Source: Candidatus Bathyarchaeota archaeon (GTDB lineage Archaea > Thermoproteota > Bathyarchaeia > TCS64). Taken from it: DNA of 30,618 nucleotides. The notes under the pieces were generated by a model. The model was not told where the DNA came from, ran no database searches, and saw nothing but the letters and a program-made list of their open reading frames with translations. Both the position numbers and the translations under genes were made by a program. Below, one piece after another: positions 1 through 30,618 of the stretch (the first letter of the stretch is position 1; each line of letters opens with the position of its first letter). The DNA is taken from the NCBI GenBank assembly GCA_030670015.1, contig DAOVCM010000001.1, forward strand, positions 1 through 30,618. The letters are read 5' to 3'.

Positions 1-357
1 GACCACGCTGTAAACATAGCCAGGAACAGCCTCACTCTCACCATGTCTCATATGAATGAGGAGATCTTAAACGAGCTGAGAAAAGTTAGTGATTCTGCGG
101 TCATGGTGTTCGAGCACGCGGTCGAAGCCCTTTTCGACGGCAATTACGCAGCCGCAGATAGGGTGATGGAGATGGCGGAGGAAACAAGAAGCATGGAGGC
201 TGGAGCTATCCAGAAGATTATCAAGAACGCATCGCCAGAGGACGTGCCGGCGTTAAGGCTTATCATCGAGAGTATTCTACGCACAGCAGAGTATGGCTCC
301 GACATCGCAGAGGTTGTCCTTAACATGACCATCCAAGGAGAGATTCTGGAGAGCTAG
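1..357 (+). CDS. phoU: PhoU-domain phosphate uptake regulator, 5'-truncated by window edge
   Basis: Frame is open from base 1 (DHAVNIARN...). Contains two PhoU repeat signatures, DHAVNIA and ESILRTAEYGSDIAEVVLN. Confidence 0.85.
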   Translation, partial: DHAVNIARNSLTLTMSHMNEEILNELRKVSDSAVMVFEHAVEALFDGNYAAADRVMEMAEETRSMEAGAIQKIIKNASPEDVPALRLIIESILRTAEYGSDIAEVVLNMTIQGEILES

Positions 358-366
358 CCCAGATCA

Positions 367-374
367 TTTTTAAG
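367..374 (+). promoter_or_regulatory. Putative TATA box of tRNA-Pro
   Basis: TTTTTAAG about 30 nt upstream of the mature tRNA 5' end. Confidence 0.5.
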
Positions 375-404
375 CTCTGATCCTGTCGAGATCAAACTGC
401 CTAC

Positions 405-483
405 GGGGTCGTGGTCCAGCTTGGTCTAAGATTCGCGGCTCGGGTCCGCGAGATCCCCGGTTCGAATCCGGGCGACCCCACCA
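405..483 (+). tRNA. tRNA-Pro (anticodon CGG), intronless, CCA encoded
   Basis: Acceptor stem GGGGTCG/CGACCCC, anticodon stem CGCGG/CCGCG with loop CT-CGG-GT, T-arm CCCGG-TTCGAAT-CCGGG, discriminator A followed by CCA. Confidence 0.95.
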
Positions 484-530
484 CTCGAAAATATTAAACC
501 CCCATTCCCCTACGCTTCTACTGAAGGTTT

Positions 531-2327
531 ATGATCTGGCTCACAGACAAGGACAGGCAGCTCCTCGCAGAGATAGAGGGGGAGATCTCAAGGGAGATCA
601 TGCTTGAGAACTGGAAAGCCTTCATGAAGTACACTCCCCTTCCATCCGGGAGCGTGCAGGAAAAAAAGGCAGTTCAGTTCCTGAAGAGTAAGCTGAAGGA
701 GTATGGTCTCACACCCGATGTCCTCCATTTCGAGGCTTATATCTCTAACCCGAAGTACGCAAAGCTAGTAATCCTAAGGCCCTATGAGCAGGAAGTCCAG
801 TGTACACCCTACCGTCAGGTGGGGACGACCGGTACCGAGGGTGTAGAAGGCGACGTGATCTACATCCCTCCCGAGGAAGTCGGTACCGCGGAGTGCCGAG
901 ACAAGATAATCCTTGTAGACCAGCAGACCTCAGGCGACTGGATGGGGCTAAGAAAAGACCTGCTACTGAAGCTACAGGAGATGGATGTGAAAGCCCTTAT
1001 CGTCATCGAACAGGACAGCTTCAAGCCTACGGTTGTCCACCAACGGGCTGATTTCTCCGTCTCAGGGAACCCCACCAGTGACAACGTGCACCTTATACAG
1101 CGGATTCCAGCCATCATCCATGTCTCCAACAAGGAAGGAGCGTTACTCAGAAAGCTAGCTAAGCAGGGTGGCATGAGAGCACAGATCACCTCAATCGTGG
1201 AGACCGGTTGGAAGACCCTGCCCCTACTCGTCGCCGAGATCAAGGGAGCCAAGGACCCGGACAGGTTTCTGCTAGTTAACGGACACATCGACACCCCGCC
1301 TTTCTCCCCAGGAGTTACAGATAATGCATCCGGCGACGTAGCAGTGCTAGAACTCGCCCGCATCCTCAACAAACACCGTGAAAAACTGGGAAGGAGTATC
1401 AGATTCGCCTTCTGGACCGGCCACGAGATAGGTCGCTACGCAGGCTCGACATGGTACAACGACGCCTTCTGGCACGAGCTTCGATACCGGTGTGTTGGGT
1501 TCTACAACATCGATTCGCCTGGCGCTGAGGGGGCAACCACCTTCAGAGCCGCACCTATTGGAGAGGTACAGGAGGCAGCCGTCGACAGCATAAAGGCGGC
1601 GACAGGCATCGAGGTCAACAGCTTCAGGTGGCCTACTAGGGCAGGAGATAGCAGCTTCTGGGGAACAGGATTGCCCCACGCAAGCGTGACCTCTTCCCGT
1701 CCCAAGGAACTCTACGACCCCTTCGTGAACTACTCCGGCGGCGGCTGGTGGTGGCACACACCTTACGCTACTATGAACCACGGTGACATAGACATCCTCG
1801 CCACTGATGTCAGAGTGGAACTCAACTACATCTTCAGAATGACCAACTGCCCGGTCTTACCGATGAATTTCGTCGCCTACGCCGACCACATGGTCAAAGT
1901 ACTGGAGGACCTGCAGGCAAAAGCGGACAAGGTCAAAGCCTTCTTCAACCTGTACCCCGTCATCCAGCGAGCTAAAGAGTTCAGGGATATGGCGGAGAAG
2001 CTGGAGAAGGCCGTGAGACAGTCTATTGAGAAGGGGGTCTCTGACGAGGTGCTGGAGGAGTTGAACAGCTGCCTTATGTGGGTGTCCAGACACATCAACC
2101 CCGTTTCCCACTCCAACGCCGGGGTGACCGAGCAGATGACCATGGATACCTTCGGAACCGAACCGTTCCCGCGCATTCAGGAGATACTGAAGCTCGCAGA
2201 GATGACTCTTCACAGCTCTCCAGAATTCGAATTTCTCAGGACGAAGCTTCTCAGGCAGAGGAACGTTGTTGAGGATGGGTTCTACCAGGCTAACGAGGTT
2301 ATCAGGGTGACCCTTGCGAAAGTTTAG
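531..2327 (+). CDS. M28 family metallopeptidase with PA-like insert
   Basis: 598 aa. Motifs GHIDT, TDNASG, FWTGHEIGRY, NIDSPG and WHT match the M28 zinc-ligand pattern, with GHE in place of the usual GEE. Confidence 0.8.
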   Translation: MIWLTDKDRQLLAEIEGEISREIMLENWKAFMKYTPLPSGSVQEKKAVQFLKSKLKEYGLTPDVLHFEAYISNPKYAKLVILRPYEQEVQCTPYRQVGTTGTEGVEGDVIYIPPEEVGTAECRDKIILVDQQTSGDWMGLRKDLLLKLQEMDVKALIVIEQDSFKPTVVHQRADFSVSGNPTSDNVHLIQRIPAIIHVSNKEGALLRKLAKQGGMRAQITSIVETGWKTLPLLVAEIKGAKDPDRFLLVNGHIDTPPFSPGVTDNASGDVAVLELARILNKHREKLGRSIRFAFWTGHEIGRYAGSTWYNDAFWHELRYRCVGFYNIDSPGAEGATTFRAAPIGEVQEAAVDSIKAATGIEVNSFRWPTRAGDSSFWGTGLPHASVTSSRPKELYDPFVNYSGGGWWWHTPYATMNHGDIDILATDVRVELNYIFRMTNCPVLPMNFVAYADHMVKVLEDLQAKADKVKAFFNLYPVIQRAKEFRDMAEKLEKAVRQSIEKGVSDEVLEELNSCLMWVSRHINPVSHSNAGVTEQMTMDTFGTEPFPRIQEILKLAEMTLHSSPEFEFLRTKLLRQRNVVEDGFYQANEVIRVTLAKV

Positions 2328-2410
2328 GAACGCCTAAATGAAACTCCTTTAAAAACCACGGTTGTTGATTTGTAGCTTTATCAGATGATCGGGAGCGGAA
2401 AATCAGGGAA

Positions 2411-3361
2411 TTGTTGGATACCTTCAGGGTAGGGCTTCTCCTTACCGAGCAGTGCAACATCGAGTGCAGCCACTGCTGGTTCAGCTCAGGGCCAGACCGA
2501 AGGGCTCACATGGAGTTGGATGAAGCACTTGACTACATTGACCAGATCAAGGAGATTCCGTCCGTCAAGTGGATCAGCTTCACAGGTGGCGAGCCATTTC
2601 TTTTACCTGAGATGCTTGTAAGCGTCGTCGACTTCGCCTCGAAGAGAGGTTTTCAAACAGAGTGTGTGACCAACTGCTTCTGGGCTGAGACAGAGGAGGG
2701 AGCGGTAGCACGCTTAGGGGAGCTTGTGGATGTCGGGCTCGACGCCATCAACATCAGCGCCGACGACTTTCACCAGCGACACATACCGTTCAGAAAGGTC
2801 AGCAACTGCTACTGGGCTGCGAGGCGCCTGGGACTGAAGGTGGTCATCATGTGCGCTATGGCAAAATCCAGCACCCTCAGGGTTCAGGTGATAGTAAGAC
2901 GACTTGGTGACGAGGGCATTCACATCGTTGGAGAAAGGGAACCAAAGGTACCCGTGTCGGCCCTTGCCGTTGAAACGGGCTTCACTCCCGTTGGTCGGGC
3001 AGCAGAGATCCCCAAGGATGAATGGTTGATTGGCAATAGTCCAGTTGGAGGTCCTTGTCGAGTCGTCCTCAGGGATATCGGGATAGCTCCCGACGGACGG
3101 GTGCTCCCATGCTGCTCGGCGGCTAGTCAGGTCGAGTATGCTGCAATCGGGAATGCGAAGGAAGACAGGATAGGGGAACTTGTTGAAAAGGCTAGTCAGC
3201 GTCCACTGTTTAGAATCTTATCAAGAGAAGGCCCCTCAGGACTTGCCAAACTATTGGGCTCAAAGATACTTACTGGTTACGTGGGTAGATGTCATCTATG
3301 CCACGGGGTACTGACTGACCCAGGACTTCGTCACGCCCTGCTTGCCTTTCAGCCGTCTTAG
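2411..3361 (+). CDS. Radical SAM protein, EpeE/YydG (peptide epimerase)-like
   Basis: CNIECSHC (CxxxCxxC), ISFTGGEPFL, TNCFWA, ISADDFH, and a C-terminal C...DGRVLPCCSA...CHLC module. TTG start. Confidence 0.8.
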   Translation: MLDTFRVGLLLTEQCNIECSHCWFSSGPDRRAHMELDEALDYIDQIKEIPSVKWISFTGGEPFLLPEMLVSVVDFASKRGFQTECVTNCFWAETEEGAVARLGELVDVGLDAINISADDFHQRHIPFRKVSNCYWAARRLGLKVVIMCAMAKSSTLRVQVIVRRLGDEGIHIVGEREPKVPVSALAVETGFTPVGRAAEIPKDEWLIGNSPVGGPCRVVLRDIGIAPDGRVLPCCSAASQVEYAAIGNAKEDRIGELVEKASQRPLFRILSREGPSGLAKLLGSKILTGYVGRCHLCHGVLTDPGLRHALLAFQPS

Positions 3362-3369
3362 GCTTCCTA

Positions 3370-4203
3370 TCAGGCTAATGAGCGCAGGAAGTCAACTTTT
3401 CCGAGGAACGTGCCATCGAGGAGGTAAACGTCGAAGTCGCCGACATCTACTATACCGGTCCTGAACAGGGGGCCGAGAAGGCTTTTCGGAGAGTCGGCGT
3501 TGACGGGGAGTCCGCCCATGAGGTCGTTGAACGTTGGCATGATCACTATCTGGGGATCACCTATCTTCACTTTGAAATGCTGTTCAAACGTTTGAATGGC
3601 CTCGGCCCCGGGGTCCATCCCTACCCGTTCTAGGAGAGCCTTAGCCAGCCTAGTCACATCAGACTGGCCTCTAATCCATACCCTCCTTGTGATGCGGATA
3701 CCCAACGGCGTGTTCAGCCTGACCGTAGGGTGGTTGTGGCCCATAACGATCAGGTCTGCTGACATAAGATGGGGGTAGGGCCATGCGTGGCCGTGGAGTA
3801 CTGCGACCTTGAAACCCTCGCCTACCAGGAAGCCCCGCGAGGGATGAATGTTCACACCCTCTGGAAGAAGGTTCTGTAAGTTACTGTCGTGGTTACCCCG
3901 TGCCACGTCTATCTGATCAACCTCTTCCAGCAGGGCGTTGAAGAATAGTGGGATCTCTCGTTTCTCCTGAAATGATGTGATGGGAACGCCATGCTTGATA
4001 TCCCCCAGCAGTAGAAGTCGGTCTGGATGATGATCACGAACGAGGGCGAGCAGCTCCTCAAGGATGCGCTCGGTCTGATATGGGATGTTGATGCCCATCT
4101 TGGCCAGTTCGTACTCTATTCCGAGGTGGAAGTCGGTAGCAAGAAGAAGTCTCTCCTCGTCTTCCACGAGCATTGCTGGCCAAGGTGTAAGCAAACGTAT
4201 CAA
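3370..4203 (-). CDS. Calcineurin-like metallophosphoesterase (archaeal COG1407-type)
   Basis: DFHLG, GDIKH, GNHD, HGH and GHNHP motifs. Start moved to the TTG at 4203; the ORF track extends to 4254. Confidence 0.8.
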   Translation of the reverse strand: MIRLLTPWPAMLVEDEERLLLATDFHLGIEYELAKMGINIPYQTERILEELLALVRDHHPDRLLLLGDIKHGVPITSFQEKREIPLFFNALLEEVDQIDVARGNHDSNLQNLLPEGVNIHPSRGFLVGEGFKVAVLHGHAWPYPHLMSADLIVMGHNHPTVRLNTPLGIRITRRVWIRGQSDVTRLAKALLERVGMDPGAEAIQTFEQHFKVKIGDPQIVIMPTFNDLMGGLPVNADSPKSLLGPLFRTGIVDVGDFDVYLLDGTFLGKVDFLRSLA

Positions 4204-4315
4204 AGGGATCCCACAGGATCTTCTGGTGCCGAATCTTTTAAACCCGGCACCCAACCTTCAGATTTACACGAAGCCTGTTAAGGTGAGAAGATACACTATA
4301 TGGCAGGAAACAGCG

Positions 4316-4738
4316 GTGGCGTCAGAGGAGCGAAGGATACTGGAGAGTGTCTGTGACGAGCTACGCTCATCCAGGGAGCTGACACGCGCCCAGTGGAATA
4401 GACTCCGGTCGGCCTTGGGTGAGAGGTTCGACAAGGCATGGAAGCTCGTTGAGGAGCGCCGGGTTAAACGTTATGTCTTTGAGCCCTCGGGTCGAACGGT
4501 GTGGGTCGTCGTCGGGAGGATTAGCGAGTATCAGGTACTCCCGATGTCGGGGTACTGCGACTGCAACGATTTCTACTTCCGGGTTGTGGATGGCGAGGCC
4601 GGATTGTGCTATCACCTGCTGAGCCAAAGGCTGGCGGAGGCCCTTGACGCCTTTGAAGAGGTCTCCGAGGAAGACGAGTTCTACAACCAGCTTATGGCGG
4701 AGTGGCGGCGCCTGTCATCGGAACAAGCTGCAGAATAG
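4316..4738 (+). CDS. SWIM zinc-finger protein
   Basis: YCDCNDFYF...LCYH (CxC...CxH). Start moved to the in-frame GTG at 4316 because the longer ORF (from 4085) overlaps the opposite-strand gene. Confidence 0.75.
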   Translation: MASEERRILESVCDELRSSRELTRAQWNRLRSALGERFDKAWKLVEERRVKRYVFEPSGRTVWVVVGRISEYQVLPMSGYCDCNDFYFRVVDGEAGLCYHLLSQRLAEALDAFEEVSEEDEFYNQLMAEWRRLSSEQAAE

Positions 4739-4759
4739 CGCGAGGGGACACGCGATAGC

Positions 4760-4767
4760 TTATATAT
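4760..4767 (+). promoter_or_regulatory. Putative TATA box of the 38-aa small ORF
   Basis: TTATATAT about 26-33 nt upstream of ATG 4793, consistent with a leaderless transcript. Confidence 0.5.
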
Positions 4768-4792
4768 CAGCCGCGGCCTGATCATTTCCGAG

Positions 4793-4909
4793 ATGAGTCT
4801 AAACAACTTCTTTAACCTCCTCTACCAATTAGCCATAATTCTCGCCGTTATCACATTTAGCTTGGGTTTCTTGTACCTCTTCAACACCAGAGAAGAACCC
4901 GAGACTTAA
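4793..4909 (+). CDS. Small (38 aa) single-pass membrane protein, absent from ORF track
   Basis: MSLNNFFNLLYQLAIILAVITFSLGFLYLFNTREEPET*. One long hydrophobic run, an acidic tail, its own TATA box, and it fills the intergenic gap. Confidence 0.6.
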   Translation: MSLNNFFNLLYQLAIILAVITFSLGFLYLFNTREEPET

Positions 4910-4949
4910 GGGCGTCCTTTTTATCAGTCACTATAAAGATAAGATAGGG

Positions 4950-6467
4950 ATGGTCATGTCTAGCCCTGAGGACATCATCAAGCGTATCCTAGCACTCAAG
5001 CCTAAGCTTACAAGGGAAGTCGTTGAGAGACTCATCGACGAAGAGCGAGCCAAAGCGGCTGGGCTTCTCACTGAGGAGGCTGCCGCCCACCTCGTCGCGT
5101 CGAACCTCGGGTTGAACGGAGCCGGGGAGCGCATCGAGGCCAAACTAAAAATCAACGACCTCACTTCGGGACTGAGCGATGTCTCCCTAACATGTAGGGT
5201 CATCCATGTCTTTCCCGCCCACACATTCTCCCGGCAGGACGGTCGAGAGGGGAAGGTCCTCAGAATGCTTATCGGCGACTCAACGGGCTCTGTGGCTGCA
5301 GTGTTCTGGGACGAGAAGGCAGACAACGTCGTAGCTAGCAAGATAACCCCCGGGAAGATTGTGAGGATACTACATGGCTACACCAGGGAAAGACGTGGAG
5401 AGGTTGAGATAAACGTCGGTAGCCGGGGACGGATGTACATGGAGCCCCTGGACGCGGTCGATGAAAACTTCCCGCAGGTGGACAGCTTCTACAAGACGCC
5501 AGGGGAGATCCATCGACAGGGCACGGTCAACCTGATTGGCATAGTAACGGACAGATACCCCACTTCCACATTCACAAGGCGGGACGGCACCCCGGGGAAG
5601 GTGGCCCGCCTTGTCCTTGAGGAAGGAGGAGGCCGTATTAACCTTGTACTGTGGAATGAACGTGTAGATGAGCTTGGGGATGTCGAGGTGGGTACTAAGC
5701 TGAGGCTCATAGGCGGCTCAGCGAGGTTGAGGGATGATGGCAGCATTGAGGTGCACACCACCTGGGGGACCATTTTCGAGGTCCTTGAGGTAGGGGTCCG
5801 CCCTGTGGAGCCAGTACCCCACTGGACAAAGATTGCGGACTTGAGAACGGGGATGAGGAGCGTTAACGTTGCTGCCCGTGTCGCCCAGATCAGCGTGGAG
5901 AGGGAGTTCACGAGGCGGGATGGAAGCACGGGAAGGGTTGCATCTGCTCTGCTGGAGGATGAGACAGGGACCATCAGGCTTAGCCTTTGGGACGGAGATG
6001 TCGATATAATCAAGGAGCTGGAAGTCGACTCAATAATTACAGTTGATAACGGTTACACCCGCATGGGTATGGGAGCGGTAGGTTTGAACGTCGGTCAGAG
6101 TGGCCGCATCACGGTGAACCCAGAAGATGTGAAAGTGAAAGCCTCCCGTATGGAGGATAAACTCGTCGAAATACAGGATCTCAGAGAGGGGCAAAGTAAC
6201 ATATTCATCCGGGGCAGGGTCCTTGAACCCCCCGAAGTCAGAGAGGTGGAGACAGCTAGGGGGCCTGCAACAGTCGCCTCCTTCCGCCTCGATGATGGCA
6301 CGGGTGAGGCTAGGGTCTCTGTTTGGCGGGATCTCGTCAGTTTAACTGAAGGCCTCGCACCTGGAGCTCTAGTTAGGGTGGAGAACTGCCATGTAAGACC
6401 ACCTTTCGATGGATTGATCCAGGTGTCCTCCGGTATGTTCACTAAGATAATCGTTGAGAAAAAATAG
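4950..6467 (+). CDS. rpa: Replication protein A-type ssDNA-binding protein with four OB folds
   Basis: N-terminal helical domain followed by four OB repeats (DSTGSVAAVFWD, EGGGRINLVLWN, DETGTIRLSLWD, DGTGEARVSVWR). Confidence 0.85.
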   Translation: MVMSSPEDIIKRILALKPKLTREVVERLIDEERAKAAGLLTEEAAAHLVASNLGLNGAGERIEAKLKINDLTSGLSDVSLTCRVIHVFPAHTFSRQDGREGKVLRMLIGDSTGSVAAVFWDEKADNVVASKITPGKIVRILHGYTRERRGEVEINVGSRGRMYMEPLDAVDENFPQVDSFYKTPGEIHRQGTVNLIGIVTDRYPTSTFTRRDGTPGKVARLVLEEGGGRINLVLWNERVDELGDVEVGTKLRLIGGSARLRDDGSIEVHTTWGTIFEVLEVGVRPVEPVPHWTKIADLRTGMRSVNVAARVAQISVEREFTRRDGSTGRVASALLEDETGTIRLSLWDGDVDIIKELEVDSIITVDNGYTRMGMGAVGLNVGQSGRITVNPEDVKVKASRMEDKLVEIQDLREGQSNIFIRGRVLEPPEVREVETARGPATVASFRLDDGTGEARVSVWRDLVSLTEGLAPGALVRVENCHVRPPFDGLIQVSSGMFTKIIVEKK

Positions 6468-6480
6468 TGGGAGAAAAAGG

Positions 6481-7815
6481 TCAGGCTTTCATCTCGACCT
6501 CGCTCAGGCAGCCCTCGAAGATCTCGAGGGCGCTGTCAACGAGATCCCGTAATATGAGCAGTGGCGGCATCATCCTGATAGTGGAGACACCGCACGTCAC
6601 AAAGGCTACGCCCTTCCTGAAGCAGCGTGTCATCACCTCTTCAGCCTCCTTTTTAGCCGGTTCCTTGGTCTCCTTGTCCTTTACCAGTTCTACGCCTATC
6701 ATCAAGCCGACTCCACGGACATCCCCCATCATCGGGTGGTTGCCCATCATCTCGGCGAGCCGTTTTTTGATGTAGGCGCCCTGCTCTACTGCGTTCTCCA
6801 GCATCCCTTCATCCTTGATGACCTCGATAACAGTCTTTGCAGCAGTTGTAGCAAGGGGGTTGCCGCCGAAGGTGCTCGCGTGACTGCCAGGCGTCCAATC
6901 CATTAGTTCTGCTTTAGCTGATGTAACTCCTAAGGGTAAGCCTGCTGCAATGCCCTTCGCCATGCATACGATGTCAGGGATCGCTTCAAAATGCTCTATA
7001 CCGAACCATTTTCCAGTACGCCCTATACCAGTCTGAACCTCGTCAACGGCGAAGAGTATACCGTACTCGTCGCATAGCTTTTTTAACTCCTTGAAGTACC
7101 CCTTGGGAGGAACGATGTAGCCTCCCTCACCCTGGATAGGCTCTGCCATGATCATTGCTACCTCCTCAGGGGGCACGTACTTGTGGAACAGGTAGTCGTC
7201 TATGTAGCTCACACACCGGAAACCGCATTCGGGGCATTCAAGGTTGAAGGGGCAGCGGTAGCAGTAGGGGTAGAAGACATGCTCAACACAGGGAACCAAG
7301 GGGGAGAAATAACGTCTCTGAGCTGGCTTGCTTGCGGTCAAGCTGACTGCGCCCATCGTCCTCCCGTGGAAGGAGCCTATGTACGCGATTATACCAGGTC
7401 TCTTCGAGTGCCATCTAGCCAGCTTTATAGCTGCCTCCACCGACTCGGCACCGCTGTTTCCGAAGTAAAACTTCTTTTTGAAGTCTCCTGGGATCAGGTC
7501 ATGGAGGATCTCACTCAGGTTAACATAGTTCTCATAATAAAAGTCGGTGTACGAGTAGTGGAGGAACTTGTCGGCCTGTTCCTTGATGGCGGCAATCACC
7601 TTTGGATGTCGATGGCCGACACTCAGCACCGCTAAGCCTGCGTTCATGTCGATGAACTCATTTCCGTCAACGTCAGTGATGATGCAGCCATCACCAGATT
7701 TGATGACGAGGGGATACGCCCGTCCAAAGGAGGGGGAGACGAAGGCATGGTCCCTTTCAACGATCTTCTCTGCTTTTGGTCCAGGTGGAGTGACAACGAT
7801 GTTTGGATAACTCAT
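6481..7815 (-). CDS. Class III PLP aminotransferase (4-aminobutyrate/acetylornithine type)
   Basis: SGAESVEAAIK, FHGRT, EPIQGEGG, DEVQTGIGRTG, MAKGIAAG (PLP lysine) and TFGGNP. Confidence 0.9.
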   Translation of the reverse strand: MSYPNIVVTPPGPKAEKIVERDHAFVSPSFGRAYPLVIKSGDGCIITDVDGNEFIDMNAGLAVLSVGHRHPKVIAAIKEQADKFLHYSYTDFYYENYVNLSEILHDLIPGDFKKKFYFGNSGAESVEAAIKLARWHSKRPGIIAYIGSFHGRTMGAVSLTASKPAQRRYFSPLVPCVEHVFYPYCYRCPFNLECPECGFRCVSYIDDYLFHKYVPPEEVAMIMAEPIQGEGGYIVPPKGYFKELKKLCDEYGILFAVDEVQTGIGRTGKWFGIEHFEAIPDIVCMAKGIAAGLPLGVTSAKAELMDWTPGSHASTFGGNPLATTAAKTVIEVIKDEGMLENAVEQGAYIKKRLAEMMGNHPMMGDVRGVGLMIGVELVKDKETKEPAKKEAEEVMTRCFRKGVAFVTCGVSTIRMMPPLLILRDLVDSALEIFEGCLSEVEMKA

Positions 7816-7864
7816 TAACTTCCCTTATCTGAACTCCGTCATCTATCCTTAAAAAAACTGGGTC

Positions 7865-8209
7865 TCAGGACAAGGATTTTGTAAGTTGGATCTCAATAGT
7901 GGAGACGCTTTTCTCCCTTCCATTAGGTGCTGTGTGAACCTCTGTCCCAAGATCGATCTTATCAACCACAAGGTCCCTGAGGAAGACACGCCTGAGCATC
8001 TCAACGACGTCAACAGCCTTACTTATATGACGCCCCCGAGCCCTCACTCGAATTAAGGAGGCACCTGAATTGAACACCGTCATGCAGGCAACGACATAGT
8101 TCATAATAGGCTTCAAGCCCACAATCACGAAATCTCTAGTCACGCCCGAAGTGATCTCAGACACCTCTGCCTCTTCACACTCTAGCATACCTCTTATAAA
8201 CTTCTTCAT
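7865..8209 (-). CDS. albA: DNA/RNA-binding protein Alba
   Basis: KPIMNYVVAC, RARGRHISKAVDVVE and SVSTIEIQL. True start may lie a few codons downstream. Confidence 0.9.
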   Translation of the reverse strand: MKKFIRGMLECEEAEVSEITSGVTRDFVIVGLKPIMNYVVACMTVFNSGASLIRVRARGRHISKAVDVVEMLRRVFLRDLVVDKIDLGTEVHTAPNGREKSVSTIEIQLTKSLS

Positions 8210-8221
8210 GTTCGGAGTAAC

Positions 8222-10030
8222 CTACAAAAGGTAGACTATGATGGCGGCGAAAAAGAATACGATCGGTGCTATTATCAACCCAGCCGTCTTAAAGAGGCTG
8301 AAGCCGGATTCTAACACTTGTCTCAATGCACGCAATCCCTTTGAACCGAGCACGGACACCCCAGGTATCTTCGTCCTTACATGGTGGGCTCTACTCGTTC
8401 GAAGTCGTGAGACGGCTTTTTCAACCGTTTCTACGGTGTAGTCAATGACCTTCTGTTTATCCATATTTTCCCCGATGGGGAAATAGCCACTGCTAGTTGC
8501 ACCTATTGCGTTGACGAGATGAGTGTCGGAAGTCATGACCTCGACTTCGTCGATACCTCGGCCTCTCACAGCCCCGACGATGGCCTCCCTAAGCCCGCTC
8601 ATCATATTGTTACCATCGATAACAACGTAGGCAGATGTCTGGCCGTTCTCTAATCGCACAGCAATTGCGGCGATACCGCAAGGGCCCATACCGTCTTCCA
8701 ACCCCCATTCACGGGGAAGAACACGGGCGACGCCTACGGCAAAGTCGGATTTTGTAATCATCTTTGCACGAGACATAGCCGCAGTAGCTGCATCGTAAAG
8801 GCTGTCAACATCGTATTCATCGAGTTCACGGTCCAGCAATAAGCTGTGGTGAGAGTCCACGACTACGGCGGTAAGACCTAGCCCCATCGCTGCATCCATA
8901 ATCCTATCGGCTAGCTCCTCTGGAAGGTCATCATAGTTTTTTGGGGAGAGGGAAAGGGTGATGATGGCTACATCTCCGAAGAGCTGGCATGACGCTTGGG
9001 CTCCATCGCCCTCAGACCATATAAGGGACGAGGCAAGGGGGGAGTCACTTGAACACCGGAGATAGGAGAGAATGCTATCAGCGACCCTCTCTGAGTCCCT
9101 GCTCCGCGTCATATCTCTTTCGTGAGTCGAGATACCATGAGCTACAAGAGTCTCGCAACTCAGCCTTTGGCCTATTCTGTCCACCAGCACGCTGGGCAAA
9201 TCGCTACTACCCACGTTCTTAAAAGGACCTGGATGAATGTAGGGTACTATTAACGCGGCAATACAATCTCCTGTCACGTCGTCGAAGACTATGGAATCAA
9301 CCATTAGATCCCTTATCTCGCCGAGGGATGTTATCTGTTCCTCAAGGGGCTCGTTCACCTCCTCAGCCCAAGCGAGTACAAACGCCCTTAGGAGGGGGAT
9401 TAACTTCAGCCCTGGGTGTTTACTCCTCCACCTCCCCAAGACCCTCAACAATAACTCCACTCCTCCAACCAAAATGGCCACAGCCAACACGCCGAGGCCT
9501 AGTATTCGAGTTCCTTGAAAGGGGAAAAGTATAGTTGCCGCTGCGAAGCAGAGGCTTGGCTGCAAGAAAATGGATGTCAGATTCCTCAATGGATCATCGA
9601 TTGTAAGAACGTTAATACTCAGATAGCGTAGAGAGGTGTTGATTGCAACAGCCATCATGATGCCCCTGAGGATAATATCGGAGCGTACAGTTACTGCACT
9701 CATAACGGATGAGATGATGATTATCACAGTATAGACGATACTTGAGACATATGTCAAGATGGTGAACCTCCTTGGGTTCAGCAAGACATCACCTCTGAAC
9801 ATGGGCTGTATCAAAAAATCGGATAGTAAAAGGGGGAAAGCGAGTCCGAGGAGACCATATTGTAGACCATGGACTATACCTGTTGACATCGATCCAATAT
9901 CGAAGGAAAGGACTCCTCCTAGAGTCGAGATGGTGATTATAACAGCGATCATTGATCTTCGGGAGGGAAACGTGAAGAGTAATGAGTAGTAGTCCACAAT
10001 CCTCTCGGATGCTTCTCTTCCATCAGACAA
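8222..10030 (-). CDS. DUF2070-family archaeal membrane protein
   Basis: Multi-TM N-terminus, then HPGPFKNVGSSDLP, HGISTHE, DSHH, DGNNM and TSDTHLVN, and a C-terminal TM helix. Confidence 0.8.
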   Translation of the reverse strand: MSDGREASERIVDYYSLLFTFPSRRSMIAVIITISTLGGVLSFDIGSMSTGIVHGLQYGLLGLAFPLLLSDFLIQPMFRGDVLLNPRRFTILTYVSSIVYTVIIIISSVMSAVTVRSDIILRGIMMAVAINTSLRYLSINVLTIDDPLRNLTSIFLQPSLCFAAATILFPFQGTRILGLGVLAVAILVGGVELLLRVLGRWRSKHPGLKLIPLLRAFVLAWAEEVNEPLEEQITSLGEIRDLMVDSIVFDDVTGDCIAALIVPYIHPGPFKNVGSSDLPSVLVDRIGQRLSCETLVAHGISTHERDMTRSRDSERVADSILSYLRCSSDSPLASSLIWSEGDGAQASCQLFGDVAIITLSLSPKNYDDLPEELADRIMDAAMGLGLTAVVVDSHHSLLLDRELDEYDVDSLYDAATAAMSRAKMITKSDFAVGVARVLPREWGLEDGMGPCGIAAIAVRLENGQTSAYVVIDGNNMMSGLREAIVGAVRGRGIDEVEVMTSDTHLVNAIGATSSGYFPIGENMDKQKVIDYTVETVEKAVSRLRTSRAHHVRTKIPGVSVLGSKGLRALRQVLESGFSLFKTAGLIIAPIVFFFAAIIVYLL

Positions 10031-10140
10031 ACCGAGCCGTAGCCCCCATAACCCAAAAAGAGCCTACTAATCCTTCAATCTACGCCTATAATTGCTTATA
10101 GAATTTCAATACGGTGGACCTTGCGAAGGTTATGACGATC

Positions 10141-10311
10141 CTAAGGAAATAGGATATGAGCAACTATCACACTCAGGATTAGAGTTATGGCCCCCGCTAA
10201 CACAAATTCAGGTTTTATCTTCACACCATAGGCCTCGTCCTGGAAGAACCTCATCAGCCCTGCACTGGACGCCGGCATGGTCGTACTTTTCTCTTTTTTC
10301 TTCTTGCTCAC
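10141..10311 (-). CDS. Preprotein translocase subunit Sec61beta (56 aa), absent from ORF track
   Basis: MSKKKKEKSTTMPASSAGLMRFFQDEAYGVKIKPEFVLAGAITLILSVIVAHILFP*. Has the AGLxRFF...KIxP signature, a C-terminal TM helix, a GTG start and an upstream AGGAGA. Confidence 0.9.
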   Translation of the reverse strand: MSKKKKEKSTTMPASSAGLMRFFQDEAYGVKIKPEFVLAGAITLILSVIVAHILFP

Positions 10312-10453
10312 TGATAACTCTCCTGTTCAATTCAGGGTGAGCCTAGAAAAAAAGGTTTGCCTATTAAAAGATTCCTCTCATTCCTTTTGTTTGAATCTGG
10401 GTTAGATCTTGTATAATATTGAGGAAAGTAAGATCGTGTCATGATGTTGGGAT

Positions 10454-10889
10454 TTAGTATCGCCTTCGGCTTCTGCCGTCGTATCTGTCTCTGCCCCTGC
10501 CGCGGCGGGGATCATACGTGGCCCGTTCGAACTACCTGTTTGAGAGGTTGTTATCGAGATTTATCTCTTCGAATGGGACTTCGTCTTTTACCTCGTAGCT
10601 GTCATAGCGCCCCAAGTTGAGACGCATTGATCCTCTGAACAGGTTAACGTATCCATTGGATATTCGGAGTATTTGTTCATTGGACACGCCTTCTACGTCT
10701 TCGTCCCAGAGGGTTAGATATACGTTGCCTGTCTCGTCACCAACCAGGGCCTCGCAGACACGGTGTGTCGACGAGTCGGCTCTCAAGGTTACATCCCGCG
10801 GCTCGGTCTTTTAAACAACTTTGACGAGGGTGTTGACACCTCGAGAATAAGAATTCAAATCTCCGATTTTAACGGGTTCCCCACTTCAT
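10454..10889 (-). pseudogene. ssb: Single-OB-fold ssDNA-binding protein (TACK-type SSB), disrupted
   Basis: One frame reads SGEPVKIGDLNSYSRGVNTLVKVV*KTEPRDV...ALVGDETGNVYLTLWD...NNLSNR*FERATYDPRRGRGRDRYDGRSRRRY*. In-frame TAA at 10811-10813 and TAG at 10532-10534. The nearest ATG (10889) is one base out of frame. Confidence 0.8.
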
Positions 10890-10973
10890 TCTCCATGTAT
10901 AGTCATATGGGTACTCTCATTTTGTTGGTGGCTGATCAGCGTGTTACGCCTGATATAATTTTTGATGGTTTAC

Positions 10974-13900
10974 TCAGGTCCTCATGAAATCTTTAAGGCT
11001 GATCTGTTTCTCCTCAGTTTCCTCGTTAACCCCCACCTCCGGGAAAAGGGAGGCTATCTCATCCTTCACAAGCATGAGCCTGTCGAAATAATAGCTGTCT
11101 AGTCCATATCGCTCCACCATATCCAAAGCTGGTACCAAGTACTTCACTATGCCTCCCTTATAGACGGTCATGGAGATTTTACCCCCGCACCTTATGCACA
11201 CCCCTTTCAGCGGAGGCCGCCTGTACTTGCGGTTGCATTTGACACACCTGAACCTCTGACGTGTGAAAGCCCGCAGGTTCCCGACTATGTCCTTCATGAA
11301 GTGGCTGGTGAGGATTCGCTGTGCGACAATCTTAGCATCCACCGCCCTCAGTTTCTCAGATAGGTCGAGCTGGCTTTCTAGCTTCTCAAGCATGGTCTTG
11401 AGGGTATTATAGGCTCCTAGGTGAGCCCCCTGGTTGATGTCTGAGCACTCATTGGTATACTCAAAGCCCTGGAATTGAGCTTCGGTACCAAGCCTTCTCC
11501 CAATGGTGTCGACGAGGGCTCCGTACACCGCCGGGCTCGCCTCCTCGTTGCAGAGTTTATAAAAGTCTGGGGGGTAACGGGTCATCACGTCCACGTTGTG
11601 GGCCTCTTTGTCCACCTCGCTTGGATGGAGAATCGGTATCACATAGAGAGGGGCATCCATGAGGCCTCCGCTCTTCGTGGGGAGAAACTCCCGGGAGAAA
11701 TTAAGAAGGGGGTCGAGGCCGAGCATGATGGCGTCCTCGTCTCCGTCGCAGTTCCGTCTCTTCGCCGCGTGCCAAAGCGGGTGAGCGTAACAGACCCGGG
11801 TCTTTGTGTATCCTATGACCCTGCCTATGATCGTGGCGGATGTGTGGGGGGCTAGGCCGTGGATGAGTTGGCCTACTACATCGCCTGGTTCACGGATATT
11901 ATAGAATGGTTCCTGTCCGTAGAACTTTGTCAGTAGATCATCGAGGAATTTTGACACCTTTACAAGGTATTCGCCGCAATCCTCCGGGAGTACAACGTCT
12001 TGAACCTTCAGCTCAAGCATCTGCTCAGGTGATTTGAGGAGCGTTCCCTCCTTATCATGAGTGTAACCTAGTTCATACAGCCTCTCAACTGAAACCCCTA
12101 CCTCATGCGGTGTAAAGTGGGTAAGGGGGACATCTGTTATGTCGTACCTCAGGGTACCATCCTTGAACATAGAGAGGTCATACCGAGCCCGTAATAGTCC
12201 CTTCTCAAGGGGTTCTGGCACACGGTTCTTGTTCATGAGGCTCTTGACGCCTTTAAACCTCTTGGGAAGTTGGCCTCCAACCCTTTTTAAGGCGGTCTCT
12301 AGTAGAGCCCTGACGTCGATGTCTGTGGTGTGACTACCCACGGCGTCAACGTTGCAGACGGGGCATCTTTCGTCATCTAGCGGCCTTCCGCATCTAGGGC
12401 ACCTCCACTGGATGAAAGTCTCCTCCCCACAGGTGGAACATTTAACTCCAAAGGAAGGAGAGCCACAGATGGGGCAGTGACGGTTGACTATCTGTACAGA
12501 GGTTTTGCGCCCCCTACCTATCCTAATTATATCTCTTTGAGGTCCTCCCTCATTCCCTACTGGGAACAAGCCGTGCACGTATGGTGACATCTTCCTTTCC
12601 CTAGCTTTCTCCGGCCGTCCCATACGCGCGCCCACGTGCACCGGCGACTTCTCTCTCACGTCTACACCTGAGAGCTTTCGTATAATCGCTATAGGCGTCT
12701 CCGATGCACTCTCTACATACAGATGGTCTAGAGCCAGGCATCTCTCTAAGATGGGAGCGACTTCTTCGAAGTGAATTTTACCGTCTACGACTCTGTGTGG
12801 GACAAGAAGGTATTCCAAGGTTTCCTTGTCCTTCTCATCCAGTTCTACTTCAAACGGCTCTGAGGAGGGCCAGGAAGCCGCGAGGTTTTCCCTAAGTCGG
12901 AGAAGCGCCTCAGTGGACACTGAACTCCAAGGGTATGTGTACCGTGGGTGAAGAGGTACCCCCGCACGGGTTATGTCAAGCGCTTCATCAGGCGTGGGTT
13001 TTATCGATGGGTTTTCCATCAAAACCTTCAATCTCTCAGGAAGCACCCCACTAGTCTCGGACGCTGTATCTACACCCGGCTTCCTGAGAATCCGTTTCAG
13101 GTCATGGTGCCACTGGTTCTCATCGTAGCCAGTCTTCAGGAGATTCTTGTTGTTCTGGAGAAAGTCACCTGCGTTGATGAGAACATCACCCAGCGAAAGT
13201 ATGGAGTCCACGGAATCTAAGAGTCGCTCAGCTTCTTCATCGGTATCCACACGGAGGACCGTTCCATCCCTTAGCTTCACCACCGCCGGTTCTATCGAGT
13301 CCACAGGCGTGACTACTGCCGATTTCCCGGGGAGTTCTATTCTTAATTGGACTCCTGAGGTAAGAAACCTGTTGAGAATACGCATGGTGGCAGGGTGAAC
13401 GCCTACAGCCGCGAGACCTGTGTTCCGAGCCCTGCCATATCTAAGCCTGAAGCCTCCAACCGTGTTTGGGAAGGAGAATACAGGACGGCCTACAATTATC
13501 TCCTCCATGAAGCTGGCTGTTTTCTTGGAGAATTCTGAATTCTTTTGCTCAAGTTTTGAGAGCCATTCCCAGCCATCCAGGCCAAGTTTTTCACATATGC
13601 CGCAGAGCTTCGCCGCACGGCCGACGACGCCATCAACGACCACGATGAGAGCCCCGCCTCTGAGGCGGTTTGTCTCGATCCCAGGTATGTTCCTGTAATT
13701 GGAAACCTCGTAGCGTTCGGTGGATACTCCGGTTGCCTCGACAGGGAGATTCTTAATCGCGATCCTGATGTTCTCGTCTGTGACATGGTACTGGAACCGG
13801 CGGACCTGCCTCTCATAGAGGCGTACCTCCTCCACGAACCTTCCCACGTCGTCATCAGAGGGAAAAAACCTTTCCAGGCCGAGCCTCCGCCGGACAAAAT

Positions 13901-14384
13901 CAGCAACCACCAATGTAAGAGCTTGAGCAGTGCCTCCTGCAGGCCTGATCGGGCCCGCGAAGTAGACGGCAAGGTATTGACTGAGGTCGGTGTTCTTTTT
14001 GATCTTTATCTCAGGGATACCTTGGATCGGGGCGACCGTCACGCCTTCCGTGATGATTGCGAGGGCTGTCCTTATAGCCTGATCAGCTGCAGCTTCCCTC
14101 TCAAGTTTTCCGAATCGGCCGAGGATGATTTCCTCTGCAACCTTGAACGCCAACTCCCTTCGGTCCATTCCCTCCAGCTGTCGCATCCGCTCTCCTATGC
14201 CGGGAGGACCGATCAGTTTCTCAATTCGCTCTGCAATATCATGGGTTTCCTGTGGTTCTGGTATAAGGGTTGGGTCTAACCCCTTCTTACGCGCCTGTTT
14301 CGCGATTTCGTAAAGCTCGTTGACTCCATCCTGTAGATACTTGAAATACACCTGATATTCCGTGGACATATGGAGCTCGTTCAA
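10974..14384 (-). CDS. polC: DNA polymerase II (PolD) large subunit DP2
   Basis: YFAGPIRPAGGTAQAL, GRMGRPEK, RRNCDGDED catalytic motif, two Cys clusters and a C-terminal PIP-like QISLKDFM. 1136 aa with no intein-sized insert. Confidence 0.97.
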   Translation of the reverse strand: MNELHMSTEYQVYFKYLQDGVNELYEIAKQARKKGLDPTLIPEPQETHDIAERIEKLIGPPGIGERMRQLEGMDRRELAFKVAEEIILGRFGKLEREAAADQAIRTALAIITEGVTVAPIQGIPEIKIKKNTDLSQYLAVYFAGPIRPAGGTAQALTLVVADFVRRRLGLERFFPSDDDVGRFVEEVRLYERQVRRFQYHVTDENIRIAIKNLPVEATGVSTERYEVSNYRNIPGIETNRLRGGALIVVVDGVVGRAAKLCGICEKLGLDGWEWLSKLEQKNSEFSKKTASFMEEIIVGRPVFSFPNTVGGFRLRYGRARNTGLAAVGVHPATMRILNRFLTSGVQLRIELPGKSAVVTPVDSIEPAVVKLRDGTVLRVDTDEEAERLLDSVDSILSLGDVLINAGDFLQNNKNLLKTGYDENQWHHDLKRILRKPGVDTASETSGVLPERLKVLMENPSIKPTPDEALDITRAGVPLHPRYTYPWSSVSTEALLRLRENLAASWPSSEPFEVELDEKDKETLEYLLVPHRVVDGKIHFEEVAPILERCLALDHLYVESASETPIAIIRKLSGVDVREKSPVHVGARMGRPEKARERKMSPYVHGLFPVGNEGGPQRDIIRIGRGRKTSVQIVNRHCPICGSPSFGVKCSTCGEETFIQWRCPRCGRPLDDERCPVCNVDAVGSHTTDIDVRALLETALKRVGGQLPKRFKGVKSLMNKNRVPEPLEKGLLRARYDLSMFKDGTLRYDITDVPLTHFTPHEVGVSVERLYELGYTHDKEGTLLKSPEQMLELKVQDVVLPEDCGEYLVKVSKFLDDLLTKFYGQEPFYNIREPGDVVGQLIHGLAPHTSATIIGRVIGYTKTRVCYAHPLWHAAKRRNCDGDEDAIMLGLDPLLNFSREFLPTKSGGLMDAPLYVIPILHPSEVDKEAHNVDVMTRYPPDFYKLCNEEASPAVYGALVDTIGRRLGTEAQFQGFEYTNECSDINQGAHLGAYNTLKTMLEKLESQLDLSEKLRAVDAKIVAQRILTSHFMKDIVGNLRAFTRQRFRCVKCNRKYRRPPLKGVCIRCGGKISMTVYKGGIVKYLVPALDMVERYGLDSYYFDRLMLVKDEIASLFPEVGVNEETEEKQISLKDFMRT

Positions 14385-14397
14385 TACTTTGTCTCCA

Positions 14398-14736
14398 CTA
14401 CTCAGGACTGTGAATCCTGCATAGCATGACTGTGGACCATTTCTCCATTTCTCTGCCAGTCGAGGCCGTGTATGCTTCTGAAGCTATCCTGCTCCTGTGC
14501 GTGACACAGGTATCGCATCTGGGGTGCCGTAGGTCAGAGGGACCGTCGCACTCCCCGCAGTTGAGGAGGAGTGTCTCGCCAAGACTTCTGAGGGTGGTCC
14601 ATGAGTATTCGTTCTCGTCGTAGACGGGCTCAAAGTCAGGCCATATGTCAAATAGCCTCGGTTTCATCAAGGCCTTCTTAAGGGCGTTGAAGAAGCTCTC
14701 GAAGGATGTCACTTTATCACCTTCTAGTTGACTCAA
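14398..14736 (-). CDS. Hypothetical Cys-rich protein (CxxC-x8-CxxC)
   Basis: LNCGECDGPSDLRHPRCDTC. Overlaps the GGGP synthase gene by 20 bp and ends 13 bp before DP2. Confidence 0.7.
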   Translation of the reverse strand: MSQLEGDKVTSFESFFNALKKALMKPRLFDIWPDFEPVYDENEYSWTTLRSLGETLLLNCGECDGPSDLRHPRCDTCVTHRSRIASEAYTASTGREMEKWSTVMLCRIHSPE

Positions 14737-15472
14737 TGTAGGAGACGATCTCGTATATGCTTTCCCTTACACCTTTTGTCTTCTCTACAAGGGTTCCTGT
14801 CACGATAATGTTGGCGCCTGCCTCAACCGCCGCCCTTGCGATTGGACCAGATTTTATACCGCCACCCACAATCAAGGGCACCGATAGGTTGTTTTTAACC
14901 AGTTTAATCATCCCTAAAGGCACTGGGGCTTTGGCACCAGATCCAGCCTCAAGGTAGACGAAGCGCATACCAAGGGTCTCGGCTGCGAGACTGTAGCCAA
15001 GGGCTAGTTCCGGATAATCATAGGGGATGCCCCTCGCTTGGCCTACAAACCCTGCTGCTCCACCATCCCCTATGATTATGTATCCCATAGGAATGGCTTC
15101 AAGTTCATACCGTCGGATAAGATGAGCTGTGAGAGCCTGTACATCTATTAAATAGTAGGTGCTGGACGAGTTGAGAAGAGACATGAACCAGATGGCGTCG
15201 GCATAACGGCTCACCCCGGATATGTTGTTGGGGAAGAGGATAACCGGCACTTTTACCTTTGATTTGATCTCCTTTACAACCTCGTCCAGATCAGAGTTCG
15301 ATGCCATGGTGGACCCACCTACCATAATTGCGGATGTTCCAGCCTCATCTGCCTCAGCGGCGATTTTAATGCACGCCGAAGATTCTGTTTTTTGTGGGTC
15401 AAGGAGGGTCATATGGATCGCTCCCTTATCCCTAATCTTATCGTAGATGTACTGTTCTACAGTTTTACTCAA
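14717..15472 (-). CDS. Geranylgeranylglyceryl phosphate synthase
   Basis: TLLDPQK, AIMVGGST, ILFPNN, FVYLEAGSGA, VGGGIKS and IVTGT; PcrB/GGGPS TIM-barrel family. Confidence 0.92.
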   Translation of the reverse strand: MSKTVEQYIYDKIRDKGAIHMTLLDPQKTESSACIKIAAEADEAGTSAIMVGGSTMASNSDLDEVVKEIKSKVKVPVILFPNNISGVSRYADAIWFMSLLNSSSTYYLIDVQALTAHLIRRYELEAIPMGYIIIGDGGAAGFVGQARGIPYDYPELALGYSLAAETLGMRFVYLEAGSGAKAPVPLGMIKLVKNNLSVPLIVGGGIKSGPIARAAVEAGANIIVTGTLVEKTKGVRESIYEIVSYIESTRR

Positions 15473-15722
15473 CGGCTACTTCCTCCTGAAGTTTCCCTTC
15501 ATAGTAGCTGTCAGTGAAGAGACAGTAAGCATCAACCTCGCTCATCTGGGGCTTAGCAGGGAATATTCCGTTCAGACTGCAATTACTACAGATCACAACA
15601 GCCCTGTTTCTCTTCTTGTCTATTGTTCCTTTGACAGTGTTCTTACCACATCTTGGACACAGAAACAGCTCTGGCAGCTTCCTTCTTCTGACCTTTACAA
15701 CTTTTCTCCGCCTACGCCCCAT
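15465..15722 (-). CDS. elf1: Transcription elongation factor Elf1
   Basis: MGRRRRK basic N-terminus, FLCPRCG...ICSNC zinc ribbon and VDAYCLFTD. Confidence 0.9.
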   Translation of the reverse strand: MGRRRRKVVKVRRRKLPELFLCPRCGKNTVKGTIDKKRNRAVVICSNCSLNGIFPAKPQMSEVDAYCLFTDSYYEGKLQEEVAVE

Positions 15723-15754
15723 TTTCCTAGCCCCTCCTCTTCAAAATCAAATCA

Positions 15755-16576
15755 TCAAGTAACCGAACTAAGTCTTAAGATTAGTGGAAGCTGCCTTTTA
15801 TGTTTGTTAGCTCTGACACGCCCCAATATTCTCTGAACTAAAAGAGGCGAAACATCTAAACTCTCCGCTATTTTGTTCTCAGGTAATCCCTTCTCATATC
15901 CATATAGGATCAAATCTATGATGTCGTACGAGCTCCCCAGCTCCTCCTCGTCGGATTGCCCAATCCATAATCCTGCCGTCGGCGTTTTTTTGATGATTTT
16001 TTCAGGAATATTCAACTGCCTCGCAAGCTGTCGTACCTGGTTTTTATACAAGTCTACCATGGGCAAAAGGTCGACTGCGCCATCGCCATATTTAGTGAAA
16101 TATCCTGTTAACCACTCTGTTTTATTGGTACTGCCGATAACCATTCTATTCATAATGTTAGCATAGTGATAAGCAACGATCATTCTAGTCCTCGCTTTCA
16201 TGTTACCAGAAGAAACCATATCGTTGGGGTTATAGAGCGGTAGAACTCTTTTCATCAACTGAACCAAGGACGTGATATCAATGATATCACATGTTACATC
16301 TAACATATCTGTCAGCTGCATCACGTCTGTGATGTCACTCTCAGGTGTGATGTCACGCTCTGGCATGGTTATGGTTCTTACTTTTTTTGATTTCAACGCC
16401 TTGACTGTAAGAGCGAGAACAACGGCTGAATCTACTCCCCCGCTCACAGATACAATAGCGCCGTTAAGACCTGAGATCTCTACTTGTGACCGAATGAAAA
16501 AGGATATTTCCTCTATTACTTTAGGAGCGTCGAGTGTTAAAAACTCTGTAGATAACATACTTATTTTCAATAACAT
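15755..16576 (-). CDS. nadE: NH3-dependent NAD+ synthetase
   Basis: SGGVDSAV, GNMKARTRM, GSTNKTE, GYFTKYGDG, DLYKNQV, PTAGLW and HKR. Start at ATG 16576 or 16558; the ORF track extends to 16648. Confidence 0.93.
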   Translation of the reverse strand: MLLKISMLSTEFLTLDAPKVIEEISFFIRSQVEISGLNGAIVSVSGGVDSAVVLALTVKALKSKKVRTITMPERDITPESDITDVMQLTDMLDVTCDIIDITSLVQLMKRVLPLYNPNDMVSSGNMKARTRMIVAYHYANIMNRMVIGSTNKTEWLTGYFTKYGDGAVDLLPMVDLYKNQVRQLARQLNIPEKIIKKTPTAGLWIGQSDEEELGSSYDIIDLILYGYEKGLPENKIAESLDVSPLLVQRILGRVRANKHKRQLPLILRLSSVT

Positions 16577-16781
16577 TCTGTAGTTTAAGCGTTTTTCTTC
16601 ATGAAATATTACATATATCATTAAATATTTAATCAATAATACATACAAGTTTTAATAAATATGAATAGATACACTATGAATGTAAATGAAGTTGTATCAA
16701 AAAAGTTATCTCACACCGTATACAATTTTGTCTACGGTAACATAACGTGTTCAATAAAATGATATTCAGGAAAGTGAGTCT

Positions 16782-17243
16782 GTGTTGAATGAAAATAATC
16801 TACAAAATCTAGTTAACCGGTCATTTAAAGACCCAATTGCAGCAATATTACTTAAGAACAGTAATTTTACGACCGTTCAATATGAATGTCTTATTATTAA
16901 CTATATAATAGATAATTACTCTGATAAAGAGATTACTTATAATAAAAAGGCGTTATATAGGTCTAAAAAAGTAAGTAGGGGTTCATTTAGCCGTACTTTA
17001 TCTCAGGCAAAGAGGAATATAATTTCATCTATATACACAATATTACTTTTAACGTATATAGGAATCTTCGATACTGTCCCCTTTGATGAATATAAAAATC
17101 TAGCTGAAAAACTGAGTGAATATCTTGATCTGATTCAAAGTTCAGATACAACGCAAGCAAGACATTTTTTACGGCGTATAGAAAAGGAATTGATAGAAGG
17201 AATCCGTATTCTTGCAGAGACTCGAAGCTTAAAAAACGTGTGA
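16782..17243 (+). CDS. Conserved archaeal hypothetical protein with HTH-like segment
   Basis: KVSRGSFSRTLSQAKRNIISSIYTILLL resembles an HTH recognition helix followed by a long helix. Its stop codon lies inside the first TGTGATATCACA box. Confidence 0.65.
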   Translation: MLNENNLQNLVNRSFKDPIAAILLKNSNFTTVQYECLIINYIIDNYSDKEITYNKKALYRSKKVSRGSFSRTLSQAKRNIISSIYTILLLTYIGIFDTVPFDEYKNLAEKLSEYLDLIQSSDTTQARHFLRRIEKELIEGIRILAETRSLKNV

Positions 17244-17260
17244 TATCACATAAAATCACA
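17239..17260. repeat. Palindrome box 1 (TGTGATATCACA plus phased half-site TAAAATCACA)
   Basis: Perfect 12-bp palindrome at 17239-17250. The 22-mer is a 21/22 inverted copy of 17780-17801. Confidence 0.9.
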
Positions 17261-17779
17261 AAATAAAGAAGAAGTTTTTAGGTTAAGAGGTAACATTTCG
17301 GTAGGAGAGTATCTTTCATTTATACAAACTTTCATTAATTTGTAAAATACAAAATACGATCACAGTTATTAGTGCATCCATATCAGTAAAACGGGATTTA
17401 AAAATTAACATAGTATCGTAATTAATTTTCGAAGTTTCTCTATTATTTTTCTAATTTCTAATAACGCTTTGTTTCAAGCTAAAAATCGATATAGTTCATA
17501 TAACATACTATATTTATATTTCATCATATAATAGGATATATTTATAGTTTTAAAGATAAAATATTAATTATTATGGGATAAAAGATAAAGAAAATAAAAT
17601 TCTCAATTAATAATCATCGTCAAAAAATACATAATCACCTATCCTCTCAGACCAACTCTTAACAAAGTTGATCAATGTTAAAAAACATAAATATTTTATC
17701 TTACAAAATGTTGTAACCAAATAATACTTTAGTAGATTTATAAGAAATAATAATTATCCTTTTTCAGAGTCATTATTGA

Positions 17780-17801
17780 TGTGATTATATGTGATATCAC
17801 A
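17780..17801. repeat. Palindrome box 2 (TGTGATTATA plus TGTGATATCACA)
   Basis: Perfect 12-bp palindrome at 17790-17801, with a half-site 10 bp upstream. Confidence 0.9.
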
Positions 17802-18089
17802 ACCTTAAATGTCTGAGATTTTTCAATCAGTGTGGTTATAGGTATTCATACTAAATAATCAAGATACAAAAATTATCCAAGATTCTAAATAAACGCAAAT
17901 GGCTCTTCTCTTAAGAGATAGTAATAATCGAAAATAGGGTATATTTATTTAAAATATCCTTTTATTTTCCTTATTATATATTATCTAAAACATACCTATA
18001 CATATCTAGTCAAGGATTTTTGGTTCTCCCTTAGAGAGCATATGAACCGAATGGTTGATTGTGGAATAGCTCCTTAGATATTCTTTTCA

Positions 18090-18172
18090 TGTGATTTTCC
18101 CCGTTCATCTGTGATATCACGTGGGTTAACAGAGGTCACAGCTTATCACATTGGAGTTACATGTGATATTAC
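18090..18172. repeat. Palindrome box cluster 3
   Basis: TGTGATTTT (18090), TGTGATATCAC (18110-18120), TCACA ending at 18140 and 18150, TTACA ending at 18161, and TGTGATATTAC (18162-18172). Confidence 0.85.
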
Positions 18173-18535
18173 GGATCCTAAACCTGCTTGAATAAGGGGA
18201 TATTTTATAATGCGAGGTCTAAAATGTCGTTGAAGTATTGAATCGTAAAATAGTCGAATTTTAATCATACATTTGTTATTAATAACTCAGTTATTCACCA
18301 AGTATATTTTTCTAAAAAAAACGATTCATACACAAATAACACAATGTTATATAACTTAATTAAAGATCATAGAAGAGAATAATTGTAAAAACCATGAAAG
18401 TCATGCTCTAAGGACTAGCTAAACCCAAATAAAAAAAGGTGCAAAGTCTATCTTGGGAACTCTCAAAAAAGGAAACAATAAAATAGTTAAAATAAAATAA
18501 TATTTAGTAGGAACATTAGTATATGGTGAGGGGTT

Positions 18536-19204
18536 TTGGAACTTTTCTTCGCCACGATGTCACTATTCGTAGTTACGATCGTAGGTTCTTTCATCTATTA
18601 CAAACGGATCAGAAAGGCTCAAATAGAGTATGAGGGCTCGAAGGACCTCGTTAGGAGTTTAACATTCGGTTTTACCCAGCAGCTAAGTAAATTTTCAAGA
18701 ACTATTGGGAGCCTTAGACAGGAAGTGTTAGGTGCCCATAGTATCGCATCTGAAGCTCTGAAGGCCAGTCGTGATGCAAAGGAGGTCATGAGGGAGGGAA
18801 GGGAGGAGACGGAGAAAATATCAAAGCGTATGGATGATACGGAGAAGGTATTTGATTCAATGAGGCAGGAGATGCAAGAGCTAGTAAGTAGAAAAGTTGT
18901 TCATCCTGTAAAAACAGAGGTAGAAGCGCCTATACCATTGAAACAGGAGGCAGTTCTAGACATGCTGACCCAGACGGAACTTGTCGTTCTTACATCTATA
19001 GAGGAGATGGTTGAGGGGTCGGGCCCGGAAATCAGGAAGCGTATTGGAAAAACGAGGGAGCACACGGCAAGATTACTGAAAAAATTATTCGAGAAGGGTT
19101 ACATAGATCGTAACACCAGTGGTATGCCTTACAGATATTACATAAGGAAGGAGATCAAGGAACTTATTCAGCAGCAGAAGGAAGCTATGAGGGTCGCCTT
19201 CTAA
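18536..19204 (+). CDS. Membrane-anchored coiled-coil protein with C-terminal winged helix-turn-helix
   Basis: N-terminal TM (LFFATMSLFVVTIVGSFIYY) followed by KRIRK, a heptad-rich helical middle, and LTQTELVVL...IGKTREHTARLLKKLFEKGYIDR wHTH. GGTGAGG SD-like sequence upstream. Confidence 0.75.
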   Translation: MELFFATMSLFVVTIVGSFIYYKRIRKAQIEYEGSKDLVRSLTFGFTQQLSKFSRTIGSLRQEVLGAHSIASEALKASRDAKEVMREGREETEKISKRMDDTEKVFDSMRQEMQELVSRKVVHPVKTEVEAPIPLKQEAVLDMLTQTELVVLTSIEEMVEGSGPEIRKRIGKTREHTARLLKKLFEKGYIDRNTSGMPYRYYIRKEIKELIQQQKEAMRVAF

Positions 19205-19269
19205 CCTAGGAACCACCTGTGAACAAGTATTTATACATCTAAAGGATAGAAACGGAGCGGAGAGTCTGT

Positions 19270-19617
19270 ATGAAATCAACGATAGTAGAGTATGCTCCTA
19301 AATTTGAGCCAGTGAAAGGTGCCATGATGACACTTATAGGTGATGGAGAAAAAATGACCTTTGTTAGGATCTACATCCAGCCGGGCACCGTTTTTCCGGA
19401 TCACAGTCATCCTAACGAGCAGATAGGAACCTGCGTTGAGGGTAAGGGCATCCTTACATCCGGAGGTGAAGATCTCAAGGTAGAGCCTGGAGTCACCTGG
19501 TCCATCCCCGGTGGTGAGGTTCATAAGTTCGAGGCCGTGGGAGACCAACCGGTTGTCATCTATGAAGTCTGGAGTCCTCCCAGAGAGGATTACAGGTCAA
19601 TGGCAAAAACAGTATAA
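19270..19617 (+). CDS. Cupin domain protein
   Basis: HSHPNEQ...EG and IPGGEVH cupin metal motifs. Confidence 0.85.
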   Translation: MKSTIVEYAPKFEPVKGAMMTLIGDGEKMTFVRIYIQPGTVFPDHSHPNEQIGTCVEGKGILTSGGEDLKVEPGVTWSIPGGEVHKFEAVGDQPVVIYEVWSPPREDYRSMAKTV

Positions 19618-19655
19618 GTCGTCAATCATAACACTCACTACCGGAGCCTTTCACC

Positions 19656-21155
19656 GTGTCGGTGGAGTTGAGAGAAGCCCTTGGTAAAATAATCGAATCC
19701 GGCTACCAGTTAAGCGCCGATGCATTCGATTATCTGAAAACCTTGGACAGGGATATCCTTCAAGACACCGTCAGACGGGTTCTCCTTTTCGCCAACTCCT
19801 CCGAAAAGGATGTTGTCATCCTCGATAGAATATTCTTTCAAAAAGTGATAGAAAGAAGTCGTGAAAAGTCAAAGGTCAAGGGATTCATAACTGGGAAATC
19901 CCTTGGTAGGCCTCTCGCCAGCGAGTATGAGGGGCAGATTCAGGTTCTAAACAATCAGCCTCCTGAGCCTTCCGGTGACCTGAAAGGATTCATCGACTAC
20001 TTTCGAAGTCGCTTCAAAAAGATCGAGGGTATATTTCGTAAAAGAATAGATATGAAAGATGTTGTCACTATTGGTATAGCCCAAAAAATGCCGTTAAAGT
20101 CAAAGATGAAGGTGATCGGTATGGTGACTACGAAGAGGGCGTCGGGGCCTCGCCTTTTCATCGAATTAGAGGATCCCGAGGACTCCATCACGGTGATGAC
20201 GTCGGACAGCGAGACAGTGAGAAAGGGACTAACCATCCTTCAAGATCAGGTTATCTGCGTGGACGCAGTCAAGTTCAAGCATGACCTCCTAATTGCGAAC
20301 GACTTTATCTGGCCGGACATACCCAGCCACTCACCGCGGAGATCTGAGATTCCGATGTGCGTCGCCTTTTTAGCTGATCTCCACATAGGCAGCAAACTTT
20401 TCCAGAAGAAAATTTTCAACCGTTTCATCAGGTGGATGAACTTGGAAGTCGGAAGACCAGAGTCAAGAAAAATGGCGGCTCGGGTAAAGTACGTTATCAT
20501 CACCGGTGACCTTGTGGATGGTATAGGCGTCTACCCTAACCACATGGATGAACTGGAGATCAAGGATATTAGAGAACAATACGAGACGGCGGCTCTCATA
20601 CTATCCGAGCTCCCAAACTACGTTGAGATCATTATCATACCTGGCAACCATGACCCCGTTCGAAAGAGTCTCCCCCAGCCACCTATCTCCAAGCAGTACG
20701 CTGAAAGAATACATAACGATGATAGAATTCATTTATTAGGGAACCCCAGTCATCTTCTCATCAATGGGGTAGAAGTTTACATTAGCCATGGGAAGGCTTT
20801 GGAAGAAGTTCTCTCACGTATCCCTGGAATGAACTTCCATAACCCTGAGGTCGGTATAGAACTTTTACTTCGCTGCAGGCACGTGGCGCCAACTTATGGT
20901 ACGTCAATTCCCATTGCCCCGGAGAAGGTTGACAGACTAGTTATTGAATCCACTCCAGATATCATACAAATGGGGCATATCCACGTCTACGGTTATAGGA
21001 GATACAAAGGAACTACCATTATCGCATCTGGCTCATGGCAAGAGCAGACATCTTTCCAGAAGAGGGTGAACTTATCCCCCACAATCGGGATAGCGCCTAT
21101 AGTTGACCTCCAGACACACAATATTGCACCTCTCGACTTTACCAAATCTTACTAA
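19656..21155 (+). CDS. polB: DNA polymerase II (PolD) small subunit DP1, proofreading exonuclease
   Basis: OB fold (IGMVTTKR...IELED), then ADLHIGS, GDLVDG, PGNHD, HG, RHVAPTYG and GHIH phosphoesterase motifs. Confidence 0.95.
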   Translation: MSVELREALGKIIESGYQLSADAFDYLKTLDRDILQDTVRRVLLFANSSEKDVVILDRIFFQKVIERSREKSKVKGFITGKSLGRPLASEYEGQIQVLNNQPPEPSGDLKGFIDYFRSRFKKIEGIFRKRIDMKDVVTIGIAQKMPLKSKMKVIGMVTTKRASGPRLFIELEDPEDSITVMTSDSETVRKGLTILQDQVICVDAVKFKHDLLIANDFIWPDIPSHSPRRSEIPMCVAFLADLHIGSKLFQKKIFNRFIRWMNLEVGRPESRKMAARVKYVIITGDLVDGIGVYPNHMDELEIKDIREQYETAALILSELPNYVEIIIIPGNHDPVRKSLPQPPISKQYAERIHNDDRIHLLGNPSHLLINGVEVYISHGKALEEVLSRIPGMNFHNPEVGIELLLRCRHVAPTYGTSIPIAPEKVDRLVIESTPDIIQMGHIHVYGYRRYKGTTIIASGSWQEQTSFQKRVNLSPTIGIAPIVDLQTHNIAPLDFTKSY

Positions 21156-21717
21156 GTCCTCGGGCAATGATTCCCGCAGTTCTAACAGGTTCGGGAATCC
21201 TACTTACAATTGCTGAAAGCTGTAATATGTGTTCACCCCATTTATTTGAGCATCCTATTACCTCAAAGTAAATGGGAGGTTCCTTGGGATGAGTTCTTGT
21301 GCTGTACACGGGCCCCAATTTTTTTATTATATCCCATCGCCAATGCCAGTCATCAAAATGCTTTTTGAGGGCCAACAACATTTTTTCGTTATCGGGTCGA
21401 GTTCCTGAATAAATGATAACAGGTATACCTGTCTCATTGAGTATTTTATTGGGATCTATGATATTGAATCCTGCAAATGTGATGCCTCCCAATATGACTG
21501 CATTTACCTCAATATTCTTAATGATGCTCAAGAGTTTCTGTGTGGCGTCTGCTCCGTCAATCTGGATTTTCGCAAGCCTTACGTCTATGATTTTGTCTAA
21601 TTCAGTTTCTACCCCACAGATAATAGTGAACGATGGAGTTGCACTAGAGAACTCTTTGAAGCTTCCGTCCTCTACGCCGAAGAGATGAATCATGTTTTTT
21701 AAGTCTTTATTAGTCAA
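21139..21717 (-). CDS. DUF99-family protein (endonuclease V-like fold)
   Basis: GVEDGSF, QIDGADAT, ILGGITFAGFNIID and IPEPVRTAGIIARG. Confidence 0.85.
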   Translation of the reverse strand: MTNKDLKNMIHLFGVEDGSFKEFSSATPSFTIICGVETELDKIIDVRLAKIQIDGADATQKLLSIIKNIEVNAVILGGITFAGFNIIDPNKILNETGIPVIIYSGTRPDNEKMLLALKKHFDDWHWRWDIIKKLGPVYSTRTHPKEPPIYFEVIGCSNKWGEHILQLSAIVSRIPEPVRTAGIIARGLSKIW

Positions 21718-22145
21718 TATTTCTCAATTTTACCGTAAATTTCAGACCTCAAAAGAAATTGTGGATATATGTTTTTGGGGACCTCAACGATTCCGTCGTG
21801 TATTATAATTTTATTTATACTACTCAGAGATTCTTTGTTGAGGTCTTTTTCGAAGGTTAGTCGACCTGAGGTCTCTATGTTAAATTTCCCAACTTCTTTT
21901 TTTATGTTTATTATATCTTTATTAGAGAGAGATATCTCCCCATTATTCTTCAGTGTGAACATGTTTCCATCGTTTCCACTTGTGCCATTATTTCCACCTT
22001 TACCGTTAGTTCCTCCATTTAGGAACTCTCTCAAAGCGTAATTGACTACTTCTGCAACACGTTTACCATCCTTCTTTGCCATTGAAAAAACTTCGTGGTA
22101 TAGATCTGTGTCGAGTCCTCGAATGGCAACGGTTTTGCGGGGCAC
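21714..22145 (-). CDS. Ribbon-helix-helix-like DNA-binding protein with C-terminal domain
   Basis: KTVAIRGLDTDLYHEVFSMAKKDGKRVAEVVNYALREFL fits a beta-alpha-alpha RHH pattern, followed by a G/N-rich linker. Start moved to GTG 22145; the ORF track gives 22193. Confidence 0.65.
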   Translation of the reverse strand: MPRKTVAIRGLDTDLYHEVFSMAKKDGKRVAEVVNYALREFLNGGTNGKGGNNGTSGNDGNMFTLKNNGEISLSNKDIINIKKEVGKFNIETSGRLTFEKDLNKESLSSINKIIIHDGIVEVPKNIYPQFLLRSEIYGKIEKY

Positions 22146-22171
22146 TTTAACACGTCCACATGATTGAATGT

Positions 22172-22197
22172 TTACTTGTTTACATGTTAACAAGTAA
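22172..22197. promoter_or_regulatory. 26-bp near-perfect palindrome (putative operator)
   Basis: TTACTTGTTTACATGTTAACAAGTAA: 12 of 13 positions pair. Adjacent to the self-complementary TATA-like CTTATAAG at 22199-22206. Confidence 0.65.
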
Positions 22198-22262
22198 TCT
22201 TATAAGAATATCGCATGGGATGATATTACACCGCATTCAACACAGTTTTTCCGGAGGGAGGG

Positions 22263-22925
22263 ATGGGGTTAGATCATATGTTAGAGGTAGATAGGACCAT
22301 CGGTGATAAAAAACACACGGTAAATTTCTCGCAACATGAAAATAACCTAAGTAAGTATGTAGAAATATACCGTAGGTTATTATTATTAAATGAGAAAAAT
22401 AACCTAGCAACGACCCTCAAAAACATACAGGAGTTACTATCTTTCACTGAAAATATTTTCTCTTCTTCCTCTATTGCTGAGACATTTCTATATTTCTGTC
22501 TTCACGGTGCTTCAACTGCTTGGGTTCTACAGAACGAGTTGAATATGCCAGAAGCTACTGCTTATAGATGTTTAAAACGGCTTAGATCTCTTGGAATAAT
22601 TATACCTGCTATTAAAATTTCTAAGATTAAGAATTCGAAAGGTGGACCAAGACCAACGATTTGGGCTCTAAAGGAAACGCCTACGGAAGAGATTGCTAGA
22701 GCACTTAGACTTCATTATCAGATGCTCAGCCCAAAATTCCGTGTTGCAGAGAAAGTTGCACAGACCATTCTTGACGAGTATATTACTAGGAGAAAAATCT
22801 ATGAGATCTCTTATAGAGAGATCGTGTTGCATGTTAAGGAGCTTAAAATGCCCTTTAGAGCACCTGACATAGCTGATCTTGCAGCTGATTATCTTCACGA
22901 GAAAGGCATAAAGGTGTGGAGATAA
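22263..22925 (+). CDS. Hypothetical winged-helix DNA-binding protein
   Basis: TFLYFCLHGASTAWVLQNELNMPEATAYRCLKRLRSLGII is a wHTH with a wing ending GGPRPTIWAL. The C-terminal helical domain may be a second WH. Confidence 0.65.
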   Translation: MGLDHMLEVDRTIGDKKHTVNFSQHENNLSKYVEIYRRLLLLNEKNNLATTLKNIQELLSFTENIFSSSSIAETFLYFCLHGASTAWVLQNELNMPEATAYRCLKRLRSLGIIIPAIKISKIKNSKGGPRPTIWALKETPTEEIARALRLHYQMLSPKFRVAEKVAQTILDEYITRRKIYEISYREIVLHVKELKMPFRAPDIADLAADYLHEKGIKVWR

Positions 22926-23006
22926 AATATCTGTCTTTTTTGGTGATTTACAATCCTTATTTAATTGATATAAAATAACAATTATTAAAATATTTTTTAA
23001 AATAAT

Positions 23007-23870
23007 TTATCTTATCTTTTTCATTTCTCTTCGCGCATCAATATGAGCACTTCTCAAGGGTTCTGGAAGATTCCCCTTTAACATCATTTCATTAACAATT
23101 TTTACACTTGTTTCTAGAGAAATTCGATGGCCAACAGATACATACAATGGAGAACGAGAATCAGTCCTTAATTCTGTACACGCGCTGGCTCCATCTCGTA
23201 ATAGCGATTTACAATCATAATGCTTTTCCCCGTTTGAACTTACCAATCGTCTTCTAGCTATACCAATGGTTGGTATATCTAACTCTAAGCCTACACATGT
23301 TGCGAGACCACAACATCGTGGATGCGCTATACCATGCCCATTAACAAATAGCAGATCAAACTCTGATACAAGCTTGGATGTTCTTTCTATTGATGGAGCC
23401 TCCCTGAACATGAAGTATCCTGAGATGTATGGGAAATGTACAGTAGATACTGTTGATGCCTTTTCTAATATTTTGAAACTTCTTTCCATGATGACGCAGA
23501 CAGCATATACCTCATAACCTCTATATGCTGCGTCAACCCCTGCAAATCTATTTAATTCTTTAAAATCATCCTCTTGAATTACTCGTTTTGACATACTCAG
23601 CTGAAGCTCCGCGAGCCGCTTAAGAGGCATATCCGAAGAGAAATCCCTGAAGATTTTTGTTTCCGGAACAAGGTTTTCAACTATTTTATGTCTATTTTTT
23701 CGTAGTTCGTTTCTCATAATCCGAGATATTGAAGGCGCTGCATCCGAGTCACCGAGGGAGGATGCTAGGTGATATGGCGTTGAGACCCTTCCTTCCGGTA
23801 TCTGGTCTAATAGGCTGTTTATTGCTGTGTATAGGTCTACCTCGGGAACCCTCATTTTTATGAGAAACAT
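23007..23870 (-). CDS. nfi: Endonuclease V with N-terminal AGT/MGMT-like DNA-binding domain
   Basis: EndoV motifs GVDAAY, PYISGYFMFREAP, NGHGIAHPR...GLA, PTIGIA, YVSVGH and PEPLRSAH. The N-terminal LLDQIPEGRVSTPYHLASSLG resembles the AGT HTH. Confidence 0.8.
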   Translation of the reverse strand: MFLIKMRVPEVDLYTAINSLLDQIPEGRVSTPYHLASSLGDSDAAPSISRIMRNELRKNRHKIVENLVPETKIFRDFSSDMPLKRLAELQLSMSKRVIQEDDFKELNRFAGVDAAYRGYEVYAVCVIMERSFKILEKASTVSTVHFPYISGYFMFREAPSIERTSKLVSEFDLLFVNGHGIAHPRCCGLATCVGLELDIPTIGIARRRLVSSNGEKHYDCKSLLRDGASACTELRTDSRSPLYVSVGHRISLETSVKIVNEMMLKGNLPEPLRSAHIDARREMKKIR

Positions 23871-23964
23871 TGGTGCTTATTGTGTTTATGTTATGATCTA
23901 TGATGTGAAATTGGTTTTTTGGTGTTATACTTGGATTATAAAAGGGTTGGTGGATTGATTAGTT

Positions 23965-25419
23965 TCAACTTTTTTCTATCTTCCAGATTGTGCCTTCAGA
24001 TGTGTCGGAGAGAATCACTCCTACCTTGGAAAGTTCCTCTCTTATTTGGTCGGAGAGAGTGAAGTTTCTATCCGTTCTAAGTCGCTCTCTAACTTTTGCG
24101 ATGATGTTTATCAGGTCTTGTGTTAACTCGTCAACTCCTGTACTAGTTGCCTCAAAAAGGCCTAGAACGTTCAGTAGACTGTGATAGATAACTGATGCCT
24201 TCATGAGGACTCCCTTGTTGGGGCCCTTTGCTATGTAATCATTTATGGTTTTGGAGAGGGCGTGAAGGGCGTTGAAGGCACTGTGAGTGTCGATGTCATC
24301 GTCCATGGCGTCTTCAAATGCTTTTTTGTGTGTGGATATTTCATGCAGAAATGTTTCTTCAATGTCGCCATAGTCAAGCTTTTCGTATTCGTCTTTACAT
24401 GCGTTTTCGATGAGGTTTAGTGTGTTCCTTAGTTTTTGCAACGAGTTCTCGGCGCTTTCCATTGCGGCCTCTGTATAGTCTACTTGCTTCCGGTAATGGG
24501 TGGAGAGGTAGAAGTATCTGAATACGTCTGGGGAGTATTTTGTTAGTACTTCGTCGAAGGAAACGTAGTTACCGAGGCTCTTGCTCATCTTTCTTCCGTT
24601 TATCTTGAGGAACCCTCCGTGCATCCAGAAGCGAACGAATTTTGTTCCTGTGTATGCTTCGGACTGAGCTATTTCGTTCTCATGATGGGGGAAGATGAGG
24701 TCCTCGCCTCCTGCGTGGATGTCTAGGGTGTCACCTAGATATTTACGTGTCATTACGCTGCACTCAATGTGCCATCCCGGTCTCCCTCTGCCCCAAGGTG
24801 ATTCATAGTAGATGCCGCGTTCTATTTCGTCTGGTGTCGACAGCTTCCAGAGAGCGAAGTCGTTGGCTGTCTCCTTCTCGTATTCGTCTACTGTCATCCG
24901 TTCGGTCTTCTTCACAGCTGAGAGGTCGACACCGCTGAGTTTTCCGTATTCTTGGAATTTGTCTATGTCAAAGTAGACGCCATCCCCAGATACGTAGGCG
25001 TACTCCTTTTTGATGAGGCCTTGTACGAACTCTATCATATCCTGAACATGTTCGGTAGCCCGGGGGTATACTGTAGCTCGCTTCATATTGAACCAGTCGA
25101 GGCCTCTGAGGAAGGACTTGACGTATCTTTCGGTGAACTCTTTTAGGGACACACCTTCTTTGCCCGAGTTGCGTATAGTCTTGTCGTCGATGTCGGTTAT
25201 GTTCATCACGTAGAACACGTCATACCCGCGATACTCCAGCCATCGTAGGACGATGTCACCGAGCAGGAAGCTACGAAAGTTGCCTATGTGGGGGTCACTG
25301 TAGACGGTGGGACCACAGACATACATCCTCACCTTCCCCTGCTCAATAGGTTCAAACGGCCGTTTACGCCGTGTGAAGGTGTCGTAGAACCGAAGCCCCA
25401 CTGGGTTTTTCATGGCCAT
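23965..25419 (-). CDS. cysS: Cysteinyl-tRNA synthetase
   Basis: [14 protein letters not shown] (HIGH), [25 protein letters not shown] and KMSKSLGN. Confidence 0.97.
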
Positions 25420-25577
25420 CTCTATACATCCCTCAATTTTTTCCTAGAATCAGCTAGACCTGGCGGCGAGACGAAGGTCAGTTCTGGCGCGTGGTACACA
25501 ATAGTCTCAATCTTCCATGTCTTTCTAGCTGGAGAAATGACTGTTAACCTCGCATTTAAACTTAAGGGTGCAGTTAA

Positions 25578-26210
25578 TCAACTATTTTCCTCTTCGAGTT
25601 TGTCCTTTAGCCTTTTAATAGATTCATTGAGCCTCCTGCGACCTACCTCTGATGTAACCTCGCTCCGGGTACGCTCAATAATGCCACGGGCGATGTCCAG
25701 CTTCCGCCTGAGCCCCTTCAGTAGTGGGACTTCCTCCATAGCGCCCAGACCGAGGTAGATACGCTCCATCACTTCAAGCTGAGACTCAGCTAGCTCAACG
25801 TTTCCGACACGCAGGGCGTCAAGGGCTTGACGCCTGAGTTCACCTGGGACATCTCCGAGCCCCATCAGATAAGTTGTGAGGGAGATTCCTATAGTCTCGG
25901 GGCTTGGGAAGGTGTTCTTAGTCTTTAACTCGTAGACGATGCAGGCTTCCGCGTACTCCTCTTGGGCGGCGCGGACTTGGTCAATGACCCATAGCTGAGA
26001 GCGTCTACCTATGATATCCTCCATCTCACGCATAAGGCTACGGGCTTCCTGGAGCTTCGTCCCCGCGGCTTGGACTGCGTCTCCATGCACGTGTTGTATG
26101 GCTTGCTTGGAGAGTATCCTCGCCCTTCTGGCTTTGACCCGTATTTCGTTAACGGCTTGTTCCCGGAGCCTAAGCTCCTCATCCGCCTTCTCTAGGAGTT
26201 CTTCCAACAA
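25578..26210 (-). CDS. Translin/TRAX family protein (archaeal C3PO-like)
   Basis: ARILSKQAIQHVH, AQEEYAEA, YLMGLGDVPGELRR and LRRKLDIARGIIERT. Confidence 0.88.
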   Translation of the reverse strand: MLEELLEKADEELRLREQAVNEIRVKARRARILSKQAIQHVHGDAVQAAGTKLQEARSLMREMEDIIGRRSQLWVIDQVRAAQEEYAEACIVYELKTKNTFPSPETIGISLTTYLMGLGDVPGELRRQALDALRVGNVELAESQLEVMERIYLGLGAMEEVPLLKGLRRKLDIARGIIERTRSEVTSEVGRRRLNESIKRLKDKLEEENS

Positions 26211-26213
26211 GTG

Positions 26214-27179
26214 CTAACCCTTACAGAGTATGGTTTTAAGCATGTCAGCCGTGAGGTTTCCGCCGCTGAGGTCCATAGCGACCTTCTTACCCTTCAAGCG
26301 GTCCCGGATCTTGTAGCCTGCGGCCAGGGAGGCGGCGCCGGCGCCCTCCGCGATGGTGTGAGCTTTCTCAACGTAAAGCCTGATAGCGTCCTTGATCTCC
26401 TCCTCGGAGACAAGGATGAAGTCGTCTATCTGGTCCCGTATGATCTCAAGGGGAAGCTCGAAGGCTCGTCTGGTCGCCAGCCCGTCGGCCATTGTGTCCG
26501 CCGAATCCGTTGGGACGATCTCTCCCTTCTTCCAACTGAGGTATACACTGGGTGCGTTCTCCGATTGCACCGCGATCACCTCGACATCGGGGGCCGCAGT
26601 TCTGACAACTGTGCTGATGCCCGCGGCTCCTGAGCCTCCGCCTACTGGGACGATAATAACATCGACGTCGGGAAGGGCTTCAACGATCTCAAGCCCGATA
26701 GTTGCGACGCCGGCTATTAGATGGGGCTCGTTACCGCCGTGAATGTAGCGATATCCCTGCTCCTCTGTGATCCTCTCAGCGTTCAAACGGGCGTCCTCAA
26801 AGTCGCGGCCTTCTGCAATGATCTCGGCACCAAAACTTCGGATGGCCGCGACCTTGTCGGGGTTAGCGTTTTTCGAGACACAAACCCTTGCTTCGACGCC
26901 GAATAAGTTGGAAGCGTAAGCCACAGCTTGGCCGTGGTTACCTGTAGATGCGGTGATAACGCCCTGTTTCTTCTCTTTGGGGCTGAGCTGGGAGACGAGG
27001 TTGATACCGCCGCGAACCTTGAATGATCCTGTTGGCTGGAAGTTCTCATGTTTTACGTAGGCTTCAAACCCAAGGACCTTCGAAAGACTTGCGTAATGGT
27101 GCAGAGGGGTTTTCGATAGGTAGGGGGCAATGTTCTTCTTGGCTTTCAAAACGTCTATGAAAGTAGGGCGGATGAACAT
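26214..27179 (-). CDS. Threonine/serine dehydratase, catalytic domain only
   Basis: KHENFQPTGSFKVRG, ASTGNHGQ, VPVGGGSG, AEGAGAAS and LSGGN. No C-terminal ACT domain. Confidence 0.88.
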   Translation of the reverse strand: MFIRPTFIDVLKAKKNIAPYLSKTPLHHYASLSKVLGFEAYVKHENFQPTGSFKVRGGINLVSQLSPKEKKQGVITASTGNHGQAVAYASNLFGVEARVCVSKNANPDKVAAIRSFGAEIIAEGRDFEDARLNAERITEEQGYRYIHGGNEPHLIAGVATIGLEIVEALPDVDVIIVPVGGGSGAAGISTVVRTAAPDVEVIAVQSENAPSVYLSWKKGEIVPTDSADTMADGLATRRAFELPLEIIRDQIDDFILVSEEEIKDAIRLYVEKAHTIAEGAGAASLAAGYKIRDRLKGKKVAMDLSGGNLTADMLKTILCKG

Positions 27180-27391
27180 ACTTATCGTCCTGTACTTTGG
27201 CGGCTCCAGTTTATATCTCTGAGCTTTTTGGGAGGATAATGGGCTGATTAAGGCTCTTTAGGTGAAGGATGTATCTTGTTTAAAATGCCAGGATGAGCGC
27301 TTAGTTGGATGATAGAAACCTTGAGAGAGGTGGATCTATGTCTTCTATAAGATACTAAATGTTTAATAATTATAATTGGGAATTTTAAGGT

Positions 27392-27742
27392 ATGAAGAGT
27401 TACATTAAGATCTTTGGTCCGCCAACTCTGAAGGCGTTGAAGGAACTGGAGAAGATCGCTATTAATATGCCCGACGTTTGTATCATGGACACCGTCATAT
27501 CACAGGATCTGCCAATATTTGATACACAGGAGGGCATTATGAACTTCTTCGGCTCTATCGGCGAGATGACCGTGGAACGTTGCAACAACATCATAAGCAA
27601 GTCCGGTGAGACCCTGGGGGAATACGACTTCTACTTTGAGTGGTTCACTGACCCGGCATTGGAACAGCTGAACGACCTAATCTTGAAGATAGATGAGGCC
27701 CTGATGCCGCTGGGATGTAAATACACTATAACCACGAAGTAA
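27392..27742 (+). CDS. Hypothetical protein
   Basis: 116-aa ATG ORF filling the gap with plausible composition; no family recognised with confidence. Confidence 0.7.
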   Translation: MKSYIKIFGPPTLKALKELEKIAINMPDVCIMDTVISQDLPIFDTQEGIMNFFGSIGEMTVERCNNIISKSGETLGEYDFYFEWFTDPALEQLNDLILKIDEALMPLGCKYTITTK

Positions 27743-27891
27743 ACCTCGTGTGAACCTTTGAATACAGAAACCCATTATTTTTTAACAAACCGTATCGTCT
27801 CTCCCCTTTTTATGTTTATGATTTTCAGTACAGCTATAATCAAATGTGTATAGAAAGTAACTTTTGGAAATATTATTGGCTGATGCGTCCT

Positions 27892-28455
27892 CTATCCTGC
27901 TTCCACATATCTGTCAATGTATGCGAATTTCTCGAATGGGAGTCTCTGAGGCCTCTCTTTTCCCCTTTTCTTCTGGTCTTCTGTGAGGGTGTCGTGTAGA
28001 GCATCGGAGCGTCTTCCGACGTTTACCAAGGTGATAACCTGCATGTCCTCTGGAACCCCTAGGATCTTCTTCACATTCTTCTCCCTGTAGCCCGCAATTG
28101 GGTATGCAACCAGGCCCAGCTCAGTTGCCCTCAGGATGAGGAAGGCGGTCGCCATGCCTTTGTCGAACTGGTGGTACTCTCTCCCTCTGACACTGCAGTC
28201 GTCGTCCTTCCTGCTGAAGACAGCGATGATCATGGACGCATCCCGGACCCAGTTATTAGACTTTAAAAGCGCTGCGTGCATATCCTGCAGCACATCGGGG
28301 TCTCGTACATATATGAACCTCCAAGGCTGGTTGTTGAAGCATGAAGGGGCGAGGCTTGAGCTCCAGGCCAGCTCCTTTATCAACTCGTTTGATATGGGCA
28401 TAGGGTCAAGAGATCTGTAAGCTCTCCGTGCAATTATCGCTTCTTTGACATGCAA
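27892..28455 (-). CDS. Nitroreductase family protein
   Basis: IIARRAYR, APSCFNNQPWRF and LRATELGLVAYPIAG. Confidence 0.9.
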   Translation of the reverse strand: MHVKEAIIARRAYRSLDPMPISNELIKELAWSSSLAPSCFNNQPWRFIYVRDPDVLQDMHAALLKSNNWVRDASMIIAVFSRKDDDCSVRGREYHQFDKGMATAFLILRATELGLVAYPIAGYREKNVKKILGVPEDMQVITLVNVGRRSDALHDTLTEDQKKRGKERPQRLPFEKFAYIDRYVEAG

Positions 28456-28470
28456 GGCTCATCTGTACCT

Positions 28471-28956
28471 CTATTTTTCTATCAGCTCGGATAGCTTCTC
28501 CTTCACAGCTTCAACATGGCCCTTGACCCTCACATTCCTCCATATGTGGGCTATCCTCCCTTCGGGGTCTGTGAGGAAGCTGCTCCTGACGACGCCGTGG
28601 TACTCCCTCCCAAACCTTTTCTTAAGTTTCCATACGCCATATTTTTCAAGGGCTTCATGGGCGGGGTCGCTCAGAAGCGTGATCCCTAGGTCGTGCTTCG
28701 TGCAGAAGTTCTTGTGACTCTCAACCGAGTCGGGGCTGACCCCGATGATAAATGCTCCAAGGGATTCGAAATCACCCTTGTTCAGAGTGAAGTCGATGGC
28801 CTCAAGCGTGCATCCCTTGGTGTTGTCCCTAGGGTAGAAATACAGGACAAACCATTTCCCTTGGAACTCTTCCATGCAGACCTCTATACCTTCTTGGTTG
28901 GACAAGCAGAAGCCAGGGGCTTCTACTCCTACTGCCAATTCTCTTGTTTCAGCCAT
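28471..28956 (-). CDS. bcp: Peroxiredoxin, Bcp/PrxQ type
   Basis: LYFYPRDNTKGCTLEA (PxxxTxxC), GVSPDS, LLSDP and VVRSSFL. Confidence 0.92.
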   Translation of the reverse strand: MAETRELAVGVEAPGFCLSNQEGIEVCMEEFQGKWFVLYFYPRDNTKGCTLEAIDFTLNKGDFESLGAFIIGVSPDSVESHKNFCTKHDLGITLLSDPAHEALEKYGVWKLKKRFGREYHGVVRSSFLTDPEGRIAHIWRNVRVKGHVEAVKEKLSELIEK

Positions 28957-29116
28957 GATGAAAACCTCAGATCACCGAGAAAAGTGGAATAAAACTATTT
29001 AAACAACCCTTTGATAGACTCGATTAAAACCTGGGTTTTATATGAAGCTGAAAGAGGCTTACTTTAAGGTTAATAGACATCATTCACCCATATTTGGACG
29101 ATTTTTCAGGTGGCCT

Positions 29117-30358
29117 CTATTCGAGGCTGATCGTACCGTATTTATCGTAGTATTCTACCCAGAGGCGTCTCATCTCATCGTCGAGACTACCTTTGATAAG
29201 GTCGAAAATTGTCTTGATATTCTCGATGGAGAACACCTTGAGTCCTAGCTCATCCTCTAGGTATTCGACGGGGCCACGTTTCGCGATGTTCTCGGCGTCT
29301 CCCATCCTCTCCTGCCTGTCAACGGCTATGACGAGGCCGACAACTTGGTGTTTCCCCAACAAATGCAGTTTCTCTATGGTCTCCACCTTAGTAGAGCCCG
29401 TTGTTATTGTGTCGTCGACAACGAGGATTCTCTGTCCCTGTTTGAAGTATCCTGCGCCCACGATGACCCGGTCGGCGGAGATGTCGCCGTAGGCTTTCTC
29501 CTCCTTCCTGTCGTACATGTACCGCTTGTCCATTCCGTAGAGTTCTTTCAACCCCTCGCAGGTGAGGGTGGCCAGGCTGATGCCCTTGTAGCTGGGGCCG
29601 AAGATGTAGTCAAAGTCCTCGATGGCTCCCTGCTCCATCAAGAGCGCGATGTAGCTGGCGAAGGCCCACTTGAGGCTCGTGAGTGACTCGCCGTCCGTCA
29701 GGGCGCCGAGGTTGACGAAGTAGGGGGAAGGGCGTCCGCTCTTCAGGATGAAGGGCTCCTCGGGGCTCGGAGGCAGACGCAGCGCTCCCTTTTTGATAAG
29801 GGTGTCGAGGAAGACCTGCTCGATCTTCTCCTTTGATACGAGACCACCTCCCTCCAAGGTGAAGGCGTCGCTGTTGATGTATTCGAGGATGGATCCGTAG
29901 TAGAGGATTGAGCCGCAGTAGGTGCAGTGTAGCTTGAGGGCTTCAACGTTGATCCCCCCCTCGACGTTGAACTGGCCTCTAGGCGGTGTGTATTTTGAGT
30001 TTGTGGGGCAGAGGGGGTTGGGGCATTTGAAGATCCCCTCTATTAGTATGGGCAGCTGGACGAGGCGTTTTTCCTTCACGCCCCAGTTCTCGACGATGTT
30101 CAGTGTCGCAGAGGGGGCGACGAAGGCGATGAGGTCGATCTCCTTGGAGGTGAGGTAGGTCCCCTCTATTTTAATGAGGTCCTTGGTGTTGAGACTCTTA
30201 CTGTCGACGTTCTGGGCTATCAGCGTCCTCGCTGTAGGGTCGAGTTTTAGAAGCCGGAGGACGAGGAAGGCCTTTCCAGCGGGGATATGGTCAATAACGA
30301 TGCCGTTCTCGATCTTGCTCACGAGCAGTTGCTTCTCCGACAAATTATACTCCTTCAT
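29117..30358 (-). CDS. Fusion of aspartate carbamoyltransferase regulatory chain (PyrI) and orotate phosphoribosyltransferase (PyrE)
   Basis: N-terminal part: LLVSKIENGIVIDHIPAG, KDLIKIE, APSATLNIV, CPNPLCPTN...CTYC. C-terminal part: FILKSGRPSPYFVN, FGPSYKGI, DRKEEKAYGD, VVDDTITTGS. One uninterrupted frame. Confidence 0.9.
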   Translation of the reverse strand: MKEYNLSEKQLLVSKIENGIVIDHIPAGKAFLVLRLLKLDPTARTLIAQNVDSKSLNTKDLIKIEGTYLTSKEIDLIAFVAPSATLNIVENWGVKEKRLVQLPILIEGIFKCPNPLCPTNSKYTPPRGQFNVEGGINVEALKLHCTYCGSILYYGSILEYINSDAFTLEGGGLVSKEKIEQVFLDTLIKKGALRLPPSPEEPFILKSGRPSPYFVNLGALTDGESLTSLKWAFASYIALLMEQGAIEDFDYIFGPSYKGISLATLTCEGLKELYGMDKRYMYDRKEEKAYGDISADRVIVGAGYFKQGQRILVVDDTITTGSTKVETIEKLHLLGKHQVVGLVIAVDRQERMGDAENIAKRGPVEYLEDELGLKVFSIENIKTIFDLIKGSLDDEMRRLWVEYYDKYGTISLE

Positions 30359-30618
30359 GAAACCCTACGACGCTGTAGAAAAGCGTTGCCTTGATGAAGT
30401 GGCTGTGGGTGGTAATTTGAATGATCATGCGTCCATGTTTGTGGGATATGGTGATGGGATAATATTTACCGTTGAACCTCCATTTAGCAACGGACAGTCT
30501 GCGACTGACAGGAACGAGAAGGTGAGAGACCGGGAACAGTCCTCACACAGTGAGGCTGAGGACAAGGAGGGGGGATTCATGGATTCCCTTTACGATATGG
30601 AGGGGGACGTTGAAGAGG

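Follow-up and report, generated by a model that had tools for sequence, protein, structure and literature searches.

Does the AT-rich gap between the two divergent sets of DNA polymerase D (PolD) genes in this Bathyarchaeota genome serve as a replication origin and, if it is not an origin of the known kind, what is it? The window, by which we mean the whole stretch of 30,618 nucleotides that was analysed, is the entire contig C91 of a 1.34-Mb metagenome-assembled genome (MAG; 262 contigs, 78% complete). A preliminary description of this DNA had placed a candidate origin in the gap, and most of what it said about the setting holds. The gap (17244-18535) is 1292 bp long, free of ORFs and 26.5% GC, compared with 51.6% GC in the left flank (1-16576) and 46.6% in the right flank (18536-30618). 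It separates DP2 and its minus strand neighbours from a plus strand set made up of a membrane-associated, coiled-coil winged helix-turn-helix (wHTH) protein, a cupin and DP1. RPA, an SSB-like protein and Alba are all encoded in the window, and no orc1/cdc6 is found among its genes. The genes that could be identified between 6481 and 16648 do all lie on the minus strand, but we count eight ORFs where ten had been reported (aminotransferase, Alba, DUF2070, SSB-like, DP2, a 112-aa ORF, PcrB and NadE). The SSB-like ORF looks like an intact small gene, because 83 of its residues align with relatives at 64-72% identity. The AT-rich tract begins upstream of the gap, at about 16580, and takes in the orf153 gene (30.7% GC). 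An Rfam search (E up to 1) gave no match in the gap, and the single gene found by a tRNA scan of the window, tRNA-Pro at 405-483, is far from it.

Table 1. Features of the PolD locus, in window coordinates.
Feature	Position	Strand	Notes
RPA	4950-6467		
Alba	7865-8209	-	
SSB-like ORF	10532-10786	-	84 aa; Ssb-like_OB
PolD large subunit DP2	10974-14384	-	Pfam PolC_DP2 N-terminal, central and catalytic domains, E 1e-102 to 1e-131
PcrB (GGGP synthase family)	14717-15472	-	Pfam PcrB, E 6e-56
nadE (NAD synthase)	15755-16648	-	Pfam NAD_synthase, E 4e-75
orf153	16782-17243	+	Conserved, predicted all-helical HTH-like protein; no Pfam family
Composite site 1	17239-17260		TGTGATATCACA plus half-site ATCACA 10 nt on
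AT-rich core	17261-17779		519 bp, 22.4% GC; between the inverted composite sites
Composite site 2	17780-17801		Inverted copy of site 1 (TGTGATTATATGTGATATCACA); counterpart of the +582 site inside hypF
Distal cluster	18090-18172		TGTGAT, palindrome TGTGATATCACG (18110-18121), GTCACA, ATCACA, TTACATGTGATATTAC (18157-18172); counterpart of the +889 and +956 sites of hypF-bearing relatives
AT-rich region upstream of wHTH gene	18173-18535		27.8% GC
Membrane-anchored coiled-coil wHTH protein, MarR-like C-terminus	18536-19204	+	Pfam MarR, E 7e-5, just under cut-off
Cupin	19270-19617	+	Pfam Cupin_2, E 3e-17
PolD small subunit DP1	19656-21155	+	Pfam DNA_pol_E_B and Metallophos

The gap carries an array of short palindromic sites. 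The palindrome GTGATATCAC occurs as three exact copies in the 1.34-Mb assembly, all of them inside the gap (17240, 17791 and 18111), with a one-mismatch copy at 18163; at up to one mismatch, the window contains 10 matches versus 0.95 expected. TGTGAT/ATCACR hexamers are similarly concentrated, with 17 of the window's 39 falling within 16250-18180 (P 5e-11), and the half-sites TGTGAT/ATCACA are phased about 10-11 bp apart. The first palindrome includes the TGA stop codon of orf153, and the two composite sites are inverted around the AT-rich core, forming a 22-nt inverted repeat (I3) that is 95% complementary. Measured from the orf153 stop codon, the sites lie at about -980, -900, 0, +551, +871 and +923, in rough mirror symmetry around it. 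As the outer sites at -980 and -900 belong to this symmetry, the array extends into nadE, where one-mismatch palindrome sites at 16272, 16281, 16329 and 16347 form a cluster (16272-16356).

The gap is more than a chance feature. The gene order nadE (leftward), orf153 (rightward), gap or hypF, and then wHTH gene, cupin and DP1 (all rightward) was found in 13 of 13 relatives, and the same order, again with a gap or hypF at the gap position, recurs in about 40 further Bathyarchaeia loci. The motifs, whose absence from relatives had been named as a point against the origin proposal, are kept: every relative examined has a palindrome at the orf153 stop codon and further copies at fixed offsets, and in the genomes of five relatives the palindrome is nearly unique to the PolD-gap locus. 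In the one complete relative (CP070784.1), a third genomic copy at 1,037,436 abuts a tRNA 3' fragment.

Relatives also reveal what usually occupies the interval. Whether cdc6 normally sits here had been raised as a question; instead, the 2.5-kb intervals of many relatives contain hypF. Of 43 further Bathyarchaeia loci, about 30 have this gene on the minus strand in the orf153-wHTH interval, so that the DNA between the sites is coding and 45-60% GC. The palindromes of these loci are found at 0 (the orf153 stop codon), at +582 and +889 (both within hypF) and at about -900 (within nadE), and the outer mirror-image sites of relatives are ATCACATGTAA at about -983 and TTACRYGTGAY at about +956.

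How can binding sites persist inside housekeeping genes? We aligned hypF by codon across 27 genomes (mean protein identity 65%). Of all 10-nt windows in the gene, those at the two motif sites rank first and second for conservation (0.993 and 0.974), and the nucleotides immediately flanking them vary. The sites are read in two different phases, as R-D-I-T and V-I-S-Q. Within them, the choice among synonymous codons is invariant (ATA, TCA and ATC at 100%), compared with a mean of 59% at other conserved residues. Additionally, the complete relative carries a second hypF, a paralogue outside this locus, whose residues at the motif positions are unrelated. The fixed codons, the two phases and the paralogue together indicate that selection keeps the DNA sites and that the HypF protein accommodates them. 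The pattern in nadE is alike but weaker: its motif-related stretches are the second and third most conserved 10-nt windows among 36 genomes.

The spacing of 0/+551/+871 in the window resembles the 0/+582/+889 of hypF-bearing genomes, and a hypF-like sequence is present elsewhere in the window's assembly (contig C49). On these grounds we read the gap as the remains of the 3' region of hypF, retained for its sites; most likely, it is an AT-rich spacer left after hypF was lost from the locus. A tblastn search with HypF against the gap gave only non-significant remnants at the sites (E 0.03-0.5), and the case for a former hypF is thus built on spacing and synteny. One observation counts against a mere spacer. 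In the complete relative, the spot homologous to the gap contains the most AT-rich 300 bp of the genome (19.3% GC in a 58% GC genome), and no other ORF-free stretch of at least 400 bp is as rich in AT. This exceeds what relaxed constraint alone would be expected to produce and would fit a role in unwinding. The tract that ranks second for AT content in that genome, at 130.9-131.7 kb, has the appearance of a low-GC foreign island. It was set aside with the other AT-rich spots, as was the third palindrome copy, which resembles a tRNA-fragment site. The 407-aa ORF inserted beside the wHTH gene of the complete relative is an alpha/beta hydrolase.

The same block of genes adjoins a recognizable origin in sister lineages. 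In five complete, AmoA-bearing, 34% GC genomes of ammonia-oxidizing archaea, taken as Nitrosopumilaceae-type, DP2 and PcrB (syntenic, 44% identity) run leftward, and an orf153-like gene, a wHTH-like gene and a small ORF are followed by an intergenic region of about 470 bp, a rightward cdc6 and a leftward DP1. The intergenic region contains two canonical origin recognition boxes (ORBs; GCCTGGARTGGAAAT..GGGG) and a long T-run. In each of the five genomes, 14-15 of 16-19 TGTGAT/ATCACR hexamers fall within 730 bp (P 1e-10 to 1e-13), in a stretch that runs from the 3' end of the orf153-like gene across the intervening DNA into the beginning of the wHTH-like gene. Five loci from other Bathyarchaeia orders displayed a similar pattern. 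There, orf153 is separated by 1-2.2 kb from an Orc1/Cdc6 of 411-450 bits (by as much as about 5.5 kb in further genomes of these orders), and upstream of this Orc1/Cdc6 are ORB-like boxes, which form a clear inverted pair around AT-rich DNA in three of the five. In sister lineages, the ORB origin thus occupies the interval from the wHTH gene to cdc6, which the window does not have; the window's cupin occupies the spot of oriC and cdc6 in other orders. This synteny supports the view that the window locus is the orthologue of a true origin neighbourhood, and to that extent the origin proposal stands. The gap itself has no ORBs, and the proposal fails there: the ancestral ORB origin would have been located beyond the wHTH gene, and most genomes of the same arrangement have a hypF of normal GC content in the gap interval. 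The gap is not a canonical origin, as it lacks ORB boxes.

We surveyed 33 genomes of the window's order, comprising families f1-f4 (labels from the genome-set taxonomy) and including the complete relative, a closed genome of 2.30 Mb; the absences that follow were read from MAGs, of which one is closed, and do not amount to proof of absence. Thirty of these genomes carry only an Orc1/Cdc6 of 185-276 bits, and two incomplete ones (58% and 64% complete) have no Orc1/Cdc6 at all. The origin-linked orc1/cdc6 paralogue was not found in 32 of the 33. The exception is a genome of the same family (G010; C37:503-1597 and C38:67515-68099), which keeps the origin-linked type (384 bits). Its copy of the Cdc6-2 type reads as a pseudogene with nine stop codons, the reverse of its relatives. 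Among eight genomes of other orders, seven have an Orc1/Cdc6 of 417-444 bits adjoining the block, six of them with a weaker second copy; one (87% complete) has no Orc1/Cdc6. The window's assembly has a single Orc1/Cdc6, on the 3.1-kb contig C36, which is 44-50% identical to the unlinked, Cdc6-2-type copy and 29-33% identical to the origin-linked one. The complete relative has its Orc1/Cdc6 343 kb from the gap locus.

The ORBs follow the same trend. The ORB consensus of the lineage, TCCAGTGGAAATAGAGGGGT, gave two to three matches in each of five control loci; the window's contig has no match, and in the complete relative no two matches form a pair. No paired ORBs were found in the 33 genomes of the order, where matches are at the level of the reversed-pattern control, mostly unpaired, and all but two at the three-mismatch limit. 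In the other orders, inverted pairs (at most two to three mismatches) lie beside cdc6 in four of eight genomes, and single or same-strand boxes lie beside it in three more. Throughout the window's order, the arrangement of rightward wHTH gene, optional cupin and DP1 followed by a leftward EndoDU leaves no space for the old origin. These findings support the suggestion that the initiator gene of this locus has been lost. A canonical cdc6-linked ORB origin elsewhere in the order, which could have explained initiation, was not found, the closed 2.3-Mb genome included. Beside the remaining cdc6, we found only a promoter region of 130-200 bp, without repeats or an AT-rich tract.

That promoter region has one conserved, single-copy element, CACTTTCACCCAYCYCTCC ... 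GAACGGACRCAAAGCATAAAT, upstream of the Cdc6-2-type gene and common to four genomes (G000 C36, L001:1582-1711; L047-L049); it may be an autoregulatory site plus promoter. An ArsR-like wHTH gene overlaps the stop codon of the remaining cdc6. In three genomes of family f4, the inverted, three-mismatch ORB-like boxes CCTGTGGACATAGAGGGTT and CCATGGGACATCGAGGGGT are 1.36 kb apart (G027:C49:17753/19114, G030:C206:10141/11502, G029:C61:4584), and this pair could reflect coding conservation or a divergent origin. Just past EndoDU, at 21714-22925 of the window, two ORFs of 159 and 220 aa are conserved neighbours throughout the order, and they were not seen in short stretches from three other orders. If an inversion took place, these ORFs would lie where cdc6 and oriC are expected.

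We also looked for a strand-composition switch in the complete relative, using cumulative GC and AT skew, the Z-curve, strand-corrected GC3, AT3, RY3 and KM3 residuals, gene orientation, and two-segment fits with block permutation. The skew inflection expected of an origin at the gap is missing: none of five measures showed a switch at the array locus (325 kb). Genome-wide, four of the five are no better than block-shuffled genes, which means that skew carries little information for this genome. Strand-corrected AT3 skew gives a marginal V-shaped signal that turns at about 60 and 1642 kb and was equalled by 1 of 100 shuffles. With no ORBs, a hypF-coding interval in relatives and no skew inflection, origin activity of the gap itself is unproven.

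Which proteins might bind the array? The product of orf153 is our candidate. It is 45-69% identical in 12 relatives, and a homologue is present in 138 of 301 genomes of the phylum; among the matches listed for its 1913 homologues, all are without a name or are called 'hypothetical protein'. It belongs to no Pfam or NCBIfam family, and its profile gave one insignificant match (E 2) to PDB sequences. The AF2 model (pLDDT 80) is all-helical, and a fold search of PDB and named AFDB entries found likeness to sigma-70 region 4 and DnaA domain IV; since this likeness is weak and local, we set it aside as a basis for function. The second conserved member of the module is the wHTH gene, whose product has a syntenic homologue in ammonia-oxidizing archaea (E about 1e-10) and homologues in other Bathyarchaeia orders. 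We infer the binder from gene position and the weak HTH likeness of the model.

Based on these results, we propose a model in which the array nucleates an origin-neighbourhood nucleoprotein complex, centromere-like, tethering or origin-accessory, that is bound by the HTH proteins of the locus. We favour this model tentatively, as the likeliest of three readings; an initiation site comes second and an operator array third. According to the model, loss of hypF from the locus would have left an AT-rich spacer that holds an ancient array of binding sites. The binders would be proteins encoded within the array, likely orf153 and probably the membrane-anchored wHTH protein too, and their dimers on the sites could build a higher-order complex. 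In sister lineages, this complex would be located 0.5-1.8 kb from an ORB-DUE-ORB origin. The window's order lost that origin and the Orc1/Cdc6-1 gene and kept only the array module. As sister lineages have both the array and, apart from it, a canonical origin, the ancestral role of the array was presumably something other than origin specification. The gap may or may not still start replication.

Several known systems can be compared with the locus. A canonical archaeal oriC, as in Pyrococcus, Sulfolobus oriC1 and Nitrosopumilus, is an ORB-DUE-ORB arrangement beside orc1/cdc6. Like it, the gap is AT-rich, intergenic and flanked by inverted repeats, has PolD and other replication genes nearby, and holds a position orthologous to the oriC neighbourhood of ammonia oxidizers and other Bathyarchaeia orders. 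Unlike it, the gap has no ORB or mini-ORB and no adjacent orc1/cdc6, its repeats are perfect palindromes of a different sequence, and the orthologous ORB origin is situated beyond the wHTH gene. Clusters of parS sites bound by ParB, and the archaeal SegB sites, consist of a few short perfect palindromes near the origin that are tolerated in coding sequence and long conserved. The array shares these traits: a few clustered, nearly unique copies of a short palindrome near the ancestral origin, kept within coding sequences by DNA-level selection, conserved between distant lineages, and enclosing the gene of a putative DNA-binding protein. Yet no homologue of ParB/CTPase, SegB or ParA/SegA was identified among the window proteins with Pfam and NCBIfam, and orf153 has no family. 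The resemblance to parS is architectural only, and the lack of a ParA/SegA-type ATPase gene in the window counts against the model. At Sulfolobus oriC3, the origin is specified by WhiP, a non-Orc1 winged-helix protein; the window proteins, in contrast, have no shown homology to WhiP/Cdt1. Sulfolobus also has UBP, a non-Orc accessory protein bound to a short motif, ucm, that origin function requires; UBP has 111 aa and a beta-saddle fold, and its sites number in the hundreds per genome (PMC12141716). Archaeal origins do therefore use accessory site-specific binders. The orf153 product is predicted to be all-helical, and its motif is almost confined to a single locus. We rejected homology to UBP because the fold differs, and regard UBP as a conceptual precedent.

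The closest competitor to the nucleoprotein complex is that the gap, or the wider AT-rich tract at 16.6-18.5 kb, is an active chromosomal origin of a non-ORB type. Either the palindrome array with its HTH protein or the Cdc6-2-type paralogue that is left would specify it, and the DNA would open in the 22% GC core. We consider this possible, although less probable than an accessory complex. Replication genes are clustered around the locus, and sister lineages have oriC in the orthologous neighbourhood; the AT-rich core lies between 22-nt composite sites in inverted orientation, and the counterpart of the gap is the extreme of AT-richness in the complete relative. Additionally, since Cdc6-1 is missing from all but one of the 33 genomes and paired ORBs from all of them, another start site is needed, and nothing resembling an origin lies beside the single cdc6 of these genomes. 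Thermococcus and Haloferax, which replicate without origin-linked Cdc6, are precedents for Cdc6-independent initiation, and we know of no work on initiation in Bathyarchaeia. Against an active origin stand the hypF coding sequence between the sites in about 30 of 43 loci of the same arrangement, which means that an AT-rich unwinding core is not a conserved feature; the coexistence of array and canonical origin in sister lineages; and the lack of a switch in skew or gene orientation at 325 kb, the sole marginal signal being that of AT3. We rather doubt, but can imagine, that an entire Bathyarchaeia order initiates at the palindrome array with the HTH protein of the locus, with or without Cdc6-2, as its origin-recognition factor. 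If this were true, it would be a chromosomal archaeal origin of a new type.

It is unlikely that the sites are ordinary operators for the divergent nadE and orf153 promoters and the wHTH-cupin-DP1 operon, with the gap as a long promoter region and orf153 or the MarR-like protein (or both) as repressor or activator: both proteins do resemble small HTH regulators, and the half-sites of ammonia oxidizers and other orders cluster in the 120 bp between orf153 and the wHTH gene, where an operator would commonly be found, but 14-17 half-sites per locus, and sites 550-980 bp away in two unrelated housekeeping genes with synonymous positions kept throughout the order and mirror symmetry, do not fit this explanation.

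Three features of this locus seem to be undescribed, as none turned up in a full-text literature search. The first is a two-gene module of an HTH protein and a membrane-anchored wHTH protein that comes with a half-site array and lies beside oriC from ammonia-oxidizing archaea to Bathyarchaeia. The second is a Bathyarchaeia order in which the origin-linked Orc1/Cdc6 and recognizable ORBs have been lost and the array has been kept and extended. The third is the retention of array sites within housekeeping genes by DNA-level selection. Together they make two questions testable: how replication starts without Cdc6-1 and ORBs, and how the origin region is organized or segregated in Thermoproteota. 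Such tests are feasible because the module is also found in cultivable, Nitrosopumilus-type organisms. Outside this phylum, an Odinarchaeota MAG contig (JAEOUO010000001.1; L213:4034-4504) has an orf153 homologue of 36% identity between Alba and DP1, and the linkage of orf153 to PolD may thus extend beyond Thermoproteota.

Follow-up and report, generated by a model that had tools for sequence, protein, structure and literature searches.

Plasmid iterons, direct repeats of about 17–22 bp, are the binding sites of a Rep initiator whose gene lies next to them. In archaeal chromosomes, the ORB and mini-ORB elements at oriC are bound by Orc1/Cdc6 (PMC4010727, PMC5333045). The omega protein, the ParB of pSM19035, recognises the heptad 5'-WATCACW-3' in direct or inverted orientation (PMC9499535), and winged-helix dimers of the CopY/BlaI type bind TACANNTGTA, a palindrome as compact as the one reported here (PMC7253601).

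Like plasmid iterons, the array that we describe from Candidatus Bathyarchaeota archaeon, in a window of 30,618 nucleotides (the whole stretch of DNA that was analysed), consists of multiple repeats beside AT-rich DNA that are probably bound by protein. Unlike iterons, its units are palindromes distributed along about 1.9 kb of chromosome, and the window contains no Rep gene. About eight composite sites are present (16272–18173, Table 1), each unit being a palindrome with additional half-sites, and the units lie 50–900 bp apart. The initial annotation had listed four boxes, TGTGATATCACA at 17239 and 17790, TGTGATATCACG at 18110 and TGTGATATTACG at 18162, all of which were found at exactly these positions; four further sites reside in the coding sequence of nadE (16272–16357). 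Additional half-sites are at 17255 (ATCACA), 17780 and 18090 (both TGTGAT), 18135 (GTCACA) and 18145 (ATCACA), with spacings of 10, 10, 20, 19 and 29 bp. Sites 1 and 2 are mirror images with three half-sites each and form a 22-nt inverted pair that is 95% complementary. The earlier observation that this pair encloses the most AT-rich stretch is correct, as sites 1 and 2 flank the 500 bp of lowest GC content in the whole assembly (21.8% compared with a mean of 50%). In the spacer between them neither an ORF of at least 50 amino acids nor an Rfam match (E up to 1) nor any similarity to relatives was found.

Table 1 Features of the array locus and of the neighbouring genes (window positions).
Feature	Positions	Strand	Description
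N1	16272–16291		Two overlapping degenerate palindromes, CGTGATATCAAT and AATGATATCACA, in the nadE coding sequence
N2	16320–16357		ATCAC, then TGTGATGTCACT and TGTGATGTCACG 18 bp apart; in nadE, encoding RDITPESDIT
GTATACA-N4-TGTCTAC palindrome	16718–16735		In the promoter region of the small ORF; outside the array
Small ORF	16782–17243	+	153 aa; helical throughout, with a possible sigma-region-4-like HTH; site 1 includes its last codon and TGA stop
Site 1	17239–17260		TGTGATATCACA-N4-ATCACA; three half-sites
AT-rich spacer	17261–17779		Between the mirror-image sites; holds the lowest-GC 500 bp of the assembly
Site 2	17780–17801		TGTGAT-N4-TGTGATATCACA; mirror of site 1
Site 3a	18090–18121		TGTGAT-N14-TGTGATATCACG
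Site 3b	18135–18173		GTCACA-N4-ATCACA-N11-TGTGATATTACG
Candidate binder	18536–19204	+	222 aa; predicted N-terminal transmembrane helix, long helical/coiled-coil middle part, C-terminal winged helix

In the source assembly (1.34 Mb, completeness 78%), TGTGATRTCAC occurs five times, always between window positions 16328 and 18121, and the perfect 12-mer TGTGATATCACA is matched just twice genome-wide, in sites 1 and 2. When up to two mismatches are permitted, the 12-mer has nine matches in the window compared with 1.27 expected, and nine was reached in none of 100 shuffles. The half-site 5-mers GTGAT/ATCAC amount to 9.3 per kb at 16250–18180 versus 1.88 per kb genome-wide, and the eight densest of all 1.93-kb segments of the assembly represent the array locus. 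Matches to TGTGATRTCAC were also detected in 25 of 31 relatives, mostly as one cluster per genome, while a reversed-pattern control gave about zero. Class-wide, the matches cluster next to the small ORF and the winged-helix gene. A literature search for the 12-mer returned no match and no known regulon. The initial annotation named three findings that would speak against it, a motif that is common in the genome, absent from relatives or shared with a known metabolic regulon; instead, the motif is confined to a single locus here, conserved across order-level and class-level relatives and without a metabolic counterpart in the literature searched.

The position of the sites is conserved as well. 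At all 21 order-level loci a palindrome begins at, or no more than about 10 bp from, the stop codon of the small ORF. In order-level relatives the palindrome is closely followed by one or more further TCACA-type half-sites, and at most of the 21 loci the third half-site has an offset of 10 bp. The same arrangement at the small-ORF stop is found in 14 of 20 class-level lineages (other Bathyarchaeia families), here with offsets of 7–9 bp. The extra 10-bp-phased half-sites of the initial annotation are thus real and their offset recurs within the order, but helical phasing is a local and not a universal property, because other families use 7–9 bp. The synteny is fixed: DP2, GGGPS, (nadE) and the small ORF are followed by hypF or a gap and then by the winged-helix gene, cupin and DP1. 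The pair equivalent to N2 lies at −880 to −910 from the end of the small ORF in most family relatives. The equivalent of site 2 is located at +576 to +619 in most hypF-bearing relatives, where it falls into hypF codons for I-R/C-D-I-T-K-N-H, and at +201 to +352 in relatives without hypF. Where relatives carry hypF, site 3a has its counterpart at about +880 to +895. Equivalents of site 3b follow about 21 bp past site 3a in relatives.

The sites therefore occur in three coding contexts, i.e., within nadE, on the stop of the small ORF and within hypF, and they are kept in genomes that lack hypF. In a codon alignment of nine hypF sequences, the four windows with the highest third-codon-position conservation of the gene are motif sites, and the equivalent of site 2 forms the highest peak of synonymous-site conservation. 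Coding constraint is ruled out as the source of this conservation, because synonymous sites peak at the motifs and the sites persist in non-coding contexts. DNA between the sites is unalignable to relatives (z of about 0 versus 176 for a control). The array is a single locus per genome, deeply conserved and under selection at the DNA level. A decayed hypF pseudogene was also considered as the origin of the 1.3-kb gap in front of the winged-helix gene; tblastn with the HypF protein of a relative found none in the window. The sites are spaced by 551, 871 and 923 bp here compared with 581, 890 and 915 bp in the hypF layout. As HypF gave no match and the inter-site DNA cannot be aligned, this resemblance is only suggestive.

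In other Bathyarchaeia families, the locus reads DP2, GGGPS, small ORF, TGTGAT array, membrane winged-helix gene, ORBs and orc1. Many families have canonical ORBs (TCCAGTGGAAA plus G-string) and a gene for an Orc1 with 409–431 bits at 0.5–4.4 kb downstream of the small ORF, and the same layout is present in ammonia oxidisers (genomes recognised by the presence of AmoA) and in other classes. In relatives, there is thus physical linkage between the array and ORBs/orc1. Like ORBs, it comprises repeated elements next to replication genes, at a single locus and in an origin neighbourhood, and in this window the elements are inverted around AT-rich DNA. Unlike ORBs, to which it is unrelated in sequence, it has neither the TCCA-N-TGGAAA dyad nor the G-string, consists of a perfect and compact palindrome that would suit a dimer and persists where ORBs and Orc1-1 are gone. 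Dyads resembling the ORB core (TTCCA-N-TGGAAA-like) are absent at 16.5–18.6 kb, and the 11 matches in the whole window correspond to the 11.08 expected. The initial annotation did not recognise the motif as a canonical ORB, and rightly so, as true ORBs coexist with the TGTGAT array at a distance of 1–4 kb in related lineages. A literature search retrieved no report on an oriC of Bathyarchaeia. The best explanation for these observations is that the array marks an ancestral replication-origin neighbourhood of Bathyarchaeia and other PolD-bearing Thermoproteota and is distinct from the Orc1-binding ORBs.

The array co-occurs with the gene for the membrane-anchored winged-helix protein. Thirteen of the 20 class-level lineages have both a site at the small-ORF stop and the winged-helix gene in the genome, five have neither, and there are two exceptions, G094 with sites but without a detected winged-helix gene and G020 with the gene but without sites (Fisher p = 0.002, ignoring phylogeny). 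G114, which is not part of this set, is a further exception, and the co-occurrence requires at least 2–4 independent evolutionary events. The winged helix resembles those of MarR, TrmB and Penicillinase_R, the latter match being weak, and its recognition helix, (K/R/L)(T/S)REHTARL(L/M)KKL(Y/F), is little changed across the class (in the two genomes of ammonia oxidisers that were examined, it reads REHTARLLKKL or REHTSRLMKKL). This near-constancy matches that of the half-site and is therefore counted in favour of the winged-helix protein as the binder. Note that only 6 bp separate the half-site centres, a tight spacing for a classical MarR dimer. The array had been proposed to serve a dimeric protein, and palindromes with additional half-sites under DNA-level selection fit this proposal. 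The label 'iteron-like', taken to mean initiator sites, is not supported, since the phyletic pattern favours the neighbouring membrane-anchored winged-helix protein over an initiator of the Orc1 or Rep type.

Like CopY, BlaI and MecI, the candidate would be a winged-helix homodimer on a compact palindrome with adjacent half-sites (PMC7253601). Those proteins are soluble, carry the winged helix at the N-terminus and act at promoters, whereas the winged helix is C-terminal here, preceded by a predicted membrane anchor and a predicted coiled coil, and the sites are for the most part located away from promoters. A regulon-type distribution over the promoters of several genes across the genome was not observed. 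All sites are at one locus, and where relatives carry hypF, they fall within coding DNA or at the junction of convergent genes. Like parS/ParB and omega systems, the sites are few per replicon, are all found in a single chromosomal neighbourhood, here near the origin, and are short palindromic or oriented repeats which are tolerated inside coding sequences; a gene for a DNA-binding protein, in our case the candidate binder, lies alongside, and the half-site resembles the omega heptad WATCACW (PMC9499535). Unlike these systems, it has no linked ParA-type ATPase (the window is devoid of a ParA/SegA-type gene, and four ParA/MinD-like matches are on other contigs), the candidate binder belongs neither to the ParB nor to the RHH proteins, and half-sites are arranged with 6 bp in the palindrome and then 7–10 bp to the next half-site.

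Our preferred reading, to which we assign a probability of roughly 40%, is that the array serves as an origin-proximal docking site of the adjacent membrane-anchored winged-helix protein and thereby anchors or organises the origin region. We infer that this protein is the binder, that it binds as a multimer and that it functions in anchoring or segregation. Its dimers would occupy the compact palindromes and the additional half-sites, the bound dimers would assemble into a multi-site nucleoprotein complex, and this complex could tether or organise origin-proximal DNA at the membrane. Such a role would be centromere-like or origin-anchoring and would not consist in transcriptional control of a regulon.

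It is doubtful that, once Orc1-1 and ORBs had been lost, the array instead became the replicator of this family, with sites 1 and 2 flanking an unwinding region and recruiting either the remaining Orc1 paralogue or the winged-helix or small HTH protein, acting like WhiP. Sites 1 and 2 are inverted about the assembly's most AT-rich DNA, and hypF-less relatives likewise have inverted boxes on either side of AT-rich DNA. This is in line with the idea, and so is the state of the canonical origin: the source genome has no canonical ORB cluster, its order has no ORBs at the locus although the array is still present, and canonical ORBs are at background levels in five family genomes, with candidate ORB-like clusters at G009:C23:25825/26218 and G011:C26:50265/50277. 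The window holds no orc1, and the sole Orc1 match of the assembly, on contig C36, is the second paralogue (about 270 bits), the only one also in the five family genomes searched. Neither ORB-like repeats nor an extended AT-rich tract surround this type of orc1, which is 345 kb away from the array in the closed genome of relative G005. In hypF-bearing family members, the GC3 of hypF falls from 0.4–0.8 to 0.24–0.66 inside the array, with no such drop in G030, which keeps ORBs. Genes diverge from the locus, replication genes lie around it, and the cumulative skew of G005 turns nearby. This turn, however, is a maximum rather than a minimum, and the range of GC and AT skew (20 kb sampled per 40 kb) is not significant (p = 0.18 and 0.09). 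Furthermore, hypF-bearing relatives have coding DNA in the interval from site 1 to site 2, G010 from the same family retains Orc1-1 together with an ORB elsewhere, and an ORB origin could be missing from the source assembly because of its 78% completeness. In other families a complete ORB/orc1 origin is present 1–4 kb from the array, and the ancestral role of the array was therefore not ORB-like. The canonical Orc1-1/ORB origin appears to have been lost from the family. It seems quite improbable that the TGTGAT array, with its GC-poor core, then took over as chromosomal replicator and is fired by an initiator other than Orc1-1, for instance the remaining Orc1 paralogue, the small HTH protein or the winged-helix protein with its membrane anchor; if true, nature would have replaced an origin without changing its locus.

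An ordinary set of local operators, with the winged-helix protein as a membrane-linked regulator of its own gene and also of the small ORF, hypF and nadE and without any role for the chromosome, is likewise unlikely. Proteins of the MarR/BlaI type, to which the Pfam matches point, are usually local repressors, and in most class-level lineages, as in family members without hypF, sites are found in the 200–1300 bp that precede the winged-helix gene. As the array is upstream of this gene in the hypF-less layout, which is likely the ancestral one, simple autoregulation explains part of the pattern. In hypF-bearing genomes, however, the region upstream of the winged-helix gene contains no full site and at most a lone GTGAT at the start codon, and the sites are at least 1.5 kb away, within coding DNA and at the convergent junction. 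Up to eight sites over about 1.9 kb at fixed intragenic positions would also be unusual for an autoregulator.

We give similarly little credence to the small HTH-like protein as the one that binds the sites, be it for autoregulation or for control of convergent transcription, even though the palindromes adjoin its stop codon throughout the order and in most class-level lineages, sites lie on both sides of its gene, and its helical product weakly resembles sigma region 4. A fold search with its model gave this local likeness and no match at E ≤ 0.001, and the family has no match in Pfam. The gene is present in 93 of 121 class genomes and is retained in four families without TGTGAT sites (f6, f15, f17 and f19). 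Moreover, it has a conserved upstream palindrome of its own with a different sequence: ATACA-N4/5-TGTAT precedes it at the order-level loci examined and in all 20 class-level lineages, including TGTGAT-less ones, and GTATACA-N4-TGTCTAC in the window is likely its operator or promoter element. Finally, it is very unlikely that the RHH protein encoded at 21714–22193 binds each ATCACA half-site as a heptad-like unit, as omega does, for although TATCACA and AATCACA match the omega heptad (PMC9499535), some lineages have a 7-bp half-site offset and Pfam Omega_Repress is weakly matched (E = 0.003), the protein has no sequence match to solved omega structures (PDB), its gene is unlinked to the array outside this order, and its own divergent promoter has a different conserved repeat, GTTTAC-N2-GTTTAC-N2-GTTAAC.

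To our knowledge, the positioning and segregation of archaeal chromosomes are poorly understood outside the SegAB system of Sulfolobus. The locus described here is a clear case of a putative DNA-binding code overprinted on three protein-coding genes. It combines a cis element with a candidate membrane-anchored binder next to oriC, conserved across Bathyarchaeia and reaching other PolD-bearing Thermoproteota including the ammonia oxidisers. As the latter include species that can be cultivated and whose single origin has been mapped (PMC4010727), the proposed docking of the origin region at the membrane is directly testable.

The four boxes that the initial annotation had claimed between 17239 and 18172 are found exactly at these positions, as parts of an array of palindromic TGTGAT sites and additional half-sites that extends over 16272-18173. 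The palindrome with up to two mismatches matches nine times in the window, where 1.27 matches are expected, and none of 100 shuffles reached nine. The perfect 12-mer is present in two copies in the whole assembly, and all five assembly-wide copies of TGTGATRTCAC reside within 16328-18121, such that the genome-wide count proposed in the annotation points to a single locus. The half-site 5-mers GTGAT and ATCAC amount to 9.3 per kb in 16250-18180 versus 1.88 per kb genome-wide, and the top eight 1.93-kb windows of the genome by half-site density all lie at the array. In full agreement with the inverted 22-nt pair described earlier, sites 1 and 2 are mirror-image elements and flank the 500-bp window with the lowest GC content in the assembly (21.8%, 4.8 SD below the mean). 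Four more sites are situated within nadE (16272-16357).

Features of the array and its gene neighbourhood in the window
Feature	Coordinates	Strand	Description
PolD large subunit DP2	10974-14384	minus	
GGGP synthase (GGGPS)	14717-15472	minus	
NadE	15755 to ~16560	minus	
Small ORF	16782-17243	plus	153 aa, no Pfam family
Site 1	17239-17260		TGTGATATCACA-N4-ATCACA, 22 nt
Site 2	17780-17801		TGTGAT-N4-TGTGATATCACA, 22 nt, mirror image of site 1
Membrane wHTH	18536-19204	plus	222 aa; N-terminal hydrophobic helix, long helical middle, C-terminal MarR/TrmB-like winged helix
Cupin			between membrane wHTH and DP1 genes
PolD small subunit DP1	19656-21155		
Endo-dU-like protein			between DP1 and RHH genes
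RHH protein	21714-22193	minus	
wHTH protein	22263-22925		
EndoV			listed after the wHTH protein
RPA			further upstream

Contig C91, which is the window, belongs to a MAG of 1.34 Mb (78% complete, 50% GC). The boxes lie in a stretch of 1.3 kb (17244-18535) with 22-31% GC and no ORF of at least 50 aa. A broader low-GC domain (15500-24000, 22-48% GC versus 50% for the genome) reaches beyond this non-coding gap and takes in the array together with nearby replication and repair genes.

Lack of conservation in relatives had been named as an argument against the motif. TGTGATRTCAC was found in 25 of 31 relatives at the family, order and class levels, in most of these 25 as one cluster per genome, and a reversed-pattern control gave close to zero matches in the same relatives. 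Gene order is fixed in 21 order-level loci: DP2, GGGPS, (nadE), small ORF, membrane wHTH, (cupin), DP1, Endo-dU, RHH and wHTH. The space between the small ORF and the membrane wHTH gene is either non-coding or occupied by hypF in opposite orientation. Site 1 lies at the stop codon of the small ORF or within about 10 bp of it in all 21 loci. Relative to this stop, one upstream site or a tandem pair is located at -834 to -910 in most order-level loci, inside nadE wherever that gene was detected. Most loci with hypF have site 2, again the mirror image of site 1, at +576 to +619; hypF-less ones have it at +201 to +352. The third site frequently comes as a pair some 21 bp apart; it falls inside hypF at approximately +880 to +915, and loci without hypF have it at +531 to +667. 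The window, whose array locus lacks hypF, has the corresponding sites at +550 and at +870 and +922.

The peptide stretches specified by the sites within hypF are I-(R/C)-D-I-T-K-N-H and Y-M-T-S...E-I-S-Q. Nine non-redundant hypF genes, about 60% identical at the nucleotide level, were aligned by codon (786 codons); mean third-position identity is 0.55, and the four best 4-codon windows of the entire alignment (0.83-1.00) all coincide with motif sites. Loci that lost hypF retained the array sites; their inter-site DNA shows no similarity to any relative (z ~0 versus z = 176 in the hypF-to-hypF control). The motif also shapes the last codon (xTG) and TGA stop of the small ORF, the last hypF codons and the RDITPESDIT stretch of NadE. 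Taken together, these synonymous peaks, the retention after hypF loss, the unalignable inter-site DNA and the motif-shaped codons argue that the motif is a cis element and not a coding by-product.

A separate observation concerns the composition of hypF, the GC3 of which drops sharply in the 3' third lying inside the array (L029-L032, L038, L039 and L043; in L030 from 0.76 to 0.39). Order-level family f4 shows this compositional boundary within a conserved gene weakly, and genome G030 (family f8), which keeps ORBs, does not show it.

Other Bathyarchaeia families encode an Orc1 matching with 409-431 bits, 2-5 kb past the small ORF at the syntenic locus and with textbook ORBs in front of it; in genome G080, for example, these are TTTTCCAGTGGAAATAAGGGGG, the same element in inverted orientation and one further copy. 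In 12 of 20 class-level lineages, the distance from the small-ORF stop to ORBs with G-strings is +0.5 to +4.4 kb. The general layout is DP2, GGGPS, small ORF, TGTGAT array, membrane wHTH, ORBs and orc1. Archaeal origins have been defined by an AT-rich DUE, ORBs and an adjacent initiator gene (PMC4010727, PMC5333045), and by that definition this layout is the oriC neighbourhood. The array itself is a second, separate element that marks the origin neighbourhood at 1-4 kb from the ORBs. This bears out the earlier view that it is not a canonical ORB; no canonical ORB cluster is present in the window or in its genome.

ORBs are absent from the array locus throughout the window's order (families f1, f2 and f4) and do not rise above background in five family genomes. 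The sole Orc1 of the window's genome (contig C36:457-1551) is a 275-bit TIGR02928 match, without ORBs or an extended AT-rich tract beside it. Only this paralogue of about 270 bits was detected there and in four of the five family genomes searched (G005, G007, G009 and G011); the exception, G010, carries Orc1-1 and an ORB on a separate 3.7-kb contig. It is possible that the canonical origin was lost or relocated in this family. Near-canonical ORB core pairs lie close together at G009:C23:25825/26218 and G011:C26:50265/50277, and these might be relocated origins.

Four DNA-binding proteins are encoded near the array, and the RHH protein, the small ORF and the membrane wHTH were weighed as its binder. 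The RHH protein matches Omega_Repress weakly, and the omega heptad WATCACW resembles the half-site of the array (PMC9499535). The divergent promoter of the RHH gene itself carries a different, strongly conserved repeat, GTTTAC-N2-GTTTAC-N2-GTTAAC followed by the TATA-like CTTATAAG (22168-22215). This operator-like element between the RHH and wHTH genes is kept in nearly all of 19 order-level loci. Because it overlaps the listed TTG start, the RHH protein probably begins close to 22151, which would make its 'MLTCKQVNI' N-terminus an artefact. Linkage of the RHH gene to the array was not found outside the window's order. Within 21717-22151, a G/N-rich linker connects the RHH domain with a C-terminal alpha/beta domain of some 85 aa that is highly conserved and modelled with confidence (pLDDT ~90).

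The small ORF belongs to a Bathyarchaeota-wide hypothetical family; its model is all-helical (pLDDT 78.6) and resembles sigma region 4 only weakly and locally. A palindrome of its own, ATACA-N4/5-TGTAT, lies 60-80 bp ahead of the gene (GTATACA-N4-TGTCTAC at 16718-16735 in the window) and recurs in the order-level loci, in 20 of 20 class-level lineages including those without a TGTGAT site, and in two ammonia-oxidiser genomes. This palindrome is likely an operator or promoter element of the small ORF.

Among 121 class genomes, the membrane wHTH was detected in 77. No copy turned up in families f6, f15, f17 and f19, which have the small ORF without a TGTGAT site and show either ORBs directly after the small ORF or pattern matches scattered over other contigs. 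Cross-tabulation of site against membrane wHTH over the 20 lineages that were inspected gives 13/1/1/5 (Fisher p = 0.002 in a test that ignores phylogeny), and the poorly resolved small-ORF tree needs about four label changes, at least two of them forced. The recognition helix is little changed across the class, and the two ammonia oxidisers whose genomes were examined have REHTARLLKKL or REHTSRLMKKL; this parallels the conserved TCACA half-site. CopY/BlaI/MecI-type winged-helix dimers bind the palindrome TACANNTGTA, which is as compact as that of the array (PMC7253601), and the weak Pfam matches of the membrane wHTH include Penicillinase_R. We infer that this protein is the best-supported candidate binder.

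Other families of the phylum also have homologues of the membrane wHTH, most of which align over the C-terminal domain, and the array neighbourhood recurs wholly or partly in eight sampled loci outside Bathyarchaeia. The full order there comprises DP2 and GGGPS, the small ORF with ATACA..TGTAT, GTGAT/ATCAC sites, the TM-wHTH, ORB-like repeats, orc1 and DP1. A perfect TGTGATATCACA resides about 80 bp downstream of the matched region of the small ORF in locus L131. Two closed genomes of 1.6 Mb again have the stop of the small ORF inside TGTGATAT, with many GTGAT half-sites ahead of a TM-wHTH gene; both carry archaeal AmoA and are therefore ammonia oxidisers. In the ammonia oxidiser G160 (L128:4480-5450), GGGPS and the small ORF are separated by an inserted transposase-like ORF that is GC-rich and has repeated ccgcccgtggtatg sequences on its flanks; the insertion directly adjoins the origin module.

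That the array may act as a replicator in the window's family has some support: the core enclosed by sites 1 and 2 is extremely AT-rich, and hypF GC3 falls from 0.4-0.8 to 0.24-0.66 inside the array in f1 genomes, with no drop in the ORB-bearing G030. A skew test on the closed family genome G005 was not significant and weighs neither for nor against this role. Simple autoregulation of the membrane wHTH gene, another possible reading, explains the hypF-less layouts but not the hypF-bearing ones, in which no full site lies upstream of that gene itself. In the literature searched, no paper on the 12-mer or on a Bathyarchaeia origin was found.

An origin-tethering or organising role, the mechanism proposed here, would draw on about eight sites per chromosome, gathered at one origin-proximal place and fixed in position whatever the coding or promoter context. 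The candidate binder would be the adjacent membrane-anchored protein, probably as a dimer, and the resulting nucleoprotein complex would tether or organise origin-proximal DNA. In this proposed role the array would resemble parS/ParB or other origin-anchoring systems, but it differs from parS/ParB in that no ParA-type partner is linked. The number and placement of the sites and the neighbouring candidate binder fit such a complex.

Follow-up and report, generated by a model that had tools for sequence, protein, structure and literature searches.

The locus described here raises a question of function: what does a protein do that carries the regulatory chain of aspartate carbamoyltransferase (ATCase), PyrI, and an orotate phosphoribosyltransferase (OPRT), PyrE, in one reading frame? 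Textbooks use ATCase with its regulatory chain as the model of allostery, and to our knowledge PyrI has hitherto been seen serving the catalytic chain PyrB alone. The window, by which we mean the whole 30,618-nucleotide stretch of DNA that was analysed, is an entire contig (C91) of a 1.34-Mb metagenome-assembled genome (MAG) of a Candidatus Bathyarchaeota archaeon, a genome in 262 contigs that is 78% complete. The other genes of this contig belong to the ordinary archaeal core and include those for both subunits of PolD (DP1 and DP2), GGGP synthase, CysRS, endonuclease V and an RPA-like OB-fold protein.

A single open frame spans the PyrI allosteric domain, the four-Cys zinc domain and a complete OPRT (Table 1), and the protein stands on public record at 408 aa. 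Profile searches recovered the allosteric domain with an E value of 2e-28 and 98.8 bits against a cut-off of 25 (102.2 bits over the same coordinates in the genome search) and the zinc domain above its cut-off of 23.4 bits, while the NCBIfam model ATCase_reg matched residues 9–152 with 130.9 bits. The PyrI half nevertheless falls under the equivalog thresholds, scoring 130.9 bits against a trusted cut-off of 148.55 for TIGR00240 and 95.9 against 171 for NF002063. On the enzyme side, the Pfam family Pribosyltran matched residues 247–363, and TIGR00336 (pyrE) matched residues 201–378 with 105.3 bits by hmmscan and 107.6 in the genome search, the cut-off being 106.8. Pfam detected neither carbamoyltransferase (OTCace_N/OTCace) nor OMP decarboxylase (OMPdecase) domains in the fusion protein, and NF009916 covered the PyrI part only. 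The initial annotation had described a complete PyrI joined in frame to a complete PyrE by a short linker (...FTLEGGG...); the Pfam and NCBIfam architecture agrees with that description, and the linker reads ...FTLEGGGLVS....

Table 1 The pyrI-pyrE fusion gene and its parts (positions in the window; residues numbered from the ATG)
Feature	Position	Strand	Details
Whole pyrI-pyrE fusion gene	29117..30358	-	413 aa from ATG at 30358; stop 29117-29119
Alternative TTG start, codon 6	30341..30343	-	408-aa product; start used by most gene callers and most relatives
PyrI allosteric (nucleotide-binding) domain, residues 12-100	30059..30325	-	Pfam PF01948, 98.8 bits
PyrI zinc domain, residues 106-153, C112/C117/C145/C148	29900..30043	-	Pfam PF02748, 33.9 bits
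Junction, residues 154-178: short helix 154-162, then ...FTLEGGGLVSKE...	29825..29899	-	AF2 pLDDT ~74
Orotate phosphoribosyltransferase domain, residues 179-413, long E. coli/yeast type	29120..29824	-	TIGR00336, 105-108 bits

Searches of the PDB by sequence gave the same division. The N-terminal half matched the PyrI chains 1PG5_B (2e-32), 2YWW (2e-30) and E. coli PyrI (6e-23), and the C-terminal half matched 3MJD, 2PRY, 1LH0 and 1ORO, which represent the long OPRT type of E. coli, Salmonella and yeast. An AlphaFold2 model of the fusion, built on a 118-row alignment, reached a mean pLDDT of 91 and a pTM of 0.73 and was softer only at residues 161–180 (~74). Foldseek aligned its OPRT half to yeast OPRT with a TM-score of 0.86 (0.82–0.88 over 2PS1, 1ORO, 1LH0 and 1STO) and its PyrI half to the Sulfolobus and Methanocaldococcus PyrI with TM-scores of 0.77–0.81.

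Two neighbouring genes might have been joined artificially, by a sequencing error at the junction that passed through assembly and gene calling. The fragmented state of the source MAG would favour such an error, as would the occurrence of unfused, adjacent pyrI and pyrE genes in other Thermoproteota. The relatives speak against it. A protein search returned full-length relatives in more than 120 protein clusters from many samples (401–432 aa, 73–100% identity), and a scan in which each GTDB species was represented by a single genome returned 102 relatives, about 70 of them complete and with the two halves in the same frame. This continuous frame was also found in 80 loci from independent assemblies, and in closed genomes; the junction can be aligned across all lineages, and its motif LEGGGLVS is invariant inside the family-level clade. 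Moreover, Logan contigs from three runs, belonging to two studies, span the junction without indels, and the linker variants that they carry, 29857 A>G (Leu168, TTG>CTG) and 29894 T>G (Gly155, GGA>GGC), are synonymous only. The initial annotation had made the fusion depend on the linker being free of stop codons, and none occurs there in the Logan contigs of the three runs. We therefore give an artefact next to no chance and dropped this reading, which the junction-spanning contigs and the conserved frame refute for practical purposes. It is a genuine and ancient fusion that two classes of archaea have conserved.

The record titles under which the fusion appears are mostly Candidatus Bathyarchaeota or Bathyarchaeia, followed by Candidatus Caldarchaeum (including C. 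subterraneum), an 'Aigarchaeota' MAG, a Geothermarchaeales MAG and a 'Nitrososphaerales' MAG. Copies with 66–79% identity also lie on three contigs whose records bear the names of bacterial MAGs, and these contigs are probably mis-binned. Genome sampling placed the fusion in the family of the window, in two sister families of its order, in the Bathyarchaeia genus g48 (52–59% identity) and, outside the class, in two genera of the same phylum. Among 1.8 billion proteins clustered at 50%, there was one other full-length cluster only (P0122), the remaining matches being standalone PyrI or PyrE. Public names for these proteins are inconsistent, being either 'aspartate carbamoyltransferase regulatory subunit' or 'orotate phosphoribosyltransferase', and pathway reconstructions from such names miss either the PyrI or the OPRT function.

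In a profile search of the source MAG, PyrI was matched by the fusion alone, and no other PyrE scored above or near the cut-off; a match on contig C23, considered as a second OPRT, proved to be a purine-type phosphoribosyltransferase rather than a PyrE. The pyrB gene, for which the initial annotation had proposed a search of the genome, is present on contig C97, unlinked to the fusion, and codes for a 312-aa protein whose best PDB match is the P. abyssi ATCase 1ML4. The pyrD and pyrF genes are separate and lie on other contigs (pyrF on C152). With pyrB, pyrD and pyrF all present, the pathway therefore needs the OPRT of the fusion. Across the order, a PyrI match was found in 65 of 79 genomes, almost always exactly one and within a frame of ~410–450 aa, and PyrB was found in 74 of the 79, including all 23 of high quality, on other contigs or hundreds of kb off and never adjacent. 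Nearly every genome of the order has no PyrI and no OPRT besides the fusion. The closed genome of Ca. Caldarchaeum subterraneum (1,680,938 bp) likewise has no PyrI and no PyrE-family match other than the fusion, and its PyrB lies ~470 kb away.

There are exceptions to this sole-copy status. All three sampled genomes of genus g48 carry the fusion together with a canonical, divergent pyrB<->pyrI pair, genome G048 carries the fusion and a standalone PyrI, and on a Geothermarchaeales contig a pyrB-pyrI operon converges on the fusion gene. Since the fusion occurs alongside a canonical PyrI in some lineages, its PyrI half cannot be taken simply as 'the' regulatory chain. In addition, PyrI is missing altogether from four Bathyarchaeia genomes, 89–95% complete, that do hold PyrB. 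The class can therefore do without PyrI, and sole-copy status is no proof of use by ATCase; the argument that every genome keeps at least one PyrI is weakened by these four fairly complete genomes.

The surroundings of the gene were also compared. No pyrB was found in the 260 bases upstream of the fusion gene, and its absence from that position, reported in the initial annotation, extends to the contigs of relatives, which reach 218 kb. On these, a small ORF and a Band_7 gene lie upstream and an AhpC/Bcp peroxiredoxin gene lies downstream, as in the window. The missing upstream pyrB is thus not a contig-end effect, because the long contigs of relatives carry other upstream neighbours. The generalisation that pyrI normally follows pyrB, on which the initial annotation had drawn, is untrue for this class, where canonical pyrI adjoins pyrB in divergent orientation. 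The Bathyarchaeia and Caldarchaeum fusion genes showed no linkage to pyrB in the MAG or in closed genomes. Only in Caldarchaeum does pyrF lie directly downstream of the fusion gene, and in the 'Aigarchaeota' MAG the fusion gene sits between pyrD and a convergent pyrF.

Both halves retain their ligand-binding or catalytic residues. N114 and the four Cys of the zinc domain do not vary in any fusion, and in standalone PyrI the four Cys are likewise invariant. By alignment, the window protein keeps the pocket residues D23, H24, K59, K63, N87 and K97, corresponding to E. coli D19, H20, K56, K60, N84 and K94. Among fusions that are only ~50% identical, the invariant positions are D23, H24, K59, D60, N114, the four Cys, K206, K258, R284, K285, K288, D315, D316 and R348, of which the D23/H24/K59 group aligns to the CTP/ATP pocket of E. 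coli PyrI (D19, H20, K56 and neighbours). The last eight, from K206 to R348, correspond to Salmonella OPRT K26, K73, R99, K100, K103, D124, D125 and R156. The catalytic OPRT motifs of the fusion also agree with those of the yeast and Francisella OPRTs. The OPRT domain is predicted to be catalytically active, as the only PyrE-family gene both in the MAG and in closed genomes that hold pyrB, pyrD and pyrF.

In order to place the PyrI half among its relatives, a maximum-likelihood tree of 66 PyrI domains was examined. A single clade unites all 18 of the fused domains (UFBoot 97, SH-aLRT 82) and stands apart from the canonical Bathyarchaeia PyrI clade (98/91); the latter includes the standalone PyrIs of the same genomes that also hold the fusion. 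This topology shows a single origin of the fusion. A quick PyrE tree recovered a clade of fused PyrEs (SH-aLRT 91–93) inside which a few standalone PyrEs of 240 aa are nested, which implies that the PyrI half was lost secondarily at least twice. As to the unfused neighbours, the order pyrB<->pyrF-pyrI-pyrE was found in genome G272 and abutting pyrI and pyrE genes in G202. An origin by simple loss of a stop codon between genes of this kind was considered and rejected, as the PyrE of G272 and G202 is of the short archaeal type and lies far away in the tree. A direct precursor, with pyrI beside a long-type pyrE, was not found; the adjacency in G272 and G202 involves short-type PyrE. We propose that a paralogous PyrI lineage was joined once to a long-type PyrE and that the fused gene then spread or was inherited in Bathyarchaeia and in Caldarchaeales/Geothermarchaeales. 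The source genome no longer has the canonical PyrI.

The best reading of the product is a bifunctional protein, an OPRT that is predicted to be active joined to a working ATCase regulatory chain. In the mechanism that we propose, the C-terminal 235 residues, which are the only OPRT of the organism, would be active at step 5 of UMP synthesis, and the N-terminal 155 residues are an intact ATCase regulatory chain, the only one of the genome. The fused PyrI would probably still dimerise and dock through its zinc domain on PyrB trimers encoded elsewhere, and the outcome would be a nucleotide-regulated ATCase carrying tethered OPRT dimers. We give this arrangement, a bifunctional fusion whose PyrI half is docked on PyrB, an even chance. 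The conservation and single origin of the architecture, its sole-copy status and its intact ligand and catalytic residues are observed, and binding to PyrB, like any nucleotide effect on either activity, is inferred. The fusion provides the one PyrI of more than 60 genomes, and of a closed genome, and PyrB is always kept; this pattern leans towards service to ATCase, though not compellingly. Retention of the zinc domain everywhere was also counted towards docking, as was the relaxation of the fused pocket, or loss of the PyrI half, where a canonical PyrI exists. A complex prediction for the PyrB of the MAG with residues 1–168 of the fusion, using our own alignments, gave a score of 0.00 and speaks neither for nor against binding.

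Further support for docking was sought in the PyrB partner. A Trp in the 130s loop of PyrB is present in most of the lineages that have the fusion only, namely six Bathyarchaeia genera and the Caldarchaeales, at the position equivalent to E. coli N132 in Bathyarchaeia and to S131 in Caldarchaeales, and it is absent from all 11 PyrBs that occur with a canonical PyrI or with none. The catalytic-chain residue N132 of E. coli is in contact with rE142 and rK143 (PMC6981877), and compared with E. coli PyrI this E142/K143 pair is replaced by G/S in the fusion. The fusion-only genera without the Trp are g2, which has Gly, and g4 and g5, which have Leu, and the C-G-S motif of the zinc domain is unchanged there. 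The apparent covariation between the PyrB Trp and the fused PyrI is a lead and not a proof.

Several observations tell against docking on PyrB. The fusion co-occurs with a canonical PyrI in g48, G048 and the Geothermarchaeales contig, there are relatives without PyrI, the fusion gene lies beside pyrF or pyrD in Caldarchaeales, the zinc domain evolves somewhat faster relative to the allosteric domain than in standalone PyrI, the PyrB Trp is missing from the three fusion-only genera g2, g4 and g5, and the TIGR00240 score is below its cut-off. Some of these would suit a repurposed PyrI module, one that does not bind PyrB and acts instead as a nucleotide sensor switching OPRT, so that CTP, UTP and ATP feedback would fall on step 5 and ATCase would be an unregulated PyrB trimer. 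Such a role would be in keeping with the fused PyrI being a distinct, old paralogue clade while the canonical PyrI is kept beside pyrB in some of the same genomes, with the pyrF/pyrD rather than pyrB context in Caldarchaeales and with the existence in the class of an ATCase without PyrI. The whole-chain pTM given above also suggests that the model does not treat the halves as wholly separate units.

The pattern of constraint along the protein was compared with these two readings in mind. Within the family-level clade, mean pairwise identity is 0.79 in the allosteric domain, 0.79 in the enzyme domain, 0.69 in the linker and 0.65 in the zinc domain, so that the domain which contacts PyrB is the least conserved and the NTP pocket is strictly kept, as a sensor of OPRT would have it. 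The 18 pocket columns (VKIGVDHIKDKETNxWVK) are alike in fusions and standalone PyrI with the exception of the g48 fusions, where the pocket is partly degenerate (K63>A/T, N87>T, K97>E). The zinc domain of fusions carries a three-residue insert at 134–136 that is mostly absent from standalone PyrI, and has T or S at position 124 against the usual Glu of standalone PyrI. In Caldarchaeales fusions the conserved C-I-T-N loop of this domain has been lost, whereas Bathyarchaeia fusions keep the T-N loop. At matched allosteric identity, the ratio of zinc to allosteric identity is 0.58–0.72 in fusions and 0.69–0.86 in standalone PyrI, a small gap between non-independent pairs; within the family the ratio is 0.81–0.83. 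Zinc-domain constraint was judged too weak to decide on docking.

Other evidence weighs against a sensor dedicated to OPRT. PyrI domains are known to regulate ATCase only, and we know of none that acts on any other enzyme. The zinc domain has been kept everywhere, with its four Cys and N114 and, in Bathyarchaeia, the T-N loop, and its sole known job is to hold the catalytic chain; the nested standalone PyrEs, moreover, imply that OPRT works without a PyrI module. We consider a sensor that has given up PyrB altogether rather unlikely. The broader proposition, that the PyrI module tunes the fused OPRT through nucleotide binding, with or without simultaneous docking on PyrB, is put forward tentatively and is slightly easier to credit. 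The initial annotation had offered both docking of OPRT on the ATCase holoenzyme and NTP-dependent allostery of OPRT as mechanisms, and these are still the two main contenders.

It might also be that the two halves are not functionally coupled, the PyrI half being inert or structural, for example a dimerisation handle or a decaying remnant kept by its attachment to an essential enzyme. The loss of the PyrI half in some lineages that kept a PyrE predicted to work, and the lack of some pocket residues in g48 fusions, would both fit such a remnant. On the other hand, conservation within the family is equal in the allosteric and catalytic domains, the pocket and zinc ligands are invariant across lineages that share only about half of their residues, and there were zero frameshifts or stops in ~70 species. 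We regard an uncoupled PyrI half as improbable. The degenerate pocket of g48, which stands beside a canonical PyrI, and the loss of the PyrI half elsewhere would both also fit an overlapping function of the fused and canonical chains.

Comparison with known systems indicates where the fusion is unusual. The standalone PyrI of class B ATCases, as in E. coli, Sulfolobus acidocaldarius (1PG5 chain B) and Methanocaldococcus jannaschii (2YWW), has the same two-domain layout, four-Cys zinc site and nucleotide pocket and matches with E values of 1e-23 to 2e-32; the fusion differs in bearing a C-terminal 235-residue enzyme, in not lying beside pyrB, in belonging to a separate paralogue clade and in its three-residue zinc insert. 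With the long-type OPRTs (1ORO, 1LH0, 2PS1; TIGR00336) it shares the fold, 30–35% identity and all catalytic Lys, Arg and Asp residues, including the equivalent of the flexible-loop K103, and departs from them in the added N-terminal PyrI module, in a loop that is three residues longer and in the replacement of loop His105 by Tyr. Most other Thermoproteota have the short archaeal PyrE, which is ~30% identical to the fused PyrE.

Fusions that involve either half are also known. In the PyrB-PyrI ATCase of the Thermotoga maritima type (NF009916), PyrI is likewise joined covalently to a pyrimidine-pathway protein, but there the partner is the catalytic chain and is N-terminal to PyrI, whereas in the present fusion the partner follows at the C-terminus of PyrI. 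In UMP synthase and the 'reverse' PyrF-PyrE fusion (NF004034), OPRT is likewise fused to a pathway component; in those proteins it is paired with OMP decarboxylase, which acts next in the pathway, and here with the non-catalytic regulatory chain of step 2. A precedent for ATCase trimers held by another pyrimidine-pathway family is offered by Pseudomonas aeruginosa ATCase with its inactive dihydroorotase-like chains (PMC7053772). The partner there is an inactive dihydroorotase homologue without PyrI; here, in the proposed complex, it would be PyrI carrying an OPRT that is predicted to be active. No publication on a PyrI-OPRT fusion came up in full-text literature searches that covered fusions of PyrI with OPRT, pyrimidine synthesis in Bathyarchaeota, Caldiarchaeum and the interfaces of ATCase, in line with the initial annotation, whose author knew of no characterised example. 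The architecture is a new combination of the known PyrI and OPRT and not a new kind of system.

In these archaea a textbook regulatory module has been welded to another enzyme of the pathway, and it is often the last PyrI of the genome. Should the fused PyrI dock on PyrB, the result would be an ATCase particle decorated with OPRT dimers, physically linking the committed step and the PRPP-consuming step of the pathway. Should it not, a classic regulatory domain would have been recruited to a new target. If nucleotide binding by the PyrI module does tune the fused OPRT, the textbook ATCase regulatory chain would for the first time be seen to control another enzyme, or one sensor would for the first time be seen to gate steps 2 and 5 in a single particle.

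Copies of the gene fusing the ATCase regulatory chain (PyrI) to orotate phosphoribosyltransferase (PyrE) were also encountered under bacterial names. These copies, at loci L047, L076 and L098, are 66-79% identical to the fusion gene and lie on contigs labelled as belonging to Patescibacteria, Krumholzibacteriaceae and Desulfaltia MAGs; these contigs are probably archaeal and mis-binned. The fusion appeared to be broken in three further genomes (G054, G123 and G117), as detailed in the table below, which may reflect frameshifts, assembly errors or genuine decay. In the structure search with the AlphaFold2 model of the fusion protein, the seventh-ranked AFDB cluster match was A0A2R6EXE4, a 404-aa protein entered as 'Aspartate carbamoyltransferase regulatory chain'. 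It aligned poorly with the model as a whole (17% identity, rmsd of 16.9) and may be a PyrI fusion of a different kind.

Elsewhere in the window, a markedly AT-rich stretch was found beside the PolD genes, with a GC content of 0.20-0.32 vs 0.50 for the genome. Between positions 17260 and 18535 there was no ORF of at least 45 aa in any frame, no match to Rfam and no tRNA; the sole RNA gene detected in the window was a tRNA-Pro. The palindrome TGTGATATCACA, allowing up to two mismatches, occurs nine times in the window where 1.3 copies would be expected, a count reached in none of 100 shuffles, and seven of the nine copies fall within 16280-18173. The stretch may represent a replication origin or an array of operators.

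Features of the window and of the compared genomes
Feature	Location	Description
tRNA-Pro (CGG)	window 405-483	
AT-rich stretch	window 16600-18535	flanked by the PolD large-subunit region and by a wHTH-like ORF, then the PolD small subunit
G054 fusion	G054:C66 3389-4613	two overlapping frames
G123 fusion	G123:C1 284417-285049	match confined to N-terminal half
G117 fusion	L036/L118 (G117:C45)	TAG upstream of PyrE half
Carbamoyltransferase fragment	L003, G000:C207 3-293 (-)	97-aa N-terminus, truncated at contig end
G042 pyrB-pyrI	L029, G042:C108 3235-4669	co-directional operon

The MAG from which the window derives (G000) carries pyrB on contig C97, argF adjoining argG on C189, and a third carbamoyltransferase as an N-terminal fragment on C207. 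Genome G042, a member of the same family, possesses a pyrB-pyrI operon in addition to the fusion. The PyrB of this operon is only about 48% identical to that of the family, and no pyrB of the native type was found in G042; the operon represents either a replacement by transfer or contamination, which was estimated at 4% for this genome. Lastly, four Bathyarchaeia genomes (G050, G139, G093 and G063; L157-L160) encode a canonical-looking PyrB with no detectable PyrI; on this gene content, some members of the class seem to have an ATCase that lacks the regulatory chain.
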